Origin: a virus
Virus record (IMG/VR): IMGVR_UViG_3300050120_000255
Span: 14,491 to 78,490 of that record
Direction: 5' to 3' (one strand)
Length of the DNA: 64,000 nucleotides
This document shows, piece by piece, positions 1 through 64,000 of the stretch (position 1 is the stretch's first letter; the number at the start of each line of letters is the position of its first letter). Below the pieces are notes generated by a model that worked only from the letters and a program-made list of their open reading frames with translations, did not search any database and was not told where the DNA came from. Made by a program: the position numbers and the translations under genes.

Positions 1-883
1 TTCTGTCGATGCAAACGTCGAAATCTTGAAACGATCCGTCGGTCATTCCGAGGACATGACGCAGCGGCGTAAACCCGTCCGAACCTATCTCGGCGATCAC
101 GGCACCGTAGACATGATGGAAGACGCCTTTATGCCCGGCCTTCGTATCGGTGTAATTCGGAACCGTGCATGTGCCGGTCGTCATGATGATTGGCGGCAGG
201 TCGCTGTGCGCCGCAGGAATGGTCTCTAGGCCAACCTTGGCGTGCGGAAAGATTGCGTTGCGGCTCTGCCCGTAAGTGGCGAGCCCAGACAGCGGACGGT
301 TCGCCGTCGGCAAGGTGTTCATCTCCGCGCAAAAGATTGCGCTGCCGATCGTCGTGCGCTCCCTCACGAGCACGTCTTGGATTTCGGGAGACCAACGATA
401 TTCCTGCTTCGTTTTCTTTTTTTCGTTGCGGTCGCGTTCGTCCGCCATGGCGGTTTGATAGGTGAACGGCGCACATAGAATTCGCGTGTTGCCGAGGTGC
501 GCCGCGTAGGCGCGAAGGTTATCGAGGAAGGGCCGATTGACGTCTGTGTCGTTCTGCGCCGATGTGAGGAGCGCGTATTCTTTGCCGCGCGGCCGGGCCC
601 AAAGAGGCTCGCGGCGAGGCAACTCTTTCAGCTTTTCGTTTGGCTCTTCTGGATCGGGGCCGATCTCCCAATCGACCTTCAACCCGAGGCGCTCATAGGG
701 GCCGCCGGGAGCGACACGAGAGGCCAAAGTTCTGCGGGGAATCCTGAGCTGAGAAGCAGCGATTGCGATGGCGCCGGGGGTTCTTGCTGCGGGTTTTTCA
801 CCGATGCCGGCGAAGCCAGCGCGCAAAGCGCCCTCTACGGCCGCGATATCAATCTTCGCGGCCTCTATGTTCGTTAGCGCCAA
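1..883 (-). CDS. T5 A1-like protein (DNA transfer / host DNA degradation family), 3' end beyond the window edge
   Basis: Absent from the ORF track because it is incomplete. Manual translation from TTG 883 (GGAG upstream) is open to position 1 and contains TSAQNDT, EMNTLPTANRPLSG, IFPHAK, TTGTCTVPNY..KAGHKGVFHH, motifs I recognise from A1-like phage proteins. Confidence 0.75.
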   Translation of the reverse strand, partial: MALTNIEAAKIDIAAVEGALRAGFAGIGEKPAARTPGAIAIAASQLRIPRRTLASRVAPGGPYERLGLKVDWEIGPDPEEPNEKLKELPRREPLWARPRGKEYALLTSAQNDTDVNRPFLDNLRAYAAHLGNTRILCAPFTYQTAMADERDRNEKKKTKQEYRWSPEIQDVLVRERTTIGSAIFCAEMNTLPTANRPLSGLATYGQSRNAIFPHAKVGLETIPAAHSDLPPIIMTTGTCTVPNYTDTKAGHKGVFHHVYGAVIAEIGSDGFTPLRHVLGMTDGSFQDFDVCIDR

Positions 884-920
884 AGCGGAATCTCCGTCCG
901 TCTATTAGTTGATGTGACAG

Positions 921-949
921 ACGGTACATTCATCAAATAGATGAGTCAA
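921..949 (-). promoter_or_regulatory. sigma70-like promoter upstream of the A1-like gene
   Basis: Minus strand TTGACT-17 nt-TACCGT, next to a 19-bp palindrome at 902-920. Confidence 0.45.
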
Positions 950-1066
950 TCTATCCGATGAATACGCCGCGGCTTATTGGGGGCCGAGGGCGCCGCTTGC
1001 GCCGGCATAGATGGTCACGGATAGTGACAACCACCTTGCGCCTGCCGGTTTGACTGATGATTTAGG

Positions 1067-2218
1067 CTAATATCCGAGCAGTCGATCCAAGCACGCGAGC
1101 ACTCGAGCGGGAATCCCATTTACGCGGTCTATGTATCCCGCCGGCGTCATATGCGTGCCGTCGTTCTGATACCAGTGAGGATCGTTCGAGTTGGATATAA
1201 CCCTCGGATCGAAATGAAGGAAGGTTCGGGTGTCGATGACCTCGTCGACAAGAAGCGCCGCCTTGTTGGCTTGAACGTAATCAATCGCCTCGACGAACTT
1301 GGCGTTCTCTGAAACACTCGCGCCGCGCTGAATCGGACCGATCCAAACTACATTCGAATCGGGAACGATGGATTTGCAGGCGGTGATCAGTGGAATCAGC
1401 GAGTTGGTGATGTAGTTTGGCGACTTCGCGAACGCCGCGCCGGGCGTCCCGACAGGAACGGACCCAAGCCCAGGGTTGCCGAGCAGATCAGCGTAGTTGA
1501 AGTCGTTCGTCCCGAGCCAGATGGTGAAGTTGACTTGCTGTCCTGGAAACACGACGAGCGACGACAAGAAATTGACGATCGCTTCCGCCCAGGGGCTGCC
1601 CTGAACATAGGCGAAGGCTGGTCCCCATGGTCCAGCGGGAATATTGCTCGCCCGGCAGCTATCCTGCCCAAACTTATAATGGATACGGCTTCGCGGTTCA
1701 GTCAGTGAGGAGCATGTGTAACAAAAGGCTGGCCCCTGAGTATCTCCGCCGCCAAGCTTATAAATATATGGAACGCCCATCTGAAGGATCGGCTGCGCAA
1801 AGAAATCAACTGCAGGGGTTGACATTAATGGATACGTCCCGCCGCCGATGTCAGACGCGGAGATCGAGTCGCCGAGAAAGATGTTGATCTGCCGGTGAAC
1901 GCCAGGGTTCCAGATGTTAACCAGGTTGGAGTTGAGCGAGAGCGCCGGCGTCGGTGCGGTATTCTGACTGGTATCGCCCGGTTGCGGCGCGTAGCCTGCG
2001 GCTACGAGCGACGCATAGAGCGCATCCGGCAGCTCCGTCCATCGCGCGGTGCCGCTCTGCGTGAATGATTGGCTCAGCATTGCGGTCCCGCGAAAAGGCG
2101 CAACCTGTTGAAGCCTCGCATTCAGATACGAAAGATTTTGCAGCTCGCTCGACGCGGTTTGGGCAACGATGGATGTCGTCGCCGCGTAGGCTTGCTGCCC
2201 TCTCAGATATTGCGTCAT
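1067..2218 (-). CDS. SGNH/GDSL hydrolase-domain protein (possible virion-associated esterase)
   Basis: Block I FLGDSIS, block III LGTND, block V DGTH. Confidence 0.75.
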   Translation of the reverse strand: MTQYLRGQQAYAATTSIVAQTASSELQNLSYLNARLQQVAPFRGTAMLSQSFTQSGTARWTELPDALYASLVAAGYAPQPGDTSQNTAPTPALSLNSNLVNIWNPGVHRQINIFLGDSISASDIGGGTYPLMSTPAVDFFAQPILQMGVPYIYKLGGGDTQGPAFCYTCSSLTEPRSRIHYKFGQDSCRASNIPAGPWGPAFAYVQGSPWAEAIVNFLSSLVVFPGQQVNFTIWLGTNDFNYADLLGNPGLGSVPVGTPGAAFAKSPNYITNSLIPLITACKSIVPDSNVVWIGPIQRGASVSENAKFVEAIDYVQANKAALLVDEVIDTRTFLHFDPRVISNSNDPHWYQNDGTHMTPAGYIDRVNGIPARVLACLDRLLGY

Positions 2219-3045
2219 GGGAAACTCGCAAAGTAAGCGTCATAAGTCGCGCGCTGCGCTAGAGTGGGGATACCGGCCCGAACAAATCCTGCGACGAACT
2301 CTGCAAACAGCCACCCAGCCGGAACAGTAATGGAATTGGCGCCCATGATTATGCCGTTGCCGCCAGGGTTGTTGTTGTTCAGCGCCCAAGGGAATGCTTC
2401 CGTGGGAGTCCATGTCTGCGTCGTATCGAGCACGCCGTTATGGTAGCTCGCATAGGTCGCCGGGCTTTGCCTGATATCGACTTCCCAGCCGATGCTAACC
2501 TTAGTCACCACATCGGTAAGAGCGCCGCCGTTGGCGACGCCCACAGATTGATTGGCGGTCGTCAATGTCGTGTTGACGACGCCATCACGCACGGAGGAAG
2601 CCAGATATGGTTTGCGCCCGGTGCTGCCGTTGCTCAAAAATAGCTCGCAACGGCTTATACCGCCGGTGCCAGGTGGGGAGGTCGTTGACGCGCTCTGCGA
2701 GCAAAGAATAAGGGTCCGCGCGGAGCCGCCGGGGTTGAGATCGGGCCTCAGCAGCGCGTAAACAGTGATTGCATTGAGGCCATTGAACAGGTCTTGACGC
2801 ACCAAGCTCATGACGCCGGCGCCGTTAAAAAACGGGCCGCCGTTCACGCCCTTCGGCGGTTGCAACGTCTTGATCGGTTGCGCCCAATCGTAGCCGTTAT
2901 TGGTCAAATCAGCGATATAGCTGATGGTTGGCGCCGCAAGACTGTCAGTCAGCGTGAAGCCTGTTTTTGTGACATCCCACCACGCCAGCAGCCCGGTCGT
3001 ATCAAAAGGCGGCGTCGGGAGAATGATGGGCGCGGGGCGCGTCAT
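2215..3045 (-). CDS. LamG/concanavalin-like beta-sandwich protein, putatively virion-associated
   Basis: LLAWWD...DLTNNGYDWAQ...QPP N-terminus typical of phage LamG-like proteins; G/T/S rich; ATGA-coupled to the SGNH gene. Confidence 0.5.
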   Translation of the reverse strand: MTRPAPIILPTPPFDTTGLLAWWDVTKTGFTLTDSLAAPTISYIADLTNNGYDWAQPIKTLQPPKGVNGGPFFNGAGVMSLVRQDLFNGLNAITVYALLRPDLNPGGSARTLILCSQSASTTSPPGTGGISRCELFLSNGSTGRKPYLASSVRDGVVNTTLTTANQSVGVANGGALTDVVTKVSIGWEVDIRQSPATYASYHNGVLDTTQTWTPTEAFPWALNNNNPGGNGIIMGANSITVPAGWLFAEFVAGFVRAGIPTLAQRATYDAYFASFP

Positions 3046-3048
3046 CGA

Positions 3049-3963
3049 TCAACGCTCCCGAAAAATGAAGGTGAGGTTTGCGGTCGCGGCGGTCGCCTGC
3101 CCATTCCAGTTGAGGCAATAGGACTCGTTTCCCAAATTCAAAACCCAAGGCTTGCCACCCTGCGCCGGCGACATTTCGGCGGGGATGCCGTTGCTCGGCG
3201 CCGTCGTCGCATCGAGAGTCAACTTCAGAGAATCGACATTGCCGACAGAGGTGCCAAGAGTTGTCGGGCTGACCGTATAAACCTTCAGAGTCGCGCTCGC
3301 AGCGATATCGTTGCTGTCATTCAGGGCTGGAACTATCGCAGCGCCGAGCGTGCCGCCAGCATTCGCGGTGGTGCGCTTGACGAGAATAAGGTCGGCGAGC
3401 GCCAAGGCGCCAGATACGGCGCTGATTTTGACCTTGAGCAGCTCGACCTTCTTTGTTGTTGATCCGGAGATCGTCATGATGTCCGTCATTCCCGCGGCGA
3501 TCGCTACATTGGGGACGGACACTGAATAGGTCGCGTAGGGTGCGCCGACGTTATCGACGGGCAGAGGATTCGCGGTGACGTTGACGGGAAAGGCACCAGG
3601 GCCGCCCTGCATCGTTGCGAATTGGGACGAGGGAACCCCCGCGAGGCCATAGGCTGCCAGCAGAGTATTAACATAGGCCTTTGTCATGGCCATCAATGAG
3701 GGGGAGGACTGAACTCCGTCCCAAGCCGGGTCTTGCATCGAGCCAAGAGCTACGTCTGCTCCATCAGCGATCGTGATCGCTCCGCCGCTGGTGCCGCCGC
3801 CGGAGGAAGTGAAGGACTCCTGCCAACCGTTGGCCAGTAGAACTTCCGCATCGAAATCGGGCACACTGATCGAGGTTCCCGGCGTGCTCGTGTAGGTCCG
3901 ACCATTGACGGTCACACTGTTACGGCTACCGTCAGCGGGCGGGACTACATTCACCATGGGCAT
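3049..3963 (-). CDS. putative virion decoration/fibre protein
   Basis: First ~47 aa are paralogous to 27397-27693 (VNGRTY...VPxFDAxVLxANGW), followed by a Gly/Ser linker and a beta-rich body. Confidence 0.5.
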   Translation of the reverse strand: MPMVNVVPPADGSRNSVTVNGRTYTSTPGTSISVPDFDAEVLLANGWQESFTSSGGGTSGGAITIADGADVALGSMQDPAWDGVQSSPSLMAMTKAYVNTLLAAYGLAGVPSSQFATMQGGPGAFPVNVTANPLPVDNVGAPYATYSVSVPNVAIAAGMTDIMTISGSTTKKVELLKVKISAVSGALALADLILVKRTTANAGGTLGAAIVPALNDSNDIAASATLKVYTVSPTTLGTSVGNVDSLKLTLDATTAPSNGIPAEMSPAQGGKPWVLNLGNESYCLNWNGQATAATANLTFIFRER

Positions 3964-3981
3964 TAAAACGTCTCCAAAAAA

Positions 3982-4260
3982 TTAGCCGCCGTTGATATGC
4001 GGGACAGTCGGAAAATGATCTTTCAGCGCTACCCAAAGGAAGCCGATGAAACCTGTTATGAGGACCAAGATGAGCGTTCCGATCGTCTTGGATTTAATCA
4101 GTTCCATCGTCTCCCCCCACTCCTTGAGGCGATGAAAATCGCGCTGCATCTGAAGCGGGTTTGAGACATCGATTCCCATTCCTGAAAGAAATTCGCGGAG
4201 GGTCTCTTTGACGGTTTCCTTGACGATTTCCTTCACCTGGTCTTCGGTCAGCGGAGGCAT
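3982..4260 (-). CDS. small membrane protein with C-terminal TM (holin/antiholin-like)
   Basis: Restarted at ATG 4260 (MPPLTEDQ); TM IGTLILVLITGFIGFLWVAL. Confidence 0.55.
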   Translation of the reverse strand: MPPLTEDQVKEIVKETVKETLREFLSGMGIDVSNPLQMQRDFHRLKEWGETMELIKSKTIGTLILVLITGFIGFLWVALKDHFPTVPHINGG

Positions 4261-4304
4261 ATCGAATCTTTCCGGCGGGCGCCGATGAGTGGACTGGTCG
4301 GGCG

Positions 4305-4412
4305 TTAGGGACCCAGGAGGGGCGCGATGAAGGAGAGGAATAATTTGTAGGCTACGCCGATCAAACAAAGGGAGATCGCCGCGACGCCGACACCGGCAAG
4401 TACGTTTCTCAT
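4305..4412 (-). CDS. 35-aa single-TM peptide
   Basis: MRNVLAGVGVAAISLCLIGVAYKLFLSF; ATGA overlap with upstream ORF, GGAGG upstream. Confidence 0.45.
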   Translation of the reverse strand: MRNVLAGVGVAAISLCLIGVAYKLFLSFIAPLLGP

Positions 4413-4609
4413 TTTCCCTCCTTGCCGCAGACGACGCGGAAGGTTCCGGGGATGCGCTGTCCCATCTGGAAGACGGCCCCCTGGTAGTGGGTACCGCAGG
4501 CGGATCGGTCGATTTCCACGTCCTGGGGGACTCTCCGTCCATCCAAGGCGAGGAACATGAGCGAGGCCTTGACGAGCAAGACCTTCGCTGCTGCCAAATG
4601 CAGCGCCAT
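4409..4609 (-). CDS. hypothetical protein (66 aa)
   Basis: TAATG overlap with the upstream lipoprotein gene. Confidence 0.45.
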   Translation of the reverse strand: MALHLAAAKVLLVKASLMFLALDGRRVPQDVEIDRSACGTHYQGAVFQMGQRIPGTFRVVCGKEGK

Positions 4610-4938
4610 TACAGCGGGTTCGGGATGCCGCCGAGCTTCGTGCAATCGGCCGCGGAAGCTGCGTAGACGTGACCGGCAAGAACTTGAATGGCCACATCGC
4701 CGGAGGCTTGATCGTCGACGTAGGCGGCTACGTTGGCGGTGTCGCAAGCGACGGTCATTCCCAGCTTCTCGGCATCTTGAATGAGCTTCGCAAGAGCCGC
4801 CGAATTCAGACCACTGATGACAGTGGTCAGACCGGCGTCGATGCCCGTGACAACCGAGTCGAACGAACAGGCGCCGAGACCAATGGCCAGGGCACACGCG
4901 CAGGTGAGAGCGGTAAATTTCTTGAGGTCAAAACGCAT
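4609..4938 (-). CDS. lipoprotein (spanin-like candidate)
   Basis: Lipobox LGAC after a basic/hydrophobic leader; GGAG RBS; lysis-region context. Confidence 0.65.
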   Translation of the reverse strand: MRFDLKKFTALTCACALAIGLGACSFDSVVTGIDAGLTTVISGLNSAALAKLIQDAEKLGMTVACDTANVAAYVDDQASGDVAIQVLAGHVYAASAADCTKLGGIPNPL

Positions 4939-4947
4939 TTTTGTCTC

Positions 4948-5490
4948 CTATTTGATTGGTGTTGAAATATTTTCAGAACGGAAAAGGAGGTCCCATACGC
5001 CAGTCGTGACGCCGTAGTTGACCGTATGAAATCGATGGTGCGCGACGTGCCGCAATTTGGCGCCGTAGAGCGGATTTCCTTTGCGAATATCGGCGTAGTG
5101 GAAGGCCGTATGCTCGAAGGAGTAGAGGACGTAGCCGACGGAAAACCCGAGTGCGAAAGCACTGCTTCGGGGGCCAAACAAAATCCACATGGCGGCGTAT
5201 ATGGCCACGGTCACTAGAGGATGAACCGCGATGTATTCTTTCTGATTGCGATGGTGCAGCCAGTGAACAGCGCGGAAGACTTGTAACTCGTGCAGAACCC
5301 AACGGTGGGTTGCGTATTCGTAGAAAGTCCAGGCGAGCAGGCCGAGGACGAATCCAGGCAACCACAAGGGTCCGAAGCTGTGAAGCAGCGAATACCCCAT
5401 CAACGCCAGCGTTAGTGGCGGCGTGATGAAGAAGTCCGCGAAATACTCGCGCTTCGTCAGTTGGAACACCTTGAGGAGGATCGCGGCCAT
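4948..5490 (-). CDS. fatty acid hydroxylase / sterol desaturase family membrane enzyme
   Basis: His boxes HRWVLH, HWLHH, HTAFH, HVAHH plus NYGVTTGVWDLLF, with several TM segments. Confidence 0.85.
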   Translation of the reverse strand: MAAILLKVFQLTKREYFADFFITPPLTLALMGYSLLHSFGPLWLPGFVLGLLAWTFYEYATHRWVLHELQVFRAVHWLHHRNQKEYIAVHPLVTVAIYAAMWILFGPRSSAFALGFSVGYVLYSFEHTAFHYADIRKGNPLYGAKLRHVAHHRFHTVNYGVTTGVWDLLFRSENISTPIK

Positions 5491-5495
5491 TGCGC

Positions 5496-5633
5496 TTAGC
5501 AGTCGCCCGTTTGCTGACAGGAATGTGTGGCGCCCTCGATCACGACGTCGGCAAGATTAAGGATGCCCGACCTACAGCCGGCCATGCTGAGACCAAGGCC
5601 GATTATGAGGATCGCGATTGCGATTTTCTTCAT
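5496..5633 (-). CDS. 45-aa lipoprotein
   Basis: MKKIAIAILIIGLGLSMAGC lipobox; TGATG overlap. Confidence 0.6.
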   Translation of the reverse strand: MKKIAIAILIIGLGLSMAGCRSGILNLADVVIEGATHSCQQTGDC

Positions 5634-6106
5634 CACAGCCCAAAGATTCCCTTCTGCGTGAAGTTGCCGTTCGCATCGAGTTGATGGGACGGATCGGTCG
5701 CCCAGGATTCGGAGATGAGGCCTCCCTTTCCGTCCGGCTTGAGCGTCGATACCCAAGTGACAAGTGTCGGGAGGACCACGGCCAAAACATCGCTGACCAC
5801 TACAACCGCTTCCTCGGCGGCCGCGGCCGGCGGGTAGACGACGGCGATGGCTTTGAGGAGGCTCTCGATGATTGGAGCCCCGGCGGCGAGTTCAGCCTGA
5901 AGGTCCTTCGATTTCCATGCGGCTTCGAGCGCCGCGAAGTCCGAACTGATAGGCTTCAACGCGGTGACGACGTTGGTCACATCCGCGACGGTGGTCTTAA
6001 CCACAGCCGGAATGGCGGCGGCTTCAGTCTCGACGGCCGAAACTGTTGCCGCGATGGTCGTGGCCGCAGGCTTGAGCCACCCGATGATTGAGCCGAGCCA
6101 GCTCAT
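5633..6106 (-). CDS. Ala/Val-rich hypothetical protein
   Basis: Start at ATG 6106 (MSWLGSIIGW), ATGA-coupled. Confidence 0.6.
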   Translation of the reverse strand: MSWLGSIIGWLKPAATTIAATVSAVETEAAAIPAVVKTTVADVTNVVTALKPISSDFAALEAAWKSKDLQAELAAGAPIIESLLKAIAVVYPPAAAAEEAVVVVSDVLAVVLPTLVTWVSTLKPDGKGGLISESWATDPSHQLDANGNFTQKGIFGL

Positions 6107-6327
6107 TTGCCAACGTTCGGAAGAGCAGCCGTGCCGGTCTTGTCGCCATCTTTGGCGAGGAGCCCGACGATGCCAAACAGGATGAACCCGAGGTCGACGT
6201 GCCAATTCGGAGAGAGCTGGCGGTTCACCGCATAAGCCAGCAAATCCGCAACACCCGCAAGAATGCCGGTGCCGCCGAAGAGCGACGTCTGCGAGTTGCG
6301 TTTGATGTTATCCCATACGTTGGTCAT
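6103..6327 (-). CDS. putative holin (2 TM, 74 aa)
   Basis: Two hydrophobic segments and a charged C-tail (GLLAKDGDK); two genes downstream of the endolysin. Confidence 0.55.
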   Translation of the reverse strand: MTNVWDNIKRNSQTSLFGGTGILAGVADLLAYAVNRQLSPNWHVDLGFILFGIVGLLAKDGDKTGTAALPNVGK

Positions 6328-6328
6328 T

Positions 6329-6529
6329 TCAGATCCGTTTCTCGAAAATTTCTGCAAGAATAAAAGGGGCGAAAACCAAAACAGCGGAGACGATCGTGCA
6401 AACGACAACGGCAATACCGAAGCCCGTTCCAACGCGCCCTCGGGGAAGTGCGCCGGCTAAAAGAAAGCAGCCCATTCCGATGACGCCGATGAGCAGCGCG
6501 CCCGCTATTGGCCCGGGGTAGATGCTCAA
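6329..6529 (-). CDS. small 2-TM membrane protein
   Basis: TTG start overlapping the endolysin stop; two hydrophobic segments. Confidence 0.5.
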   Translation of the reverse strand: MSIYPGPIAGALLIGVIGMGCFLLAGALPRGRVGTGFGIAVVVCTIVSAVLVFAPFILAEIFEKRI

Positions 6530-7032
6530 CTTACCCTCGCGTATTGAAAGTGCATTCCATCCGGTCGCCCGTGCCAACGGCCGCCCCAAGTCCAACCCTC
6601 GGCTTCGAAGGTCTTCACGACGATCGAGTCTTCAGTGAAGCTGTGCTCATGGCCACCCGGCGCGGCGCCGAGTGGATTTTCAGGGGCATCGAAATCAACG
6701 GCGAGGCCGTAGGCGTGCATCGACACAGTCTTCATGCCACGCATCGAACGAACGACCCACGAACCGGAGAAGAGATCGGCGTGTGTCGCCCTGAGCTTTC
6801 CGAGATCTTGGTCGCAGGCCTTCCAGATACTCTTCAGGACGCGATCAAATGAATCAGCGCAAACCTTGTTGAGCGAGATCGACTTGATCGGGATCTCGCC
6901 CATAAACATCGGAAAAGGCGGCGGAATGCGCATGATATTGCGCACGGCAAACCCGGCCGAAGTCGGGTTGCCGAACAGCTCCGCGCAATCACGCTGCAAA
7001 GGGGTCTTTGCCGATGGGATTGAAGCTGACAA
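6526..7032 (-). CDS. endolysin, M15-family Zn peptidase
   Basis: SMHAYGLAVD (SxHxxGxAxD), WGGRW, DGMHFQ. Confidence 0.9.
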   Translation of the reverse strand: MSASIPSAKTPLQRDCAELFGNPTSAGFAVRNIMRIPPPFPMFMGEIPIKSISLNKVCADSFDRVLKSIWKACDQDLGKLRATHADLFSGSWVVRSMRGMKTVSMHAYGLAVDFDAPENPLGAAPGGHEHSFTEDSIVVKTFEAEGWTWGGRWHGRPDGMHFQYARVS

Positions 7033-7092
7033 CGCCGCGCCTTCTATTCGATTAATTCAACGGTCTATCCATACATCGAATAGATAGGAGCG

Positions 7093-7707
7093 TCAAGAAG
7101 GCGGAATCCCTCCCCACGGGGGAAGCGGATCGCTGACCTTGCCGAAGGTGATGGACCGGCAGGTTTGCGGCAGCCAAGTGCCAGAGAACCAATCGAAGCC
7201 GACGAAGCCGAGCCCGAGCACCATGTAATAGCGAACGGGATTGCTAAAGTCGGCCTTCCCGATCGCGCTCCACGATTGGAGGTTCAGAATCCGCAGAGCC
7301 GGCGTCGTTCCCCTGCCCGGCAGGTCCAAGTCGACAATCGCATCGAAATAGAGGAGCTGATTGCCCGTGCTCCATACGGTCTGGATCAGAGATTCTATCT
7401 CGCAGGGCGCGGAGATCACGTCTCCGAGGCTCTGCGAAGTGCTGCCCCATTGAATCTCCTTTCCTGGAGTCATCCGTGTCACCCTCCCGTCTGGATAGAC
7501 GTCAGCGACCTCGAGAATCCCCTGGCTCGTGAAGGCATACAGCCATGAGTCGTTCAAAACTCGATCGGCGCCCATAAATTCATCCATACGGACGACGCCG
7601 GGATAGGTTGGATCGAGCCAATATTTCAACGTGCGGTCCCCGACGACGTTGAATTGCGCGTCGCCGGGAGCCGGGCTGGGCCAATAATCTTGGGTGTTGA
7701 AAGTCAT
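7093..7707 (-). CDS. hypothetical protein (204 aa)
   Basis: Likely start ATG 7707 (MTFNTQDYW), TGATG-coupled to the RlpA-like gene. Confidence 0.6.
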   Translation of the reverse strand: MTFNTQDYWPSPAPGDAQFNVVGDRTLKYWLDPTYPGVVRMDEFMGADRVLNDSWLYAFTSQGILEVADVYPDGRVTRMTPGKEIQWGSTSQSLGDVISAPCEIESLIQTVWSTGNQLLYFDAIVDLDLPGRGTTPALRILNLQSWSAIGKADFSNPVRYYMVLGLGFVGFDWFSGTWLPQTCRSITFGKVSDPLPPWGGIPPS

Positions 7708-8057
7708 CAATCTATCCTCGTGATGTGAACGGTCGCGACGCCATCTTTGATCATGCCAATGCGTTCCGCCGCGCCGCGGCTCAGGTCCGCGCATCGACTG
7801 GTCCACCTGGCCGGGCCCCAATCGTTGTGAACCACGTCGACGACGCGGCCCCTTAATGAGACCCGGTAGTGATGCCCGAAATCGTAAGAGCGCAGAGCGA
7901 CCGAGAACCGACTTGGATTGAACCGCCGGCCGTCGGCGGTATGTGTGCCACTCTCCCTTCCGTAAAATGACGCCCTGCAGGTTTCGGCGCGAACATTGAT
8001 GACCTGGGCAATTAATAGGGCCGCGCAAATAGATAAAAAAATCCAAAACTTTGTCAG
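7707..8057 (-). CDS. secreted RlpA-like double-psi beta-barrel (lytic transglycosylase-type) protein, CTG start
   Basis: Absent from the ORF track. AGGAGG-7 nt-CTG, then 116 aa: signal peptide followed by CRASFYG...TADGRRFNP...VVHNDWGP...ADLSRGAAERIGM. Confidence 0.8.
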   Translation of the reverse strand: MTKFWIFLSICAALLIAQVINVRAETCRASFYGRESGTHTADGRRFNPSRFSVALRSYDFGHHYRVSLRGRVVDVVHNDWGPARWTSRCADLSRGAAERIGMIKDGVATVHITRID

Positions 8058-8114
8058 GGCCTTTCCTCCTATTCGATCATGTAATAGATTGAAGTCACTA
8101 ATATGAGATGCTCG

Positions 8115-9239
8115 TTAGGGTAGATTGCCGGTCCAATCGCAATTCCAAACCGTGATGTTCGTCATTCGGGTTTCCGAGCCAAATCGACCACTAATAGCCG
8201 CGCTGGTAGCTCGGTTTCCGGTGACTAAAGACGTGAGCGCGAAGGCCCCGCCGCCGCTGTTCTGGAATCCGCCCGAGCCACTTCCGCCCTCAACGACGCT
8301 CAGAACATTCACGGAAAAAGTTTGAATCTGATCAGCCTGAGTCGTATAAAAAACGCGCCCAGGGTCGACGCTTGCTCCACTGCCCCAATTGCGATCAACA
8401 TATCCTCGAGAGTCCGGGACGTTGAAAGTGGTCACGCCGTCCCCAATTCCCCAATTCGTGCCGTAGGCGGCAAAGAGCGCGGGGTTCGCCGTCCGCGAGA
8501 TTGCCGCGCCATCCTCCGGCACTGATCCTAACGGGCACGTCGGGATACGCATGTGGATGACTTCGCCGGCAAAGTGAATCGACGGCAACGTTGTAGTCAG
8601 CAGCGGTGAGCCATCCGCGCGGGTATAGTCGGCCAGGCGCCAAACCCCACCGCCGGTATAAAGCGCGATCGCCTGATCTCCGGCTTTCGTCGTGATACTC
8701 GCCGAGGTCGGCAGCAATATCGTCGATATACCGTAGGTAATCGTGGTTACGCCAGAGAAATTCAAAAACTTCGCCTGTCCGATGCCGCAACTCGATCCGA
8801 ATGACGTGATCGGCGTCGTTCCGGAAATCGAGATCGACGATTGCGGAATGCTGCAAAGATCATCCGTTGCAGCGGAAGCCATGGTCGCGATCCCGCCGCC
8901 AATGTTCGGCATCCAAACATGGTTGGTGGAATCGATCGCGCCCATGCCGAGCGCAACAGTCCCATCCTGAACACGCCAAATAGGAAACGCGCCTCTGGTG
9001 TCTAACCAGACCTGCCCAGCAGGAGCCGCGCCGCAGCCATTTGCCGGGACAGTGCCGCCGCTATTGGAGGACAGAAGAGCCGCAAGAGCTGCGTTTATAT
9101 TAGTCGTGTAATCGACGCCGTCGATGACCCCCGTAAGAGGCAAGCAGGCGCTTCCTTGAGAGGCCTTTAAATCATTTGCTCCAAATAGCGCGAGCGTCAT
9201 GATTAAACCCGCGAAAATATACCGTAACTTCGAAAACAT
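8115..9239 (-). CDS. tail fibre protein with phage tail collar domain
   Basis: GEVI...DGAAISRTANPALFAAYGTNWGIGDGVTTFNVPDSRG collar motif; last gene of the tail module. Confidence 0.85.
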   Translation of the reverse strand: MFSKLRYIFAGLIMTLALFGANDLKASQGSACLPLTGVIDGVDYTTNINAALAALLSSNSGGTVPANGCGAAPAGQVWLDTRGAFPIWRVQDGTVALGMGAIDSTNHVWMPNIGGGIATMASAATDDLCSIPQSSISISGTTPITSFGSSCGIGQAKFLNFSGVTTITYGISTILLPTSASITTKAGDQAIALYTGGGVWRLADYTRADGSPLLTTTLPSIHFAGEVIHMRIPTCPLGSVPEDGAAISRTANPALFAAYGTNWGIGDGVTTFNVPDSRGYVDRNWGSGASVDPGRVFYTTQADQIQTFSVNVLSVVEGGSGSGGFQNSGGGAFALTSLVTGNRATSAAISGRFGSETRMTNITVWNCDWTGNLP

Positions 9240-9242
9240 ATT

Positions 9243-12200
9243 TCAATATCCTTCCACATCAATATTAAGTCCCGTGCGCGCCACCCCAACGCCTCCGTTG
9301 AGCACTTGCACCTTGACGGATGACAGCGATAGCGCGCTGATCTGAAGCACGTCGCCAGCTTGGTTATTGAAGCTGACGTTGACGTAAGGCAGCGCCGCCG
9401 CGTTCGGGCCGCCGTTGAACGCGCCGGGGACTGATCCGCCGTCCGGTATGAACGTGATCGTCGTCCCTGCCGCTGCGACGCTGATATTTTGGTAATGATC
9501 AATCCGCGCCGGCACCGCGGCTTGAAAGCTGAAATTCACAAGAACCGGAATAACGTTGGTGTTGCTCGAGCTAAATCGAACCCTGAAATTCGCATACTGG
9601 CCTTGATAATTGCCGGGAATGAATTTTTGCCACGGTGCCCATGTAATCCCTCCCGCTCCGTCGGAGATGCCAATCTGAACTTCAATAGAGCACAAGACGT
9701 ATTGGATATTCTTCGCGCCGAAAACGTCAGTTTGCGCGAGAAAATCCGCAATACTGAGAATGTTGTCGTTAGCCCCGATTCCTGTCGCTAGCCAGGTTGC
9801 GTTGAGCGCGAGTACGCCAAAATATCCGAGGTTGACGATCTGACTAAGGGGAATCGTGTATAGGGCTTCCGCCAGAGGCCCCGCAGTCGCCGCGTCAAGC
9901 GCGAGGAATTGGTTCGGCGAAGCTCCGTCGACGACAATATTGCTTTTTGTGCCGGGCCATCCTTCTGCCTGCTGATCGCGTATGACGAGAGAATTGGCGA
10001 TGAGCATATTGCCGGCAACAGACACGGGGGCTGACGGCAGACTCGTCGCGGTCAGACCAACGGCTGGCGAGCAATAAGCAGTCACATAGTAGGTTCCGGC
10101 GCCGAGCAGCAAGAACGGAGGGTGTGCGAGATCGCCGACCGTCTGCGCTCCTCCTGGTGAGGTTCCGCTCGTGACAAAATAGCGGATGTTCGGTCGAAAA
10201 TCTGTCACTTCGTCCCACCACAATTCTTCGAATCCCGCAGAAAACACGGTACGAAGATTTTGAGGCGTCGCGATCTGGGAGAGCAGCGGCGATCCGGTGA
10301 TCTTGTAGTTGTACGCCGGCACGCTGCTCAGTTCTTGACCGCCGCCGCCCCAGAGGTTGAACGAGATGAATTTCATGTAAACCGTAGAGCCGATATCAGT
10401 CGTCTTGTACGGGGTCTTGAAGAGCGACACGTCGGCGCGCGTGAAAGGAACGCCCGCCGGATGAGCACCGATCGGAGATCCGTAGGCGCCACGCAATAGC
10501 GTCGTCAAATTGTATTTGTTGGCCGCCGTGAGGGTCGCCGTCTGAAACGCGATAAACTCTCCATCCAGGTAGCAGATGGTGTCCGCCGCAACCAACGCTG
10601 CAGACGACACAGAGACTAAGCCTCCTAAGCTTTCCGTCAGGTCGACGCCAAGCGTGCTGGTGCCGTCGATGGTCTGCCCCGTGTCGCTTTCAGTAACAGA
10701 TGGAAGCGCGCTGGTTGTGGCGCCCATTCGGGCAACGCCGTTAATCGTTCCGGCGAGGGCGTACGTGATGTCGTCGGAAGAAATCCAAACGTCGCACCCT
10801 CCCCAAACGGTGATGTTCACGCCCGAGACCGCCGCCCACACCTCTAGCCCATTGGCGAGCGTATAGGGCGGTTCAAAGAATATCGGGGGGTTGACCAGGC
10901 CCGGATCAGCATTCGTGTTCGGCGGGGGCGCCATCGCAGCCTGCGCACCATAGTTCGGCGCACCCAGCGTTCCGAACACTTCATCCGCGATAAAGCTGAG
11001 CGACCCATCCTGATTTTCGGTGATTTCAGTGATGCGCACCGCTTGGCGGAACATTCCCAATTGGGGATCGGTCAGCGTGACGATATCCATCGGGTCAAGC
11101 AGGACCGCCCAGGCGCCAAGGGTAAAGCCGTAGGTGCAAGCAATCTGCGCGCGATGAAGCTGCAAGCCAAGAGACTGCGCCGCCGCCGACTGGATGCAGA
11201 ACATATCGAGCTGCTGCATGTCACTCGGACGGAAGACATTATAGGCGGCGATCGACCCCTCATCCCGGATCTCGACCGGCACAGACGCGTAGTATAGCCC
11301 GCGCTCCTGGTATGACCCGACCATCGAATTGATCATTTGCGAACGCGGCTTGCGGCTGATTGAAATAGGGGACTTACCCGCTGAATCGCCGGTGGATAGC
11401 GAACTTTGATCGGGCATTAGATCATCGTCCGTCAGATCATAAATCGGACTCAAAGAAACGACATGCGTTCCAAAGGCCGAAGTAACCGTTTGATCGGTGT
11501 ACGGCACCAATTTTAGAACGCCAGAAGACCAAACGAACTCACTATTTGAGGCATGAGTTATTTTAATCAAAAATTGCTGCGCAGATGTTTGCGCAGTCAA
11601 TGACACTGACATGAAAAGTCCAAGCGCCCGGCAATACATCCGGTAGTCGCTCAGATCTCCCAAGATATTGATTGGGAAAAGCGGCACGCCATATTCAACA
11701 TTCGTCAGGAAATCGAATATGATGTCCGCAGGGTTCGCGTCGACGATGCCGGCGAAGCCGCCGCTTATCGGCGAGACTATCTCCGCGCTGATGTTGGTCA
11801 GCGATGACGACTGTCCGAGATTGAGGTTCGATATGTTTATTGTGGCGTTGTTTCGATAGTTGAGCGACTGGCCCGGCTCCACGGAGTCCATATATCCCCA
11901 TGTCCCCTGGACACTCGAGCCATTGAAGCTGGTGATCGAACCCGGAATCATCCCGTTGCTGAAATAGTACGGGAAGAACTGCTGATACTGCCCGTAATAG
12001 ATGCTCGGGATGCTGTTTATGGGCCCTTCGCAGAACGAAAAGATGACCGAAACGTAATAGGTAAAGGTGCTTCCCTGGCCGCCCTTTCCGCCGCCGCCCC
12101 CACCACCACCTTTTCCTCCGCCCGATCCGCCGCTATTGCTGGTCGTGTAGTGAAAAAATCCATACCAGATGACGTTGCCCGAAACGCGCTGTTGCCCGTA

Positions 12201-12305
12201 GACGATCGGCACCGGACGAGTCATCAGCGACGTCGTGAAGGACGTCAGCGAATAATCTGGACCCAGTTGCGTTACTTTGCTGCTTTTGGTTAGCCAATTT
12301 CCCAT
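9243..12305 (-). CDS. tail tip / host-specificity protein
   Basis: PVPIVYGQQRVSGNVIW, FCEGPI, DANPADII, LLRGAYGS; follows NlpC/P60. Confidence 0.85.
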   Translation of the reverse strand: MGNWLTKSSKVTQLGPDYSLTSFTTSLMTRPVPIVYGQQRVSGNVIWYGFFHYTTSNSGGSGGGKGGGGGGGGKGGQGSTFTYYVSVIFSFCEGPINSIPSIYYGQYQQFFPYYFSNGMIPGSITSFNGSSVQGTWGYMDSVEPGQSLNYRNNATINISNLNLGQSSSLTNISAEIVSPISGGFAGIVDANPADIIFDFLTNVEYGVPLFPINILGDLSDYRMYCRALGLFMSVSLTAQTSAQQFLIKITHASNSEFVWSSGVLKLVPYTDQTVTSAFGTHVVSLSPIYDLTDDDLMPDQSSLSTGDSAGKSPISISRKPRSQMINSMVGSYQERGLYYASVPVEIRDEGSIAAYNVFRPSDMQQLDMFCIQSAAAQSLGLQLHRAQIACTYGFTLGAWAVLLDPMDIVTLTDPQLGMFRQAVRITEITENQDGSLSFIADEVFGTLGAPNYGAQAAMAPPPNTNADPGLVNPPIFFEPPYTLANGLEVWAAVSGVNITVWGGCDVWISSDDITYALAGTINGVARMGATTSALPSVTESDTGQTIDGTSTLGVDLTESLGGLVSVSSAALVAADTICYLDGEFIAFQTATLTAANKYNLTTLLRGAYGSPIGAHPAGVPFTRADVSLFKTPYKTTDIGSTVYMKFISFNLWGGGGQELSSVPAYNYKITGSPLLSQIATPQNLRTVFSAGFEELWWDEVTDFRPNIRYFVTSGTSPGGAQTVGDLAHPPFLLLGAGTYYVTAYCSPAVGLTATSLPSAPVSVAGNMLIANSLVIRDQQAEGWPGTKSNIVVDGASPNQFLALDAATAGPLAEALYTIPLSQIVNLGYFGVLALNATWLATGIGANDNILSIADFLAQTDVFGAKNIQYVLCSIEVQIGISDGAGGITWAPWQKFIPGNYQGQYANFRVRFSSSNTNVIPVLVNFSFQAAVPARIDHYQNISVAAAGTTITFIPDGGSVPGAFNGGPNAAALPYVNVSFNNQAGDVLQISALSLSSVKVQVLNGGVGVARTGLNIDVEGY

Positions 12306-12306
12306 T

Positions 12307-12765
12307 TTAATGCGACTTGATGACTGAGAAAAATTTAGCGGGGGTGTTGTAAAGTTCGCCGTCTCTTCCGCCGCTGCGGATCACCGATCCAGCGCTTTTG
12401 TAGGCATGCACGATTTCAGAACTCCATTTCACAATGAACGCGCCGTGCGCATAGCAGCGGCCTATTTTGTAGAGCACTATGTCGCCGGCTAAAGCTTCCG
12501 ACTCAGCGATCTCTCGGCCGCGCCTGAGAACGTAGCCCATGAATTTTTCTTCACTCCGATGAAGAAACCACTGAGGAGAGTAAGGCTCGATTTCGAGCGG
12601 CTCGATCGCACCCGCCTCTGACAGGACACAATTCAAAAGATTGGCGCAATCGACGCCAACGCCTTTGAGGGCAGCTCCGTCATGGAAAGGCGTCGATATC
12701 CAAGAGCGCGCCGTCGCGACGATGTGCTCTCTCAATTGTATCTCTGTCATACCGTCGTCCATCAC
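12307..12765 (-). CDS. tail-associated NlpC/P60 peptidase
   Basis: ARSWISTPFH...GVDCANL, GDIVLY, HGAF. Confidence 0.9.
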   Translation of the reverse strand: MMDDGMTEIQLREHIVATARSWISTPFHDGAALKGVGVDCANLLNCVLSEAGAIEPLEIEPYSPQWFLHRSEEKFMGYVLRRGREIAESEALAGDIVLYKIGRCYAHGAFIVKWSSEIVHAYKSAGSVIRSGGRDGELYNTPAKFFSVIKSH

Positions 12766-13703
12766 ATGACCTGCTCCGGCGGAGGAATGAAAGGAAAGCC
12801 TCCGAAATTTTCTTTGTTGTTGACGGCTTCACAAGTCGCCAAAGTCTTGTTGCAACCGGGGAATATTGTGAAGGTGTCTCCTGCTGAGACCGCATAATTG
12901 AACGGGTTTATTAGCGCGAGAGTTTTGGCTCCGTCCCAATTGGAAATGGTTCGCTGCAACCCCTCATTTTTACCGCTCGTCATGAGGATGCGTCCAAGGG
13001 TGTAAGTCCCGAAGCCCGTTGGCGCCGAGAGTGTGGCAAGGATGGATATCTGCGTCGAACCGGCAAGCACAGATCCATTTTTCGCAAAGGCCGCTGCGCT
13101 GAGCGTGCATCCCGTGTCAAACAATGTGTGTCGGCACGCAGGCTGATAATAGTTGCGCGGCATGTTGATCGATAGGAGTTGCCTCAAGTCGCCTACGTCG
13201 CAAAACACTTCGCTGGTTGAGACGGAGACGTCCATAAGCAGACCGGAGAAAATGGTTATGGCCCCGATGGGGACGGCGCCCGCCGGAGGGATCGGATATG
13301 TCGGGCCCGGTGCGCTAAAGAAAGCCCGCTGCACCGTGACGGCCGATCCATCGAGCGCGCCAGCCCGCGCGGCGGCGAGCCATGGAGTGTTCCCGATCAG
13401 GTCCGGGAAGGTCGCTCCCGTTATGTCGTCTTGCGCCCTGGGAAACACCGAAAACGACCAACGATCGACGTCAAGGCCGATCTTCCAATGTCCCAGCGCT
13501 CTTTGCCCATTTGTGTCAAATCGCGGACCTTTGCTGACGAAGGTCACGCCGGTAAGAAAAATGTCAAAATCCGAAGTCGTGTAATAGAGGTTCGATCCGC
13601 CCGCGAGGGCGAAGGTGTAAAGCTCCCAAAAACAGGCGGACCCCCCGATATTCGAGCGGAACGTGTTCATGAGATCGATGAGACTTGATGAAGCTGGTTT
13701 CAT
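12762..13703 (-). CDS. baseplate hub protein (DUF2163/BR0599-like)
   Basis: CRHTLFDTGC and GCNK...C...N..NFGGFPFIP; ATGA-coupled start at 13703. Confidence 0.85.
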   Translation of the reverse strand: MKPASSSLIDLMNTFRSNIGGSACFWELYTFALAGGSNLYYTTSDFDIFLTGVTFVSKGPRFDTNGQRALGHWKIGLDVDRWSFSVFPRAQDDITGATFPDLIGNTPWLAAARAGALDGSAVTVQRAFFSAPGPTYPIPPAGAVPIGAITIFSGLLMDVSVSTSEVFCDVGDLRQLLSINMPRNYYQPACRHTLFDTGCTLSAAAFAKNGSVLAGSTQISILATLSAPTGFGTYTLGRILMTSGKNEGLQRTISNWDGAKTLALINPFNYAVSAGDTFTIFPGCNKTLATCEAVNNKENFGGFPFIPPPEQVM

Positions 13704-14302
13704 AAAATGACGCTCGTAAATGAGATTTTCTTTGCTTCCCAAAGGCCGACCATGAAGTTGCTGAAGTCCACTTTGTCGTCATCAAAGCGGCAGAGCCAAT
13801 TGAACGATCCGGTCCAAGTCAGCGCCGCTCCGTGCGCGGGCGCGACCATGAACACGACCGCGCCGGAAACGCTGATCACGTAGTCCGTTCCCAGCGCCAT
13901 AGCGGTCCCGTTGACAAAGATCGTCGGGGAACCGGTCGGGAGATAAACAGGCTCGACGAAGCCGCCAATCGCTCGCAAGATCTGAAAGGTGAGAGACACG
14001 CCGTCGCCAGTCCCGAATAGTTGCGTCGTGGCGCTGTTGTCCTCTGAATCCGTGTATCCAAAGGTGTAGGCGCGGCCGAGCACAGAAGCGTAGAATCCCG
14101 CCAGAGTCTGCATTTCAAGAAACGCCGCCGACGAGCGAAGCATCTCAAAATCAATCGTCCACTGCCATTTCGGAGTGATGCGCTTTGGATACGTGGTTTG
14201 CTTTCCGTTGATGGATTCGTGGACCACTGTGTCAAAGGTTGGCCCCGAACGCCCGATCGGAAATGTCAGCCCAGGGAACGACGGAAATGTCTGCACTGCC
14301 AT
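13700..14302 (-). CDS. distal tail protein (DUF2460-like)
   Basis: FGTGDG...FQ, LTWTGSF..CRFDDD; follows the tape measure gene. Confidence 0.85.
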   Translation of the reverse strand: MAVQTFPSFPGLTFPIGRSGPTFDTVVHESINGKQTTYPKRITPKWQWTIDFEMLRSSAAFLEMQTLAGFYASVLGRAYTFGYTDSEDNSATTQLFGTGDGVSLTFQILRAIGGFVEPVYLPTGSPTIFVNGTAMALGTDYVISVSGAVVFMVAPAHGAALTWTGSFNWLCRFDDDKVDFSNFMVGLWEAKKISFTSVIL

Positions 14303-14305
14303 TGA

Positions 14306-17300
14306 TCAATATCCGCTCGGTCGAAGGGAAGGATTTTTGCTAAACTGATCTCCGACCATTTTTGCGATCTCCCTGCCGTGGGCGCGAATGGTGTCCAGAG
14401 AAGATCCAGGTGCGGCGTTGTAATGGACGTGAACCGTATGGCCTCCGCCGGAGCTTCCACCCCCGCCGCCTGACAGCGCGCTACGCATCGAGTCGGCATG
14501 GCTCGCCGGGACGATCATTTCGCCTTTGTGGACTTGGGCGATCATGTCGCTCGGGAGTTTCCACGCGCCGACCGCAAATGATCCAGCCGCCGCTGCGACC
14601 GTTGCCTCCCCAGCGGCGGCAGGGCCAATAGCCGCTGGCCCCATAACGGGGGATAGAAAGCCGAAGATGCCCGCAAACGTCTCACCAGCGCTTGCCATAA
14701 TTGACTTGGTTATACTTGCGATAGTCACTGCGGCAGATGTTGCCGCCCCGGCCCCTTCACTCGCCGTTCGCGCCGCGGTTCCGGAGGCAACCGCTGCGGT
14801 CTTCGTCGCTTCCCCCGTCGTGGTCGCCATGACCATGATCGCCTGTTTCGCAAGCCAATCGGCGACCATCTTCGCCGCCGCTTGCACGAACGAACTTTCG
14901 ATCGAGGTGGCGATGCCTTTCAGCGCGCTGCCGGCGGTCTCCGTGTGGTTGACGATTCCCACGAAAGCACTTGCAGCGGTCGAACCAGCTTTTTCGAACG
15001 CCTTCTCATAGGATTCAGCGATCGCTTGAGCGCTCTGCAAATTAACTTTGTTGATCTGCAGAGCGCTCTGGGCGGCGGACTCCTGCATTTTCTTTTGGGC
15101 GGCGTCGAATTGGGTAGTGCCCTGCCCCCAGATCGTCATGAGGGACTGGTAGTGCGCCTGCTCTTGCGCAAGCTCTTGCTGCAGGACAGCCGTCTCCTGG
15201 GAGGCCCCCTGCTGCTGGGAAAGCTGCTTGGTCTTGGTCTCTTCGCGGATCAGCGCCATCTTCTCTTCAGACGCTTTCTGCGCAGCGTTGAAGCTCACGT
15301 CTTCAGTGTCGGTCGCGGTTTTCGCGGTAGCGCCCTCGTAGGTGTCCTGCGCCGTCTTGACCTGCCCTTGCGCAGCGGAGTTCCGCGGATCTCTTTTGTC
15401 GGAATATTGCTGAAGGGTCAGGTTCGCCGACGCGATCTGCGCATCGCGAAGCTGCTTCGGATCGTTGCTGCCTGTCTTGACCGACGTCACGGCCAAATCC
15501 GCGATAGCCTTCCGACTCTCGTAGATCTTTTCGTTCAACGCCGCCTGATCGTTCGACGCTTGCTCCTGCGCCTTGTTGATCGTCGCTTGGCTGGCGCCGG
15601 CAGCCTGCAACTCCACAAGATAAGTTTGCGAGGCCGCCGCTTTTTGCCGAGCTGCCTCAACCGGAGCAACGGCCGCTTCCGCGTTCTGTTTCGCCAGAGC
15701 CAATTCTGCGAGTTGGGTCGCGCTGCCGCCAGCACGCAGATCATTTTGGGTCTTGATCGATTCGTTGATCTTCTGCTGTTGATCCTGCGTATCGGCCAGG
15801 GCATCGTTGATATTGTTTGTCGACGCTCCACTCGTGACGTTGGCCGCCTCTTGCTGACGTCGACTCGCATTCACGCCACCGTTGTCGCCCGTGTGCGCGA
15901 GGATGGAGCTCGATATCCCCGTGTCGCTGCCGGTCCGCGCCGCGCTCGCGACGTCAGACGGTAAATGGCCGTAGTTATATTGGATCGACGTCAGCGAAGC
16001 TTTGGCTTGGTCAGAGAGCTTTGCCCACGCTTCGCCGACCTGCGTCGCCGCGGCCGTCGCCGACTCTGCCACGCGCCGGGAAAGATCCCGCTGCGCATCC
16101 TCCTCCGTCGTCGTGGTATCGGCGGTGACATTGTGAACGCCGCCGCTTTTATCAGTCGTCGTGTCGGACCCGTAGCCGGCGCGGAAATGATTCACATCCC
16201 ATTTTGCCTGGGGCTGGAAGCCTTCGAACCCTTTGATCATGGAAGTCGCATCGCCGGTCTCGGCGGTGCTCCCCATCTGGTTCGCGCCGCCACCCGCCTG
16301 CCCGATGCGCTGAAGCGCCGTGCGAAGCGTGTTGGCCTTGTCGATGTTCTCTTGGAGCTGCGCCGACAGTGGGTTGTCTTTGACGGCGATCGAATTCGCC
16401 GCCGCAACCACCTGCTGTAACGATGGGGCGAGTTTACGCGCGGCGTCCGCGGCGGCGTCTAATTCTCCCGCGGTCTTGTGGGCCTCATCTGTAAATTTTC
16501 CAGTGGCATTTCCCGCGATGCCGGCCGACAGCCCCAACGACTTGAACACGTTGATCGAGTCGATGAATTTCTCGAGGCCGCTCGTGTGAACGGCGGTGAG
16601 ATCTTTGTGGGCTTCGGCGGCTTGCTCGGTGACGCGGGCAAGGGCGCCAACGAAAATCGCGAGCTGCTGTTGCTGGTTGCCGGACGCCGCCGCCGCTGCC
16701 ATCATGTTCGATTCAGCAGCGGTCACTCCGCCCAAGGAATCGATCAGCGCAAGACCAGCGGTCGCAGGTTTGGTGAACGCCGCGGACATGGCATCCGTGG
16801 CGGCCGGGATGTCGGAGTGCATCATGTCTGCCACAGTCTGGATGCTGTGCGACAGCCCAGATCCGAGCAAATTGCCCGCGTCGTTCATTTTGAGAACGGC
16901 GGCCGTAAATTTATTCGCTGAATCGGACGATTGGTCCGGCAGCTTGTTCACTACGTCGAAATCAGATTTCGCCGACCCGAACGAATTGTTCGCGTTACCC
17001 GTCGAGTTTGACTGAACCAAGAGGCCGTTGATGTTGTTTTTGGCCTCTTGAGCTTTGTAGCTGAAATACGCCGCCGCGCCGGCCGCCGTAAGGAACCCAG
17101 CCGACAGGCTGAGGATGCCGGCATTGCTCGCGAGGAAAGCGACGCCGATGCCGCGCGCCTGATAGGCTAGGTTCGCCAAGGAGCCGTACATCTGGCCCCA
17201 GCGCCCTGACAACGCTTCATCGGTAACGGCATGCAAGCTGCGCACGAGGCCGCCCATGCCAACCATGCCGGCGCGCGCCGCGCTCGCTGCGGAATTGACC

Positions 17301-18493
17301 GCCGACGGAATCGTCGCAGTGGCGATAGCCATAGCCGAGGCGGCGGCGCCGGCGGAGGACATACCCCTTGCGACGACATCCATCGCCTCCCGCGCCGAAG
17401 CGACGTTTCTCGCGGCGATGCCCGCCTGGGTCATCCCCTCAATGACGGTGATCGTCTCTGCGCCGAAGACGGCCGCGGATTCTCGTGCGGACTTGAATGA
17501 CAATCCCGCTGATTCAGTGTTCCGAATCAGCGCGCCAAATTGCGATCCCGAAAGTGTGGCGACGGACCCGCCGACGTCACCTAGCGCCGCTTCGAAAACC
17601 GAGGCACTCTCCTTAGCTGAGGCGAAAGATTGCCGCTGTGTGGCAAGCGAGGCGACTAGTGCCCCGAATTGCGATCCCGAAAGCGTGGCGACGGACCCGC
17701 CGACGTCACCTAGCGCGGCTTCGAAAACCGAGGCGCTCTCTTTGGCGGACTTGAATGTCAATCCCGCTGATTCAGTATTTCGGACCAGTGCCCCGAATTG
17801 CGTTCCCGAAAGTGTGGCGACGGACCCGCCGACGTCACCTAGCGCCGCTTCGAAAACCGAGGCGGATTCCTGGGCGGACTTGAATGACAATCCCGCTGAT
17901 TCAGTGTTTCGGACCAGTGCCCCGAATTGCGTTCCCGAAAGTGTGGCGACGGACCCGCCGACGTCACCTAGCGCCGCTTCGAAAACCGAGGCACTCTCCT
18001 TAGCTGAGGCGAAAGATTGCCGCTGTGTGGCAAGCGAGGCGACTAGTGCTCCGAAGTCGGAAGCGGCTAATGTGCGAACAGAAGCTCCGATCGCCGCGTT
18101 CGCAACGGCCGCTTCAGCCGCCGTCGCTCCCTGCGTCGCAAGAGCAGACGCGAAAGTCGCGGCGCTGCTCCGAGCGGATTGGAAATTACGATCAAGTCCG
18201 TTGGTTTGATTGATGAACTCTTGGATGCCGCCGGCGCCCGCCGATGCGGTGGCCACCTCCGAAATGCTCGCCTTCAAGGCGTCCATTTTGGACTTAACCC
18301 CGTCGAGGGTAGCGTTAAGAGTTCCGAGGCGGGAAATTATACCGGAATCAGTAGCCGCGCCAAGGGCGATAGCGCCATCCGCCATATCGCGGATGGCCTT
18401 TGTGGTGACACGGATCTGAGCGGCGGTGATGTCCATCTGCGCTTGCAGAGTGGATGAATCCGCGCCGATGGAAATCCGAATGTCATCCGCCAT
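14306..18493 (-). CDS. tape measure protein with internal lysozyme-like domain
   Basis: 1395 aa, Ala-rich; IKGFEGF...AGYG...SIQYNYG lysozyme-like segment; C-terminal AQVHKGEMIVP. Confidence 0.9.
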   Translation of the reverse strand: MADDIRISIGADSSTLQAQMDITAAQIRVTTKAIRDMADGAIALGAATDSGIISRLGTLNATLDGVKSKMDALKASISEVATASAGAGGIQEFINQTNGLDRNFQSARSSAATFASALATQGATAAEAAVANAAIGASVRTLAASDFGALVASLATQRQSFASAKESASVFEAALGDVGGSVATLSGTQFGALVRNTESAGLSFKSAQESASVFEAALGDVGGSVATLSGTQFGALVRNTESAGLTFKSAKESASVFEAALGDVGGSVATLSGSQFGALVASLATQRQSFASAKESASVFEAALGDVGGSVATLSGSQFGALIRNTESAGLSFKSARESAAVFGAETITVIEGMTQAGIAARNVASAREAMDVVARGMSSAGAAASAMAIATATIPSAVNSAASAARAGMVGMGGLVRSLHAVTDEALSGRWGQMYGSLANLAYQARGIGVAFLASNAGILSLSAGFLTAAGAAAYFSYKAQEAKNNINGLLVQSNSTGNANNSFGSAKSDFDVVNKLPDQSSDSANKFTAAVLKMNDAGNLLGSGLSHSIQTVADMMHSDIPAATDAMSAAFTKPATAGLALIDSLGGVTAAESNMMAAAAASGNQQQQLAIFVGALARVTEQAAEAHKDLTAVHTSGLEKFIDSINVFKSLGLSAGIAGNATGKFTDEAHKTAGELDAAADAARKLAPSLQQVVAAANSIAVKDNPLSAQLQENIDKANTLRTALQRIGQAGGGANQMGSTAETGDATSMIKGFEGFQPQAKWDVNHFRAGYGSDTTTDKSGGVHNVTADTTTTEEDAQRDLSRRVAESATAAATQVGEAWAKLSDQAKASLTSIQYNYGHLPSDVASAARTGSDTGISSSILAHTGDNGGVNASRRQQEAANVTSGASTNNINDALADTQDQQQKINESIKTQNDLRAGGSATQLAELALAKQNAEAAVAPVEAARQKAAASQTYLVELQAAGASQATINKAQEQASNDQAALNEKIYESRKAIADLAVTSVKTGSNDPKQLRDAQIASANLTLQQYSDKRDPRNSAAQGQVKTAQDTYEGATAKTATDTEDVSFNAAQKASEEKMALIREETKTKQLSQQQGASQETAVLQQELAQEQAHYQSLMTIWGQGTTQFDAAQKKMQESAAQSALQINKVNLQSAQAIAESYEKAFEKAGSTAASAFVGIVNHTETAGSALKGIATSIESSFVQAAAKMVADWLAKQAIMVMATTTGEATKTAAVASGTAARTASEGAGAATSAAVTIASITKSIMASAGETFAGIFGFLSPVMGPAAIGPAAAGEATVAAAAGSFAVGAWKLPSDMIAQVHKGEMIVPASHADSMRSALSGGGGGSSGGGHTVHVHYNAAPGSSLDTIRAHGREIAKMVGDQFSKNPSLRPSGY
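17485..18052 (-). repeat. in-frame 129-bp (43-aa) tandem repeat, about 4.4 copies
   Basis: GACGGACCCGCCGACGTCACCTAGCGC starts at 17561, 17690, 17819 and 17948. Confidence 0.95.
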
Positions 18494-18501
18494 TTTAGTC
18501 C

Positions 18502-18801
18502 CTATGTCGCCGTCTTAATTCCCGCGAGCGACGCCTCGAGGTCTTTGATCCATTTCTGCTGGCGCAACTGATCCGATGGGAGGTTGTTGCGAGGAGCTTT
18601 CTTCAGCCTGGGGACCCGCTTGAGGTGGACCGCCGCGAGGATCTCGTTTGCTGGGGGGTTGTCGCCCCAATATTCAAGGAGAAGCTGCAGGTCGAAAACG
18701 GTCATGTCATCGACCTGCTCGTATGAGCGGCCTGCGGCTATCAGGCGACCATAGGTAAGGCGCCAGAAGGCTTCCCTATCTAGGCCGCCTTCTCTTCCCC
18801 C
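18502..18801 (-). CDS. tail assembly chaperone, frameshift (G-T) extension
   Basis: The -1 frame from GGGGGAA (18795-18801) is open: ...FWRLTYGRLIAAGRSYEQVDDMTVFDLQLLLEYWGDNPP. Confidence 0.7.
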   Translation of the reverse strand, partial: GGREGGLDREAFWRLTYGRLIAAGRSYEQVDDMTVFDLQLLLEYWGDNPPANEILAAVHLKRVPRLKKAPRNNLPSDQLRQQKWIKDLEASLAGIKTAT

Positions 18802-19082
18802 GGCTCGCCCGCCTCAAGGAAGCCGGACAGACGCAGAATGGCGCCTTGAGCGAGCATGACCTCCATCGACGTCCCTTCGAGATCGTCGATATTTGAGGCC
18901 TCCTCTTGATAGTCGCGGCGGAGGGCGACCGCGACTATGTCCATGGCCACGGGGATGTTTCCGCGTGCTGCGCGCGCCGGGTCCAAAAGGATTTCCTCGA
19001 CCTTCCGGACTTGACCAAGGGTGAGGGGCCGGATCGTGAAATCCAGGTCCCCCAGCGTAACGGTGATCGGATCAGGCCGCAT
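18780..19082 (-). CDS. tail assembly chaperone (G-like)
   Basis: TAATG-coupled to the tail tube gene; lies between tail tube and tape measure; ends PGEEKAA. Confidence 0.75.
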   Translation of the reverse strand: MRPDPITVTLGDLDFTIRPLTLGQVRKVEEILLDPARAARGNIPVAMDIVAVALRRDYQEEASNIDDLEGTSMEVMLAQGAILRLSGFLEAGEPGEEKAA

Positions 19083-19849
19083 TAGGACACCTGCGGGTAG
19101 ATGAACTCGCCGATGTTGCCAGCGGCGTTCACGAAGGAGCTGAACTCGAAGGCGGGCATCATGAAGTCTTCGAGTTTGGCGGCCATGGACACCTTGCTGC
19201 CCGTACATTGGAAGAGGCGAACAAGGAACGGCGCGTTATTCCGAACCGTGTAATAGTCGAGCTGGAAAACGGGCGTGTTGCCAAGGAGCTTGTTGGCGAT
19301 CGTCAGCGTTTGACCAGTCGTCACGGTCGAACGGTAGGAAATGAGAATCGCGACCCCTTCATCAGCCAGGGAGAACGCATATGAACCCGTGGTCGGGTCC
19401 ACCGTATATTGACCAACTGTTGGCGCCGTCGCCACTTTCTGGAAGGGCAGTCCGGAGCCGGCGTAAATAACGCCGAGATCCCCACCAGCGACGGACTTGT
19501 CAAAGGTCGCGCCGTTCATCACTACTATCGTGAACGGAGTGATCGCGGGAATCGAATGGGGCTCTAGATCGTTCATCTGGTAGCCGCCAGGGACGAAGGT
19601 GTTTCCGAAGAACACCGAATTCCACGCGATGCCGGAGATGACCGCGGCAGTCATTTTACCTGTCACCTTTGCAACGCCGCGCGCGACGTCGATAGGGTAT
19701 TGGTTCTGACCGGTCAGCTCTTTGATGGTGCCGGAAAAGTCGACTTCGAAATCCTGGGAGAACCCAATATTTACGGGAGTTCCATTGGCAACATCTGTCC
19801 GGGTCACAATGACCTTTCCAGGACCGAAGGCGCTAAACGGGGTGGTCAT
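19082..19849 (-). CDS. major tail tube protein
   Basis: Position and size; IKELTGQNQYPIDVARG, KLEDFMMP. Confidence 0.8.
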   Translation of the reverse strand: MTTPFSAFGPGKVIVTRTDVANGTPVNIGFSQDFEVDFSGTIKELTGQNQYPIDVARGVAKVTGKMTAAVISGIAWNSVFFGNTFVPGGYQMNDLEPHSIPAITPFTIVVMNGATFDKSVAGGDLGVIYAGSGLPFQKVATAPTVGQYTVDPTTGSYAFSLADEGVAILISYRSTVTTGQTLTIANKLLGNTPVFQLDYYTVRNNAPFLVRLFQCTGSKVSMAAKLEDFMMPAFEFSSFVNAAGNIGEFIYPQVS

Positions 19850-19870
19850 TAAATTAGTCTCCTCAAATGT

Positions 19871-20299
19871 TTAAAGTGTAATTTTGATTGGAACGATGAG
19901 CAGGCCATCGCCGTCTATGTCGCCTGGGTCTTTGAACGGGTCTCCTGCGATGCGCGCCCAGAACGCCGCGCCTCCGAGTGTGTTTCGGCCTTCTCTTCCT
20001 TGGCCTTTGGCCATCGCCGCATCGAGCGCATCCATGATCACGTTGAGAGCGGAGGACCCGACGACGCTGGGATCTTTCGCGTCGATGTAGACAAACAGGC
20101 GGACCTCGATCTCGACCCGAGGCTCGACTCCCTGCTGCCAGACGTATCCCTCCTTGCCGCCTTCAAAGAGGAAGCAAGCAGGTCGCATTTCGACGGGAAC
20201 GGAATCCCACAACCTCAATCGCCGCGACGGCGGCGTCGCCCACGGATAGGCGCCGGCAACAAGATCCTCGAGCGCGATCACTGCAGCTTCGCGGCTCAT
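19871..20299 (-). CDS. tail terminator / completion protein
   Basis: Position and size; NTLGG...DPGDIDG. Confidence 0.65.
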   Translation of the reverse strand: MSREAAVIALEDLVAGAYPWATPPSRRLRLWDSVPVEMRPACFLFEGGKEGYVWQQGVEPRVEIEVRLFVYIDAKDPSVVGSSALNVIMDALDAAMAKGQGREGRNTLGGAAFWARIAGDPFKDPGDIDGDGLLIVPIKITL

Positions 20300-20778
20300 C
20301 GACCTACCGCCGCGTGGACAGCGGCATCCAAATCAGCGATGAATATTTCGCGGATGTCTTCGAGCGAAGAGCGCATATATGAGCGCTCTGGCATCTGTGA
20401 TCCGGGATGATGCACGACGCGCCTAAAGACCTGCTTGCCCTCGAATACAAACGCTAGCACTTTGGCCTTCGTCGCGATGATGTCGTGGGGTGGAGTTATG
20501 CCGCCGTATTCGTGAATGGCGCCGTAAGCCGCGCCGCTGGCCGACTGAGTGACCGATCCCGTCACTGACGTCCCGCCGTCGTCGACTTTGGACGAGATGG
20601 AGGCGCGGAGCTTTCCCGTCACGGCCTGAAGAACGCCGCCGGAGAGCTTGTCGCGGACGATGTCAGCAAGCTGAGAGGTATCTTTGGAGACGACACCGAC
20701 GACAGCCGCGTGGACAGCCTCGGACATCCGCCCCAAGCGCGCCACGATCGCGGTATCATCAACGTCGAATTTGATCAA
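20296..20778 (-). CDS. tail completion / virion morphogenesis protein
   Basis: TGKLRASI, YGAIHEYGG, HPGSQMPERSYMR. Confidence 0.75.
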   Translation of the reverse strand: MIKFDVDDTAIVARLGRMSEAVHAAVVGVVSKDTSQLADIVRDKLSGGVLQAVTGKLRASISSKVDDGGTSVTGSVTQSASGAAYGAIHEYGGITPPHDIIATKAKVLAFVFEGKQVFRRVVHHPGSQMPERSYMRSSLEDIREIFIADLDAAVHAAVGR

Positions 20779-20841
20779 AGCCCTTACGCCCTCAAAGAAT
20801 AGACAACGACAATCTATCAGTTCATCTAATAGATTGCAATA

Positions 20842-21678
20842 TCAGTCTGGCGTGAAGAATGAGCGGAATGGATCGATTGCGGATTTGACGTGCATCGAGA
20901 GGGCGTTCGCAGCAAAGGTTGTGGTTTCCTGCCCGGCCAGCGCCTTTGAGTTGATGCCGATGCGCTGCCTATATGCATAGCGATCGCCGACTGCAGAAGT
21001 GCAAGCCTCGGCGAGCGCAGACGGCACGTATCCGTAGGAAATCTGAGCCTCCGAATAGACGTCTTCCGGGCTGAAAGTGTAGACGCCTCCGGCCACCGAA
21101 TATTGGCCATGCGCGGGGTTCGCGGCCACTGGGGTTAACGGCAGCCCGCTCAAAGAATAGACGACGCCGGCATCGCTCGCCCAGGCGCCGAGCGGCTCAG
21201 AAAGGGTGATGGCGAATGGCGAGGCCGGAACAGTCCAGGATTCCGTTTGCTGATAGCCTGCGGTGTATTGAATGAACGTGCCTTGCGGATCGTGGCCGCG
21301 AGTCAGATTGCGGAAATAGACCGTCGTCTGGCGGCCAGGTGGGAACGGATCGACCTGCTCCATCGTCCATCCGGTCTGCCGCGTGGCGCCGGCGACGAGT
21401 GGCGGCGCGGGCGGAATCAGAACTCCGTCAATGGAGATCGATTCGATCTCGATAACCGGCCATCTGCGCAGCATGATTTCTCGCCGCGGCCAGAATCCGT
21501 CCCTGACCTCCGAGTAAGACACCGGAAGAAGAGACCCTCGCCCAAGATGGGTGAGGATCTGCTGACTGGTGCTCGTGATCAGCGAACTCAGAATCGCATC
21601 ACTGGTCATCCCCGTGCCGACACTTCCAATCCACGCCTTTACGGCGGCGAGTGACGTGAGATCGCTGAGGCTCGCCAC
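20842..21678 (-). CDS. head-tail adaptor protein
   Basis: LTSLAAVKAW, YTAGY, YGYVPSAL; position after the capsid gene. Confidence 0.75.
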   Translation of the reverse strand: MASLSDLTSLAAVKAWIGSVGTGMTSDAILSSLITSTSQQILTHLGRGSLLPVSYSEVRDGFWPRREIMLRRWPVIEIESISIDGVLIPPAPPLVAGATRQTGWTMEQVDPFPPGRQTTVYFRNLTRGHDPQGTFIQYTAGYQQTESWTVPASPFAITLSEPLGAWASDAGVVYSLSGLPLTPVAANPAHGQYSVAGGVYTFSPEDVYSEAQISYGYVPSALAEACTSAVGDRYAYRQRIGINSKALAGQETTTFAANALSMHVKSAIDPFRSFFTPD

Positions 21679-21681
21679 GAA

Positions 21682-22254
21682 TTACGCGCCTTCGCCGAAG
21701 GGGAAAGGCGGCTCCACATGGGTCGCAACCGCTTCGACAACGGCCTCATCTTCGACGAAGACCTCGGCCAACTTTTTCTCGAACACGCTCAGGGCGATTT
21801 CGCGCAACTCGACGTCTTTCGACGCGGCGGTCAGCTTGAACCCTTTGCCTTTAAGGAACCGGAAGAGATCCGGGCGCCGCATCGTGGCTATATCCTCAAC
21901 CTTCACCTCGTCCACAACGAGATGGCTGCCAGGGGCGTCCTCTTCGCCGGGCAGAGTGCCGTTCGACGGGGTCGCGGCGGCGAGGCGCGCGCGCAGCTCG
22001 TCGGCGGACAGTCCCTTGATAACCTCGAGGGTCCGCTTCATGACTTCGGTAACAAGCTGGCTGTGCGACATGGCTTCAACCTCCGGCTCCTCCGAGCCAT
22101 CGGCCCAGTCGCGGAAGCCATGAGACTTCAGGTCGTCCACTTCGGAGGGGAGGACCCAAACACTTCCATCGGCCGGATCAGCATCAATCGCTCGTCCGTT
22201 GTAGCTCATCGAGCCGAAACCATCTGGGGCTTTTAGTTTGACAAATCCGCGCAT
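21682..22254 (-). CDS. hypothetical protein downstream of capsid
   Basis: 190 aa with AAGGA RBS, acidic. Confidence 0.65.
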   Translation of the reverse strand: MRGFVKLKAPDGFGSMSYNGRAIDADPADGSVWVLPSEVDDLKSHGFRDWADGSEEPEVEAMSHSQLVTEVMKRTLEVIKGLSADELRARLAAATPSNGTLPGEEDAPGSHLVVDEVKVEDIATMRRPDLFRFLKGKGFKLTAASKDVELREIALSVFEKKLAEVFVEDEAVVEAVATHVEPPFPFGEGA

Positions 22255-22290
22255 ATTTCAATCGGTCCTTGTTGCTGGTGCTGAGGGGAC

Positions 22291-22312
22291 CTGGGGGCCC
22301 GAAGGCCCCCAG
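22291..22312 (-). terminator. stable hairpin just after the capsid stop
   Basis: CTGGGGGCC-TTCG-GGCCCCCAG; no clear U tract. Confidence 0.5.
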
Positions 22313-22317
22313 ACGAA

Positions 22318-23838
22318 TTATCCGTTGGTGATATTCGAGATGACGGCCATGCTCGGCGGGAAGAAGTGTTGGAGCACTTCGTCGGCATAGACGCCGTATT
22401 CGTATTTGCGCGAGCGGAGCGGCCATTCGATCTGGAAATAATCTTGACGAGTCCGGATCTGCATCACGTTGCCGACGCCGGAAAGCGGGTACGGGATCGA
22501 CACCGAAGTGAAGAGGACCGTGCCGGCTGGCATATTCGGATGGACTTTGATGTCCACGACCGAACCACCCTGCATCGAGAACCGGTTCAGGTAGGTGCGG
22601 ACCATGATGCCGCCGCCGATATTGGCCTGCTCCGTGTTGAAGACGAAGCGCTGCGCCGAAGACTGGCCACCTTGAAGGATCTTCTTCGAGATGTTCAAAG
22701 CTTCCTGCGAGCTGACCCACATCGTATCCGGGCCGAGCTTAAAGCCATCCCACATCGCCTTCAGAACGATGTCGATTTCGACGATGCCGCCGGAACCGTC
22801 AGCGGTCAGCGGAGTGCCGATGCCGGCGGCGCCCGTTGGCATCTGGTAGATGGTCGCGCCCGATCCGGGAGCGAAAGCTTGGGTCAGAAGACCGTCGAAC
22901 GACAGTGAATTGGTGCTGGCGTCGGCGGAGAACTGAGCTTCGGAGGCGAGGACGCCCGTGGTGCCGGTGGACGTTCCCGCCGCAGTCGTGATCAACACGC
23001 TGTTGATGGTTGTAATCGCTCCGAGGCGCTCGTTGCCGACGGTGCCCCAGAACCAGGCATAGCCGATCGCGTTTGCTTTGGCGTTGGTCGTCGCGAGGAC
23101 GCTGTTTGTCGCGCCAGCGCCGGTCGAGACCGAGGCCGCGGTGGACTTGGCGCTTGATCCGCCACCGAACGCGTCGGAGGACCCATCAACGTTGGTCCGG
23201 CTAACCCGGCCTTGAATACCCGCCGCGAGCGAACCGTTGAGGAAGCCATCCAAGGTCAGGGCGACAACGATGACGCTAACGACCTGAGTCGCAGCGATCG
23301 CGCCGCCGGTGAGGGCGGTGGAAACGACCGGAGTCGAAGGGGCGCCAAGAGCCTGCGAGCCGTTGCCGCCGAGGATCATAGCTTCCTCGCCGAGCATCAG
23401 AGATTCGAGACCCGTCTTGGCGCCGATCGCCCGGATGTCATCAAACCCTTGGCCAGCATACTCAGCTTCGAAGTCGACGCTGGTTTCGATGCCGATTCCC
23501 TTATAGGAAGCGGTGTAGTCCTGGGTGCTGACAACCTGCGCAGCGTTACGGTTGCCGCCGGACACGCCGATGCGAATGCCGTTGACGTTGACATTGGTCA
23601 CTGCGCGCCAAGCGGCCTGGATGCCACCCTTGCCGGACACACGGGGGGTCGTGTTGCGCAGCGGGGTCAGAACGGGGTAGAGGAACTTCGCGCCGAGTTC
23701 GAGGTCATAGTAGGTCAGACCCGAAGTAGCGGAGGCGGATTGAACGAAAGACGAGGCTTTGCCGAGTTTCAGATCGGGGGAGGCCTGTGCAGCTTTGATA
23801 GATTTCAGAGCTTCTTGAATATCGGCGCCATCAATCAT
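22318..23838 (-). CDS. major capsid protein
   Basis: YDLE..AK.LYPVLTPLRN..PRV, EWP...RKYEYGVY; strong AAGGAG RBS; follows protease/scaffold. Confidence 0.85.
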   Translation of the reverse strand: MIDGADIQEALKSIKAAQASPDLKLGKASSFVQSASATSGLTYYDLELGAKFLYPVLTPLRNTTPRVSGKGGIQAAWRAVTNVNVNGIRIGVSGGNRNAAQVVSTQDYTASYKGIGIETSVDFEAEYAGQGFDDIRAIGAKTGLESLMLGEEAMILGGNGSQALGAPSTPVVSTALTGGAIAATQVVSVIVVALTLDGFLNGSLAAGIQGRVSRTNVDGSSDAFGGGSSAKSTAASVSTGAGATNSVLATTNAKANAIGYAWFWGTVGNERLGAITTINSVLITTAAGTSTGTTGVLASEAQFSADASTNSLSFDGLLTQAFAPGSGATIYQMPTGAAGIGTPLTADGSGGIVEIDIVLKAMWDGFKLGPDTMWVSSQEALNISKKILQGGQSSAQRFVFNTEQANIGGGIMVRTYLNRFSMQGGSVVDIKVHPNMPAGTVLFTSVSIPYPLSGVGNVMQIRTRQDYFQIEWPLRSRKYEYGVYADEVLQHFFPPSMAVISNITNG

Positions 23839-23876
23839 GATGGATTCTCCTTGAAATGGGATGAGAGGGTTGTTGG

Positions 23877-24023
23877 CCTAGATGCCGTCGCCTGCCCGTC
23901 CCCGGAGCGTCGTCTAGATTGCCTTCCTATTCGATGTGGTGATAGAAGCCAGCCCGTCCCCGGAGGCATTCCGCGAGTTATCAAATTTAGCGAGCTTTAT
24001 ATCCGTCCCCGGATCAGCTCGCT
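23877..24023 (-). ncRNA. structured capsid-gene leader with three CCG-GGGA-CGG hairpins
   Basis: CCGTCCCCGG at 23896, 23954 and 24003 (+ strand), each on top of a different outer stem. Confidence 0.6.
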
Positions 24024-24029
24024 CCGGTA

Positions 24030-25814
24030 TTAGCGATCTTGCCCTTTGATGAAGGGTTTCGGATCGTTGTAAGACTGCTTGAACGCCGCCAGGGCCAAAG
24101 CTTGTGGATTTTCCGCGAGGACCTTCAGCATACGGGTCAAATCGGCGTTCTGGTCGGGCTCGGCCTCGCCGCCTTTATTGACGGCGCCGGCGCGGGCCTG
24201 AATTGGTAGAGGGAGTGGCTGCTCCTCGATATTTTTCACACTCTTGAGTAGATCGAGCATTTGCTCGGACATGGTCTCGAATTTCTTACCGAGAGCCTCA
24301 TTGAGAGCATGGACCTTGCGAAGCTCATCCGAGTCGGTTGCGACCTTGGCAAGCGCCACATCGGCTTCCACCTTGGCCACCTTTTCGAGTTCTACCTTCG
24401 CGGCCTCAGCTTTGAGAACAGCGCGCTTGGCGATCAGCGCGTCAACGAACGGCTGAGGCAGATATTTGCGGACCGCTTCGAATTCGCCTTCCGGCAGCGC
24501 GACGGCGCAAGCCATCCAATCGACAACGAGCATGTCATCAACGTTCTGACCTTGGGTCAGTTCGGCGGTCTCTTCCTGAACCATCAGCACGAGGGTCGCG
24601 CAGAGGTCTTCGAGGTTCGAATGGAGCATTGCCGGGAGCGGCGAGTTGTCGTTTTCCTCCTTGGCCTCCATGTGAACGGCCATCTTCACGTCGAAGATTT
24701 CTTCGATGAGACAGGAAAGCCGCGAGATGGTGCGCATCCCCTTCTCGAGACCGAGCTGAGCGACAAGTGTCTTCTCGCCTTTGGCCGCGGTGAAAGACTT
24801 GAGCAAACCGGTTTCGACGGCCACGACAGCGGCTTCTTCGACAACAGCGGCCGGCGCGGCGCGCTTAGAGACTTCGGCCGCCAACTCCGCGAGAACCGCG
24901 TCGGACGCCGCCGTCTTGGCCGCAACCACCGCCGCTGCATCGAACGCCTCGTTGTGGGCGATCATCTCGGCTTTCTTTTTGAAGAGCGAGCCGTCACGGC
25001 TCGACTTCCAAACCTGTTCGCCGTGCTCGTTTTCGACCGGCGTAGCCGTCTTGACGACTTCGACGGCAGCTTCGATCTCCGCGGCCTTCTCGACCTTGTC
25101 CTCGACGACCACTTCGGCCACCGTCTCGACTTTGGCGACGCCTTCGACGACCAGAGCGGCCTTCTCGATCACCGTGCCGCCGTCGCCCGTTTCGGCCATC
25201 AATTGGTCACGCGCGGCTTCAACGAAGTCGCCCCACCCCTTGGCTCCTGCAGCTTTAGCAAGCTCCTGGGCGCGATCGGCAACTTGGTGACTCGTCGGCA
25301 TTGGGACCTCTTTGGAATGAAATTTGCGCAGCTCGGCGACGCCGTCCGCTTTGATCATGGAAAAAGTTGCATCAGGAAGGCACGGGAGATCCACAAGCGA
25401 AACCTCGCACGGATCGGCGGTGTAGCGCTGCAATCCGGTGTCTTTATCGAGCCAACGCTTCACATATGCGCCGCCTTGACTGAAACCGGTGTAGACGCCC
25501 TCGACCACCTTGTTCCATTCGGCGTCATCAACGACCTTGGCGCAGATCTCGATCTGCTTGGCATCGTCGTTGAACTCGATCATCGTCACTTTGCCGGCAG
25601 CGACATTGCCATGCATCGCCCGGACGTTGCCAAGCGACTTCCCGTCGGTCGACTTGGAAATATCGGACGACCACTTCTCATAGAAGGGCTTCGTCGTGGC
25701 GTAATCGCAGATCTCCCCCGACCGATCCTCCGTTTCCCCGGTCGCGATGCCGTAAACGAGCCTTTTGGCTACGTCGACCTTCGTGATCGGAATGAAAAGT
25801 TTGAGGTCGGCCAT
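24030..25814 (-). CDS. prohead protease-scaffold fusion
   Basis: N-terminal VRAMH...YTGFSQGG...EVSLVD protease motifs; long Ala/Glu-rich helical remainder. Confidence 0.8.
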   Translation of the reverse strand: MADLKLFIPITKVDVAKRLVYGIATGETEDRSGEICDYATTKPFYEKWSSDISKSTDGKSLGNVRAMHGNVAAGKVTMIEFNDDAKQIEICAKVVDDAEWNKVVEGVYTGFSQGGAYVKRWLDKDTGLQRYTADPCEVSLVDLPCLPDATFSMIKADGVAELRKFHSKEVPMPTSHQVADRAQELAKAAGAKGWGDFVEAARDQLMAETGDGGTVIEKAALVVEGVAKVETVAEVVVEDKVEKAAEIEAAVEVVKTATPVENEHGEQVWKSSRDGSLFKKKAEMIAHNEAFDAAAVVAAKTAASDAVLAELAAEVSKRAAPAAVVEEAAVVAVETGLLKSFTAAKGEKTLVAQLGLEKGMRTISRLSCLIEEIFDVKMAVHMEAKEENDNSPLPAMLHSNLEDLCATLVLMVQEETAELTQGQNVDDMLVVDWMACAVALPEGEFEAVRKYLPQPFVDALIAKRAVLKAEAAKVELEKVAKVEADVALAKVATDSDELRKVHALNEALGKKFETMSEQMLDLLKSVKNIEEQPLPLPIQARAGAVNKGGEAEPDQNADLTRMLKVLAENPQALALAAFKQSYNDPKPFIKGQDR

Positions 25815-25817
25815 AAA

Positions 25818-27368
25818 CTACTCTTCCTCTTCGGGCTCATAGCCCTTTCGCGCCGTCATCGACGGCCCGGTCTGAACTTTCGGCGTTGTCGCCGCCGGGG
25901 ACCCCTGTGTTCCCTTCGGAACTCCTATCCCAGGAGCCCCCGGAGGTTTTGGGGGAGAAATCTTCGCCCGAGCCTTCAATCCTTCGATTGTGTTGGCATC
26001 CACGGGAATCATTCCAAGGGCGGTATAAATCATCGGAACGTCGAAGGCGGGGTTATCGATCCTATCTATCCCCACTTCTATTCGTGCTTCGTTTAGACTC
26101 TTTATACCTAATTTCACCTGTCCGTCAAGTATGGTCGCCTTGGCGGACTCGTCGACGCTATCTTCGCGGCCAAAAATGAACTCGACGTCGGGTGCCTCAA
26201 GCTCTGTGTCTATTACATCATCGATTAGTTCCTTGACCCAGGCCATGATCGGCACGAGGCCTTCTTCCTCGGCCGACGCCTTTTGCGTGTCGCCGGACGC
26301 CCGGTTCGTCTGCTTGATGAGGCTGTTCGGTGAAACCGAGAAGGCAAAGCAAACGACGCGCGACAGCCAGTCGTCGAATTCCGCCTTCAGATCCGGTTCT
26401 TTGGTCTGATGGAAGTTGGCGCCGGTCCCGCCCGGCATGAATTTGACCTTCCGGCGTGCGCCCTCGGAGCCGCCGAAGTAGACGTCCCAATATTTCTGAT
26501 AGGCCTTGATTTGGTCAGGCGACCAGGTATCCGGGACGTTGGCGATCGCGTCTGGAATATTTCCTTCCGTGAAATAAGCTGTCGTGAAAGCTTGCCGGCG
26601 CAGCGCCAAGTTGACCGTGGCGATGATCTGCTCGGTCGGGGAATACCCGTAAAACGAATTGGAGCGAACGTTGCGCGGCTTATAGATCAAGTCGCGCACG
26701 GAATAGTCAACCGCTGGGTAGCCCTTGAGGATTTGCTGATAGGCGACTGGATAGATCGTTTTCCCACCCTGCTTATACGGCAGCGGCGTGCGTCCGAAGC
26801 TGTCAATTACCGGATTCAGCGTGGCTCCATCGATCGGATACAACGCTGTCAGCTTTCCGCCGCGATTCCGTTGCTTATAGACCGCTGGCGCGTCGATGAC
26901 GAATAGATCCTCGAGCAGCATCCCGAGCCACTCGGAAAACGTGTGAAAACCGTCCGGCTTCTTAAAGAATTGCGTGACCCGCTGAGTTTGCTCGGAAACA
27001 TCTTTCTTGGTGTGCCGGTTTTTCGGCTGCAGGCTCCAATGGAGGCGCTTGGCCTGATCTTTGCGCGTCTCGATGACGAGGCGCAGCAGATCCCAGTTCT
27101 CCGCCATGGCCCGCAGAGTGTGAAAATCGACGGGCTTATAGACACGGGAAACCGTGTTTAGGTTATATCCGGAAGGATAATCGGTCTGGCGGCTGGCGAC
27201 CCCCGGGGGCGCGATCGGGAAGATCGGCTGAAGTGGTCCGAACCAATCCGCGCCCTCAACAGGCTTTGGAGCCGGGGCGTTCGGATTCCCATACGAAATT
27301 TCAACCTGATAAGCGCTCTGGTTGACGTATGCTCCTGCGCGGCCGCCGCGGGTAGGGGCGTCTGCCAT
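25818..27368 (-). CDS. portal protein
   Basis: EDLFVIDA, YQQILKG, YGYSPTEQ, YFTEGNIP; position. Confidence 0.9.
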   Translation of the reverse strand: MADAPTRGGRAGAYVNQSAYQVEISYGNPNAPAPKPVEGADWFGPLQPIFPIAPPGVASRQTDYPSGYNLNTVSRVYKPVDFHTLRAMAENWDLLRLVIETRKDQAKRLHWSLQPKNRHTKKDVSEQTQRVTQFFKKPDGFHTFSEWLGMLLEDLFVIDAPAVYKQRNRGGKLTALYPIDGATLNPVIDSFGRTPLPYKQGGKTIYPVAYQQILKGYPAVDYSVRDLIYKPRNVRSNSFYGYSPTEQIIATVNLALRRQAFTTAYFTEGNIPDAIANVPDTWSPDQIKAYQKYWDVYFGGSEGARRKVKFMPGGTGANFHQTKEPDLKAEFDDWLSRVVCFAFSVSPNSLIKQTNRASGDTQKASAEEEGLVPIMAWVKELIDDVIDTELEAPDVEFIFGREDSVDESAKATILDGQVKLGIKSLNEARIEVGIDRIDNPAFDVPMIYTALGMIPVDANTIEGLKARAKISPPKPPGAPGIGVPKGTQGSPAATTPKVQTGPSMTARKGYEPEEEE

Positions 27369-27396
27369 TAGATGGCCTCGGTGCTAAATGCCACGC

Positions 27397-27693
27397 TTAG
27401 ACTTTTCCACCGGTGACGCTGTGCGTCCAACCACTTCCGGTCCAGGTCACAACCGCGCCGACGGTCGTGTCGAGGTATCGTTCCCCAACTTTGGGCGCCG
27501 TTGGACGAAGGGCGGTCGTCCCGACTTGGGCATTCGGTCCGGCGGTGTTGATCCAGCCATTAGCGATCAGGACCTTGGCGTCGAATTCTGGCACGTCAAC
27601 GGTAGATCCCACGTTGCACGAATAGGTGCGCCCGTTGACCGCCATCGGCTCGTGAGTGTTATTGTCAGGGGGTGTCAAACGCCAATTGGCCAT
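27397..27693 (-). CDS. small virion-associated protein
   Basis: N-terminus paralogous to 3049-3963; C-terminal GTTALRP...GERYLDTT..VVTW fibre-type motif. Confidence 0.65.
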   Translation of the reverse strand: MANWRLTPPDNNTHEPMAVNGRTYSCNVGSTVDVPEFDAKVLIANGWINTAGPNAQVGTTALRPTAPKVGERYLDTTVGAVVTWTGSGWTHSVTGGKV

Positions 27694-27761
27694 GGATTCT
27701 CCTATCTATCCGCAATGCTTACAGCAATTTCGGCGCAGAGTCTAGGTCGCCGCTCTGCCCG

Positions 27762-29222
27762 CTAATTCAGGTAGCGCTCAACCGTATGGACACCATTGTT
27801 CCGATCTTCCTGCTCCGCGGCGAGGCGGCGGTAGAATTCAACCATGCCGGACGTGTCAGCGGTCCCGAGGAGGTCGGTCGCGGCCCAGACATATGCGTCG
27901 GCGTGGTCAGGCGATCCCGCGCCCTTGTAGCCACCCTCTGAGAATGCGCAGAGCTGATCCTCGAGAATCGGAAAATCCCCGACGTGATGGATGCGGCCGG
28001 CAGCGGCGTGGACCGAGATCGGCTCGGCCCGGACGATCTTGCCTCGGGTCGCGGAAACGAGCCTAACGGGAACGTTCGGGTCGACTGCTTGTATGGTGGA
28101 CCGAACCATCTCCCCGCCGAAGTTTGCCTCGGCTATGATCGCGTCGGCGCTGTATTGGTGGTAGAGAGCGACCGCCCTCGTCGCCCATTGCTGCGGGCCG
28201 GCGCGCAGCGATCCGTCCTCAAGCACAAAGGCGTGGCCGATCATATTTTTGGCCATGACGACAATTCCGATTTCGTCCTTTGACGTGTCCTCTTCGTTTC
28301 GGGCGCCCGATGGATCGACCGCGACGACCACGCGCTGGCGATCGGAGATGGGGATCTCGCTCGGCTCGACGCGGTTTTTCGCGATGCTTTCGTAGGTCCA
28401 GAGCGCGCCCTCGACCTCGTCGACGAACACCCCCTCAAAGAAGCGCTTGCGCTGCTTGTCCGGCTGGTAGGCTAAGCTATCCAGAAACTTTTTGCTCAGG
28501 TTGTGAGCGTTATCAACCGGATTGAGGTTCGCATAGACGTATTCGTGCGGATCGCGGAGCTTTTTCTTGCTGACCGGGTCGACCTTTTGAACGAAAAGCT
28601 GGTTGGTCCAATGCGACTTGCCGACGGGGTTCAAATCGACGTAGGCGCGCTGCGGTATGGCATCATGCACCTGCGCCAGGCGGGTCATCGCGACAAGGAA
28701 CGACGCGAACGGGATCTGCGACGCCTCGTTGAGGAAAATCGTTGAAAACTCGGTGCCCAGGATCTTTTCGACGCGTTCTTTGTCGTCGAGGCCACCGATC
28801 CAGATCTGAGAGCCGTTCGGAAGCTGAAAATATCCGTCCTGCCGGGCTTCTTCGAGCTTGAGGCCGGGGAAACAGATCCGAACGACGTTGGGCAGCGTGT
28901 CGAGCGCCAATGAGTGCCGCGCCGCGTTGCCGCGGAACCTCAGCATGGCGTGGCGTGTCCCCGCCGCCATCGCCGCGCGCTTGAGGATGGCCCGAACGAT
29001 CAGAAAGGTCTTGCCGGAGCGCGTCCCGCCGTAGAGGCAGGAATGCCGCGCGACCGGCGCGGCTAGCGCCTCCCACGCCGCGCGCTGCTTCGGGCTGACT
29101 AGGATCTGCTCCGGTTTCAGCTCCGGCTTCCGGCCCTCCCCTATTTCGAGGAGTTGGGCTCGCGTCGCCTTTGGCCCGAATATTGACATTTCCTTCACGG
29201 ACGGGAGGAGATACTCGGACAC
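27762..29222 (-). CDS. terminase large subunit
   Basis: Walker A GGTRSGKT, FLNEASQ, LNP, nuclease VDPS and SPDHADA. Confidence 0.95.
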   Translation of the reverse strand: MSEYLLPSVKEMSIFGPKATRAQLLEIGEGRKPELKPEQILVSPKQRAAWEALAAPVARHSCLYGGTRSGKTFLIVRAILKRAAMAAGTRHAMLRFRGNAARHSLALDTLPNVVRICFPGLKLEEARQDGYFQLPNGSQIWIGGLDDKERVEKILGTEFSTIFLNEASQIPFASFLVAMTRLAQVHDAIPQRAYVDLNPVGKSHWTNQLFVQKVDPVSKKKLRDPHEYVYANLNPVDNAHNLSKKFLDSLAYQPDKQRKRFFEGVFVDEVEGALWTYESIAKNRVEPSEIPISDRQRVVVAVDPSGARNEEDTSKDEIGIVVMAKNMIGHAFVLEDGSLRAGPQQWATRAVALYHQYSADAIIAEANFGGEMVRSTIQAVDPNVPVRLVSATRGKIVRAEPISVHAAAGRIHHVGDFPILEDQLCAFSEGGYKGAGSPDHADAYVWAATDLLGTADTSGMVEFYRRLAAEQEDRNNGVHTVERYLN

Positions 29223-29836
29223 TAGAGACCCTTATCCTCCTCGCCGAAATTCAGCGTAATCGGATCTTGGTTGACCTTCTCGTCGATGCTGAACGCCACG
29301 CGCTCGAGGCCCTGGACCCGTGTGTGGATACGAGAGAGCTTCTCGATGATGTCGGACACCGATTCCTTGTTGTTCATGAACGGCGCCTCTATCTCAGATC
29401 CATCCACGAAGATCTTGATAGGCTTACCGTCCATATAGGCGTCGAGGCGCTCGGTCAGTTTCGAGGTGATGCCGCGCAGGCGCCGGAGGTCTTTTCGATG
29501 TTCTAGAACAACGAGAACCGCCGACTGCGCCATCGCCTGAACCATTCGTTCCTCGTCTTCAAGGAACTTGGTGTTGGAGGGCGCGAGGTTGCGACCTTTG
29601 CCGTCATCATCAGGTTTGTGCTCTTCGGCAAGCCGGCTTTGCAGAGCGATCTTAAAACGGTCTTTGAGATCCCGCTGCCAATTTTCAGACTTGGCGCGCT
29701 TGAGGAGCATCTGCGTCGACATATTGAATTGTTTGGCGAGAGCCGCGTCGGAAATATTCCCGATACGCCATTTAAGCTCTACCGCCTTCCAATCGTACCG
29801 CGGCCGGGTGTCGGGAATTTTTTCAAGCGCCGTCAT
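29222..29836 (-). CDS. terminase small subunit (putative)
   Basis: N-terminal HTH (DW..VE..W..G..S..LA...KRAK.E.W.RDL); directly upstream of TerL. Confidence 0.75.
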   Translation of the reverse strand: MTALEKIPDTRPRYDWKAVELKWRIGNISDAALAKQFNMSTQMLLKRAKSENWQRDLKDRFKIALQSRLAEEHKPDDDGKGRNLAPSNTKFLEDEERMVQAMAQSAVLVVLEHRKDLRRLRGITSKLTERLDAYMDGKPIKIFVDGSEIEAPFMNNKESVSDIIEKLSRIHTRVQGLERVAFSIDEKVNQDPITLNFGEEDKGL

Positions 29837-30180
29837 GAATCCAATCCTACGAAAAATACACATCTCGCGCCCGAGGGGCCGCTGTCGAATACCCGCATTT
29901 TAACGCGGTCAGCGGAGATCATCGGCCAGACCGGGGCGTGAACGGTTTGGGGAATTCCCCGCTGTTTGATCAGGCGTTGCGATTGGATCTCGGCCATGGC
30001 CTTACTTTCAGCGTCAGAGACGTGGACCGCCCACTGCAACTCCTCGATCGCCTGGTCGCGATAGATGTGACCGTGCTCACCAGCCATTGAGGGTAGAGTG
30101 AAGGTCTTCTGCACCATTACGAAAGGCCAGCTCGATCCGACGGCGCGGTCCTCGTCCTGCTTCGAATTCTTCCGGCTCAT
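29833..30180 (-). CDS. hypothetical protein
   Basis: ATGA-coupled on both sides. Confidence 0.6.
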   Translation of the reverse strand: MSRKNSKQDEDRAVGSSWPFVMVQKTFTLPSMAGEHGHIYRDQAIEELQWAVHVSDAESKAMAEIQSQRLIKQRGIPQTVHAPVWPMISADRVKMRVFDSGPSGARCVFFVGLDS

Positions 30181-30542
30181 TTACCGCGCTCGTCGCGCGC
30201 CGATGCATAGATCGGGTTTTTACACTCCGCACTCCATTCCCCGGTTGCCGCGTATTTGGCGATGGTGTCTGCATTCTCAAACAGCCGCCGGATCGTCGCG
30301 GAATTGTCGAAGCTGTGCTCGCCGATCAATAATTCGATTGCCCGCAGCCGGACGTTGGCCAGCAGGCGGACCCCGGCGAGTTCGGAATTGGTCAGCGCCC
30401 TCGCCTGGATATCTGGGTCTGGAAGCGGATGGGCTGTCCAAGTCCCGACCTTGACCTCAAGCTCGTAGACCTGGCTTTGGAGCCCCATCTGCTGCAATCG
30501 GAGGGTACTGAGGTCGCTTGCCGTTTGTGCGTCTTGAGTCAT
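30177..30542 (-). CDS. hypothetical protein
   Basis: GGAGG RBS before ATG 30542. Confidence 0.6.
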   Translation of the reverse strand: MTQDAQTASDLSTLRLQQMGLQSQVYELEVKVGTWTAHPLPDPDIQARALTNSELAGVRLLANVRLRAIELLIGEHSFDNSATIRRLFENADTIAKYAATGEWSAECKNPIYASARDERGK

Positions 30543-30653
30543 TTTTTTAATCCTCCGTTGCGAGGGGAAGTCTGGCGGGGCCGGAGACGCTCTCATGGTC
30601 AAAGCATCTGTTTTGGTAGGAGCGCTCGCGCTATCCCCGCCAGATTTAATCAT

Positions 30654-30682
30654 CGTATAGAAGATGATCTATTCGATGTCAA
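30654..30682 (-). promoter_or_regulatory. sigma70-like promoter overlapped by the 19-bp palindrome
   Basis: TTGACA-17-TATACG; palindrome at 30669-30687. Confidence 0.6.
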
Positions 30683-30841
30683 GATAGATAGAAAGCGGCG
30701 TTTAATTTATCCACTCAGGAAAACGCCGAAAGACTGAGGCAACTCCCTGTAGCCGGAGGGAAAGGACAAAACCTTCACGGCAGGGATGGACGCCATTTCT
30801 CGGGCTTGGGCTAAATGAGCATGGCACCGAGGCGTGTCCAT

Positions 30842-30870
30842 TTTGTAACAGTGATCTATCACTATGTCAA
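30842..30870 (-). promoter_or_regulatory. sigma70-like promoter overlapped by the 19-bp palindrome
   Basis: TTGACA-17-TACAAA; palindrome at 30856-30874. Confidence 0.55.
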
Positions 30871-30871
30871 A

Positions 30872-30910
30872 TAGACGAAAGGGCCCGGATTTCTCCGAGC
30901 CCTCCTGTCG
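30872..30910 (-). terminator. putative intrinsic terminator
   Basis: AGGGCTCGGA-GAAA-TCCGGGCCCT followed by TTCGTCTATTT. Confidence 0.45.
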
Positions 30911-30983
30911 TGGCCTACTGACCAATCATCGCCGCTCTTCCCTTTCGGGCGCTTTCAAGCGTGTTGGGATTTCGCCACGGCAT

Positions 30984-31463
30984 TCACGGCGTCCCGGGCC
31001 ATCTGGTTACGGAGCCCGGCGCGGTCAAGTGCACGGTCTGGATACCGAGCGCAAGTTTCGTGTCGTTGAGATTGCTGATCAGGGTTTCTTGCCGCCAGGC
31101 CAGCGTCGCCCACTCCTGGTTCGCTGTGTCCGCCTTCTCGAGTGCCGCTTGGACGCGCTCCAGTTCCTTTTCAACGATTTGGATATACCCTTCCCTATTA
31201 TCGTTGATCCTGGCAAGCGCTATGATTTCGGCTTTCTGCTGCTCGTTGAGGTCATGCAAGGAGGTATTGGCCGCTAGAAGGACTTGAATGTTTACCTGCT
31301 CGCCGTCAACCTCGGAGGTCAGGCCGGCATCGACTTCCTGATCCAGGGCAGCGTTTACGGTTTCAAGCTCATCCTGCAGCCGCGCGCGATCGGCGACTGC
31401 GGTTTCGTAATGCTTAAACAAGAGGCCGGCCACTCCGGCGTCGACTCGCAATTCGATTGCCAT
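30984..31463 (-). CDS. coiled-coil hypothetical protein
   Basis: AAGGAG RBS before ATG 31463. Confidence 0.65.
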   Translation of the reverse strand: MAIELRVDAGVAGLLFKHYETAVADRARLQDELETVNAALDQEVDAGLTSEVDGEQVNIQVLLAANTSLHDLNEQQKAEIIALARINDNREGYIQIVEKELERVQAALEKADTANQEWATLAWRQETLISNLNDTKLALGIQTVHLTAPGSVTRWPGTP

Positions 31464-31498
31464 GAAATTCTCCTTTGGTTGCAAAATGGATCTAGAAA

Positions 31499-31729
31499 TT
31501 ACGCGGTGCCGGGGGAAGCCTCGGCGTGGCAAAGCATATGGAACGCGACGGCCCACATAGCGTTGAGTACCTTCATCGTCTCGGTCGAGAAACCCCGCAG
31601 GATTGCATCCCCGGCAGCCTCATCAACTTGACGAGCGGCTGCCGACATGGCCTGGGAGCGCTCTTGGTTGCCGAGCTTCCATTGCGCGTCAGCAGCCCTC
31701 CGCAGCTTCCCCGCTATGTCAGTGGTCAT
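31499..31729 (-). CDS. hypothetical protein
   Basis: GAGG RBS; overlaps the upstream gene end. Confidence 0.55.
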   Translation of the reverse strand: MTTDIAGKLRRAADAQWKLGNQERSQAMSAAARQVDEAAGDAILRGFSTETMKVLNAMWAVAFHMLCHAEASPGTA

Positions 31730-32129
31730 AGAGGACCTCGCGCCAATGGAGGACCGAGCCACCGTCTGTCTTCGTCACGGCGCCGTCGGCAGGAACATGG
31801 GCTTTGTTCCACAACGAGAAGAACAGTGGCGGCGCTGGCTTGGCGAAGTCCTCGTCTTCTTCCTGTTGAACGAATTCCTCGTCGACGTCCTCATGAATCC
31901 ACTCAACCAATCGATCGCGATTCTGGGAACGCCCTGAGATGTCGTATTCGAGGACCTGGGCGACCCAATCGATGCCTTCGCGAAGGATGAGGACGCGCAG
32001 CGGTCCGGAGATCGGCGGCCTTGTCGAGTTCGCCGCGGGTGGCGGGGCGTAGTTGCCACAGGTCTTAGCGAGCGGTTGAAGAAGGGACATACGCACCAGC
32101 TCGCTCGGGTACTGATTGACTTCGGTCAT
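31719..32129 (-). CDS. hypothetical protein
   Basis: TGATG-coupled to the last wHTH paralog. Confidence 0.5.
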   Translation of the reverse strand: MTEVNQYPSELVRMSLLQPLAKTCGNYAPPPAANSTRPPISGPLRVLILREGIDWVAQVLEYDISGRSQNRDRLVEWIHEDVDEEFVQQEEDEDFAKPAPPLFFSLWNKAHVPADGAVTKTDGGSVLHWREVLYDH

Positions 32130-32362
32130 CAAATTGATTTTCCTTTCCGCGGGCTCTCCGCCCAAACAGTTTGAAGACTTGCAAGACGGATCTCTCCCGC
32201 GGCGCGGCGCTTGCGGATGATCGCGACGGCCGAGACGTGCGCTTCGAGATCAGTGGCGCCGTGCAGCTTCGCGACCGACTTGAGGCCATCGCCCGTGAAC
32301 GGACTCTGCCGCATCAGCGCGGCGACGTGCTGCTCGAAGGCGGAGCGGTTGAAGGCGCTCAT
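32129..32362 (-). CDS. winged-helix-like paralog 7
   Basis: FEQHVAALMRQSPF...IIRKRRAAGEI...VW; ATGA-coupled. Confidence 0.65.
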   Translation of the reverse strand: MSAFNRSAFEQHVAALMRQSPFTGDGLKSVAKLHGATDLEAHVSAVAIIRKRRAAGEIRLASLQTVWAESPRKGKSI

Positions 32363-32571
32363 GTCGTGAACCACCGCTTCAATCCTCGGTCGTAAACAGC
32401 CTCGTCGGCGCGGCGCATCCGTTGCATGAGGGCGCTGGCGACTGCCCGCGCGTTCTGCGCGTCGCATCCGTACCGGATCGCGATGGCCGCGATGTCATCG
32501 ATCAGAAGAGCCCAGCCGTACAGCCGGACCCGCACATCCTGGCGAAACTGGATTTGGTTGAAGGCGCTCAC
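32359..32571 (-). CDS. winged-helix-like paralog 6
   Basis: FRQDVRVRL...LMQRMRRADEAVY...RW; GTGA-coupled. Confidence 0.65.
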   Translation of the reverse strand: MSAFNQIQFRQDVRVRLYGWALLIDDIAAIAIRYGCDAQNARAVASALMQRMRRADEAVYDRGLKRWFTT

Positions 32572-32786
32572 TTCGACACCTCCTGCCACGCATGAACCGT
32601 GGGACAATATTTGACCTCCCCAGCCAGGCGACGGATGGAGAGATAGTTGTCGGCGGCCTTTGCCAGTAGCCAATCAGGGCAGCCGAAATTTCCAGCAATC
32701 CCCATTATCTCAGACCGAGTGAATGATCCGTCGGCGGTGCGCTTGCGCGCGGCCGCCTCGAATCCGAGCCTGTCGGACGAGGTCAT
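32568..32786 (-). CDS. winged-helix-like paralog 5
   Basis: FEAAARKRTADGSF...YLSIRRLAGEVKY...AW. Confidence 0.65.
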   Translation of the reverse strand: MTSSDRLGFEAAARKRTADGSFTRSEIMGIAGNFGCPDWLLAKAADNYLSIRRLAGEVKYCPTVHAWQEVSK

Positions 32787-33019
32787 CACTTGGCGACCTC
32801 GAACCACATTGTTGCGCGGCCGGACCGCTCGTGAAAAACCTCGCCGTCCTTGCGGCGCTTTTGCAAGAATCGATCAGCTACCCGATCCGCTCGACTAAAC
32901 GGAAAACCGAACGTTTTGGCGAGCTCCCCCAGTTCTCGTTGCTGGCAGGGTCCGGCACGCAGCGCCTCCCGCGCCGCCTTCTCGAACCCGGCGTTGTCTT
33001 CTTGCAGGGGCGCGCTCAC
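32786..33019 (-). CDS. winged-helix-like paralog 4
   Basis: FEKAAREALRAGP...ADRFLQKRRKDGEVF...MW. Confidence 0.65.
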   Translation of the reverse strand: MSAPLQEDNAGFEKAAREALRAGPCQQRELGELAKTFGFPFSRADRVADRFLQKRRKDGEVFHERSGRATMWFEVAK

Positions 33020-33270
33020 GAACGAAGATCCAAGGACCAGATGGTCCCTAAATTCATCGTCCGGTACGGCAGCGTCAGTTTGCCTGCCTTGCGCAGCTTT
33101 CGGATCAGCCGGCGGACCGCGGCGCGCGGCGAGAAGCCGACATCATATTTGCGCGCCATGTAGACTAGGGCTTTGGTGGGGCAGGTCCATTCGCCGAGGC
33201 GGTGGATTGCGGCAGCTTCGAACGCCTCGACGCCGCCGATTTCGATGTCAGGCGTCAGGGCGGCGCTCAT
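33016..33270 (-). CDS. winged-helix-like paralog 3
   Basis: FEAAAIHRL...LIRKLRKAGKL...IW. Confidence 0.65.
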   Translation of the reverse strand: MSAALTPDIEIGGVEAFEAAAIHRLGEWTCPTKALVYMARKYDVGFSPRAAVRRLIRKLRKAGKLTLPYRTMNLGTIWSLDLRS

Positions 33271-33539
33271 GATCCGCGTCTCCAAAACCGGAGAAGTCGG
33301 CCCGTCCGGCGGAACATCGTTTTGTTGGACATGCAATCATGGAAGGCGACAAACCGCCCGTCCTTCAGGCCATCAGCAACGAACTTGCGAGCATCAATGA
33401 AGGCTTCCGAGAGGGACCCGGCGTGAAACTGTGTGATGACCGCAATGTCATTCACCTCGAACGGGCTGCTGCGAATGCGGGCCTCTACCAGTGCCTCGGC
33501 GATGATCTGATTATCAGGCGCGGGAGCCGCGGCGCTCAT
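33267..33539 (-). CDS. winged-helix-like paralog 2
   Basis: EALVEARIRSSPF...FVADGLKDGRF...MF. Confidence 0.6.
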   Translation of the reverse strand: MSAAAPAPDNQIIAEALVEARIRSSPFEVNDIAVITQFHAGSLSEAFIDARKFVADGLKDGRFVAFHDCMSNKTMFRRTGRLLRFWRRGS

Positions 33540-33859
33540 AGGAACTTGCCCGCGATGAAGCCGGCAGCGACAGCGAGCGTAAGGAAGACGACGATCTCCC
33601 AAACGACGGTTGACGGCGCCTCGTCATCTGAGCCGGCCTCGAGTTTCTGGTAGAGAACTTCCTCGCCGACGCGCACCGGGATGACAGTGCCGCCCTCAAG
33701 GCCGTGTACAATTTCGGCTTCAGCAGAAATCCGGGCCCCCTGGCCAAAGATCCCCTCGTGCATGAGGAAGGTGGACAGACTTTCGACGCTGAACGGTGCG
33801 CCTTCCAAATATTCCTTGCGGCGCGCGACTTTGGCGTCGTCGGACAGGGTCAGTGCCAT
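33536..33859 (-). CDS. winged-helix-like paralog 1 with C-terminal TM anchor
   Basis: EYLEGAPF...IVHGLEGGTV...LY, then WEIVVFLTLAVAAGFIAGKFL; AAGGAG RBS. Confidence 0.6.
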   Translation of the reverse strand: MALTLSDDAKVARRKEYLEGAPFSVESLSTFLMHEGIFGQGARISAEAEIVHGLEGGTVIPVRVGEEVLYQKLEAGSDDEAPSTVVWEIVVFLTLAVAAGFIAGKFL

Positions 33860-33893
33860 GAAATCGAATCTCCTTTGTGATTTGGTTGCATTG

Positions 33894-33924
33894 CTATCCT
33901 GACGTCTAATAGACTAGGAGTCAA
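33894..33924 (-). promoter_or_regulatory. putative leftward promoter with overlapping 19-bp palindrome
   Basis: TTGACT-17-CAGGAT; palindrome at 33894-33912. Confidence 0.45.
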
Positions 33925-34632
33925 GTGATAGATAGGTCAGAGACCGATCTTTTTTGGGCCGGTTTGGGCCACGATTTAGGGGTGATTTAGGGGCGCTTTT
34001 GTTCGTTAAAAGTGATCAGAAATGAATCGAGGCTGGCTATTTCACCAAAACAGTCCGGGAAATCGGCCTGATCATGTGTAAAATCAACAATTTAGTCCCG
34101 ATTTAGCCCTTAGAGTGACTCGGCCTGTTTGAGGGGCGCCGGCCGCGCGGCGGGACTGGTCGTATCCTGTTGATTTTGCTTCGAAGTCGGTATGCCGGCA
34201 TCGGCCTCGGAGAACTTTTCTGTTAACCCGGATTTGGAGAACTCCGGGGTAAAAAATCCGAGGGGGAGTATCTTATTGAAACTATTTTGTAAAATAGGAT
34301 TGGGATGGCCTAGAATAAAAATCAGGGCCTGTTTGACCGCATTGATCGCTAAGTCATTGGCACTATTTTGTACAATTGGGTTTGGGAGGTCGCGAGGAAA
34401 AATTGGGTAAATAGGGTATCCACGGCGCCCAATCCGATCGATTCAAACGCCTTGCCCTCCTCGAGCCGCGTGTCGCTCGATATCGGCTTGCCTTCATCGA
34501 ACAGGTATATCTATCTATCCTATCACGTCTTTGTGATAACAAACGTGTTCCTAACCATCGAATAGATAGTGACACAATGCGCATAACAAAATACGGTCTA
34601 TCTTGTAGCAACGAACGAAGCGAGCAAAGACA

Positions 34633-34830
34633 ATGAACGGCATGTTTCAAGCACTCTGCCCGGATAGCCGAAGCATATTGGCAAGCATCTACATGAACAT
34701 AGAAGTTTGGCAGGACTGGTTAGACTTTCTCGCCGTCATTGACAAGCGCGGATATGGTGACTTCATGTCTTTCGCGGAATGGTGCGGTGTAGAGCCGTAC
34801 CGCGCCGACACTGGTATAATTTGGTGCTAA
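34633..34830 (+). CDS. hypothetical protein
   Basis: First rightward ORF after the divergent non-coding region. Confidence 0.45.
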   Translation: MNGMFQALCPDSRSILASIYMNIEVWQDWLDFLAVIDKRGYGDFMSFAEWCGVEPYRADTGIIWC

Positions 34831-34862
34831 TCCTATCATCACATCTAACAGGAGCGACTCCC

Positions 34863-35060
34863 ATGCTTATTTCAGACAACAATGAACCGGCTACTATCCA
34901 TGATTTGGACAAGGCGCGCAGAGCCGCAAACCTTGCGCGACATGAGATAGTTAAGCGCCAGTCTGAACAACGCGCCCATGATCGTCGCACCGTTGCGGAA
35001 TATCGTGACGGACGCAAAGCACGCCGCTTCGCTGGATCACTCTTTATCATCGAGGATTGA
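34863..35060 (+). CDS. hypothetical protein
   Basis: AGGAG RBS before ATG 34863. Confidence 0.55.
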   Translation: MLISDNNEPATIHDLDKARRAANLARHEIVKRQSEQRAHDRRTVAEYRDGRKARRFAGSLFIIED

Positions 35061-35128
35061 TCTATCAGTACAGCGCATAGCACGCGCTGTATCAATGGAT
35101 CAATTCCGATCTAACAGGATGACCGGCT

Positions 35129-35554
35129 ATGGCGCAGAAACTTGACACTTTGACGGTTTGGAATTTTGAGACTGCCCGCTTCACAATCGCCTTGGAAATC
35201 GATTACCTCGATTACTTCACCTATGACGGCGACGACGAAGGCGGCGAGATTCAAGCTAATTTACGAAAAGGTGATTACGTAGCGTTCGATTCGCAAGTTG
35301 TTGTTTATCTGGATGGTCAAGAAATCGGGTTTGCTTCGCTTGGCGGTTCGATCTATGCCCGGAACGAAGTAAGCGACTTTTGGACGGCTCATCGCGACCC
35401 GGACCCAATGAATCGCAATTGCTCGACCATGCGCGCGGCGCGCGGCGAAAATTGCTCAGTCGGCCACTATTTCCCCGACATGATTCGCGAAGCGGTTGCG
35501 GGGGCGCGCAAAGCTTTGCGCGCCCGCCCCGCTATTCGTGCGAACGCCGCGTGA
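35129..35554 (+). CDS. phage hypothetical protein
   Basis: 141 aa; HYFPDMIREAV..AR ending common in phage early proteins. Confidence 0.65.
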   Translation: MAQKLDTLTVWNFETARFTIALEIDYLDYFTYDGDDEGGEIQANLRKGDYVAFDSQVVVYLDGQEIGFASLGGSIYARNEVSDFWTAHRDPDPMNRNCSTMRAARGENCSVGHYFPDMIREAVAGARKALRARPAIRANAA

Positions 35555-35745
35555 CCGGCGCCGCGATCAAGGCGCACGCGCAGCGCGGTGGAATGCAGCT
35601 AGCTGAAGTCAAGCGCTTAATGCGCACAAACGACAACTGCAAAGCGACAAAGTTTTTGCAGTTTTGGCGCAACCGGCCGGACGCCAAGTTTGGCGACGCC
35701 TGGAGCGCATACCAAGATCAACATCTTAGAGAGAAAGGATTCTGA
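35551..35745 (+). CDS. hypothetical protein
   Basis: GTGA overlap. Confidence 0.45.
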   Translation: MTGAAIKAHAQRGGMQLAEVKRLMRTNDNCKATKFLQFWRNRPDAKFGDAWSAYQDQHLREKGF

Positions 35746-35746
35746 C

Positions 35747-35980
35747 ATGACCATTATCAGTCAGGGCAAACGATTCGAGTTAATTTCATACGGCAACGGC
35801 GCGGCCTATTGCTTGCGCGACAAGCCTGCCAAAATGTCAATCGTCACGCAATACGGCGACGACTCGGCCGTTTTCCGCAATGACTTTGACGCTATCGAAT
35901 CGGCTCGGCCGGATGATCCAAACGACTCGGTACTAGGCGAACTTTGGGACTGGTACGGCGACGTAGCGCAGGAGGATTAG
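35747..35980 (+). CDS. hypothetical protein
   Basis: AAGGA RBS. Confidence 0.6.
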   Translation: MTIISQGKRFELISYGNGAAYCLRDKPAKMSIVTQYGDDSAVFRNDFDAIESARPDDPNDSVLGELWDWYGDVAQED

Positions 35981-36075
35981 TTGAACTATTTTGTTCAAAC
36001 CGGCTCCCCGTCTATTGCATGTTCGAACAGATTTGGTACTATCCATCCGATGAAACGCAAATGAGGGATAGGAAG

Positions 36076-36285
36076 ATGACTAAGCGCAAGAATGTCGAGG
36101 AATTTTCCGAGTCCCTCGACGGGCGCAGGCACAAGGCGGATGACAAATGGCTGCGGCGCATGGATGCCCGCGACCAAGACATAAAGACCCTCGGCCAACT
36201 CTGCCGCAACGGAGCCACGATTTATTATTCCTTCGCGGTCGGCGGGAAATACCTCGAAAGCGCTAACCCTTACGACCTAGTTTGA
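36076..36285 (+). CDS. hypothetical protein
   Basis: Purine-rich RBS before ATG 36076. Confidence 0.55.
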   Translation: MTKRKNVEEFSESLDGRRHKADDKWLRRMDARDQDIKTLGQLCRNGATIYYSFAVGGKYLESANPYDLV

Positions 36286-36338
36286 CCTCTCACAAGGCGG
36301 CGTTCGCGCCGTCTTCACAACCAAACGAGGATACGGAT

Positions 36339-36512
36339 ATGACAAACGAAGCCAACAACACCAAGACGGTTCGTGACTTCCAAGACTCCGCCTCGGCTCG
36401 CGCTGCCAGCTTCTCTTCCCTTCAATGGCTGCGCGCTTTCACCGTCGAAGAGCACGCTGAGCGCATTCGTATCAGCCAAGATCAACCCAAATGGTTTGAT
36501 AATGCCGAATGA
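36339..36512 (+). CDS. hypothetical protein
   Basis: GAGG RBS. Confidence 0.5.
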   Translation: MTNEANNTKTVRDFQDSASARAASFSSLQWLRAFTVEEHAERIRISQDQPKWFDNAE

Positions 36513-36572
36513 CCATTCACAAGGCGGCGTTAGTCGCCGCCTCAATGAGTGATCCACTAGCAAATCAAGGAT

Positions 36573-36779
36573 ATGAAGATGAAATATTACGTCAAGGCCA
36601 ATATTGACGAGAGGGGGCGGGTTCTAGGCTACGGTGTTTATTTCGAGCCAGTGAAACAACCGGGAATAAACGTTGAGGTTGATGCAGGCTATTTCGAGGT
36701 TCGCGGAAAGCAAACCGCCGCAATTGCGTTGTACCTCGCTAACATGCTGCGCGACGATCTAAACAAACAAATTGCCTGA
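36573..36779 (+). CDS. hypothetical protein
   Basis: AAGGA RBS. Confidence 0.55.
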   Translation: MKMKYYVKANIDERGRVLGYGVYFEPVKQPGINVEVDAGYFEVRGKQTAAIALYLANMLRDDLNKQIA

Positions 36780-36892
36780 CCATTCATCACTGCAACCGAA
36801 ACTAAGGGAACAGAAAATGACTAAGTGGGCATATATTGTCACTGACATGCCTGTGACATACAGTAGACATACCATCCGAAGGGAACACGGTC

Positions 36893-37120
36893 ATGATAAA
36901 CAGCATCCAATCCTACAACATCGATAAGGACGATGACGCCTCGGCTTGGGGCGCTAGCCTCGGTCTTGGTAATGCGATGTTTAAGGAAGTTCCGGTCGGC
37001 GCGCCCTTCCGGTTCGCATCAAGCGAGCAACGTTTCATCAAGACGCGCACGGGCTACAAGCAGCCGGGCATTCCGCATGAATTTAAAACCGGCGCGCGTA
37101 CTGCGGTATTTTTGATCTAA
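36893..37120 (+). CDS. hypothetical protein
   Basis: AAGGGA RBS. Confidence 0.5.
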   Translation: MINSIQSYNIDKDDDASAWGASLGLGNAMFKEVPVGAPFRFASSEQRFIKTRTGYKQPGIPHEFKTGARTAVFLI

Positions 37121-37535
37121 GCGGCACGATAATTAGGACATGACGCCAATACTAAACATAATTGTTCAAACAGATTTGTAATTTGGCGAACGGGACAAAT
37201 CGAACTTTTCTGCCCGTTTTGGACGTTTCGCGCGCTTTGGACGATGAAACAAACATGCTCTAACAGTTTTGTTCTTTCCGAAATGGGTTGCCGGATTGAG
37301 GCCGAATCGCCCCCTATATGCTCTGTACCGATCGGTCCACTCTGTACCGATCGGTTTAACACATGACCGCGATGCGATCGATTGGTAATCGAATAGTGGT
37401 ATATTTATCACAGAATTGCACTGAAATAGATTCCCCCTATCATATCCTAATACACAATCGTTTTTACAGATGATCGGAGTCAGATTGAAGCACAAAATTG
37501 GCATTTGTTGGAACGGCGCGGTACGCCATGGCGGC

Positions 37536-37748
37536 ATGAAAACTCGTTATCTTGTCGGGCGTTCGCCTTCGATCGGCTTTCAATGGCCTTGGCGCGGACC
37601 GTGGCATTTCTGGCTATCTTACATGCCTAAATTGTCCGCTCCGTTCCCCTCGCAGATTGACGCGGCGCAAGCGGCGGTTGATTCCGGCCTGGAATTATCC
37701 GAACCTAAGAATCCGAAGGCGAGTCATAGGCATGGGCGCCGACATTGA
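37536..37748 (+). CDS. hypothetical Trp-rich protein
   Basis: ORF of ~70 aa; weak RBS. Confidence 0.35.
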   Translation: MKTRYLVGRSPSIGFQWPWRGPWHFWLSYMPKLSAPFPSQIDAAQAAVDSGLELSEPKNPKASHRHGRRH

Positions 37749-37759
37749 GGAGTCAAACT

Positions 37760-37993
37760 TTGGCCGAAAACGTCGATAACCTAGTGCTAGAGCATCTTCG
37801 TCATATTCGCGCGTCTCAAGATCGCCTTGAAACGCGTATGGATGACCTAACGACTCGCGTCGGGCGAATCGAAACCGGCATAGCGCAATTAGGCGTGACG
37901 CTGGCGGAGCATTCGATCCGCTTCGATCATATCGAGACGCGTATTTCGCGGATCGAAAAGCGCCTGGAATTGTCCGAGGCGCTGCCGAGATAG
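37760..37993 (+). CDS. small coiled-coil protein
   Basis: GAGGAG RBS; NLVLEHLRHIR...RIEKRLEL heptad pattern. Confidence 0.7.
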   Translation: MAENVDNLVLEHLRHIRASQDRLETRMDDLTTRVGRIETGIAQLGVTLAEHSIRFDHIETRISRIEKRLELSEALPR

Positions 37994-38111
37994 ATGTTGC
38001 TGATATGCCACGGGCATTCGGAAACGAGGGGGGAGATTTCAAAACGATTATGCCTTTTGATTTAAAATCTGCTTTTGTTGCGCGGATTTTATCCTTTGAA
38101 AGGAATCTATT

Positions 38112-38498
38112 TTGAATAAATTTTTCTTAGTTTCCGCGTATGCTCTGGCATTGGCCGGATGCGCGACGGCCCCGCCAGTGTTTTGGGTCCGAACGGACGG
38201 CCAAAGAGTCGGCAACAGTCCCGCGCTACAGCAACAAATATCGATTGATAAAACCATATGCGCAGGCGAGTCACAAAAAGCGAATCTATCTGCGGGGACA
38301 AATTATCTCGGCGGCTTTGCGGGCGGATTCGAGGCCGTTCGCCGCGATCAAGCTGCCGGGGAGGTCACTAAAGGTTGCATGGCCGAAAAAGGCTATCTCT
38401 TAGTTCAAGCGGATCAAGCGGAACAAACTTCCGAAGCTTTTGCGGCCACGCAAAAGGATAGGCCGAGGCCGCCCAACCCCACCGCACCCCAACACTAG
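38112..38498 (+). CDS. lipoprotein
   Basis: Lipobox LAGC; GCMAEKGY; AAGGA RBS. Confidence 0.75.
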   Translation: MNKFFLVSAYALALAGCATAPPVFWVRTDGQRVGNSPALQQQISIDKTICAGESQKANLSAGTNYLGGFAGGFEAVRRDQAAGEVTKGCMAEKGYLLVQADQAEQTSEAFAATQKDRPRPPNPTAPQH

Positions 38499-39140
38499 GA
38501 CGCTCGCAGGCCGCCGGCAGTAGCCTAAAGCCTCCAATGTACCGCGCGGAACCGATTCGGCCGCCAGACCCCCGTTTCCGCCGGATTCTGACCCTACCCT
38601 TTGGCTCGCTCCGTATCGATTCGTCTGATAGGTCCGATTCCTATCCGATACGTCCGACTTTTTCCGCCGCGCCCTATCAGTTCGCCGCGATCATCAATCC
38701 CAATTGAGCCATTGCCCCCGTTCAATGCGCCCGCGTCTCCCTTGCGTCCTAATCGTCACGCCTTGGCCTGGATGATCTTGTGCGCCCTATTGCCGCCTGG
38801 CCGCTCCTAGCCGCCCCCTAGCCTAACTCCGCCGCTCGATTGGGTTTGATGGAAAGAGACGGACCCCGACCAACGGGGAGCGGGGCTGTCTCCCTTATTC
38901 CTTCAATCCTTAATCTGACGCGGCCTTGCGAACATTTTTGTAATTATTTTCATCAAACAGACGTTCTATCTGTTGACTCCTCTAATAGACGCGCATACTA
39001 AGAAAGCATGGGTAATGGTCGTTCTATACGGGGATCACCTAAAGGTTCCCCCGATAGAACTCCTACCCTCCTTCTAAGTGTCCTCTAGGATTCGCGCGCG
39101 ATATGTAAAGCCACACTAACACCTTAACGAACAGATAAGT

Positions 39141-39492
39141 TTCAATCTAATAGAGCGAGAAACAAAAATGGCAAAGCTTCTAACAATAGACGAAATGGTT
39201 TTATGCCTTCGCGAGATTGACTTCGATCAGGCCGACAGATTTGCCCGAACCTTCGAAACGCTGGCCACTGAGCTAGGGGAGGCAATCGCAACACAGCTTG
39301 GCGTAAGCTGCGGCGAGGGTATTTTCGATGAGGGTGGGGTAATGGTCGCCTTTGCGCCGAAAAACGAAAATGACCCCTGCCCGGCCGCCCTTGAGCCTTT
39401 CGACCAGAGCGCAGATTGGGACTAGCCGTCGCGTCGATCTAACCGATCATCGAACAGATTAGTTCAATCTAATAGAGCGAGAAACAAAAATG
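39141..39492 (+). repeat. 30-bp direct repeat ending in the start codon of two adjacent genes
   Basis: TTCAATCTAATAGAGCGAGAAACAAAAATG at 39141-39170 and 39463-39492. Confidence 0.9.
39168..39425 (+). CDS. acidic hypothetical protein
   Basis: 85 aa following the repeated leader. Confidence 0.65.
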   Translation: MAKLLTIDEMVLCLREIDFDQADRFARTFETLATELGEAIATQLGVSCGEGIFDEGGVMVAFAPKNENDPCPAALEPFDQSADWD

Positions 39493-39747
39493 AACATTTT
39501 CCTTTTGACCGCTGAACACTTCGAAATTCCGGGCCTGATCCAGCGGGCCTTCCATTCGGAGCTCGGCGCGGATGCGGAAGCGGCCGAACTGGTCAACCTC
39601 ATGGTGGGTGACTCGGACGACTCCGAAGTCGGCGAAAAGCCCGCGCCCTCGACTGCGGCGAACTGGGATACCGCGCTGGAATGGCTTCAAGGCATCCACG
39701 GCGCCGCCCATTGCTACGTCGAAGTTTCTTCCTTGGCGGTGCTCTAG
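39490..39747 (+). CDS. acidic hypothetical protein, paralog of 41544-41810
   Basis: AEHF...RAF.SE...EKPA...EWL...HGAAHCYV shared. Confidence 0.7.
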   Translation: MNIFLLTAEHFEIPGLIQRAFHSELGADAEAAELVNLMVGDSDDSEVGEKPAPSTAANWDTALEWLQGIHGAAHCYVEVSSLAVL

Positions 39748-39797
39748 CACTTCAACGAATAGATTAGTTCAATCCATCACATAAGGAATCAGAAAAC

Positions 39798-41096
39798 ATG
39801 AAATTCCAGATTAACGCCAAATGCCTCGCCACCGCCCTCGCCGCCTCTTGCAAGATTGCCGACAAGCGCGGACATTCCCCGGTTTTGACCATGATCAAGG
39901 TCACGGCGCGCGCATCCTGCATCGAGCTTACCGCCACGGATCTTGACGTGTGCCAGACGGTCCGCGTTCCTGCGGACGTCCAGACCCAAGGCGTGACTCT
40001 TCTCCCTGCGCATTCGCTTCTAGCCTTCGTTAAGTCGCTTCCGGTTAGCGGAACGATGCAGCTTGAAACCGTCGAGACGGAAAAGGATTACCACGGCGCT
40101 GCGCAACGTGATGGCGCCGCCCTCCATATGAGCGATGGCAAATGGCGCTTTGCAGGCAAGCACAAAGCGGAATGCTCCGACAGCGAAACGAGCGGCGAAG
40201 CGGCGAAGAAATATTGCGAGCTTGCAAACATCGGTCCGGACTCAAAGGGAGTCGCAACGGTTTCTTGCGGCTCGGCGCGCCTCAACCTGAATTATGGCGC
40301 TATCGGCGATTGGCCGGAGTTTAAAGGCCTTCCTATGGACTGCGCAGCGTTCGAACTTGCCGCGCCTGATTTCCTTAATGCTCTTGACCGGACAACCTTC
40401 GCGATATCGAGCGAAGAAACCCGATACTATTTGAACGGCATTTTTCTACACGTGACCGAAGGTCTTTTACGCCTGGTCGCGACGGACGGTCACAGAATGG
40501 CGATTGCTGATTTACCGGCGCCTGCGATCGAAGGAATGTTTCCCGCTGTCATCGTGCCACGGCTCGCGGTTGAAAACCTGAATCGTTTGCTCAAAAAGGT
40601 AACGGCGCCGGTTCGCGTTGCGATCTCTGGTCCGCAATCGACCTGGACAATCGAAGCGCGCGACGGAACCGTCACAACGTTCGAGACGAAGCATATTGAT
40701 GGAACCTTCCCGGACTATAGCCGAGTTGTTCCCAGCGCAAACGACAAGTTTGCCACGATTGACCGCGCCGCTTTTTCCGACGCCGTTAAGCGGATCTCGT
40801 CGGGATTGCGCGGCTCCCAGTCTCGCGGCTCTGCGTTGAAACTCCTTTTCAGCCAAGGTGAGCTTAAAATTTCGCGCACAAATGCCGATATAGGCAACGC
40901 CTCCGAAAGCCTGCCTTGCGATTTCGACGCGTTCCCTTTGGAAATCGGTTTCAACGCAATGTATCTCGCCGACGCGATCGAAGCGACGGACGGTCAAGAC
41001 GTGCTTTTGTCCTTGTATGATCCCGGATCGCCAACCTTGATTGCCGCCCGTCGCGGCGCCTCTAATCGTTCCGTCCTCATGCCAATGCGCATCTGA
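39798..41096 (+). CDS. dnaN: DNA polymerase III beta sliding clamp, with an insertion
   Basis: ATDLD, FAISSEETRYYLNGI, VATDGHR, IDGTFPDY.RV, IGFNA.YL, VLMPMRI. Confidence 0.95.
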   Translation: MKFQINAKCLATALAASCKIADKRGHSPVLTMIKVTARASCIELTATDLDVCQTVRVPADVQTQGVTLLPAHSLLAFVKSLPVSGTMQLETVETEKDYHGAAQRDGAALHMSDGKWRFAGKHKAECSDSETSGEAAKKYCELANIGPDSKGVATVSCGSARLNLNYGAIGDWPEFKGLPMDCAAFELAAPDFLNALDRTTFAISSEETRYYLNGIFLHVTEGLLRLVATDGHRMAIADLPAPAIEGMFPAVIVPRLAVENLNRLLKKVTAPVRVAISGPQSTWTIEARDGTVTTFETKHIDGTFPDYSRVVPSANDKFATIDRAAFSDAVKRISSGLRGSQSRGSALKLLFSQGELKISRTNADIGNASESLPCDFDAFPLEIGFNAMYLADAIEATDGQDVLLSLYDPGSPTLIAARRGASNRSVLMPMRI

Positions 41097-41173
41097 CAAA
41101 AGCGGCGCGGGATTGCCCCGCGCCTCTTACCCGCCTGCCACCCCTTTCCATCGAACGCATGAGGCTTCAGACC

Positions 41174-41473
41174 ATGGCAACTTATACCGGAAAAATCACA
41201 ACGACTCGCCTGGGCAAATCGAACGGCCGCGAGGTCTTGATTATCGACTTTCGGAAAACCCCCTCTAAGCCGTTTGAGGCGGCAAGCCTTAAAGGCATCA
41301 TCGAAGCGATTGCGGCCTTCGCGAAAGAGCTTGAAGCCGAGCCGGAAGCCTACAAAACATCGGTTAGCCTCGCGAGAGGCGTCCGCGCCCCGGCCGGGTT
41401 CAATGCCCTCAATGCGCAATATTCCGGCGAGCTTAGCCTCAACATCAACGCGCATTTGGCGCCGGAATGGTAA
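41174..41473 (+). CDS. hypothetical protein
   Basis: GAGG RBS. Confidence 0.6.
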   Translation: MATYTGKITTTRLGKSNGREVLIIDFRKTPSKPFEAASLKGIIEAIAAFAKELEAEPEAYKTSVSLARGVRAPAGFNALNAQYSGELSLNINAHLAPEW

Positions 41474-41543
41474 GCGCGGTTTGTTTTCCTGCCAATTCTA
41501 ATTTTCCAATCCGTTCAACACTCTATCACATGGGACTATAGAC

Positions 41544-41810
41544 ATGACTAAGCAAGAGGTTTGGATTTTAGAAGCCGAGCATTTCAACATAGATGGGCGC
41601 ATCGCGCGCGCGTTCGGCTCCGAGGCTGCCGCAAATCGCGAAGCTGTGAAGTTAATCAATGGACTGCTCGACGAAACAGATTGCAGCGAAAAACCCGCGC
41701 ATACGACCGACGATGAGGAATCCATGAGCGCAACCGCCGAATGGTTGGAGAACTATCACGGCGCAGCGCATTGCTACGTGCGGGTGGTCTCGGCACAAAT
41801 CGAGGCATGA
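41544..41810 (+). CDS. acidic hypothetical protein, paralog of 39490-39747
   Basis: Shared motifs as above. Confidence 0.7.
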   Translation: MTKQEVWILEAEHFNIDGRIARAFGSEAAANREAVKLINGLLDETDCSEKPAHTTDDEESMSATAEWLENYHGAAHCYVRVVSAQIEA

Positions 41811-41870
41811 CTATTCACAGAACGGCGTCCGCGCCGTCTCCGCACTCTATCACATGAGGTAGCAGACAAC

Positions 41871-43826
41871 ATGACATCATTCACCGCCACGTACAGCCCG
41901 GAAGACAACAAGCTTCGCCTTTACGCAAGCACTCGCCTCGACGCTGAAACCTATGCGCGCGTCAAGGCCGCTGGATTCAAATGGGCGCCGAAGCAAGATT
42001 TGTTTGTTGCGCCGATGTGGACTCCCAGCCGTGACGATTTGCTAACCGAGCTGGCCGGAGAAATCGAAGACGAAGACAAAAGCCTTATCGAGCGCGCGAC
42101 CGAGCGCGCGGACCGCTTCGACGATTACAGCGACAGCCGCGCGGCCGACGCCGAAAGCGCGCGCAAGGCGGTTTCCACGATCGCGGATCATATCCCCTTT
42201 GGTCAACCTATTCTCATCGGACACCATTCCGAAAAGCGCGCGCGCAAGGATGCGGAGCGCATTGATAGCGGAATGCGCCGCGCCGTGAAGATGTGGGAAA
42301 CGTCCGAATATTGGCAGAGCCGCGCCGCTGGCGCCTTAGCCGCCGCGAAATACAAAGAACTGCCAGCGGTCCGCGCGCGCCGGATCAAGACGCTTGAAGC
42401 GGAAATGCGTTCGCATCAGCGCGACGTGGCCCTGGCCACAAAGTTCCTTGCCGCTTGGTCGATCCAAGACCTATCGCTTGACCAGGCGCGTCGGATTGTG
42501 AACGGCGGTGATTGCTGGCTTACGGTTGAACGGAACGAGGCAAACCCATATGGGCGTACCGCCTATGACGTGTTGCGCGAGCAGGAAGACGGTTCAACGT
42601 TTTGGACTGTCGCCCAAGTTGTCGAGGTCGCGTTGCGCGTTTACCCCGCGACGATCGCCCACGCGCAGCGCTGGATTTCCCATTATGAAAACCGGCTGAT
42701 TTACGAAAAGGCGATGCTTGACGAACAAGGCGCAAGCGATTTGATCGCGAAAAAGCCGCGTCCGAAGCAATTGCCGCTTTTGAACTATGAGGCCGAATCC
42801 TTCCTCGTGGCTTGCCTTTATCAAAGGGGTGAATTTGAGACGTTGAAACAGGTCCGGCTTACAGCCGAGCAATACCAATCGATTCCCGACGAAATGCGCG
42901 GAACTCGCGAGATCGAAAAGTCGCACCGCATCCGCGTTGCCCGCATCGAGTTTGACGATGCAGGAAAACTGAAGCGCTGGCCCTCTTTTAAGGCCGCATT
43001 GATGGCGGTTTTCTTGACGGACAGCAAATTCCACCCAAAGCCCGACGCGCCGAAGGCTGAAACGCCAGCGGCGGCCAAGGAACCCGATCGAGACGTTCCC
43101 GCGCCCATGCCCCCACGCGAATTCGTTGCCGCGACGCGCGAGCCGTTAGCCGAAAGCCGCGAGGCATTCCGTGCGATGGCTGCAAGCCTAAAGGCCGGTG
43201 TGTCCGCGCCCGCGCTCACCCCCACGCGCGAATTCGCTGCCGCGACGCGCGAGCCGTTAGCCGAAAGCCGCGAGGCATTCCGCGCGATGGCCGCAAGCCT
43301 AAAGGCCGGTGTGCAAGTTGTTGTGGCGCCGCAACTGTTCCCGACTTCGGAGGACATCGCGGCCGAAATGGTAGAGCTTGCGGAAATCAATCCGGGACAC
43401 CGAGTCCTTGAGCCTTCGGCCGGAACCGGCAACATCATCAAAGCGATGCAAGAAACGTCGCCGGGCCTGAATATTTGGGCGATTGAGACCGTTCCGCGAC
43501 TCGCGTCTGCCTTGAGCCAAAAATTCCCAGACGTTCGAGTCCGTGAGGATGATTTCTTGAGTTGGATTGATCACGGGCTTTTTGACCGCATCGTGATGAA
43601 CCCGCCTTTTGAGAATGGCGCGGATATCAAACATATTCGGTACGCCGCAAGTATGTTGGCGCCTGGCGGCCGATTGGTTGCCTTGTGTGCCAACGGTCCG
43701 CGCCAACAAATCCAATTGAAGCCGCTCGCATCGGAATGGCGCGACCTTCCGGCTGGATCGTTCAAGGCCCCAGGAACCGGCGTAAATGTGGCCATGCTGG
43801 TTATCGATCGGCCGGAGGCTCAATAA
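41871..43826 (+). CDS. DUF3560-domain protein fused to an amino-methyltransferase domain
   Basis: ATYSPEDNKLRLY, GQPILIGHHSEKRARKD; VLEPSAGTG and MNPPF. Confidence 0.85.
   Translation: MTSFTATYSPEDNKLRLYASTRLDAETYARVKAAGFKWAPKQDLFVAPMWTPSRDDLLTELAGEIEDEDKSLIERATERADRFDDYSDSRAADAESARKAVSTIADHIPFGQPILIGHHSEKRARKDAERIDSGMRRAVKMWETSEYWQSRAAGALAAAKYKELPAVRARRIKTLEAEMRSHQRDVALATKFLAAWSIQDLSLDQARRIVNGGDCWLTVERNEANPYGRTAYDVLREQEDGSTFWTVAQVVEVALRVYPATIAHAQRWISHYENRLIYEKAMLDEQGASDLIAKKPRPKQLPLLNYEAESFLVACLYQRGEFETLKQVRLTAEQYQSIPDEMRGTREIEKSHRIRVARIEFDDAGKLKRWPSFKAALMAVFLTDSKFHPKPDAPKAETPAAAKEPDRDVPAPMPPREFVAATREPLAESREAFRAMAASLKAGVSAPALTPTREFAAATREPLAESREAFRAMAASLKAGVQVVVAPQLFPTSEDIAAEMVELAEINPGHRVLEPSAGTGNIIKAMQETSPGLNIWAIETVPRLASALSQKFPDVRVREDDFLSWIDHGLFDRIVMNPPFENGADIKHIRYAASMLAPGGRLVALCANGPRQQIQLKPLASEWRDLPAGSFKAPGTGVNVAMLVIDRPEAQ
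43116..43313 (+). repeat. in-frame 87-bp duplication (period 111 bp)
   Basis: 43116-43202 versus 43227-43313, three T/C differences. Confidence 0.9.
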
Positions 43827-44134
43827 TGGCGAACCTCTCGAAGTCCCAAGCCACCGCGTTAAATGCCGCCGTATTCATAGGAAGCGCTTTTGATTGCCGC
43901 CCCTTTCGCCGTCCAGGCGGCCTGCGCAGTCAGGCTCTAGTGCGTAGAATTATGCGCATGGTGCGGGACGGTCTTTTGACCTATGACACGCCCTGGCCCA
44001 GCGCGACCGAAAAAGGAATCGATGCGCTCAAAGCGCATTATCCGAATCTCGATTATTCAAAAGCCGTCCGGTTCGGGGCGCATTGGAAGGCCTGGAAGGA
44101 AGCGCCCCTCGCCGAAGCGCCGGAGGCGCTTTGA
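43826..44134 (+). CDS. hypothetical protein
   Basis: TAATG-coupled. Confidence 0.6.
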   Translation: MANLSKSQATALNAAVFIGSAFDCRPFRRPGGLRSQALVRRIMRMVRDGLLTYDTPWPSATEKGIDALKAHYPNLDYSKAVRFGAHWKAWKEAPLAEAPEAL

Positions 44135-44454
44135 TGGCGCCGCGCCGGACAAAAAAGGCTGAGGTTCCTACCCTGCCACAAAGTCATTTGATTAAAATAG
44201 ACAGGCTTGGAATGCGCACGGTTGCTTACCTGTCAACATTCGTCGCAACGGCCGCTGGCCGTAACGAATGGCTGCCGCGCGACATCATCGGAAACGATGG
44301 TAAATCACTGGTTATTTACCGCGAGGGCGGGGACTATCACTTTGCGGGGTGGGAGCCGTGGCGAGACGGTCATTTCGGAGGCCGGTACGAAACAATCTTG
44401 GGCGCGCTGGCCTGGTTTGATTGGCTCGAAGCGGAAAACAAGGAGTCGTTCTGA
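44134..44454 (+). CDS. hypothetical protein
   Basis: TGATG-coupled, GGAGG RBS. Confidence 0.6.
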   Translation: MAPRRTKKAEVPTLPQSHLIKIDRLGMRTVAYLSTFVATAAGRNEWLPRDIIGNDGKSLVIYREGGDYHFAGWEPWRDGHFGGRYETILGALAWFDWLEAENKESF

Positions 44455-45551
44455 TGGCGCTCCTTTCCGACAAGACCGAACTCGCCGACATGCTCGCCTA
44501 CGCTGAATCGGTCGGGCGCGGCGACTATGTGCCGCTGTCCCGCGCCGAGCTTGACCAGGCCTTGACCCTGGCGCCCGGCCACGTCAGCGGCGACCGCCGC
44601 GTCAGCGGATCAACCGGGTATTACTGCAACTATGCGAAAGAGGGCGCCCCAAGCCGCTGGTCGCTCGTTGCGATCGGGCCGCACGCCTGGAATATCGGGA
44701 GGCCCATTGCAGAATGGCTCAAGAGCCTGCCCAAGCGCGGCGCGGAAAATTCTGACCGATGGGTCGTTAAACGCTTCTATTCGACCTATGAGCCCGCCAC
44801 GCCAATCTTAGACACAGTTAAAGAGGGTGACTTCGCTTTTGCGAAGCTCCGCGACGGCTCCGGCGTTGTGCTTGCCCTTGTCATAGCCGCCACCGATGGC
44901 AAGCCGGATCTTGTTGACCTTTCCATGTCGGAAAGCCAGCAACGCCGCGCGGCTGATCTTTCGGACAAGTGGCAAGTGATGCCGGAGCGGCAAGAGGAAT
45001 GCGCCAAGATGTTTCAATCGGGACGGACTCGGTTCCCCGATCGGTGGCAGTTTGGTTGCCAGATTGGGCGTCGGCATAGGCGCGACAACCTGGGCGCGAC
45101 GCCATTGAAGAAAAACGAAACGGCTTTCGCGCCGGGCAATTTCGTTTGCGGCCACATGATCGATGCGCCTGCCTATGCAACTCAGCTCGGCAAAGTCTTA
45201 GAGGTGGACAAATCCGGCCGCGTCCTGACCGTCCAAATTGGCGCCGGGGAGATTGTGCCGCGCGGCGCCGCGAAGAAATGGAAGCTGGTAGAGGACAGGA
45301 ACGGCAATTGCGAGTCCCTACTCGCCGATGGCGGCAAGTTCAAGAGCGGGTTCGCCTTCATGCGCGCGCTGCGGAAGCTGCCGGCGGCCAAACCAAGACG
45401 CGCGGCTACTGATACCGCCAAACCGATCGGCGCCGACCCGGTAGCCTTGCGCGTGCGACGGCAAACCCATAAGGAGGCCATTGCGGCGGGCATCCCGCAA
45501 GAAATAGCCCAAAGGTTGGCGAAAGCCGCCTTCGACGCCGCTTCGACGTAG
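44454..45551 (+). CDS. hypothetical protein, paralog of 45692-46414
   Basis: LAYAE...YVP...GYY..YA...W.LVAIGP shared. Confidence 0.7.
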   Translation: MALLSDKTELADMLAYAESVGRGDYVPLSRAELDQALTLAPGHVSGDRRVSGSTGYYCNYAKEGAPSRWSLVAIGPHAWNIGRPIAEWLKSLPKRGAENSDRWVVKRFYSTYEPATPILDTVKEGDFAFAKLRDGSGVVLALVIAATDGKPDLVDLSMSESQQRRAADLSDKWQVMPERQEECAKMFQSGRTRFPDRWQFGCQIGRRHRRDNLGATPLKKNETAFAPGNFVCGHMIDAPAYATQLGKVLEVDKSGRVLTVQIGAGEIVPRGAAKKWKLVEDRNGNCESLLADGGKFKSGFAFMRALRKLPAAKPRRAATDTAKPIGADPVALRVRRQTHKEAIAAGIPQEIAQRLAKAAFDAAST

Positions 45552-45691
45552 CTGATAGAGACCTATCCCCCGATATTCTCCGCCTCAATTGTTAATTTCG
45601 GCTTGGATGGGTACAAAGACCGTGCTATTCCATCCTTATTGCAGATAGGAGCTTATCTAATTTATCCAAATACACATAGGAGACATGGAAA

Positions 45692-46414
45692 ATGGCTGCA
45701 CTATCCAACACAGGGGCTATGGCAAGTTTGCTAGCCTACGCGGAGAAACTCGGCCTTGAGTACGTGCCTATGCGGGCGGAAGCTGTCGAGGCAGCCGCAA
45801 ATGATCCCTTTGCCTACGAGGAAGGGACGTTTATTGAAGATAAACAGCCCCACGCCTCCGGCTATTATAAGAAATATGCTTCCGGCTGGGCGCTCGTTGC
45901 GATCGGCCCGAGCCTTGGCGGTCGCGTGCTGTCTAAGAAGGAATGGCTCCGCGTGCCGAAGGGCGACGGATGGGCGACGCGTGACGAATGGCGCCGCGCC
46001 CTTGTGTCCGACTCGGCTAAGTCCGGCGACATCGTTTATAATGTCGCGCCTAATGGCGTTGTTCGCCTAGCGGAAGCCGTGGAGGTCGATGCGCGCGGCT
46101 ATCCCACGTCCCTATTGCTTCGAGGAGATTTGATAGATCCTCGCGACGTTGACGGCGTATGGGAGAAGGCGCCGGGCCGCGAGGAGGCGGCGCGCTATCT
46201 CTATGACCAAGGGAAAGACTCCTTTATCAATCTTTGGACCTACAAGACGCAGCTCGGCAAGCGGATTCGGTTGCTGAAAGAAGCGAAAATGCTGGATCAC
46301 GAAAGAGATTCCAGGAGAACATTCGACCATCAAAAAGCGCTCGATAAGGAGAACTCGGCTTTCGTCGCCCGCGTCAAACGCGCCAAACTTGAACGCCTGA
46401 AATCTGGCGCATAG
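45692..46414 (+). CDS. hypothetical protein, paralog of 44454-45551
   Basis: Shared N-terminal motifs. Confidence 0.7.
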   Translation: MAALSNTGAMASLLAYAEKLGLEYVPMRAEAVEAAANDPFAYEEGTFIEDKQPHASGYYKKYASGWALVAIGPSLGGRVLSKKEWLRVPKGDGWATRDEWRRALVSDSAKSGDIVYNVAPNGVVRLAEAVEVDARGYPTSLLLRGDLIDPRDVDGVWEKAPGREEAARYLYDQGKDSFINLWTYKTQLGKRIRLLKEAKMLDHERDSRRTFDHQKALDKENSAFVARVKRAKLERLKSGA

Positions 46415-46422
46415 GATCGATC

Positions 46423-46448
46423 GGGGCGCTTCGGCGTCCCTCTCTCTC
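46423..46448 (+). terminator. putative terminator
   Basis: GGGGCGC-TTCG-GCGTCCC followed by a pyrimidine run. Confidence 0.5.
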
Positions 46449-46491
46449 TATTTGAGCCCAAATTATTTAGAACTATTTTGTTAGAAATATA

Positions 46492-46519
46492 TTGACGAAT
46501 AGATAGGACCGTCTATCCT
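46492..46519 (+). promoter_or_regulatory. sigma70-like promoter
   Basis: TTGACG-16-TATCCT with AT-rich upstream; near-twin of 58270-58298. Confidence 0.6.
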
Positions 46520-46550
46520 CTGTTTCAGACGCAACGGAGGACAGAACGAA

Positions 46551-46931
46551 ATGAAAATCTGGGCTTTGATTTCCTGCTTTCCTGAAGAGACGGCCCCCGT
46601 ATACCCACATCTGTTTTTGACGCGGGAGTCGGCCGACAAGGCATTCGACGAAATCATGCGCGAGGAATGGGACCACTACGCCCCTGGAGACGATGATGGA
46701 GAGCCGTTGCCCTATCCCGGCGATCCGGCCGCGGCAAACGAGGCTATCCACGAAAACGACGCGGAAGAATCCTGGGGTCAATGGGAACTGATCTGTGTCG
46801 AGGTACCACGTAAGCCAGTTGAGGCGCCCCCAACGCTCTCCGATCTGAAAAAGCAAATCGAGGATCTGGATAAGAAAGTCGACATTCTTTCTGTTTGGCG
46901 CGATCGTTTGGTTTTCGCTGCGGCTCAATAG
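46551..46931 (+). CDS. acidic hypothetical protein
   Basis: GGAGG RBS. Confidence 0.7.
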   Translation: MKIWALISCFPEETAPVYPHLFLTRESADKAFDEIMREEWDHYAPGDDDGEPLPYPGDPAAANEAIHENDAEESWGQWELICVEVPRKPVEAPPTLSDLKKQIEDLDKKVDILSVWRDRLVFAAAQ

Positions 46932-47334
46932 CGCCAAGGCTCATTTTGAAAGGTCCAGATATCATGTGGTTTTTTAAGCCAAGACGAACAGCCGCAGAAG
47001 AACTGTCACCCTCGGCTGACTTTATGAGGCTGAAGGCTCGGGCGGAAAAATATCCTTTCTCAGTCTCCGTTCGCGAATTCGATGAAGCGATTGGGGAGCG
47101 CACGCGCTGCGCTACCCTACAGGAAGCCAAAGAGGCCGCGTCAGAGATCGCCGCACGTCTATCAAAGACACGCCGAGCCTGGATAACGAGCGATCGCGGA
47201 CGGATCATGACCGATTGGGCGACCGACGGGAACTTTACATGGCCCGACGACTGGACACCACGTAAGCCAGTTGAGGCGCCCCCAACGCTCTCCGATCTGA
47301 AAAAGCAAATCGAGGATCTGGATAAGAAAGTCGA
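46805..47334 (+). repeat. identical 78-bp segment in two adjacent genes
   Basis: 46805-46882 equals 47257-47334, encoding PRKPVEAPPTLSDLKKQIEDLDKKV. Confidence 0.95.
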
Positions 47335-47383
47335 AAAGCTTCTTTATGCTCAAATGCAGAGCGCCGGCACTCTCCCCAAGTGA
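46964..47383 (+). CDS. hypothetical protein
   Basis: AAGG RBS before ATG 46964. Confidence 0.6.
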   Translation: MWFFKPRRTAAEELSPSADFMRLKARAEKYPFSVSVREFDEAIGERTRCATLQEAKEAASEIAARLSKTRRAWITSDRGRIMTDWATDGNFTWPDDWTPRKPVEAPPTLSDLKKQIEDLDKKVEKLLYAQMQSAGTLPK

Positions 47384-47514
47384 ACTTCTAACCCCCCATA
47401 TCGTAATTCTTATCCGTGGCGCGCGATCGCCGCGACCGGATAACTGCGCCCGTTTCATACCTTCAACCTATCCGTTTAAGTGATAGAACCCCAACTGAAA
47501 GGAGACCCACAACC

Positions 47515-47856
47515 ATGCTCAATTGGATCAGCCAAAACATTCTCCGCCCGCTTTTCGAGCCGCTTGCGTGGCATCCCATGGGCAGCCCCAAACCGCTCCC
47601 GCCGTGCACGATCACCGAAAAGATGATTCAGGAGGGTGGCGGAATGAGCCGCGAGTTTCGCCTCGCCGCGATCATCCTTGGTGGCGCAAGCGTCCTATGC
47701 CTCTCTACGGTCGTCTGGTCCCTTGTGAACCAGCGTCGGACGGAAGTTGACTGCGTCGCTCGCAACCTCAATCAGGTGAGCCGCATGGCCTTCTCCGAAG
47801 AGGTCGACCCCGGATTTGCGTCCGCCCAATCGCCGAAAATTAAAATCGTCGAATAG
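47515..47856 (+). CDS. membrane hypothetical protein
   Basis: AAGGAG RBS; one TM. Confidence 0.5.
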   Translation: MLNWISQNILRPLFEPLAWHPMGSPKPLPPCTITEKMIQEGGGMSREFRLAAIILGGASVLCLSTVVWSLVNQRRTEVDCVARNLNQVSRMAFSEEVDPGFASAQSPKIKIVE

Positions 47857-48047
47857 GCCATCTGTGCTATTCGCTGCTTGACGGCGAGCATAACAACGGT
47901 CTAGATAGATCCAGGCCCCCCCAGCCAAGAGGCCTCGCAACATAGGAGGCGGCCATGATGTAGCGGAGGCGAAATCCTTCGGCAAACGGCGGGATAGTGG
48001 CGCCGTTTCGCGAAGAATTTCCTTCAGTCTATTAGGAGGACTTATAG

Positions 48048-48326
48048 ATGTCAAAGACACACACACACCACCAAACGATTGAAATGCTCGGCCCCATCGA
48101 TTCGATGGATCTTACCGTCGAGGTCGTTTTCACGAAGAGCCGAGACTATCCCGCTACCTGGGATGAACCGGCGCACGGCGGCGAGATCGGCATCACAGAG
48201 ATTCATCTCTTCGACACGGCTACCAAGAAATACCTCGACGTCGCCCCTTGGCTCCAGACCTTTTTGCGCAAGGCGATCGACGAGGGCGCCCTCTTCGAAT
48301 ACGCGCGCGAAGAGACCTTCGCATGA
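48048..48326 (+). CDS. phage hypothetical protein
   Basis: AGGAGG RBS; PATWDEPAHGGE. Confidence 0.7.
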   Translation: MSKTHTHHQTIEMLGPIDSMDLTVEVVFTKSRDYPATWDEPAHGGEIGITEIHLFDTATKKYLDVAPWLQTFLRKAIDEGALFEYAREETFA

Positions 48327-48697
48327 TCGGGCGCTTTCTCATCGTCTGCGCCGCCGCCGCCGGCGTCGCCGCGTCCGCTGCCCTTGCCGCTGATCCGGCG
48401 CCGAAGTGTGACCTCAACGTGGAAGGCGCCTGGCTGTGCCACGGCGCGGCAGGCGATCACTGCGCACAGCCGGTTGACGCCTCAGCGCCCCGCGACCCGA
48501 ACGCCACGCCGCATCAAATCTGCGAGGGCGAATACAGCACGAAAGAGTACATCAATCAGATTTTGGCCGGGACGCTCAAGGCCGAAGGCCGCGCCCGGTT
48601 GATCCGCCTTTGCGAGTTCACAAAGACCCAGCGCCAACCCGGTCATGTGACCTACGCCATCATCACATCAGCAACAGAGAAGGAGTCCGCACATTGA
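48323..48697 (+). CDS. secreted Cys-rich protein
   Basis: Signal-peptide-like N-terminus; five Cys in the mature part. Confidence 0.55.
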   Translation: MIGRFLIVCAAAAGVAASAALAADPAPKCDLNVEGAWLCHGAAGDHCAQPVDASAPRDPNATPHQICEGEYSTKEYINQILAGTLKAEGRARLIRLCEFTKTQRQPGHVTYAIITSATEKESAH

Positions 48698-49281
48698 GCG
48701 ATTTCGATTGGAACAAACCCTTCCGCGCCAAGAACGGGGACAAGGCCGAACTTCTGGGCACCTTGAACACAAATTCCGGCTACCCACGAATCGTTCGGTT
48801 CACGGGAAACGACGGAGTCCAACGCGCCTGTGGGGTGAGATTAGACGGGACAATCACCTACGACCCCCGTCACAGTCTCGAAAACTACGAGGTCGAGCAG
48901 GCCTGTACAGTCACGGACACTCGCGCCCCGGCTCTGATCAAGGCCTTCGATTGGAATAAACCTTATCGCGCTGAAAGCGGTAGAAAGGCCGAGCGAATCG
49001 ACGTTCTTACGACAAGGGGATCGCCATATAAGAACGTCATCAAATACACCCACGCGAACGGATCTCAAGAGGTAGATACTGTCCAAGACGGCGGGAGCGC
49101 CGGGGGTCTCGAGCACTCGAGAAACCTCGTGAACTACGAAGTCGAGCGCACCATGTTCGCGCCGATTTTCCGCTCCCCACATGGGGATTATGTCGGAACT
49201 CTTGTGCCGACCGAATCGGAGGCCCAGCGCCCTAAAAACTATGCTTTCCTTGGTGTCGCAACCGTGACGTGGAAGGCCTGA
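48694..49281 (+). CDS. hypothetical protein with two homologous domains
   Basis: FDWNKP(F/Y)RA..G.KAE...L.NYEVE occurs twice; AAGGAG RBS. Confidence 0.7.
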   Translation: MSDFDWNKPFRAKNGDKAELLGTLNTNSGYPRIVRFTGNDGVQRACGVRLDGTITYDPRHSLENYEVEQACTVTDTRAPALIKAFDWNKPYRAESGRKAERIDVLTTRGSPYKNVIKYTHANGSQEVDTVQDGGSAGGLEHSRNLVNYEVERTMFAPIFRSPHGDYVGTLVPTESEAQRPKNYAFLGVATVTWKA

Positions 49282-49284
49282 TCG

Positions 49285-49542
49285 ATGTTCAACAATACCT
49301 CAATGGTAAATTTGCTTCTGAACAAAAGCATGTTCATGAAATCTTCAAAACACCGAGGCCCCGGCGATCAGACGACCGGGCCGGAGGCGGCCGGGAAGTT
49401 CCGCGCGCGGCACAGCGGCGGCCGCCCGACGATCGCGAGGCTTGAGCGCGAGGCCCGCATTCACAACGGCGCTCGCCCGCTGTCATTCGGCCAAGCCGGC
49501 GGGCGCGAGCGCACGATCGCAAAGCGTGTGGCGGCGCGATGA
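49285..49542 (+). CDS. basic hypothetical protein
   Basis: Fills the operon gap, ATGA-coupled. Confidence 0.5.
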   Translation: MFNNTSMVNLLLNKSMFMKSSKHRGPGDQTTGPEAAGKFRARHSGGRPTIARLEREARIHNGARPLSFGQAGGRERTIAKRVAAR

Positions 49543-50252
49543 GCGCCGGCATGTCTGGAAAGGACCACTATAAGGTCGAGGCCGCTTTGAACCATGGGTT
49601 TGATCCGATCGACTCCGACGACATCGCGCCAACCTCGAGATATTTTGTGAAAGCCGAGCAAGATGACGGATATTCGCTCATTTGCACCGATGCGGATGTC
49701 GTCAAACTTGTGGACGCGGCGGTCGAGAAAGGCCGCAAGGACTCCGCCCAAGAGCTTGCTCGGTTGCATGAGAACCATAGCCTTGTGAATGATGATCTCG
49801 CGGAGGCGAGGGCCGGCCTATCCACTGTGACGGAAGAGCGGGACAAGATTAGAGCGGGACTCAGTGCGCTTGTGCATTGTCAGTCGACCCTCGCTCGTAG
49901 CGAAATGCGCGAGGCGGCGGCAGAAATATTAGAGGGCCGCATCGATCCTATGTGCGATCAATCCCCGTTTATTCGCGGGAGCGTGGAGAGTTGGCGAACG
50001 CAGCGCACCCTATCAGCCGAGCGCGAGCGTGCGGAGAAGGTCGAGGCCGATCGGGATAGGCTTAATACAACCAAGGCTATGCGCGACAGGATACGCGAGT
50101 TAACGCGGCTAGGCGGCCATGACGATTATGACCGATCTGTCGTGATGCTTCTCGATGATTTTGACGCCCTATCGGCCGCATATACGCGCGCACAAGCGGC
50201 GGGGGATGTCCGCCGCGCCCGCGCCGCCCTTCAGACGAGGAGAACACTATGA
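49539..50252 (+). CDS. mosaic coiled-coil protein
   Basis: ATGA-coupled; shares segments with the next genes. Confidence 0.65.
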   Translation: MSAGMSGKDHYKVEAALNHGFDPIDSDDIAPTSRYFVKAEQDDGYSLICTDADVVKLVDAAVEKGRKDSAQELARLHENHSLVNDDLAEARAGLSTVTEERDKIRAGLSALVHCQSTLARSEMREAAAEILEGRIDPMCDQSPFIRGSVESWRTQRTLSAERERAEKVEADRDRLNTTKAMRDRIRELTRLGGHDDYDRSVVMLLDDFDALSAAYTRAQAAGDVRRARAALQTRRTL

Positions 50253-50995
50253 AAAGCGATAGCGCTTACGAGGCGGAGATCGCCGGGCTGCGCGACAGCC
50301 TAGCCGCTGTGGAAGCGGAGCGCGATGCGGCAAGTTTGCACGCGCGAACACTCAATCGTCTGTTAGGTGGCGCTGAAGGTGAAGTTAATGAGCTTCGAGA
50401 TATCATCTCATCCGCCCGCGCGGCTCCCGATGCGGTCGAGGCTGCGATGCTGGCGTGGTGGCCTGGAACATGGCCCAACAAAAACCAACTGGTGAACGCA
50501 GACAAAGCACGAAACAGGATGCAAGCCGCTCTCACCGCAGCAGGTATCCACGTATCAGCCGAGCGCGAGCGCGCGGAGAAGGCTGAGGCAGAGCTGAACA
50601 TACAACGTGATCGCGTGAAGACAGTTTATGAAAACCTCACGGGCGAACGAAAGAAAGTTTCAGAGCTTCGCCGGAATGTCTTTTCGATGCAGACGCGCTC
50701 ATGGCTGGACGGAAAAGGGGCTGTCATCCGAGCCGCTGCTGATTTTGGCATAGACACGGCTCTGTACGATTTGATGACCAACCTGACGGCTCCCGCAGAG
50801 TTTGCGGCACCTGTCGAGAAGGTCGCAGTGACCAAGGATATGATGGACCGCGCTGTCATGGCTTGGCACGGCTCCGAAGATCGACACACTTATGAGCCGG
50901 ATAGGTGGCAGCGCGCTTTGGAAGCGGCGTTTCACGGCACTTGTTCTTCCGATGCCGCGCAGGTCGGTGGGGAGAGCAAGCCATGCACGGCTTGA
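50249..50995 (+). CDS. mosaic coiled-coil protein
   Basis: GAGGAG RBS; shared segments. Confidence 0.65.
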   Translation: MKSDSAYEAEIAGLRDSLAAVEAERDAASLHARTLNRLLGGAEGEVNELRDIISSARAAPDAVEAAMLAWWPGTWPNKNQLVNADKARNRMQAALTAAGIHVSAERERAEKAEAELNIQRDRVKTVYENLTGERKKVSELRRNVFSMQTRSWLDGKGAVIRAAADFGIDTALYDLMTNLTAPAEFAAPVEKVAVTKDMMDRAVMAWHGSEDRHTYEPDRWQRALEAAFHGTCSSDAAQVGGESKPCTA

Positions 50996-51270
50996 GCAAC
51001 AAGCAATATCGGGCGCTGTCGAATGACGAGAGGCTCGCCTACGACATAGCGCAAGAGGACGCGTTTCGCTCCGAGCGAGCCGAGCGCGAGAAGTCAAACG
51101 ATCGCTTGCACGAACGGATCGAGGCGCTTGAGGCGATCGTTGCGGAGCTTCAAGCACACAGAGAGAGAGAGGCGGGTAATGCACTCCGTCTTGCTAGTCC
51201 TGGCATGCATGGCGAGGCCGCCGCGCGACGATTGCTCGGATCAGACCGCAAAATGGAGCTGGACCAATGA
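50983..51270 (+). CDS. hypothetical protein
   Basis: GGAG RBS before ATG 50983. Confidence 0.55.
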   Translation: MHGLSNKQYRALSNDERLAYDIAQEDAFRSERAEREKSNDRLHERIEALEAIVAELQAHREREAGNALRLASPGMHGEAAARRLLGSDRKMELDQ

Positions 51271-51436
51271 GCGGCCGGGACGAGATGATCGAAAGCCTCG
51301 CGAAGGACTTGTTCCTCATCGACTACCCTAAAGACAAATGGGAGCGGTTCAAGCCGGACGATTGGGCACCGAATCACTACAGAGCCGTTGCCAGCGCCGC
51401 ACTCGCTAAAGCCATCGAGAAAATGGAGTTGGGAGA

Positions 51437-52513
51437 ATGAGCGACGTTTCACTTACATCAGAGCCGACCTTCGCCGAAGGCTTGCAGGGCTTTGCTTCAT
51501 TCTGTGAGAGCTGCGCTCGCGACGGCGGCATGAAGCCTGACGACATCACAACGGTTGTCGGTAAACTGCGCGACGCTGCCTTCGTTGTGAGCGGTCTCCA
51601 AAAGGTTCGAGACGAAGCCCGCGCCCGCATCGCCGAACTTGAACGCATCATCAGCGATGCGCAAGCGGCTCCCGATGCTGTCACACAGACGCGCGCGTGG
51701 AAAACTATCGACAGCGCGCCCGCGGACGGAACGTTAATCCTGGTTTTCGCACCCGGCACTGAATTTGAACTATCCGACATCGTCTGCACTTGTGCTTGGC
51801 ACGAGGACGCGGGGTTCTGTGTTTGCGAGCTTCGTTACCCTACACATTGGATGCCCCTCCCCGAACCTCCCGCAGAGTTCGCGGCGCAGGATTACGACGC
51901 ATCTGATACGCGCGATAATTCCGCCGCGTCCGAAGAGTGTACACAAATTTCTGTCCATCCCGACCATATCGGAGCTTTGAAGCTACTGGACGCGGCCAAC
52001 ACCCGCATCGCTGAACTGGAACGCATCATCAACGATGCGCAAGCGGCTCCCGATGCTGTAGAGGCGGCTTGCGATGCCTGGGGGCGCGAGCTTTGGCTGT
52101 GTGCTCCTAGCGCCATGCAAGTCGCTCTCACCGCAGCCACGCTAAACAACGATGCGCGGGTGAAGGAACTTGAAAGGGAACGGGATAAAGCGCTGATCGA
52201 TGTCATGAACTTACGCGTACTGCTGGATGGCTTCCAGGATGACCGCGCGACGGATTTAGAAGCCAGGTATGCGCGGATTGCGGAGCTTAAAGCGGCGCTG
52301 AACAAAATCGTCGAAGAGGGCACGATTACGACGACAACCCGCGTAGGCGATATGTACGATTTAGTGACCGGATATGAAGATAGCCAGGACATCCACCCAT
52401 TAGCCGAAATCGCCCGCGCCGCCCTCAAAACAACCGGATCGAGCTGCTTTCGAAGCCCTCCACAAGGAATGCCAAAAACTGGCGTCTGCCGCGCGCAAGG
52501 CCATACACAATGA
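51437..52513 (+). CDS. mosaic protein with DUF551-like domain
   Basis: WKTIDSAPADGTLILV...PTHWMPLPEPP flanked by a duplicated RIAELERII.DAQAAPDAV. Confidence 0.7.
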   Translation: MSDVSLTSEPTFAEGLQGFASFCESCARDGGMKPDDITTVVGKLRDAAFVVSGLQKVRDEARARIAELERIISDAQAAPDAVTQTRAWKTIDSAPADGTLILVFAPGTEFELSDIVCTCAWHEDAGFCVCELRYPTHWMPLPEPPAEFAAQDYDASDTRDNSAASEECTQISVHPDHIGALKLLDAANTRIAELERIINDAQAAPDAVEAACDAWGRELWLCAPSAMQVALTAATLNNDARVKELERERDKALIDVMNLRVLLDGFQDDRATDLEARYARIAELKAALNKIVEEGTITTTTRVGDMYDLVTGYEDSQDIHPLAEIARAALKTTGSSCFRSPPQGMPKTGVCRAQGHTQ

Positions 52514-52690
52514 AGGAATCGCCGATCGGAAAGTGTCGGCGTTGCACAAGCTCTTGAGCGAGGCCGCGTCGGGCATGACCTATTGGAATCCGGTCACAGC
52601 GCGCGGCAAGATAGTAAAAAGCGACGTGCTCGCCCGGATCGAGCGTGTCCTCTTCCCGCCCGAGGCCGACGAAACAATCGGTGTAATTAT

Positions 52691-52915
52691 TTGACGCGAA
52701 TTTATGCGCGCGACGCTCGAGTCATTCGCCTCGGTGAAGCAATGTCGCGAGCGCTCGGGATTGATCCTGATCGCCTCGCTCCGCACGACCCACAAATCGA
52801 CGAGCACCCAGAGGTGCTGAAGCTCGAGGCGGCCGCCCGCCGCCATATGAAAACTTTCGACGCGCTGGCCCCCTATAAGCGACGCGCTTCGACCCAACGG
52901 AAACGGCCGAATTAG
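52691..52915 (+). CDS. hypothetical protein
   Basis: TTG start overlapping the stop of a short upstream ORF. Confidence 0.4.
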   Translation: MTRIYARDARVIRLGEAMSRALGIDPDRLAPHDPQIDEHPEVLKLEAAARRHMKTFDALAPYKRRASTQRKRPN

Positions 52916-52938
52916 GCCAACAATAGAAAGGACAATCA

Positions 52939-53262
52939 ATGTTTAAGACATTTGCCAACGTCGCGATCGCCTCGGCGCTGTTTGTGGGCGTGGTGATCGG
53001 GATCAACGAGATTGACTTCGGGATTTTCAAGCACTTCGCGCCCAGGATTGAACGGGTCCGCCGCGAGACCTACGAGCAAAGCCGCGCCTTCCAAGAAGGC
53101 ACAGTGCGCGACCTCGAAAACCTTTCCCTTGAATACGCGGCGGGCAACCAGGCCGTCAAAGAAGCGATCAGGGCGGTCGCTTTGCATCGCCTGGCCGATC
53201 TTTCATCCGAACTGCTCACCCCCAATTTGCGCAGCTTCAAATCAGAACTGGAGATCAACTAG
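52939..53262 (+). CDS. membrane-anchored phage protein
   Basis: N-terminal TM; FAPRIERVRRETYEQSRAF; AAGGA RBS. Confidence 0.7.
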   Translation: MFKTFANVAIASALFVGVVIGINEIDFGIFKHFAPRIERVRRETYEQSRAFQEGTVRDLENLSLEYAAGNQAVKEAIRAVALHRLADLSSELLTPNLRSFKSELEIN

Positions 53263-53263
53263 C

Positions 53264-53776
53264 ATGCTGACTCGTCTTACCCTCGCGATCTGCGCCGCGA
53301 TTCTCACCTTCTCGTTGGCGGCCTGTGATACGCCGCCAGAATCCAGCGACCGAAAGATGAACCGTCAACAGGAACAGCTTTCAAACGAGGCGGCGTCGGA
53401 GGTTGGCCTACCGGCCATCACGAACTTCCAAGAAAAACGCATGATGAAGATGATCTTGGAATTGCGGGATCAGACGATCGCGACGGTCACTTACATTTCC
53501 GACCTGAACGGCCATCTGCACAAAATCTGTGACAGCGCCGGCTACGGCCTACCCTACGCCACTCAGTTCACAAACCCGATGAAGGTCGCCGGTGGCTTCA
53601 ACACCCCTTCGACGGGCAACGTGGCCGTCCCGCAGGCCGATCCAAATGGCTTGTTCTCGCCCGCGTCGGCGGATGGGACCTGGGTGATGTGTCTCGATCC
53701 TGCGGTTAAGAAGCTGAAGCCGGTTTATATCGAACCGCATGTCATCGTTTCTCCGTTCTCCCTCGCCGTCGAGTGA
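53264..53776 (+). CDS. phage lipoprotein
   Basis: Lipobox LAAC; GYGLPYATQFTNP, PQADPNGLF. Confidence 0.75.
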   Translation: MLTRLTLAICAAILTFSLAACDTPPESSDRKMNRQQEQLSNEAASEVGLPAITNFQEKRMMKMILELRDQTIATVTYISDLNGHLHKICDSAGYGLPYATQFTNPMKVAGGFNTPSTGNVAVPQADPNGLFSPASADGTWVMCLDPAVKKLKPVYIEPHVIVSPFSLAVE

Positions 53777-53882
53777 TCTAGACTCGGGCAGTCGCGGGGC
53801 CAGCGTTGCCGGACGAACCCGATCATCAGTGGATCGAGGATTTTGTCGCGGACGGGTATTCCTTGGAAGTTCGGAGGAGCGC

Positions 53883-54098
53883 ATGATTGAGCGATTTCAA
53901 GTTTGGAAGAACAATCGAAACGGATTCAACTATCTGATCCTAGGCCTTCCGAAATGGTCGGACAGCCCAGACGAAGGAAATCTCAAGACCTTCGTCTATT
54001 GTGTCAACACTGAAACCGGAGTCGAGTACACCCGAGCAGTAGAGTCGTGGAAAGGGATCAACCGAGACGGAGATCCCAGATTTACTAGGATCAAATAA
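53883..54098 (+). CDS. hypothetical protein
   Basis: GGAGG RBS. Confidence 0.55.
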   Translation: MIERFQVWKNNRNGFNYLILGLPKWSDSPDEGNLKTFVYCVNTETGVEYTRAVESWKGINRDGDPRFTRIK

Positions 54099-54371
54099 TT
54101 GGGGGTCTTTGTAGATAATATGAAGGCCTCTTACGGCCGGATGACTATGTGCCATATGTTTTCCGACTCCGATGAAGAGTTGCACGCCATGGCCGCGAAG
54201 ATTGGCGTCGCGCGCAAGTGGTTCCAACGGCCACCGAAAGCAGCTTGGCGCCACTACGATATTTGCCTTTCGATGCGCGCCAAAGCGCTCAGGCTCGGCG
54301 CCATCGAAATGGGATGGCGCGACCTGCCTGCCTGGGTGAAGGCGAACCAACCTGAAAGGAGCGCTTCGTGA
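54099..54371 (+). CDS. DUF4031-like protein
   Basis: VFVD...MCHM..DS.EELH.MA.KIG..RKWFQ...HYDI. Confidence 0.85.
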   Translation: MGVFVDNMKASYGRMTMCHMFSDSDEELHAMAAKIGVARKWFQRPPKAAWRHYDICLSMRAKALRLGAIEMGWRDLPAWVKANQPERSAS

Positions 54372-54526
54372 TCATTAAATGGAACCTCGACACCGGCGTC
54401 GTGGGCTGCGATCGCAGCGACGAAATCGAGATGGAGGACGACGCGACGGATGATGAGATCGAGGCTGCCGTCCGCGAGGAAGTTTTCAACTACATCGAGT
54501 GGGGCTGGGAGAAAGTCCCGACTTAA
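54368..54526 (+). CDS. 52-aa acidic protein
   Basis: Below the ORF-track cutoff; AAGGAG RBS, GTGA overlap. Confidence 0.6.
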   Translation: MIIKWNLDTGVVGCDRSDEIEMEDDATDDEIEAAVREEVFNYIEWGWEKVPT

Positions 54527-54571
54527 ATATGGGCAATTTAAAAGCTAATTCATTACAGAGAGGAGAATTTC

Positions 54572-54805
54572 ATGGAAGAGCGATTGCGCCTCGCCCTGAT
54601 AGAGCTTTGCGATGCTATTGAGGATTCTGATGCCGTCAGAGAAGTCGGAGCGGGCGAGGGGGAAGATGGTCCATATGCCCGAGCCTGTCATCTGTTAGGT
54701 AGACCACCTAAATGGCCGGACGATTGGGATTCAATTCCTGATTTGCGCGATGAGGACAGTGATCTCGATGGGGATGGCAATCCCGCGGATCACGGCGATG
54801 ACTGA
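54572..54805 (+). CDS. acidic hypothetical protein
   Basis: GAGGAG RBS. Confidence 0.6.
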   Translation: MEERLRLALIELCDAIEDSDAVREVGAGEGEDGPYARACHLLGRPPKWPDDWDSIPDLRDEDSDLDGDGNPADHGDD

Positions 54806-55979
54806 CCTCGTTCCCCCGGTTCCCTCCATCCGGCAGCTTGCCCCACTCGCATATAAGCAGGGGCCGGAAGCTCATTTCAAGACGCTGAAGGTCCCAGCCG
54901 ACTTCAAACCATCCGCGTTCAAAGCGGCGGTGGATTGGGTCATCCCGCGGCTCGTCGAGCAGCAGGAGCCGTTTTGGTGGCAGTTCTTCGACGGCGTTTT
55001 GCAGGACCAAGTCGAGTCCAACGGCGACCTAGACGTCGTTGAAGAATTTGATCACGCAAATTGGATTCAATCCCTTGCTGACCGAGTCGAGGAATATTTT
55101 TCCCCCTCTATGGAACTATCTATCGGTCAAATTACTTTCAGACACGTCCTGAACGACGCACCAACGAATGGCGATCGGGTCGACCGCGTTGCTCGGATGT
55201 GCGCTAAGGCCGCCATAGAAGAATTTTACATAAAGGCGTCATCTATCCCGCATTTCCTCTTGAGCGTGGGCGTCAATTGTGCTGATATAGAGGTTCTATC
55301 ATATGACGAAATAGATCCAATCAATCTACCCGATGAAGGGGCTCCCATTTTGAACACAGTAACGGCTGCAAACGGCGGCGAACCCATAGATGAAGAGGCC
55401 ATGATCAACGCCGAGGTCGAGGCGGAGCTGGCCTCTGTAAAGGGCGTTCGTAATGACGCGCTTGTCGCGGCAGGCGTGTCAATTCCAGAAGAAAAAAAGA
55501 AGGGCGGCCGCAAACCGCGCGGAGGTGCGCCTATCGGTCAAAACGCGGCCATGGCCATCTGGGCGGCCAATGCGATGAGGGCTCTGAAGACCCTCGGCGT
55601 CAAGGATCAGACGCTCGCCGACGCCTTGGACGTTACACGGGTCGCGGTCAACCACATCATCAATGACAGGCCCAACGCGAAGCTCTACGGTACGCAAAAA
55701 GAGGTCGACGCGATCCTCGGCGTCGCGAGCGCCATGCAAGGTGAGTTGGCCCGCATCGTGGGGAGCGTCGGAGATCCCAACTTCGAGGCGCTTGTCGTCA
55801 CCGCGATCTCCTCCACGGAAGCGCGGGTCGAGAAGGCCGTCGAAGAGGCCTTCGCGGAGCCGGAGCCGGAAGCGGCCGATGAGGAAGGCTTTGCAGACGA
55901 CGAAGAGGGATTTGCCGACAACGAAGAGGGCTTCGCTGATCCGGACGAGGAAGGCTTTGCGGAAGACGACACCGTCTAA
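54798..55979 (+). CDS. hypothetical protein with HTH-like segment and acidic repeat tail
   Basis: DQTLADALDVTRVAVNHIIN HTH-like segment; four EEGFA(D/E) repeats. Confidence 0.7.
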   Translation: MTDLVPPVPSIRQLAPLAYKQGPEAHFKTLKVPADFKPSAFKAAVDWVIPRLVEQQEPFWWQFFDGVLQDQVESNGDLDVVEEFDHANWIQSLADRVEEYFSPSMELSIGQITFRHVLNDAPTNGDRVDRVARMCAKAAIEEFYIKASSIPHFLLSVGVNCADIEVLSYDEIDPINLPDEGAPILNTVTAANGGEPIDEEAMINAEVEAELASVKGVRNDALVAAGVSIPEEKKKGGRKPRGGAPIGQNAAMAIWAANAMRALKTLGVKDQTLADALDVTRVAVNHIINDRPNAKLYGTQKEVDAILGVASAMQGELARIVGSVGDPNFEALVVTAISSTEARVEKAVEEAFAEPEPEAADEEGFADDEEGFADNEEGFADPDEEGFAEDDTV

Positions 55980-56506
55980 TGCGAATCCTCGGCATCGACC
56001 CTGGAAAGAAGGGGGGATTCGCCATATACGACACGGATTGGGAAGCCGTGTCGGATATTTGGGACATGCCTACCTATTCGAAGAAGGTTGGGACCGGGAA
56101 AGCTGCGAAGGATCGCCCGGAGATCGACAAGGTCGGATTGGTATCCCTGTTCAACAAATTCGGAAGGCCAGACATGACGGTGATGGAGCTTGTAGGCCAG
56201 CGGCCCACGGCTCCCAAGGATGGGCAGGCGCGCGCGCAGAGTGGTATGTTTGAGTTCGGCAAGGGGTGGGGCTACGTCGACATGCTGTTGACGGTCTACA
56301 AACATCGCACCGAATACGCGCGGCCCCAAGTGTGGAAGAAGTCGATGGCCTGCCCTGCCGACAAGAAGGAAGCGGTGTTTCGGGCGGACCAACTCTTGCC
56401 GGATCATCGGGATCTTTGGCGCGGATCGCGCGGGGGACCCCTAGATGGACGGGCAGAGGCGGCCCTGCTTGCACTCTACGGCGCCACAAAACTGACTTTG
56501 CATTGA
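55979..56506 (+). CDS. RuvC-like Holliday junction resolvase
   Basis: ILGIDPG, VMELV, PQVWKK, DGRAEAALLA. Confidence 0.9.
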   Translation: MRILGIDPGKKGGFAIYDTDWEAVSDIWDMPTYSKKVGTGKAAKDRPEIDKVGLVSLFNKFGRPDMTVMELVGQRPTAPKDGQARAQSGMFEFGKGWGYVDMLLTVYKHRTEYARPQVWKKSMACPADKKEAVFRADQLLPDHRDLWRGSRGGPLDGRAEAALLALYGATKLTLH

Positions 56507-56552
56507 AACGACCTATCAGGAGAACGAACAGATGAACGTGGCTTTAGGCTGA

Positions 56553-57926
56553 ATGATCCCTCCCCTCATCCATCAGAAAACTGGCTCAAAGTTCATTGGT
56601 CCGCGCAGGCGATCTTTGCTGCTTGACCGACCGGGCTTCGGAAAATCCCGCACCTTCATTATGGCGCTCGACATGCGTCACAAGAAATGGGGCAACGGAA
56701 TGCGCGGCGTTGTCACGTGCCCGGCGATCGCACGCGATAATTGGCTACGTGAGTTTCAAAAGTGGTCGCATATCCCGCGCCGATATCTTGTCGCCGATGA
56801 TTTACATGATTTGATTTCATGGGAACGCGGACGCTTCGACGTGCTGATTTGCAGCTACGAATTCGCGGCAAAATGGGCGTTTCGTTTCGACAATTTGATG
56901 GCCTTCATGGACTTCTTTTGCGGTGATGAATTTCATCGGTTGAAAGCGGAAGAGTCGAAGCGTAAGATTGCGCTCGTCGGGAAAGATGGAGAATCCGGTC
57001 TCTCCGCCTGGGCTGCCTGGGGCGTCGGGCTGTCGGGGACGATCGCGCCAAATGACCCTATCGACCTTTACAATCCGCTTCGGTGGACTGGGATCATCAA
57101 GTCGAAGCGCGCGGACTTTACTAAGCGGTATTTCATTACCCGCGAGGGACTTCGATCCTCGACCAACAAACCAATCAAAGAGATGGTGCCCGAGCTTCGC
57201 GCCATGTTTGACAAGGTAGCGATTCGCCGGACCGAAGGTCTCGATCTGCCGCCGATCTGGTTTTCGAATCTGTACATTGACGGGGATCAGCAAGAGATTC
57301 TCAATTTCCTTGCTAGCCAAGAGGGGCTGAGTGACGAGATCTATGAGGCGATCAATGAGGGCAACCTAGCGCTGCTCGATTCACCGCAGGTTGCCACGGT
57401 CCGGAGGTTGATCGGAGAGGCCAAAGCCCTGCCCTACGCTCGCATGTTGGTCGATGAAATGAAGAACGGCGACAAGGACAAAGTCGTCGGGTTCGGTTTC
57501 CACCGGGCCGCGCTTCATTTGATCAACGATCATCTGAACGCCAACGGCATACCGTCGGCCATGCTCGTTGGTGGCATGACCCGCAACGCGTCCGATGGAT
57601 TGATTCGGGAATTCGAGGAAGGCAATTCTATGCGAGTGTTGGTCTGTAACTACAAGACTGCCGGCGAGGCTATCACGCTCACCTCGTCGAGATACCTCGA
57701 CAACTTCGAACGCCCCTGGGGTCCCGGCGACGGCGAGCAGGTTGTCATGCGAGTGTGGCGCTTGGGCCAAAAGCGGACGGTATTCGCCCGCAACATCACG
57801 CTGCGCGGAAGCTATGACGAGGACGTCAACAAGATCAATGATCGGAAGAATGAAAACATGGATGCGCTCGGCCTTCGCATGATGAGCGAGACCGGAACTG
57901 AGGCGGGAATGGAAAGGGCGGCTTAA
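56553..57926 (+). CDS. SNF2-like SF2 helicase
   Basis: PGFGKS, DEFH, LSGT, GEAITLT, QVVMRVWRLGQ. Confidence 0.9.
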   Translation: MIPPLIHQKTGSKFIGPRRRSLLLDRPGFGKSRTFIMALDMRHKKWGNGMRGVVTCPAIARDNWLREFQKWSHIPRRYLVADDLHDLISWERGRFDVLICSYEFAAKWAFRFDNLMAFMDFFCGDEFHRLKAEESKRKIALVGKDGESGLSAWAAWGVGLSGTIAPNDPIDLYNPLRWTGIIKSKRADFTKRYFITREGLRSSTNKPIKEMVPELRAMFDKVAIRRTEGLDLPPIWFSNLYIDGDQQEILNFLASQEGLSDEIYEAINEGNLALLDSPQVATVRRLIGEAKALPYARMLVDEMKNGDKDKVVGFGFHRAALHLINDHLNANGIPSAMLVGGMTRNASDGLIREFEEGNSMRVLVCNYKTAGEAITLTSSRYLDNFERPWGPGDGEQVVMRVWRLGQKRTVFARNITLRGSYDEDVNKINDRKNENMDALGLRMMSETGTEAGMERAA

Positions 57927-58261
57927 TGGCGATGGAACTGACAATTGTCGGCATGGGTTATAAGCCGCCGGCTGCGACGATCTTCAAATTCCTCCCCAAA
58001 GAAGTGCGGCTGATTCTCGTTCCCGAGCCGACCAATGCGCACGACCCCAACGCCATCAAAGTTTACGTATCGCGCGAGATAATAGACGAGATGCCACGGC
58101 GGGAACAACTTCGAACCGCTCTTGCTTCGGATGGCGTCGTGCTTGGGGACCTGTTGAGCGGAAGAAAAGCATTTCAGATCGGGTATGTGGCCCGCGATGA
58201 AGCAGCAACATTGAAGAACAAAATTGTTAAGCCCGTGAGCGCGGTATTCAAGTTTTCCTAA
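57926..58261 (+). CDS. HIRAN domain protein
   Basis: IVGMGY, LVPEPTNAHDPNAIKV, IGYV. Confidence 0.85.
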   Translation: MAMELTIVGMGYKPPAATIFKFLPKEVRLILVPEPTNAHDPNAIKVYVSREIIDEMPRREQLRTALASDGVVLGDLLSGRKAFQIGYVARDEAATLKNKIVKPVSAVFKFS

Positions 58262-58269
58262 AATATTAA

Positions 58270-58298
58270 TTGACGAATAGATGGATCGCGTCTATCCG
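58270..58298 (+). promoter_or_regulatory. sigma70-like promoter
   Basis: TTGACG-17-TATCCG with AT-rich upstream. Confidence 0.55.
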
Positions 58299-58339
58299 TT
58301 GTGTGCAAGCGACTGACACTCCACAGAAAGGGGCCCGCC

Positions 58340-58987
58340 TTGAAGATTTCATTGACCTTTGAATTTGAGACACGTGAGGAAGCCGAACACGAATCTCCGG
58401 CAATCCTCGCTGCGCGCCCCGGCAAAACACAAGACCTGCGTAAGGCCGACACGCCGAAGGCATCTGTCTCTACCAAGAACACACAGACGGCGAAGGCCAA
58501 TCCCCCGGAAGCGTCGACTGATGCGTTGGCGGATGACCCGCTGGTCGAGACCGGACATGACTCTTCGAATTATATTCGGGTCATCACCGAAGCGCTGCCT
58601 ATCCTGCAGCAAGAGGGCTTCCGCAAGATCGCCATCGCGTGCGGTCACTTGACCACAGCGGGAACGCCGGCGCCGATGAAAGAGCCGAAGCCCTCCCCGG
58701 AGATGCAGGCCAAGCTTATAGCCGAGATCGAGAAGGCCCTTGCGGCTAAGAACGCGGCCCCGGCTGTTGACCCTGGAAAGCTGACCCAAGAGGCCTACGA
58801 GGCCGAGATCGCCCGCTTCAGCGCCGCTCTGGGACCCAAGGCCCTCTCTGGTTTGAAGGAAGCCGCAAAGTCCGTTGGCCGTGTCAATTCGGAAGGCAAG
58901 GCTTTGGACCCCAAGCGGGCTGAGCCCGAGAAGCGGGCGGCCATTCTCGCCTTCCTCGAAAACCTTGTGACCAAGGCGGAAGCCTAA
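58340..58987 (+). CDS. hypothetical protein
   Basis: TTG start after AAGGGG; typical position upstream of DUF2800/DUF2815. Confidence 0.65.
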   Translation: MKISLTFEFETREEAEHESPAILAARPGKTQDLRKADTPKASVSTKNTQTAKANPPEASTDALADDPLVETGHDSSNYIRVITEALPILQQEGFRKIAIACGHLTTAGTPAPMKEPKPSPEMQAKLIAEIEKALAAKNAAPAVDPGKLTQEAYEAEIARFSAALGPKALSGLKEAAKSVGRVNSEGKALDPKRAEPEKRAAILAFLENLVTKAEA

Positions 58988-59006
58988 GTCTCAGTGGATC
59001 GGATAC

Positions 59007-59039
59007 GCCGCAGCGGTTTGATCTGCTGCGGCTTTTTTT
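59007..59039 (+). terminator. intrinsic terminator
   Basis: GCCGCAGCGG...CTGCTGCGGC followed by T7. Confidence 0.8.
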
Positions 59040-59067
59040 GTGTCGAAACGAAGCGAAAGGGGACGAA

Positions 59068-59307
59068 ATGAGGATTAAATATCGCCAGGAGCATAGTGAC
59101 AAAGTGAGGGAAGCAGATCTCGCGGAAATTCTCACTAGGGATCTCTGCTACTCCAGCCATTCTACGCAGGTAGATCAGGCGGCTAACGTTGCTGAAAAGA
59201 CCGCGGTGGCTGTCGGTAATCTCGCCGATCTTCTAGTCGACAAGGGAATCCTGTCTCTCGACGAGGTTTGGGCGGCGTTCCCGCTACTGGGAATCGTTCT
59301 CGTATGA
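59068..59307 (+). CDS. hypothetical protein
   Basis: GGGGA RBS, ATGA-coupled. Confidence 0.6.
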   Translation: MRIKYRQEHSDKVREADLAEILTRDLCYSSHSTQVDQAANVAEKTAVAVGNLADLLVDKGILSLDEVWAAFPLLGIVLV

Positions 59308-60650
59308 ACGCGCTCACGCCGATCGTTCCGCAGCGCGGGCACGAAGAACGCGACCACTCGCCGTGGGGCGCGAGCGCCGCCGCGCGCTATACGAAATGTT
59401 ACGGCTCCGTCTACATGCTGCAGAAATTCCCTCAGCCTACCTCCGCCGCGGCGAAGGAGGGGACCTGGGCGCACGAGTGCCTTGAGAAGGCCTTGCTCAA
59501 CGTTCCGTTCGACGAGATCAATTTCAAAGACAAAGAGATGCGCGACGGTGTGAAAGAGGCCTACGATTGGGTCGACACGATCCTCGCCGCCAATCCCGGC
59601 GCCATCCTCTTCCTTGAGAAGCCGTTCAAAGTCTCAGAGGATGTCTGGGGCACAAACGACGTTGCGATCTATGTGCCGTCGACCCAAACCCTTTACGTGA
59701 TGGATTTCAAATACGGCAAAGCCATTGTTGATGTCCGCGGCAACAAGCAGCTCCGGGTTTATGGGCTGGGCGCCATAATGGAATTGTTTGCCGTCGGTCT
59801 ATTAGTGCGTCGGATAGAAGTGACGATCTGCCAGCCTCGCGTTGACCATCCTGACGGCACTGCTCGGCCCGAGGAAGTCGATCTCGTCGATCTGTATGAT
59901 TTCTCGCTCGAACTCGACGAAGCGGTCGAGAAGACCAAGGACGCGGCTCTGCTGCTCGACGTTCTGCCAACCCTCCCCCAGAAGATGCAAGACGATTTCT
60001 GGGAGTCGGGCAAGTGGCGGAAGATTTTCGCGCCGAGCGCCGACACCTGCCACTTTTGCTGCAAAGCGGTCTGCCCGGCCGCGCAGCGCGAGGCGCTCGA
60101 TAGCCTGCCCGAGGTCTATGATCTCGACGACCTTCCGACATTCACGCCGCCGGCCCCGGCCGGGATCGACGTCGCGCGCCTGGTCGCCATCGTCAAATCG
60201 AAAAAGATGATCGAGAAATGGCTCGATGCGTGCTGGGTGCAGCTCTTGCTCGTCGGCCTGCAGGGCGCGGATCTGGGCGAATTAAAAATCGTTCGCACTC
60301 AGTCGAAGCGCGCCTTCCTATCCGATGAAGAAATAGTTCTTGCCGGGCTTGAAGAAATTTCAGAACATGGTATAGATAGATCATCATTTCTATCCTCTAA
60401 GCTCAAGGGCATCGGGGACACGGAAAATATCTTGATGGGCCTACCCGAAGAAATTCTCGTCAAATTCGGCAAGAACAAAACGGAGAGGCTCCGAAACATC
60501 AAAACGGCCATGGCTGAATTGATGGAGAAACGCGAGGGTCAGAACTACACAATCGCAGATTTGAACGACTCTCGCGAAGCAGTAGTGAATGACGCATTGG
60601 CTGAAATCGATTTTTCCGCAATAGCGGACCTAGATGAAGGAGATGAATAG
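59304..60650 (+). CDS. DUF2800 / Cas4-like PD-(D/E)xK exonuclease
   Basis: HS..GAS.A.R...C, EGT.AH, WGTND, DFKYG, QL.VY..GA, CHFC...CP. Confidence 0.9.
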   Translation: MNALTPIVPQRGHEERDHSPWGASAAARYTKCYGSVYMLQKFPQPTSAAAKEGTWAHECLEKALLNVPFDEINFKDKEMRDGVKEAYDWVDTILAANPGAILFLEKPFKVSEDVWGTNDVAIYVPSTQTLYVMDFKYGKAIVDVRGNKQLRVYGLGAIMELFAVGLLVRRIEVTICQPRVDHPDGTARPEEVDLVDLYDFSLELDEAVEKTKDAALLLDVLPTLPQKMQDDFWESGKWRKIFAPSADTCHFCCKAVCPAAQREALDSLPEVYDLDDLPTFTPPAPAGIDVARLVAIVKSKKMIEKWLDACWVQLLLVGLQGADLGELKIVRTQSKRAFLSDEEIVLAGLEEISEHGIDRSSFLSSKLKGIGDTENILMGLPEEILVKFGKNKTERLRNIKTAMAELMEKREGQNYTIADLNDSREAVVNDALAEIDFSAIADLDEGDE

Positions 60651-61430
60651 ATGGCAAGAGAATTAACGCAGGCTTGGTTGGATAAAGCAAACAAAGCGTA
60701 TCCGATGAAGATCAACAAAGACGGCGACCTCGTTACATGCCCACTCTTTCTTGACTATGTCGTTGATCTGTTCAAACCTCGGGAAAACAAGAAAGACGAC
60801 GGCACCGTAAAGCTGCAATACGGCGTCCAGGCCCTGTTTCAACCGAAGACGGACTTTTCTGTTCCCCGCGAAATCGCCAAAAAGCTCTACGCGTCCAAAA
60901 GCGTCGTGCAGGTTACGGAGACGGACGACGACGGCAAGAACATCACCTCTTGGGCCAGCCACAAACCGCTGCTCGGCGCTTTCTACAAGCAAGAGGACAG
61001 GGGCATTGACGCCGAGACCGGAAAGCTCCGCAAGGGGTATGTCCGCGGCGCCCTGGGCATCCATCCATCCACGCAACTGAAACCGATGGTTTGGAAGGTC
61101 GTCGGTGGCAAAAAGGTGCAAGTCACCGAGCTTGTCTACGACGAGATTTACAGCGGCGTTTGCGCGTTCGCGGTGATGAACCCCTTCTATTACACCAAGG
61201 GTAAGACTTGGAAGGGCGGCGTCGGCTTCGGGCTGAAGCACATCGTCATCCTGAATTCGAACACCCCCAAGTGGTTCGAGGGCGGCGCTAAGAAAGCGTC
61301 GATCGAGGATCTCAAGGACATCGAAATCGATCAGGACAGCATCATCAACTTCGAGAGCGAGGACGGCGGTTTCGAAGAGCCCGAGGAAGAGGGTTTTGGC
61401 GAGGAAGTCAACGAGTTCGCCGACGCATAA
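60651..61430 (+). CDS. single-stranded DNA-binding protein (DUF2815 / gp2.5-like)
   Basis: IYSGVCA...GVGFGL; acidic tail; follows DUF2800. Confidence 0.8.
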   Translation: MARELTQAWLDKANKAYPMKINKDGDLVTCPLFLDYVVDLFKPRENKKDDGTVKLQYGVQALFQPKTDFSVPREIAKKLYASKSVVQVTETDDDGKNITSWASHKPLLGAFYKQEDRGIDAETGKLRKGYVRGALGIHPSTQLKPMVWKVVGGKKVQVTELVYDEIYSGVCAFAVMNPFYYTKGKTWKGGVGFGLKHIVILNSNTPKWFEGGAKKASIEDLKDIEIDQDSIINFESEDGGFEEPEEEGFGEEVNEFADA

Positions 61431-61438
61431 TCAGAGCA

Positions 61439-61514
61439 TGGGAGGCCGGTGGTTCAAATCCACCCCGCGGCGGCAGGCATGTCGTCGCGGTAGCGCAGTC
61501 TGGTAGCGCGCCCA
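61439..61514 (+). ncRNA. circularly permuted tRNA-like element 1 (T arm, closed acceptor-like stem, D arm)
   Basis: TGGG/CCCA closing stem; GGTGG-TTCAAAT-CCACC; 11-bp hairpin with GGCA loop; TA; GCGC-AGTCTGGTA-GCGC. Confidence 0.7.
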
Positions 61515-61518
61515 GCTA

Positions 61519-61591
61519 GGGGAGATATCGGTTCGATTCCGGCCCGCGACGGTCTAACCGCCGAAGCGGTAGCATTGAGGTAATGCGCCCC
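61519..61591 (+). ncRNA. circularly permuted tRNA-like element 2
   Basis: GGGG/CCCC closing stem; ATCGG-TTCGATT-CCGGC; CCGC/GCGG capped by a hairpin; TA; GCAT-TGAGGTA-ATGC. Confidence 0.6.
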
Positions 61592-62005
61592 GACATTCGC
61601 CCGAATGGGCAACGAGATGCCAGTGGACGGCATCCCTCGAACCGCACGAGATGGGTCCATGCGCGGTGACCGGCCGGAGAGACGGTCAAGGGACGATCCC
61701 ACGGTGTCAGCTTATTAGGGCGGACGGGGTCGTCCCCTACCACAAGCACACGGCCACTTGGCAAGCGTGTTCTGGCGTCTCGTTCGCGAGCGTTGGTTAG
61801 CCACGCGCCCTATAACCCGACAAAGACGGGTAGGGCCAGAGAGCCGATAGTCAGGGTGTTCCGGTTCGATCCCGCGACGCGCCGTGTGCTTTTGGTAGGG
61901 GAGCAACCCCTGCAAGTTTCGATCGGTAAGAGGCCCGCGCCGTCAACGCTCGCGGCGGGCAATTTCACCTGGTCTTTTGGGAACGCTCCGTTGGGCGCCG
62001 ATCGA
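61592..62005 (+). ncRNA. further structured non-coding domains
   Basis: Closing stems at 61592/61708, 61733-61754/61881-61902 and 61919-61927/61997-62005; no credible CDS. Confidence 0.55.
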
Positions 62006-62032
62006 TTTTCAACAACAATGAAAGGACATCAA

Positions 62033-62161
62033 ATGGGAACGGACTTCGCAAGTGAACTGGAAGACCTGATCCTCAAATACAAAAATGAGGGAACCTCGGT
62101 CGACGATATTATCGCCGATATCAAGGGGGCGATTGAAGACCTCGAAGCGGAGATTGGATGA
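62033..62161 (+). CDS. 42-aa acidic protein
   Basis: AAGGA RBS before ATG 62033. Confidence 0.55.
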
Positions 62162-62162
62162 C

Positions 62163-62429
62163 ATGTCGACTTCTGACCCGCAAGACATCGCCGAGACCGG
62201 CGTCGGCGCCGCCGAGCTGACCCAATTCGTCGAACGAATTGAGCGGCTCGAAGAGGAGAAAGCGGCCATCGCTGACGACCTCAAGGAAGTCTACGCCGAG
62301 GCCAAAGGACGAGGCTTCGACGTCAAGGTCATCCGCGAAATCATTAAGATCCGCAAGCAGGACCACTCGGAGCGGATGGAGATGGAGGCGATCCTCGAAC
62401 TCTATTTGGCCGCCCTGAACATGAAATGA
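62163..62429 (+). CDS. gapR: GapR / DUF2312 nucleoid-associated protein
   Basis: [30 protein letters not shown]...IIK.RK.D...EAILELY..AL. Confidence 0.9.
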
Positions 62430-62477
62430 CGATGCTCGGGGATTTGATCCTCGTGCTCCTTTTACTCGCGACGGGTT

Positions 62478-63185
62478 TTGGGCCTCCGACCTTGGGCGCC
62501 TAACCGATCTTGTTCAGAATGTGGTGAACTCTTGATTGCTGTTGATCCCTTACAATTCGCGGAGCCCGTGCCGGCTGCGCGTAGATTACGGATCAACAGC
62601 AGCCACACCCTCAAGGAGCGCGGGGAAGATGCATACTTTTCTCCGCCCGAGGCCGGGGCGTCCCTCCTGGGTATTGAAGCCCTTCCCGCCATCATCCATG
62701 AGCCCGCGTGCGGCGATGGGGCCATAGCGCGCCCGCTGCGCGATGCAGGACACATTGTCACAACCTCCGACATCATCGACTACGGCCTGCCCTTCACAGA
62801 GATATCGAATTTTCTCACCGCGCCGCCGGTTTTCATGGCCGACGGGATCGTCACCAACCCACCTTTCAAACACGCCATGGACTTCGCTCGCAAGGCGATC
62901 GCGGAGGTCCCCTACGTCGCGCTTCTCCTCCGGCTCAACTGGCTCGAGACACCGAAGCGCGCGCTGTTCTTCAGGGAGACCAGGCTCTCCACGGTCTGGG
63001 TATCGTCGCGCCGGCTTCCGATGATGCATCGCCACGGGTACGAGGGACCGACAGCTCCGAGCAACTGTTGCTATGCCTGGTTCATTTGGGATCATCGAGC
63101 AATAGCCACCGAGCCCTATGAAGGAGCGGTGACAAAATTCTTTGATTGGGCGGATTTTGTTCGGCCCGCGGGGGCATGGATATAA
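62478..63185 (+). CDS. phage DNA amino-methyltransferase (start uncertain)
   Basis: EPACGDGAI, VTNPPF, ALLLRL, YAWFIW. Confidence 0.8.
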   Translation: MGLRPWAPNRSCSECGELLIAVDPLQFAEPVPAARRLRINSSHTLKERGEDAYFSPPEAGASLLGIEALPAIIHEPACGDGAIARPLRDAGHIVTTSDIIDYGLPFTEISNFLTAPPVFMADGIVTNPPFKHAMDFARKAIAEVPYVALLLRLNWLETPKRALFFRETRLSTVWVSSRRLPMMHRHGYEGPTAPSNCCYAWFIWDHRAIATEPYEGAVTKFFDWADFVRPAGAWI

Positions 63186-63535
63186 TAGAAGCCTAGCGTT
63201 TCTAGATGTGCCAAAACGCACACAATACCGCTCAGCTCAATCACATATTTTTGATACGTAATACGTGAACAAAAACATTCTGGAAGCGGAACAAATGCGG
63301 CGAATTAATGATTGACGACAAATGAATTCAGCAGTACGAAAGTGTTCATCAGGCAGGGGCTAGACTGATTCGTCTAGCAGTACACGAATCAGATAGGACG
63401 CCAAAATTGGGGACCGCTATTCTATCATTTAAAAGATTAGATAGATCGCGCGCTCGCAGCATTGGGCGAGCGGTCCTTTCGCACGCGCTCTTGGTATCTG
63501 CCCCCCCGTTTTTTCCAGACCTTTTTATTGACGAA

Positions 63536-63730
63536 ATGGATTCGAACTCAATGGCAATTTCCAAGCACAGCTTGAGCATAAATTTAACGGACGACGCACA
63601 GGAAGTTCTCGACGCGGCGGCGGCAAGCCGCGGATGCACTGTTGAACAAATGGTGGAGGGAATCTTGCAGATTCTTGGAGACGATCCGGATCTTCTAGAC
63701 AATGTCATCGACGATCGAGACCCCGAATGA
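63536..63730 (+). CDS. ribbon-helix-helix-like small protein
   Basis: SINL...EVLDAAAASRGCTVEQMV pattern. Confidence 0.55.
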   Translation: MDSNSMAISKHSLSINLTDDAQEVLDAAAASRGCTVEQMVEGILQILGDDPDLLDNVIDDRDPE

Positions 63731-63873
63731 GCGCTATCGCCAAGATCGCGAACGCTTATTTTAAGAGCGTAACTGAATCCCGTCCGCGGGATGTAGCCAT
63801 AGGGGGAAATGAAGCCCCATATATGTTTCGCTGGTGGGGCATTCCGCGGAATAGGTACTTCAACATCTACCTC
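63727..63873 (+). pseudogene. N-terminal part of a phage protein, apparently interrupted
   Basis: IGG...PY..RWW.IPRN.YFNIYL resembles a phage family I recall continuing with H...DD...HDHPW; the resemblance stops abruptly. Confidence 0.45.
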
Positions 63874-64000
63874 TCTCTAAGTGCAAGAAATGGGCCTGCG
63901 ACCCACTCTGATCGCGGGCTAGCTGATGATGGAGTGAGAGCCAATGTGGCCCAGAGCGGCCTGATTGGCGGAGGATATGACGATGAGCACACAGGCAGAG
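63873..64000 (+). mobile_element. probable left end of an IS110-family element (truncated)
   Basis: CT-repeat junction, ~100-nt non-coding end, then GGAGG and ATG (63977/63983). Family assignment is from recollection only. Confidence 0.45.

Follow-up and report, generated by a model that had tools for sequence, protein, structure and literature searches.

Phages commonly encode small winged-helix proteins, and domains of this fold also act as protein- or RNA-binding modules. The closest described counterparts of the genes reported here are the members of phrog_14380 (PHROGs v4), a family of unknown function, and the hypothetical protein gp049 of Caulobacter phage phiCbK (YP_006987945.1). They share with our genes' products a length of ~77 aa, a basic character, and an ADRLIQ-x-RRKAGEI...W motif; the phiCbK-like Caulobacter phages have a single copy, whereas the phage in this report has six diverged copies in tandem. 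The phiCbK genome paper does not mention gp049 (PMC3556154), and in the literature we found no description of the family or of such arrays.

Several well-characterized domains resemble g4, the most canonical copy of the array, in structure. Its best match is the N-terminal domain of BlaI/MecI (PDB IDs 1okr and 1p6r; PF03965), with a Z score of 8.8 and an rmsd of 2.1 Å over 65 residues, and this domain ranks second in Foldseek; 6% of the structurally aligned residues are identical, and the array proteins end right after the wing, without the C-terminal dimerization domain. The winged-helix core of the ArsR/SmtB proteins (NolR, 4omy; SmtB, 1r1t and 8qkf; CzrA, 1r1u; PF01022) superposes on g4 with Z scores of 8.1 to 8.6 and an rmsd of ~2 Å over 61 to 62 residues, but their flanking α1 and α5 dimerization helices and metal sites are missing in the array proteins, which are only 70 to 90 aa long. 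The Zα domains (ADAR1, 1qbj; E3L, 1sfu; PKZ, 4kmf) are, like g4, minimal stand-alone winged helices (62 to 70 aa, Z score of 8.2) with a Trp in the last wing strand; they differ in the wing Pro-Pro, which by the column mapping used here is missing in the array family, and they have no sequence similarity to it.

For g1, the membrane-anchored first gene product, a loose parallel is p16.7 of the Bacillus phage phi29, a membrane-anchored early DNA-binding protein that has an N-terminal anchor and binds DNA as a homeodomain-like dimer. Both are small early phage proteins that combine one membrane anchor with a helical domain of the nucleic-acid type. The anchor of g1 is C-terminal, however, its pI is 4.5, and its domain is winged-helix-like; homology between the two is not expected.

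The window, i.e., the whole stretch of 64,000 nucleotides analyzed here (positions 14,491 to 78,490 of IMG/VR record IMGVR_UViG_3300050120_000255), comes from an uncultured phage from peat, probably temperate. Reading its minus strand gave seven consecutive genes, g1 to g7 (Table 1), in which each junction is an ATGA, GTGA, or TGATG stop/start overlap; five junctions share RTGAGCGCC and give an MSA start. This is the arrangement that the sequence-only reading had described. The first 15 nt past the first base of the start are identical in g7 and g6 (MSAFN). A further coupled gene, g8, has no match to the array family by family HMMs or hhalign, nor to any other family. Given their stop/start overlaps, the array genes probably form one coupled translation series, and in codon-position GC they match the terminase and portal genes. 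The small-terminase gene follows ~2.3 kb downstream of the array. Upstream of g1 are ~770 bp without a convincing gene, in which Rfam and ARAGORN found nothing, and plus-strand genes follow from ~34633. This layout fits the earlier placement of the array as the first genes of a leftward transcript, and it probably opens the leftward gene set. Contigs from three peat metagenome runs, among them possibly the source run, carry the array letter for letter, without deletion joints or variants.

Table 1. Features of the array and its upstream region (window coordinates)
Feature	Position	Strand	Description
g1	33536..33859	-	107 aa; winged-helix-like domain at ~residues 7-75 and C-terminal TM helix at 85-103
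g2	33267..33539	-	90 aa, basic; most diverged paralog; basic C-terminal extension
g3	33016..33270	-	84 aa, basic paralog
g4	32786..33019	-	77 aa, GTG start; most canonical copy
g5	32568..32786	-	72 aa, paralog; 37% identity to g4 over 70 aa
g6	32359..32571	-	70 aa, GTG start; paralog
g7	32129..32362	-	77 aa, paralog
g8	31719..32129	-	136 aa, acidic; TGATG-coupled to g7; unrelated to the array family
AGGAG ribosome-binding site	33874-33870	-	read from the sequence
19-bp palindrome CTATCCTGACGTCTAATAG	33894..33912	.	one copy of the phage-wide CTATY-N9-RATAG motif; shares bases with the spacer and -10 element of the promoter proposed for g1
Putative sigma-70-like promoter	33896..33924	-	TTGACT 33924-33919, 17-nt spacer, CAGGAT 33901-33896; found by eye

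The AF2 model of g4 (pLDDT of 91.5), for which the input alignment was its own paralogs, is a canonical winged helix in the order H1-b-H2-H3-b-b, with helices at residues 9-22, 27-36, and 41-57 and strands at 25-26, 61-66, and 69-74, the last two forming a hairpin (61-74). VIA-align matched the model at Z scores of 7.5 to 8.8 and an rmsd of ~2 Å, over 60 to 69 of its 77 residues, to MecI, NolR/SmtB/CzrA, Fur/Nur/PerR, PadR, MarR, and Zα; 24 chains have Z scores of at least 8, and every one of the top matches listed is a winged-helix domain. Foldseek agrees, with winged-helix DNA-binding domains on top. The winged-helix fold that had been proposed from residue patterns is thus borne out for g4 by the model and its structural matches, and the sequences of g2, g3, and g5 to g7 suggest that these proteins would fold in the same way. 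The 77-aa domain has no obvious dimerization element, unlike the MecI, ArsR, and MarR regulators; a homodimer prediction for g4, made without controls, scored 0.00 and counts neither for nor against dimerization.

Sequence searches with Pfam, NCBIfam, PADLOC, and the PDB returned sub-threshold or chance matches and no sequence link to a characterized DNA-binding family. No copy in the window matches PF03965 (Penicillinase_R), for which one relative reached 13.7 bits (E of 0.08) against a cut-off of 22.6, and PF01022 (HTH_5) has no match at E ≤ 1 among the array copies and their relatives. Sequence-profile matches in the PDB to haemagglutinin and CheA (E ≥ 0.011) were set aside as chance, and an ESM Atlas feature search with g4 gave scores of <0.9 and uninformative clusters. 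The end of helix 3 in the array family has a motif of the hL+xL+KG+I type, which we take to be common in the BlaI/MecI class.

Profile comparisons show shared ancestry for six copies, g2 to g7, not for seven. An HMM built from external relatives only gave 63 bits for g4, ~30 for g5, g6, and g7, 24 for g3, and 15.5 for g2 (E of 5e-4), compared to 4.6 bits for the best of the 728 other ORFs in the window. With leave-one-out HMMs, the omitted copy was always the best non-training ORF, with E values from 3e-13 to 8e-4 (the latter for g3) and only 0.065 for g2. Run against the full 78-kb record, the family profile matched exactly six times; g2, itself part of that profile, had an E of 1e-22. Identity among the copies is 20 to 38%, and their pI values range from 8.7 to 10.9.

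The sequence-only reading had taken all seven for paralogs, the first of them membrane-anchored, and it is this first member that departs from the description: g1 is acidic where g2 to g7 are basic, and it alone fails the profile-profile comparison. Its hhalign match to the family (probability of 1 to 2%, score of 14.4) is not significant, though collinear over 64 columns, and its score falls within the top 2.4% when set against background ORFs and the top 2.5% when set against shuffles. Neither the external-only nor the leave-one-out family HMMs detected g1, and a homologue search with it returned only itself. The C-terminal TM segment, by contrast, is confirmed by hydropathy, with one hydrophobic stretch in g1 (mean Kyte-Doolittle value of 2.36) and none in the other copies. 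An ESM Atlas single-sequence model of g1 (pLDDT of 0.62) has as neighbors the winged-helix domains of BlaI, ArsR, and Mnd1/Hop2 and the N-terminal one of WYL proteins, with TM scores of 0.45 to 0.51. AF2 with the family alignment gave helices at residues 7-20, 25-34, and 40-55 at pLDDT of 85 to 93, a poorly modeled wing, and 74 overall, and the Foldseek matches of g1 had E ≥ 0.18. We regard g1 as a separate component, an orphan that may be a very diverged copy and that is probably not a DNA binder in its own right.

The family is very rare. Among 1.84 billion representatives there are 19 profile matches, of which six are the array's own and three are artefacts, leaving ~10 external relatives, one of them (P0009) encoded on a 59,990-nt JGI contig. 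The artefacts are two repeat proteins, P0002 (2220 aa) and P0008 (1857 aa), and P0010, which has four HTH repeats and an HNH domain and matches only by its generic HTH part. Ten external relatives match phrog_14380 (E of 2.4e-9 to 0.06), and within the array g4 does so (E of 0.0024) and the other copies do not, so the link between the array and the PHROG is transitive. The phiCbK gp049 frame scores 47 to 52 bits with the family HMM. The earlier statement that no named system resembles the array is not supported as it stands: through its external relatives the family can be linked to phrog_14380, and phiCbK-like phages carry a single-copy member. Such single copies are what the search for the array in other phages yielded, and no second case of the six-fold expansion turned up. 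No family member was found in 80 terminase-kin loci, including that of the closest phage, L003, and isolated phages have no match to the locus (blastn) or to g4 (tblastn). Homologue searches returned only g4 itself when started from g4, and only two already known relatives when started from the family profile. Viral contigs scanned with the single proteins P0014 and P0009 gave nothing, and three partial matches in a metagenome scan, inside integrase and primase-like ORFs, were spurious. A tree of 17 family members does not resolve the branching order and does not reject a single origin of the six copies (p-AU of 0.156); an origin in situ is neither shown nor rejected. Branch lengths for g2, g3, g5, and g6 are 2.5 to 3.8, against a median of 1.4.

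Positions R46, D49, Q53, R56, K57, G59, and W72 are 90 to 100% conserved in the ten external relatives, nine of which have a pI of 9.5 to 10.8. Within the array, only g4 retains all five helix-3 positions (R46, D49, Q53, R56, and K57); across the array copies the residues are D/D/V/S/R/R at D49 and Q/S/R/Q/R/A at Q53. The array nonetheless retains the positions that determine the fold, namely F12, the P24-F25 turn, A34, G38, R56, G59, and W72, the last present in five of six array copies and 9/10 relatives. The conserved Asp on this putative recognition helix would fit protein binding no less than DNA binding.

Our preferred reading, to which we would give about an even chance, is that g2 to g7 are a lineage-specific, six-fold tandem expansion of rare, small, basic winged-helix nucleic-acid binders with diversified recognition helices. 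By analogy with related winged-helix regulators, each of the six would use helix 3 and the β wing to bind nucleic acid, with DNA the likeliest target. The copy that has kept the surface invariant or nearly so in single-copy relatives is g4, and the other five, with their changed helix 3 and longer branches, probably have different targets (neofunctionalization) or are under relaxed constraint. The most economical role would be that of phage transcription or DNA-architecture regulators, and the work of the array could be ordinary gene regulation. On this reading an intact, translationally coupled expansion that keeps the ancestral surface in one copy only would be a clean natural example of genes that were duplicated and then diverged in a probable binding surface. 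The six array proteins, the membrane protein g1, and the eleven strict palindromes also make up a defined test set for an uncharacterized PHROG family that is present in a model phage, phiCbK.

The sequence-only reading had suggested, besides combinatorial regulators, Zα-like binders, anti-defence decoys, and a membrane-tethered hetero-oligomer, and we found no support for the latter three. Diversification by duplication in an arms race is usual for many arrays of small early phage genes, and the winged-helix scaffold might here serve to bind proteins of the host, for example defence sensors or RNA polymerase, and have been duplicated in such a race. The genes are small, tightly coupled, and first in their operon beside an early/late divergent region. 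Surface positions diverge fast in five of six copies, with long branches, and the family is patchy, rare, and missing from the closest terminase-kin phage, as is typical of accessory genes. We nevertheless think a role in host takeover or anti-defence unlikely, though worth keeping in view. Every copy is basic, as is nearly every relative, and the helix that carries the conserved R, D, Q, R, and K is the one with which the structural neighbors contact nucleic acid. That surface is strongly conserved in the single-copy relatives, contrary to an arms-race interface, and no PADLOC model or known anti-defence family matches the proteins.

The opposite charges of g1 and the other products allow a complex in which acidic g1 binds one or more of the basic g2 to g7 and sequesters them or keeps them, together with whatever DNA they carry, at the inner membrane, by a loose analogy with anti-sigma factors or with phi29 p16.7. 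The ATGA overlap that couples g1 to g2 would fit such a partnership, as would the single C-terminal TM helix joined to a winged-helix-like shape. We consider it rather improbable, since g1 is without any relatives and the single-copy members have no detectable partner of its kind: adjoining gp049 in phiCbK there is no family match and no TM-tailed one.

It is similarly improbable, in our judgment, that g4 alone carries out the function of the family and that the others are redundant duplicates drifting under relaxed selection. The complete set of conserved helix-3 residues in g4 alone, the very long branches of g2, g3, g5, and g6, and the barely HMM-detectable g2 are what such decay would leave. 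At 20 to 38% identity, however, stops or frameshifts would be expected in unconstrained genes, whereas all six frames are intact, with overlap junctions preserved, gene-like codon-position GC, and the fold-determining positions retained. The array is also identical in the three peat runs, of which one may be its source.

It is very doubtful that the proteins are Zα-like binders of left-handed Z-DNA or Z-RNA: the conserved wing Trp (W72) and the presence of 4kmf, 1sfu, 1qbj, and 1xmk among the fold matches of g4 (Z scores of 8.1 to 8.2) speak for the idea, but these domains are tied with or rank below dozens of ordinary B-DNA regulators (MecI at 8.8), no PDB Zα chain matches in sequence, and the Tyr-equivalent position, six before the conserved Gly, is Gln in 10/10 relatives and variable in the array, with Asp at the Asn position. 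The essential Tyr and Asn columns were placed by anchoring the ADAR1 Zα sequence on the KKG turn, a mapping that makes this a weak test.

Returning to the preferred reading of diversified nucleic-acid binders, sequence-specific DNA binding would be supported indirectly by the basic pI values, the conserved polar or basic face of helix 3, and the palindrome at the putative promoter of the array. An operator-overlapped promoter had been proposed upstream of g1; by eye it is plausible, with the palindrome overlapping its spacer and -10 element, but a consensus promoter scan did not call it (8/12 matches). An extension that we hold to be quite improbable would have the six copies, as DNA binders of diversified specificity, recognize the variable 9-bp cores in the CTATY-N9-RATAG palindromes and form with them a combinatorial timing switch, with membrane-anchored g1 as the sequestering partner; it would, if true, be a multi-paralog regulator-operator code from one phage. 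The palindromes that it invokes stand at the array's own promoter and before most leftward transcription units. The motif has 16 matches with up to one mismatch, compared to 0.67 expected, and 11 strict sites, compared to 0.16 expected; all seven strict sites on the leftward side are intergenic.

The overlapping minus-strand genes g1 to g7 had been read from sequence alone as seven paralogs; by profile comparison this holds for g2 to g7 and fails for g1. Pairwise BLAST similarity among the copies is weak except between g4 and g5 (37% over 70 aa), and the alignments are collinear. A g2-g7 profile searched against 1.84 billion representative proteins recovered, besides the six copies themselves, ten external proteins (72 to 83 aa; E = 2e-8 to 9e-4). 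Three further matches were set aside as artefacts, two being repeat proteins and one carrying four HTH repeats and an HNH domain. An HMM built from the ten external proteins only scored g4 at 63 bits, g5, g6, and g7 at about 30, g3 at 24, and g2 at 15.5, compared to 4.6 bits for the best of the 728 other ORFs in the window; this test is partly circular, its ten proteins having come from the array's own profile. The circularity is avoided in leave-one-out HMMs built from the paralogs alone, where the omitted copy was every time the top non-training ORF (E = 3e-13 to 8e-4; 0.065 for g2). When the profile was run over the entire record, the family turned up at exactly six places.

The hydrophobic C-terminal segment that had marked g1 as a membrane-anchored head of the array (residues 85-103, mean Kyte-Doolittle 2.36) is found in g1 only, and the soluble part of this protein is acidic (pI 4.5, net charge -8). 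Neither the external-only nor the leave-one-out HMMs matched it. Compared with the family by hhalign, g1 reached a probability of 1-2% and a score of 14.4, a value attained by 2.4% of the ORFs in the background and by 2.5% of shuffled sequences, over an unusually long and collinear alignment (64 columns). Because g1 fails these tests, the array has six members that are proven and, with g1, possibly a seventh. The single-sequence ESM Atlas model of g1 (pLDDT 0.62) has winged-helix families as neighbors at TM 0.45-0.51, namely, BlaI, ArsR/MarR, Mnd1/Hop2, DUF4364, and WYL N-terminal domains. AF2 with the family alignment gave three confident helices and a wing built wrongly from the TM segment, since MAFFT had paired g1 W87 with the family wing Trp; Foldseek of this model returned weak matches, mostly winged-helix. 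On these comparisons g1 is best described as an orphan look-alike of the array proteins.

The fold was modeled with AF2 for g4, the most canonical copy, from an alignment of the six paralogs (pLDDT 91.5). The predicted topology (H9-22, b25-26, H27-36, H41-57, hairpin 61-66/69-74) is that of a canonical winged helix. In an exhaustive structural comparison the top match was MecI (Z 8.8), and no more than one Z unit separates it from the ArsR family members NolR, SmtB, AntR, and CzrA, as well as from Nur, Fur, PerR, PadR, MarR, ROK N-terminal domains, and Zalpha/Zbeta (Z 8.1-8.2). Between 58 and 75 of the 77 residues align in these matches, mostly at ~2 A rmsd, and Foldseek against PDB and BFVD agrees. 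Model and matches together bear out the winged-helix fold proposed earlier; with regulators and Zalpha so close in Z, it is a generic bacterial-regulator winged helix rather than the Zalpha type at which the sequence-only reading had hinted.

Five helix-3 residues (R46, D49, Q53, R56, and K57) as well as G59 and W72 show 90-100% conservation in the external single-copy relatives. The i, i+3, i+7 spacing of R46, D49, and Q53 places them on one face of this helix, which in MecI/ArsR-type regulators enters the major groove. Among the array copies only g4 keeps all five residues; the D49 column contains D/D/V/S/R/R and the Q53 column Q/S/R/Q/R/A. Core positions F12, P24-F25, A34, G38, R56, G59, and W72 are retained in most copies, and g2, g3, g5, and g6 sit on branches two to three times as long as the median for the family. 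The pattern is consistent with duplication and a subsequent change of binding specificity. All six proteins have a basic pI (8.7-10.9), a property shared by 9 of the 10 external relatives. Nucleic-acid binding with diversified specificity would be their most likely function, with perhaps an even chance of being correct. That the copies are protein-binding factors for host takeover or anti-defence seems considerably less likely. Relaxed constraint, with some copies decaying duplicates, could produce the pattern too but is improbable: in none of the six genes is the frame broken, every overlap junction is preserved, and the array does not differ by a letter between contigs of three peat runs. 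We give a complex tethered through g1 similarly little weight, and Zalpha-like binders, Zalpha being one of many matches of similar Z, are very improbable.

Reading and translation of the minus strand confirmed the overlapping chain, with products of 107, 90, 84, 77, 72, 70, and 77 aa. Junctions are ATGA (g1/g2, g2/g3, g6/g7), GTGA (g3/g4, g5/g6), or TGATG (g4/g5, g7/g8), and five share RTGAGCGCC, so that five proteins start with MSA. The coupled eighth gene, g8, encodes an acidic protein of 136 aa unrelated to the array. In its GC1/GC2/GC3 pattern, each gene matches the terminase and portal genes.

Scores of array copies and relatives alike stay below every threshold of Pfam, NCBIfam, and PADLOC, and a search for sequence relatives in PDB found none. 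The external relatives match phrog_14380 (function not assigned) with E values down to 2.4e-9, and g4 with 0.0024. By these matches, which tie the array to it mainly through the external relatives, the family corresponds to phrog_14380, with phiCbK gp049 as a member, and the earlier view that no named system resembles the array does not stand. Isolated phages with the family are phiCbK-like Caulobacter phages only. The gp049 gene, annotated hypothetical, is a single copy ~2 kb downstream of the portal gene, and its family is not mentioned in the phiCbK genome paper (PMC3556154). In NC_019405.1 (23490-25483) gp049 is followed by six more small overlapping hypothetical genes, gp050 to gp055, none of which (0/6) matches the family HMM. 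The remaining external relatives lie mostly on contigs under 2 kb.

Related large terminases (46-65% identity) are encoded in 80 viral loci, all of which lack the family. The closest of these, IMGVR_UViG_3300031251_000100, shares the large terminase (65% identical), portal (68%), small terminase (40%), and one small ORF; its upstream genes differ and include no family copy, which makes the stretch preceding the terminase genes a variable slot. In that upstream cargo (1-8000), inspection of ORF translations by eye picks out a PhoH-like ATPase and a Dam-like methylase. Among the loci and proteins searched, the six-fold expansion is known from this phage alone.

The source record is an IMG/VR virus of 78,490 bp with an estimated completeness of 81%, and the window spans its bases 14491-78490; the window DNA is present in three peat metagenome runs, one of which may be the source. 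Minus-strand genes run from ~33859 down via small terminase, large terminase, and portal to head, tail, and lysis genes, and plus-strand genes start near 34633. The record's first 14.5 kb, outside the window, carries two tyrosine recombinase genes, and the phage is therefore probably temperate; alternatively, the contig may extend into flanking host or mobile DNA. Rfam calls a tRNA at 61484-61551 (41.7 bits, above gathering); ARAGORN finds none in the window.

Features of the array and its surroundings (window positions unless stated)
Feature	Position	Strand	Remarks
g1 to g7	32129-33859	-	g4 at 32786-33019
g8	31719-32129	-	
Small terminase	29222-29863	-	phrog_1206, E 5e-22
Large terminase	27762-29222	-	
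Portal gene	25818-27368	-	
Putative g1 promoter	35 nt upstream of g1 start		TTGACT, 17 nt, CAGGAT; by eye
19-bp palindrome CTATY-N9-RATAG	33894-33912		overlaps spacer and -10 of putative g1 promoter
Leftward-side palindromes, 19 bp each	7065, 8069, 20814, 23927, 30669, 30856, 33894		all seven intergenic
Other strict palindromes, 19 bp each	47468, 55296, 59799, 60318		
330-bp intergenic gap, orf190 to orf158	30654-30983		two palindromes, two good TTGACA-N17 promoter-like sites
Tyrosine recombinase/integrase	2738-3310 (full record, G000:C1)	+	PF00589, 41 bits
Tyrosine recombinase/integrase	9384-9821 (full record, G000:C1)	-	PF00589, 72 bits

A consensus promoter scan made no call for the putative g1 promoter. 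The palindrome occurs at 11 strict sites versus 0.16 expected, and at 16 versus 0.67 with up to one mismatch. Several palindromes overlap or adjoin TTGAC -35-like hexamers, and the two in the gap accompany TTGACA, 17 nt, and TATACG or TACAAA; the motif may serve as an operator or promoter element. Its layout, including the pair in the gap, suggests a separate transcription unit that comprises g1 to g8, orf87, and orf190 and precedes the packaging genes; the gap may divide this unit from packaging and late genes. Any link between palindromes and array proteins is speculation. Between the divergent gene sets, a gene-poor region of ~770 bp (33860-34630) with lower GC (~51%) contains iteron-like direct repeats of the GATTTAGGGG type (33971-34001 and 34087-34106) as well as a direct repeat of 48 nt whose copies are 73% identical (34275-34322 and 34356-34403), and could be an origin or regulatory region.

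Follow-up and report, generated by a model that had tools for sequence, protein, structure and literature searches.

What does a virus encode directly behind the gene for its single-stranded DNA-binding protein, where the sequence carries the arms of tRNA in a permuted order and lacks an anticodon loop? We address this question in a 64,000-nt stretch of DNA (the window) that forms the last part of a 78.5-kb IMG/VR virus contig, with a completeness of ~81% according to CheckV. The RNA described here sits within the contig's replication and recombination gene module, where an SNF2-type helicase, a HIRAN protein and a DUF2800 exonuclease are followed by an ssDNA-binding protein (SSB). After the SSB gene there are ~600 nt without a credible gene, and then a 42-aa open reading frame, a GapR-like protein and a DNA methyltransferase; the contig ends 2.4 kb downstream of the RNA. 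Going by the GapR-like gene, the host is likely an alphaproteobacterium. Two peat-metagenome DNA sequencing runs carry the sequence and may be its source, and no RNA sequencing run is listed as containing it. From the stop codon of the SSB gene to the start of the RNA, the sequence contains neither a promoter match nor a terminator match, and the RNA is therefore probably co-transcribed with the upstream SSB gene.

On the + strand, positions 61435-61595 of the window consist of two tandem, circularly permuted tRNA-like modules, together ~160 nt long (Table 1). The first module begins 4 nt past the SSB stop codon, with 4-8 nt between the stop and the basal stem. Both follow the same order, in which a 4-bp basal stem and a variable loop lead into a T arm, a loop-capped acceptor helix, the dinucleotide UA, a D arm and one closing base. 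In unit 1, the capped acceptor helix (61465-61490) continues inward to 11 pairs and is closed by a GGCA loop. Each unit reproduces the upper body of a tRNA, including the elbow between T loop and D loop, the coaxial helix of acceptor and T arm, and the variable loop. Each unit starts and ends at the level from which a tRNA would go on into its anticodon stem, and a loop closes off the acceptor end. Consequently, the units have nothing to decode or to aminoacylate.

Table 1. Features of the RNA locus and its flanking genes, in positions of the 64,000-nt window
Feature	Position	Strand	Sequence or content	Basis or remark
ssDNA-binding protein (SSB), Gp2.5/Enc34-like	60651..61430	+	259 aa, acidic C-terminal tail	weak matches
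Unit 1	61435..61517	+		sequence, Rfam YrlA match, minimum-free-energy fold, covariation
Unit 1 basal stem	61439-61442 / 61511-61514	+	TGGG / CCCA	can extend to AGC-A-TGGG / CCCAGCT
Unit 1 variable loop		+	AGGCC	sequence
Unit 1 T arm	61448-61464	+	GGTGG TTCAAAT CCACC	
Unit 1 acceptor strands	61465-61471 / 61484-61490	+	CCGCGGC / GTCGCGG	7 pairs, one G-U
Unit 1 D arm	61493-61509	+	GCGC AGTCTGGTA GCGC	TA precedes, G (G26) follows
Linker between units	61515..61518	+	GCTA (GCUA in RNA)	4 nt
Unit 2	61519..61591	+		sequence, Rfam YrlA match, minimum-free-energy fold, covariation
Unit 2 basal stem	61519-61522 / 61588-61591	+	GGGG / CCCC	sequence
Unit 2 variable loop		+	AGAU	sequence
Unit 2 T arm	61527-61543	+	TTCGATT loop	first stem pair is an A-C mismatch
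Unit 2 capped acceptor helix	61544-61569	+	CCGC..GCGG, 2x2 internal loop, inner CGGT/GCCG	4 + 4 pairs
Unit 2 D arm	61572-61586	+	GCAT TGAGGTA ATGC	TA precedes, G (G26) follows
Alternative central cloverleaf	61484..61551	+	GTCGCGG/CCGCGAC acceptor	perfect 7-bp acceptor; mutually exclusive with the permuted fold
Further structured non-coding stretch	61592..61725	+	between the doublet and domain 3	spacer fold
Domain 3, a separate conserved RNA	61726..61909	+		inverted repeat I1; 18-sequence family with covarying P1
GapR-like protein gene	62085-62429			downstream of the RNA block

A first-pass annotation of this DNA had described two tandem, permuted and anticodon-less tRNA mimics after the SSB gene, and we located every element that it listed at the positions it gave. 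Its observation that the stems differ between the units and still pair is borne out by the D stems (GCGC/GCGC versus GCAT/ATGC) and by the basal stems (TGGG/CCCA versus GGGG/CCCC), and a direct reading of the sequence agrees with it that an anticodon loop and a CCA are absent from both units. We consider it highly probable that the locus is, structurally, a compact RNA of two tandem permuted tRNA-like domains, which we call a doublet.

The sequence across the junction of the two units has a second possible fold. As the first-pass annotation had pointed out, the junction can also be drawn as a cloverleaf with a perfect acceptor stem, and the Rfam tRNA model (RF00005) recognizes this central cloverleaf with a score of 41.7 bits, compared to a gathering threshold of 29. 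It combines a 7-bp acceptor with a D arm and a T arm, as tRNA cloverleaves do. In the place of an anticodon arm with a 7-nt loop, which normally takes 17 nt, it has a stump of ~12 nt (CCCAGCTAGGGG). ARAGORN, one of the tRNA finders that had been proposed for a check, reports neither a tRNA nor a tmRNA in the window.

We compared the two folds thermodynamically. With no constraint, positions 61431-61600 adopt precisely the two-unit permuted fold as their minimum-free-energy structure (-69.6 kcal/mol). When the cloverleaf acceptor is forced to form, the energy is -66.2 kcal/mol, ~3.4 kcal/mol above that of the permuted fold. The base pairs of the two capped acceptors have probabilities of 0.98 and 0.78, versus 0.005 for those of the cloverleaf. 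Given its seven out of seven acceptor pairs and the small energy gap, the calculation indicates that the cloverleaf could still form in the window's phage.

Relatives of the doublet show which of the two folds has been maintained. In a normal tRNA, ~26 nt separate the D arm from the T arm. We scanned viral contigs for a D arm that is followed by a T arm after only 15-21 nt, and found at least 117 contigs with loci of two kinds. In the majority, a tRNA-like gene stands alone, its cloverleaf acceptor good and its anticodon arm cut short; these have no flanking arms, and 37 of 46 distinct examples form six or seven of the seven acceptor pairs. The minority resemble the window in having additional arms on either side, a T arm before and a D arm after the core. 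Here the closed pairings are good, whereas the cloverleaf acceptor is often poor.

The closest relative of the window's doublet, found as L110/L176, comes from a complete 164-kb phage (G006). It has the same order of units, a 4-nt linker, and a stump region nearly identical to that of the window (GCCAGCGTAGGGGAGACACCGG versus GCCCAGCTAGGGGAGATATCGG), and its two units score 38.1 and 23.4 bits with the Rfam model of YrlA, an RNA discussed below. Its acceptor strands pair within each unit (CATCCC/GGGATG and CGGCTG/CAGCCG), although their sequences bear no relation to those in the window. Compensatory changes relative to the window are found in a basal stem (CUGG/CCAG versus UGGG/CCCA), a T stem (GCCGG/CCGGU versus GGUGG/CCACC) and a D stem (GCUU/AAGC versus GCAU/AUGC). 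The acceptor of its central cloverleaf, in contrast, is paired at four of seven positions.

Seven further compact doublets (L059, L159, L089, L091, L140, L082 and L065) bring the total to nine, counting the window and L110. The linker is 4 nt long in seven of the nine, with sequences that include GGCG, CACA, CGCG, CGTA, CAAA and GCTA. In several doublets, a tetraloop directly caps an acceptor of 3-7 bp (for example, CCT-TTCG-AGG), and no doublet unit on any of these contigs contains an anticodon loop. The features that define a compact doublet are all present in the window, namely two basal stems of 4-5 bp, a linker of ~4 nt, and capped acceptors that covary.

Pairing in the helices specific to each fold was counted on a MAFFT alignment of the nine doublets that used sequence only (A4). 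The nine sequences are a biased sample, because the search pattern demanded a short distance from D arm to T arm and some members were picked by eye after their flanking arms had been seen. The helices specific to the permuted fold are paired at 86.9%, compared to 59.3 +/- 2.9% in shuffled alignments and 42-52% in slid controls; 16 of their 22 pairs have changed on both sides, and none of 500 shuffles reaches the observed values. The helices specific to the cloverleaf are paired at 59.4%, compared to 51.7% in shuffles and 41-48% in slid controls, with 8 of 11 pairs changed on both sides, and 9 of 500 shuffles reach the observed paired percentage. A finder of single units used pairing thresholds of its own, which makes a permutation test on its units circular, and we do not count that test as evidence. 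The covariation test that had been proposed at the outset thus favors the closed acceptor stems over the cloverleaf, both in the closest relative and in the nine-doublet alignment. Because the relatives keep the permuted pairing with covariation and do not keep the cloverleaf, the doublets are, as judged from these comparisons, a real, recurrent and mostly phage-borne RNA family and not a decayed tRNA array.

Why, then, is the cloverleaf so well formed in the window? In five of the eight other doublets, merely two to five of the seven acceptor positions of the central cloverleaf are paired. The cloverleaf scores highly only in those doublets where the acceptors of the two units are near-identical, such as the window and L091, and this is the pattern expected from a tandem duplication. 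The cloverleaf is probably a by-product of the paralogous acceptor strands in the two units. It is not, by its pairing in relatives, the fold that the doublet family conserves, and the structural switch that the first-pass annotation had offered as one possibility does not hold as a feature of the family.

The reach of the family was also explored with a covariance model of the doublet (R1). The model separates doublets, with 115-130 bits for its own training sequences and 62-82 bits for four outside the training set (L121, L124, L158 and L132), from ordinary tandem tRNAs, which score up to ~57 bits. Its matches beside the TROVE gene of G014 proved to be ordinary tRNA-Arg and tRNA-His genes. 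Across 151 Hyphomicrobiales genomes, with 20 candidates per genome scored, the sole match of at least 65 bits was an ordinary pair of YrlA RNAs that bear a handle, and not a compact doublet. A narrower doublet pattern had matches in G006 and L177 only, and L177 is not a homologue.

We now turn to the known RNAs that the doublet resembles. Its T arm, its D arm with GG, the U8-A9 dinucleotide and the 5-nt variable loop are those of an ordinary tRNA (RF00005), whereas the anticodon loop, CCA and free 3′ end are missing and ARAGORN is silent. Without an anticodon arm, and with a cloverleaf acceptor that is not conserved in relatives, the doublet does not appear to be a tRNA. The two-piece tmRNAs of alphaproteobacteria (RF01849 / RF04321) share with it the succession of T arm, 3′ acceptor strand, linker and 5′ acceptor strand, but the doublet has no tag reading frame, G3-U70, CCA or anticodon. 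Neither ARAGORN nor Rfam finds a tmRNA in the window, and no CCA follows either acceptor strand. The permuted tRNA genes of the red alga Cyanidioschyzon have the same T-arm-first gene order as the doublet units. The doublet differs from permuted tRNA and tmRNA genes in that nothing suggests that its pieces rejoin into a decoding tRNA.

The closest likeness is to YrlA (Y RNA-like A; Rfam RF02553), a tRNA-mimicking partner RNA of the bacterial and phage protein Ro60/Rsr (Chen et al. 2014, PMC4201824). Using permissive thresholds, we found that the YrlA model matches unit 1 (61440-61514) with 29.4 bits over model positions 23-86 (E = 3.6e-4 in an 801-nt search, 8.3e-6 on the whole contig) and unit 2 (61516-61595) with 15.1 bits over model positions 20-89; both scores lie below the Rfam gathering threshold of 69 bits. 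What is shared is the tRNA-like domain, in the order variable loop, T arm, capped acceptor-like stem, UA, D arm and closing stem, and unit 1 shares with the YrlA of M. smegmatis a 7-bp acceptor helix. The tRNA-like domains of YrlA bear tRNA modifications and act as substrates of tRNA enzymes; where the acceptor has 7 bp, RNase P also cleaves the module and the CCA-adding enzyme extends it (PMC4201824).

The rest of YrlA is not found in the doublet. Model positions 1-22 and 87-114, which include the handle that binds Ro60, are unmatched; there is no long 5′/3′ handle, and a scan for inverted repeats found no stem that encloses the doublet. The Ro60-site motif GNCGAAN0-1G (PMC4201824) does not occur in it, and the closest string, GACGCAUAA, does not fit. 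By the criterion of Chen et al. 2014 (PMC4201824), a YrlA RNA lies no further than ~4 kb from a Ro60/Rsr gene that shares its strand, and no such gene is seen here, where 2.4 kb are visible downstream on a contig that is ~81% complete. The doublet also differs in its architecture, as two modules that stand head to tail on 4-bp basal stems with a 4-nt linker. By handle, motif, score and nearby Ro60 gene, the doublet would therefore not be classified as a YrlA RNA, though it resembles the tRNA-like domain of one. This is close to what the first-pass annotation had claimed, a YrlA-type permuted domain without a Ro60-binding stem or a Ro gene, and the Infernal comparison with Rfam that it had proposed places both sub-threshold matches in the tRNA-like core only. 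Its description of the system as new stands in part. We found no match in Rfam 15 or in searchable papers, but the module itself is the known tRNA-like domain of YrlA.

The best explanation overall is that the doublet is a permuted tRNA mimic without a Ro60 handle, which would bind a factor that reads the shape of tRNA, and we assign this reading a probability of roughly 0.6. The doublet RNA would accumulate as a stable, tRNA-shaped species, and would occupy or recruit a factor that recognizes this shape and not the anticodon or the CCA end. Among the candidates are enzymes that process or modify tRNA, a host nuclease directed at tRNA, a Ro60-type particle of host origin, and the ribosome. The RNA may then act either as a decoy that is not itself a substrate, a role akin to the elbow decoy that the first-pass annotation had put forward, or as a scaffold with two sites; this particular mechanism is suggested tentatively, and its chances are below even. 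Since the loop that most known tRNA-directed defence nucleases recognize, the anticodon loop, is absent from the doublet, the idea of an anti-nuclease decoy is weak. A more specific and more doubtful proposal is that compact doublets constitute a class of Ro60-independent phage non-coding RNAs, in which the 4-nt joint spaces two elbows for a two-site or dimeric reader of tRNA, and in this way shields or takes over translation. Such a reader might be the ribosome, with two adjacent tRNA sites, or else a dimeric enzyme that acts on tRNA or a defence nuclease that targets it.

The doublet is followed by a second conserved RNA, and this bears on whether Ro60 is involved after all. The whole 603-nt spacer folds more stably than expected (z = -3.67). 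In a BLAST comparison of the 660-nt spacer with GenBank phages, the only match was to 41 nt of a T arm, which pointed to the element that we call domain 3 and that begins 130 nt after the doublet. Domain 3 is built from a closing stem of 25-29 bp, a conserved CCACUNGG, a variable hairpin, an NCCG-ACAAGGN-CGGN hairpin and an extended T arm; its shape is Y-RNA-like, but its arms are in the normal tRNA order. It is common to 18 sequences, including the N4-like Sulfitobacter phage vB_SupP_AX and three bacterial genomes, and its closing stem covaries strongly. Rfam contains no match for it. A scan of genome contigs for domain 3 returned mostly coding false positives, and only L041, L049 and L050 were real. 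For the stretch between the doublet and domain 3 (61592..61725) no relative was found, and positions 61592-62033 have no significant similarity to the stretch that follows the doublet of G006 (score 46, versus 39 +/- 7 for shuffles).

Domain 3 lends itself to a different reading, in which the window holds a Ro60-dependent Y RNA locus. The doublet and domain 3 would be released from one precursor and work with a Ro60 (Rsr) that is provided by the host or encoded in the missing region of the phage. Its proximity to the doublet fits this reading, as does the precedent of M. smegmatis, where YrlA and YrlB derive from a single precursor (PMC4201824). Two other genomes place similar RNAs near Ro60-like genes. 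In G001, a handle-bearing YrlA-like RNA (34.8 bits, full-length) and domain 3 lie ~1 kb upstream of a Ro60 gene with TROVE and vWA domains, on the same strand. In G004, a gene for a 482-aa vWA protein is closely preceded by two permuted units in alternation with tRNAs and is followed by domain 3; this protein, with weak vWA matches and no TROVE match, may be a divergent Ro60. In addition, ~19% of the window's phage genome is unseen, and the contig ends shortly downstream of the RNA.

Against Ro60 dependence stand the missing handle and motif of the doublet and the genomes themselves. The 78.5-kb contig (~81% complete) contains no TROVE or vWA gene, and TROVE is absent from three complete phages that bear doublets (G006, G009 and G012). 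Most phages with domain 3 also lack TROVE, including three complete ones, among them G004 with its Ro60-like vWA protein. Nor do the neighbours of other doublets share a protein family; they include GroEL, terminase and FAD-oxidoreductase-like proteins, and no protein recurs among them that would indicate a partner of the RNA. A Pfam search for DUF7873, a family whose place in the library is unconfirmed, gave no match in the gene upstream of the RNA (E up to 1), in 48 open reading frames of the contig (170-420 aa) or in the neighbours of the other doublets. On present evidence, compact doublets do not appear to be tied to Ro60, and we regard a Ro60-dependent locus as unlikely.

It is less likely again that the functional gene is the central tRNA-like RNA (61484-61551), released by RNase P and RNase Z and tailed with CCA, so that the flanks are remnants or the locus is a switch. 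The score above the Rfam gathering threshold, the perfect 7-bp acceptor, the small energy gap and the abundance of stand-alone short-spacer genes in viral contigs all speak for such a gene, but the comparison with relatives does not. The homologue in G006 keeps the flanking arms and has an acceptor with four of seven pairs, and across the family the cloverleaf helices are far less paired than the permuted ones and barely above slid controls. The flanks of the window's RNA pair with the central strands and their T and D arms are intact, which decay would not preserve, whereas the central element itself has an A-C mismatch in its T stem.

Does the RNA need to act as a separate molecule at all? 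The doublet could be a processing or stability element in a 3′ UTR, with folds that block 3′-to-5′ exonucleases or mark sites at which an endonuclease would part the preceding message, tRNA or tmRNA from the RNAs downstream. Its position suits this role, with the SSB stop codon just 4 nt away and no terminator in between, and other doublets likewise lie 4-31 nt after an open reading frame, tRNA or tmRNA on the same strand. L065 follows a classical SSB gene, L082 follows a tRNA-Ala and has an array of 22 tRNA genes as its neighbour, and the doublet of G006 comes immediately after the coding piece of a permuted, alphaproteobacterial-type tmRNA gene. The YrlA of M. smegmatis, which has a 7-bp acceptor, is cut by RNase P (PMC4201824). 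However, such adjacency is expected in dense phage genomes, and acceptors of 3-7 bp that are sealed by tetraloops leave no site for RNase P or RNase Z. A plain hairpin would suffice against exonucleases, and two full elbows with a fixed linker are left unexplained, which makes a 3′ UTR element quite improbable.

A decayed tRNA array or an attP-type tRNA fragment without RNA function is effectively excluded by these comparisons, although the left part of the locus resembles the 3′ half of a tRNA and the right part a 5′ half on a contig with two integrases, since compensatory changes keep the pairings across nine contigs, unit order and linker length recur, no unit has an anticodon loop, a long distance separates the integrases (2.7 and 9.4 kb on the contig) from the RNA (~75.9 kb), and a relative with the same flanking genes has no tRNA genes or fragments there.

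That relative deserves a closer description. The SSB has a single relative, with 44% identity, and in its metagenome copy (L002) a GapR-like gene follows after ~125 nt; in the 400 nt visible downstream there is no tRNA-like sequence and no Rfam or ARAGORN match. Searching viral contigs with the SSB or its relative gave no related loci. Ordinary tRNA genes at this position in relatives, which the first-pass annotation had named as the sign of a decayed array, are thus not seen in the only relative of the SSB locus. Since this sole relative is without the RNA block, the gene order indicates that the block is an accessory insertion that is dispensable for the relative's phage lineage.

Returning to the preferred reading, a permuted tRNA-mimic doublet without a Ro60 handle, we consider what it means for the wider family of tRNA-like RNAs. 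Doublet loci are prone to mis-annotation, because the Rfam tRNA model calls the junction of the two units and covariance models of the doublet cross-match tandem tRNAs. Ro60 is, to our knowledge, the only established partner of bacterial Y RNAs, whose mimicry of tRNA still awaits a functional explanation. The doublets separate this mimicry from the Ro60 handle, as they consist of just two elbows with capped acceptors and occur in complete phages that lack Ro60. Through doublet RNAs, the question of who reads the shape of tRNA becomes directly testable.

We identified domain 3, a separate RNA domain in the roughly 600-nt spacer 3′ of the window's single-stranded DNA-binding protein (SSB) gene, as an RNA family that is both conserved and covarying, and for which comparison with Rfam returned no match. 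Its copies have a long closing stem and the sequence CCACUNGG, together with two hairpins, the first variable and the second reading NCCG-ACAAGGN-CGGN, and with an extended T arm. Domain 3 is located between the gp43 and gp44 homologues of N4-like roseophages, and is present also in other viral contigs and in three bacterial genomes. In two phages, it adjoins a gene for Ro60, the protein partner of the bacterial Y RNA YrlA, or a Ro60-like gene.

The complete phage G004 has the gene order tRNA(CAU), permuted tRNA-like RNA, tRNA, second permuted tRNA-like RNA, a gene for a 482-aa protein and domain 3. Both permuted RNAs bear the handle, YrlA's Ro60-binding stem, and have an anticodon-like 7-nt loop. 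The protein carries a vWA domain in its C-terminal part, TROVE was not detectable in it, and it is possibly a divergent Ro60. Separately, a Hyphomicrobiales genome contains a tandem pair of handle-bearing YrlA-type RNAs (L184:1440-1780, minus strand), both starting with GGUGAAGAUG; the second closely resembles the copy in phage G001.

Coordinates of the RNA and gene features (L-numbers, sequence stretches from other contigs)
Feature	Carrier	Coordinates
Domain 3	window	61726-61909
Domain 3	other contigs	L001:2907-3066; L003-L020; L041, L049, L050
tRNA, permuted RNA, vWA gene and domain 3 array	G004, 57-kb complete phage	L023:1230-1716 and L013:2716-4790
Permuted tmRNA gene with abutting doublet	G006, 164-kb complete phage	L176:1337-1762
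SSB gene preceding doublet, Gp2.5/Enc34-like	window	60651-61430
SSB gene preceding doublet, classical PF00436		L065:4535-5116
Stand-alone truncated tRNA-like genes	viral contigs	L052-L167, e.g. L086:5198-5238, L077, L066, L080

The doublet, two tandem circularly permuted tRNA-like modules, starts 4-15 nt 3′ of two unrelated kinds of SSB gene, an adjacency that may be coincidence. In phage G006, a doublet homologous to the window's directly abuts the 3′ end of a circularly permuted tmRNA gene of alphaproteobacterial type (tag ANDNTPVVVARDEVRLAA); beyond the doublet come roughly 290 nt of structured RNA, then a terminator. Stand-alone tRNA-like genes in which the 7-bp acceptor and both the D and the T arm are intact are present in many viral contigs; the anticodon arm is replaced in these genes by no more than 15-21 nt, with either a mini-hairpin or nothing at its position. 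Six or seven of the seven acceptor pairs are kept in 37 of 46 distinct tRNA-like genes lacking flanking arms.

Locus L121:3974-4128 (minus strand, 156-kb viral contig) sits within a tRNA array of 13 genes, where the tRNAs reported by ARAGORN include one whose anticodon has four bases (ttaa) and one with a CUA anticodon, named tRNA-Pyl; both may point to suppression or recoding in this phage.

The phage containing the window is probably temperate, because its contig has two tyrosine-integrase genes (contig positions 2738-3310, plus strand, and 9384-9821, minus strand), which lie in the first 10 kb, outside the window, and do not adjoin the tRNA-like region. The remainder of the window's spacer (61592-61725 and 61910-62020), for which a search found no relatives, is strongly structured too (z = -3.67 for the 600-nt spacer folded whole), and may form part of a single large multi-domain RNA or comprise several small RNAs.
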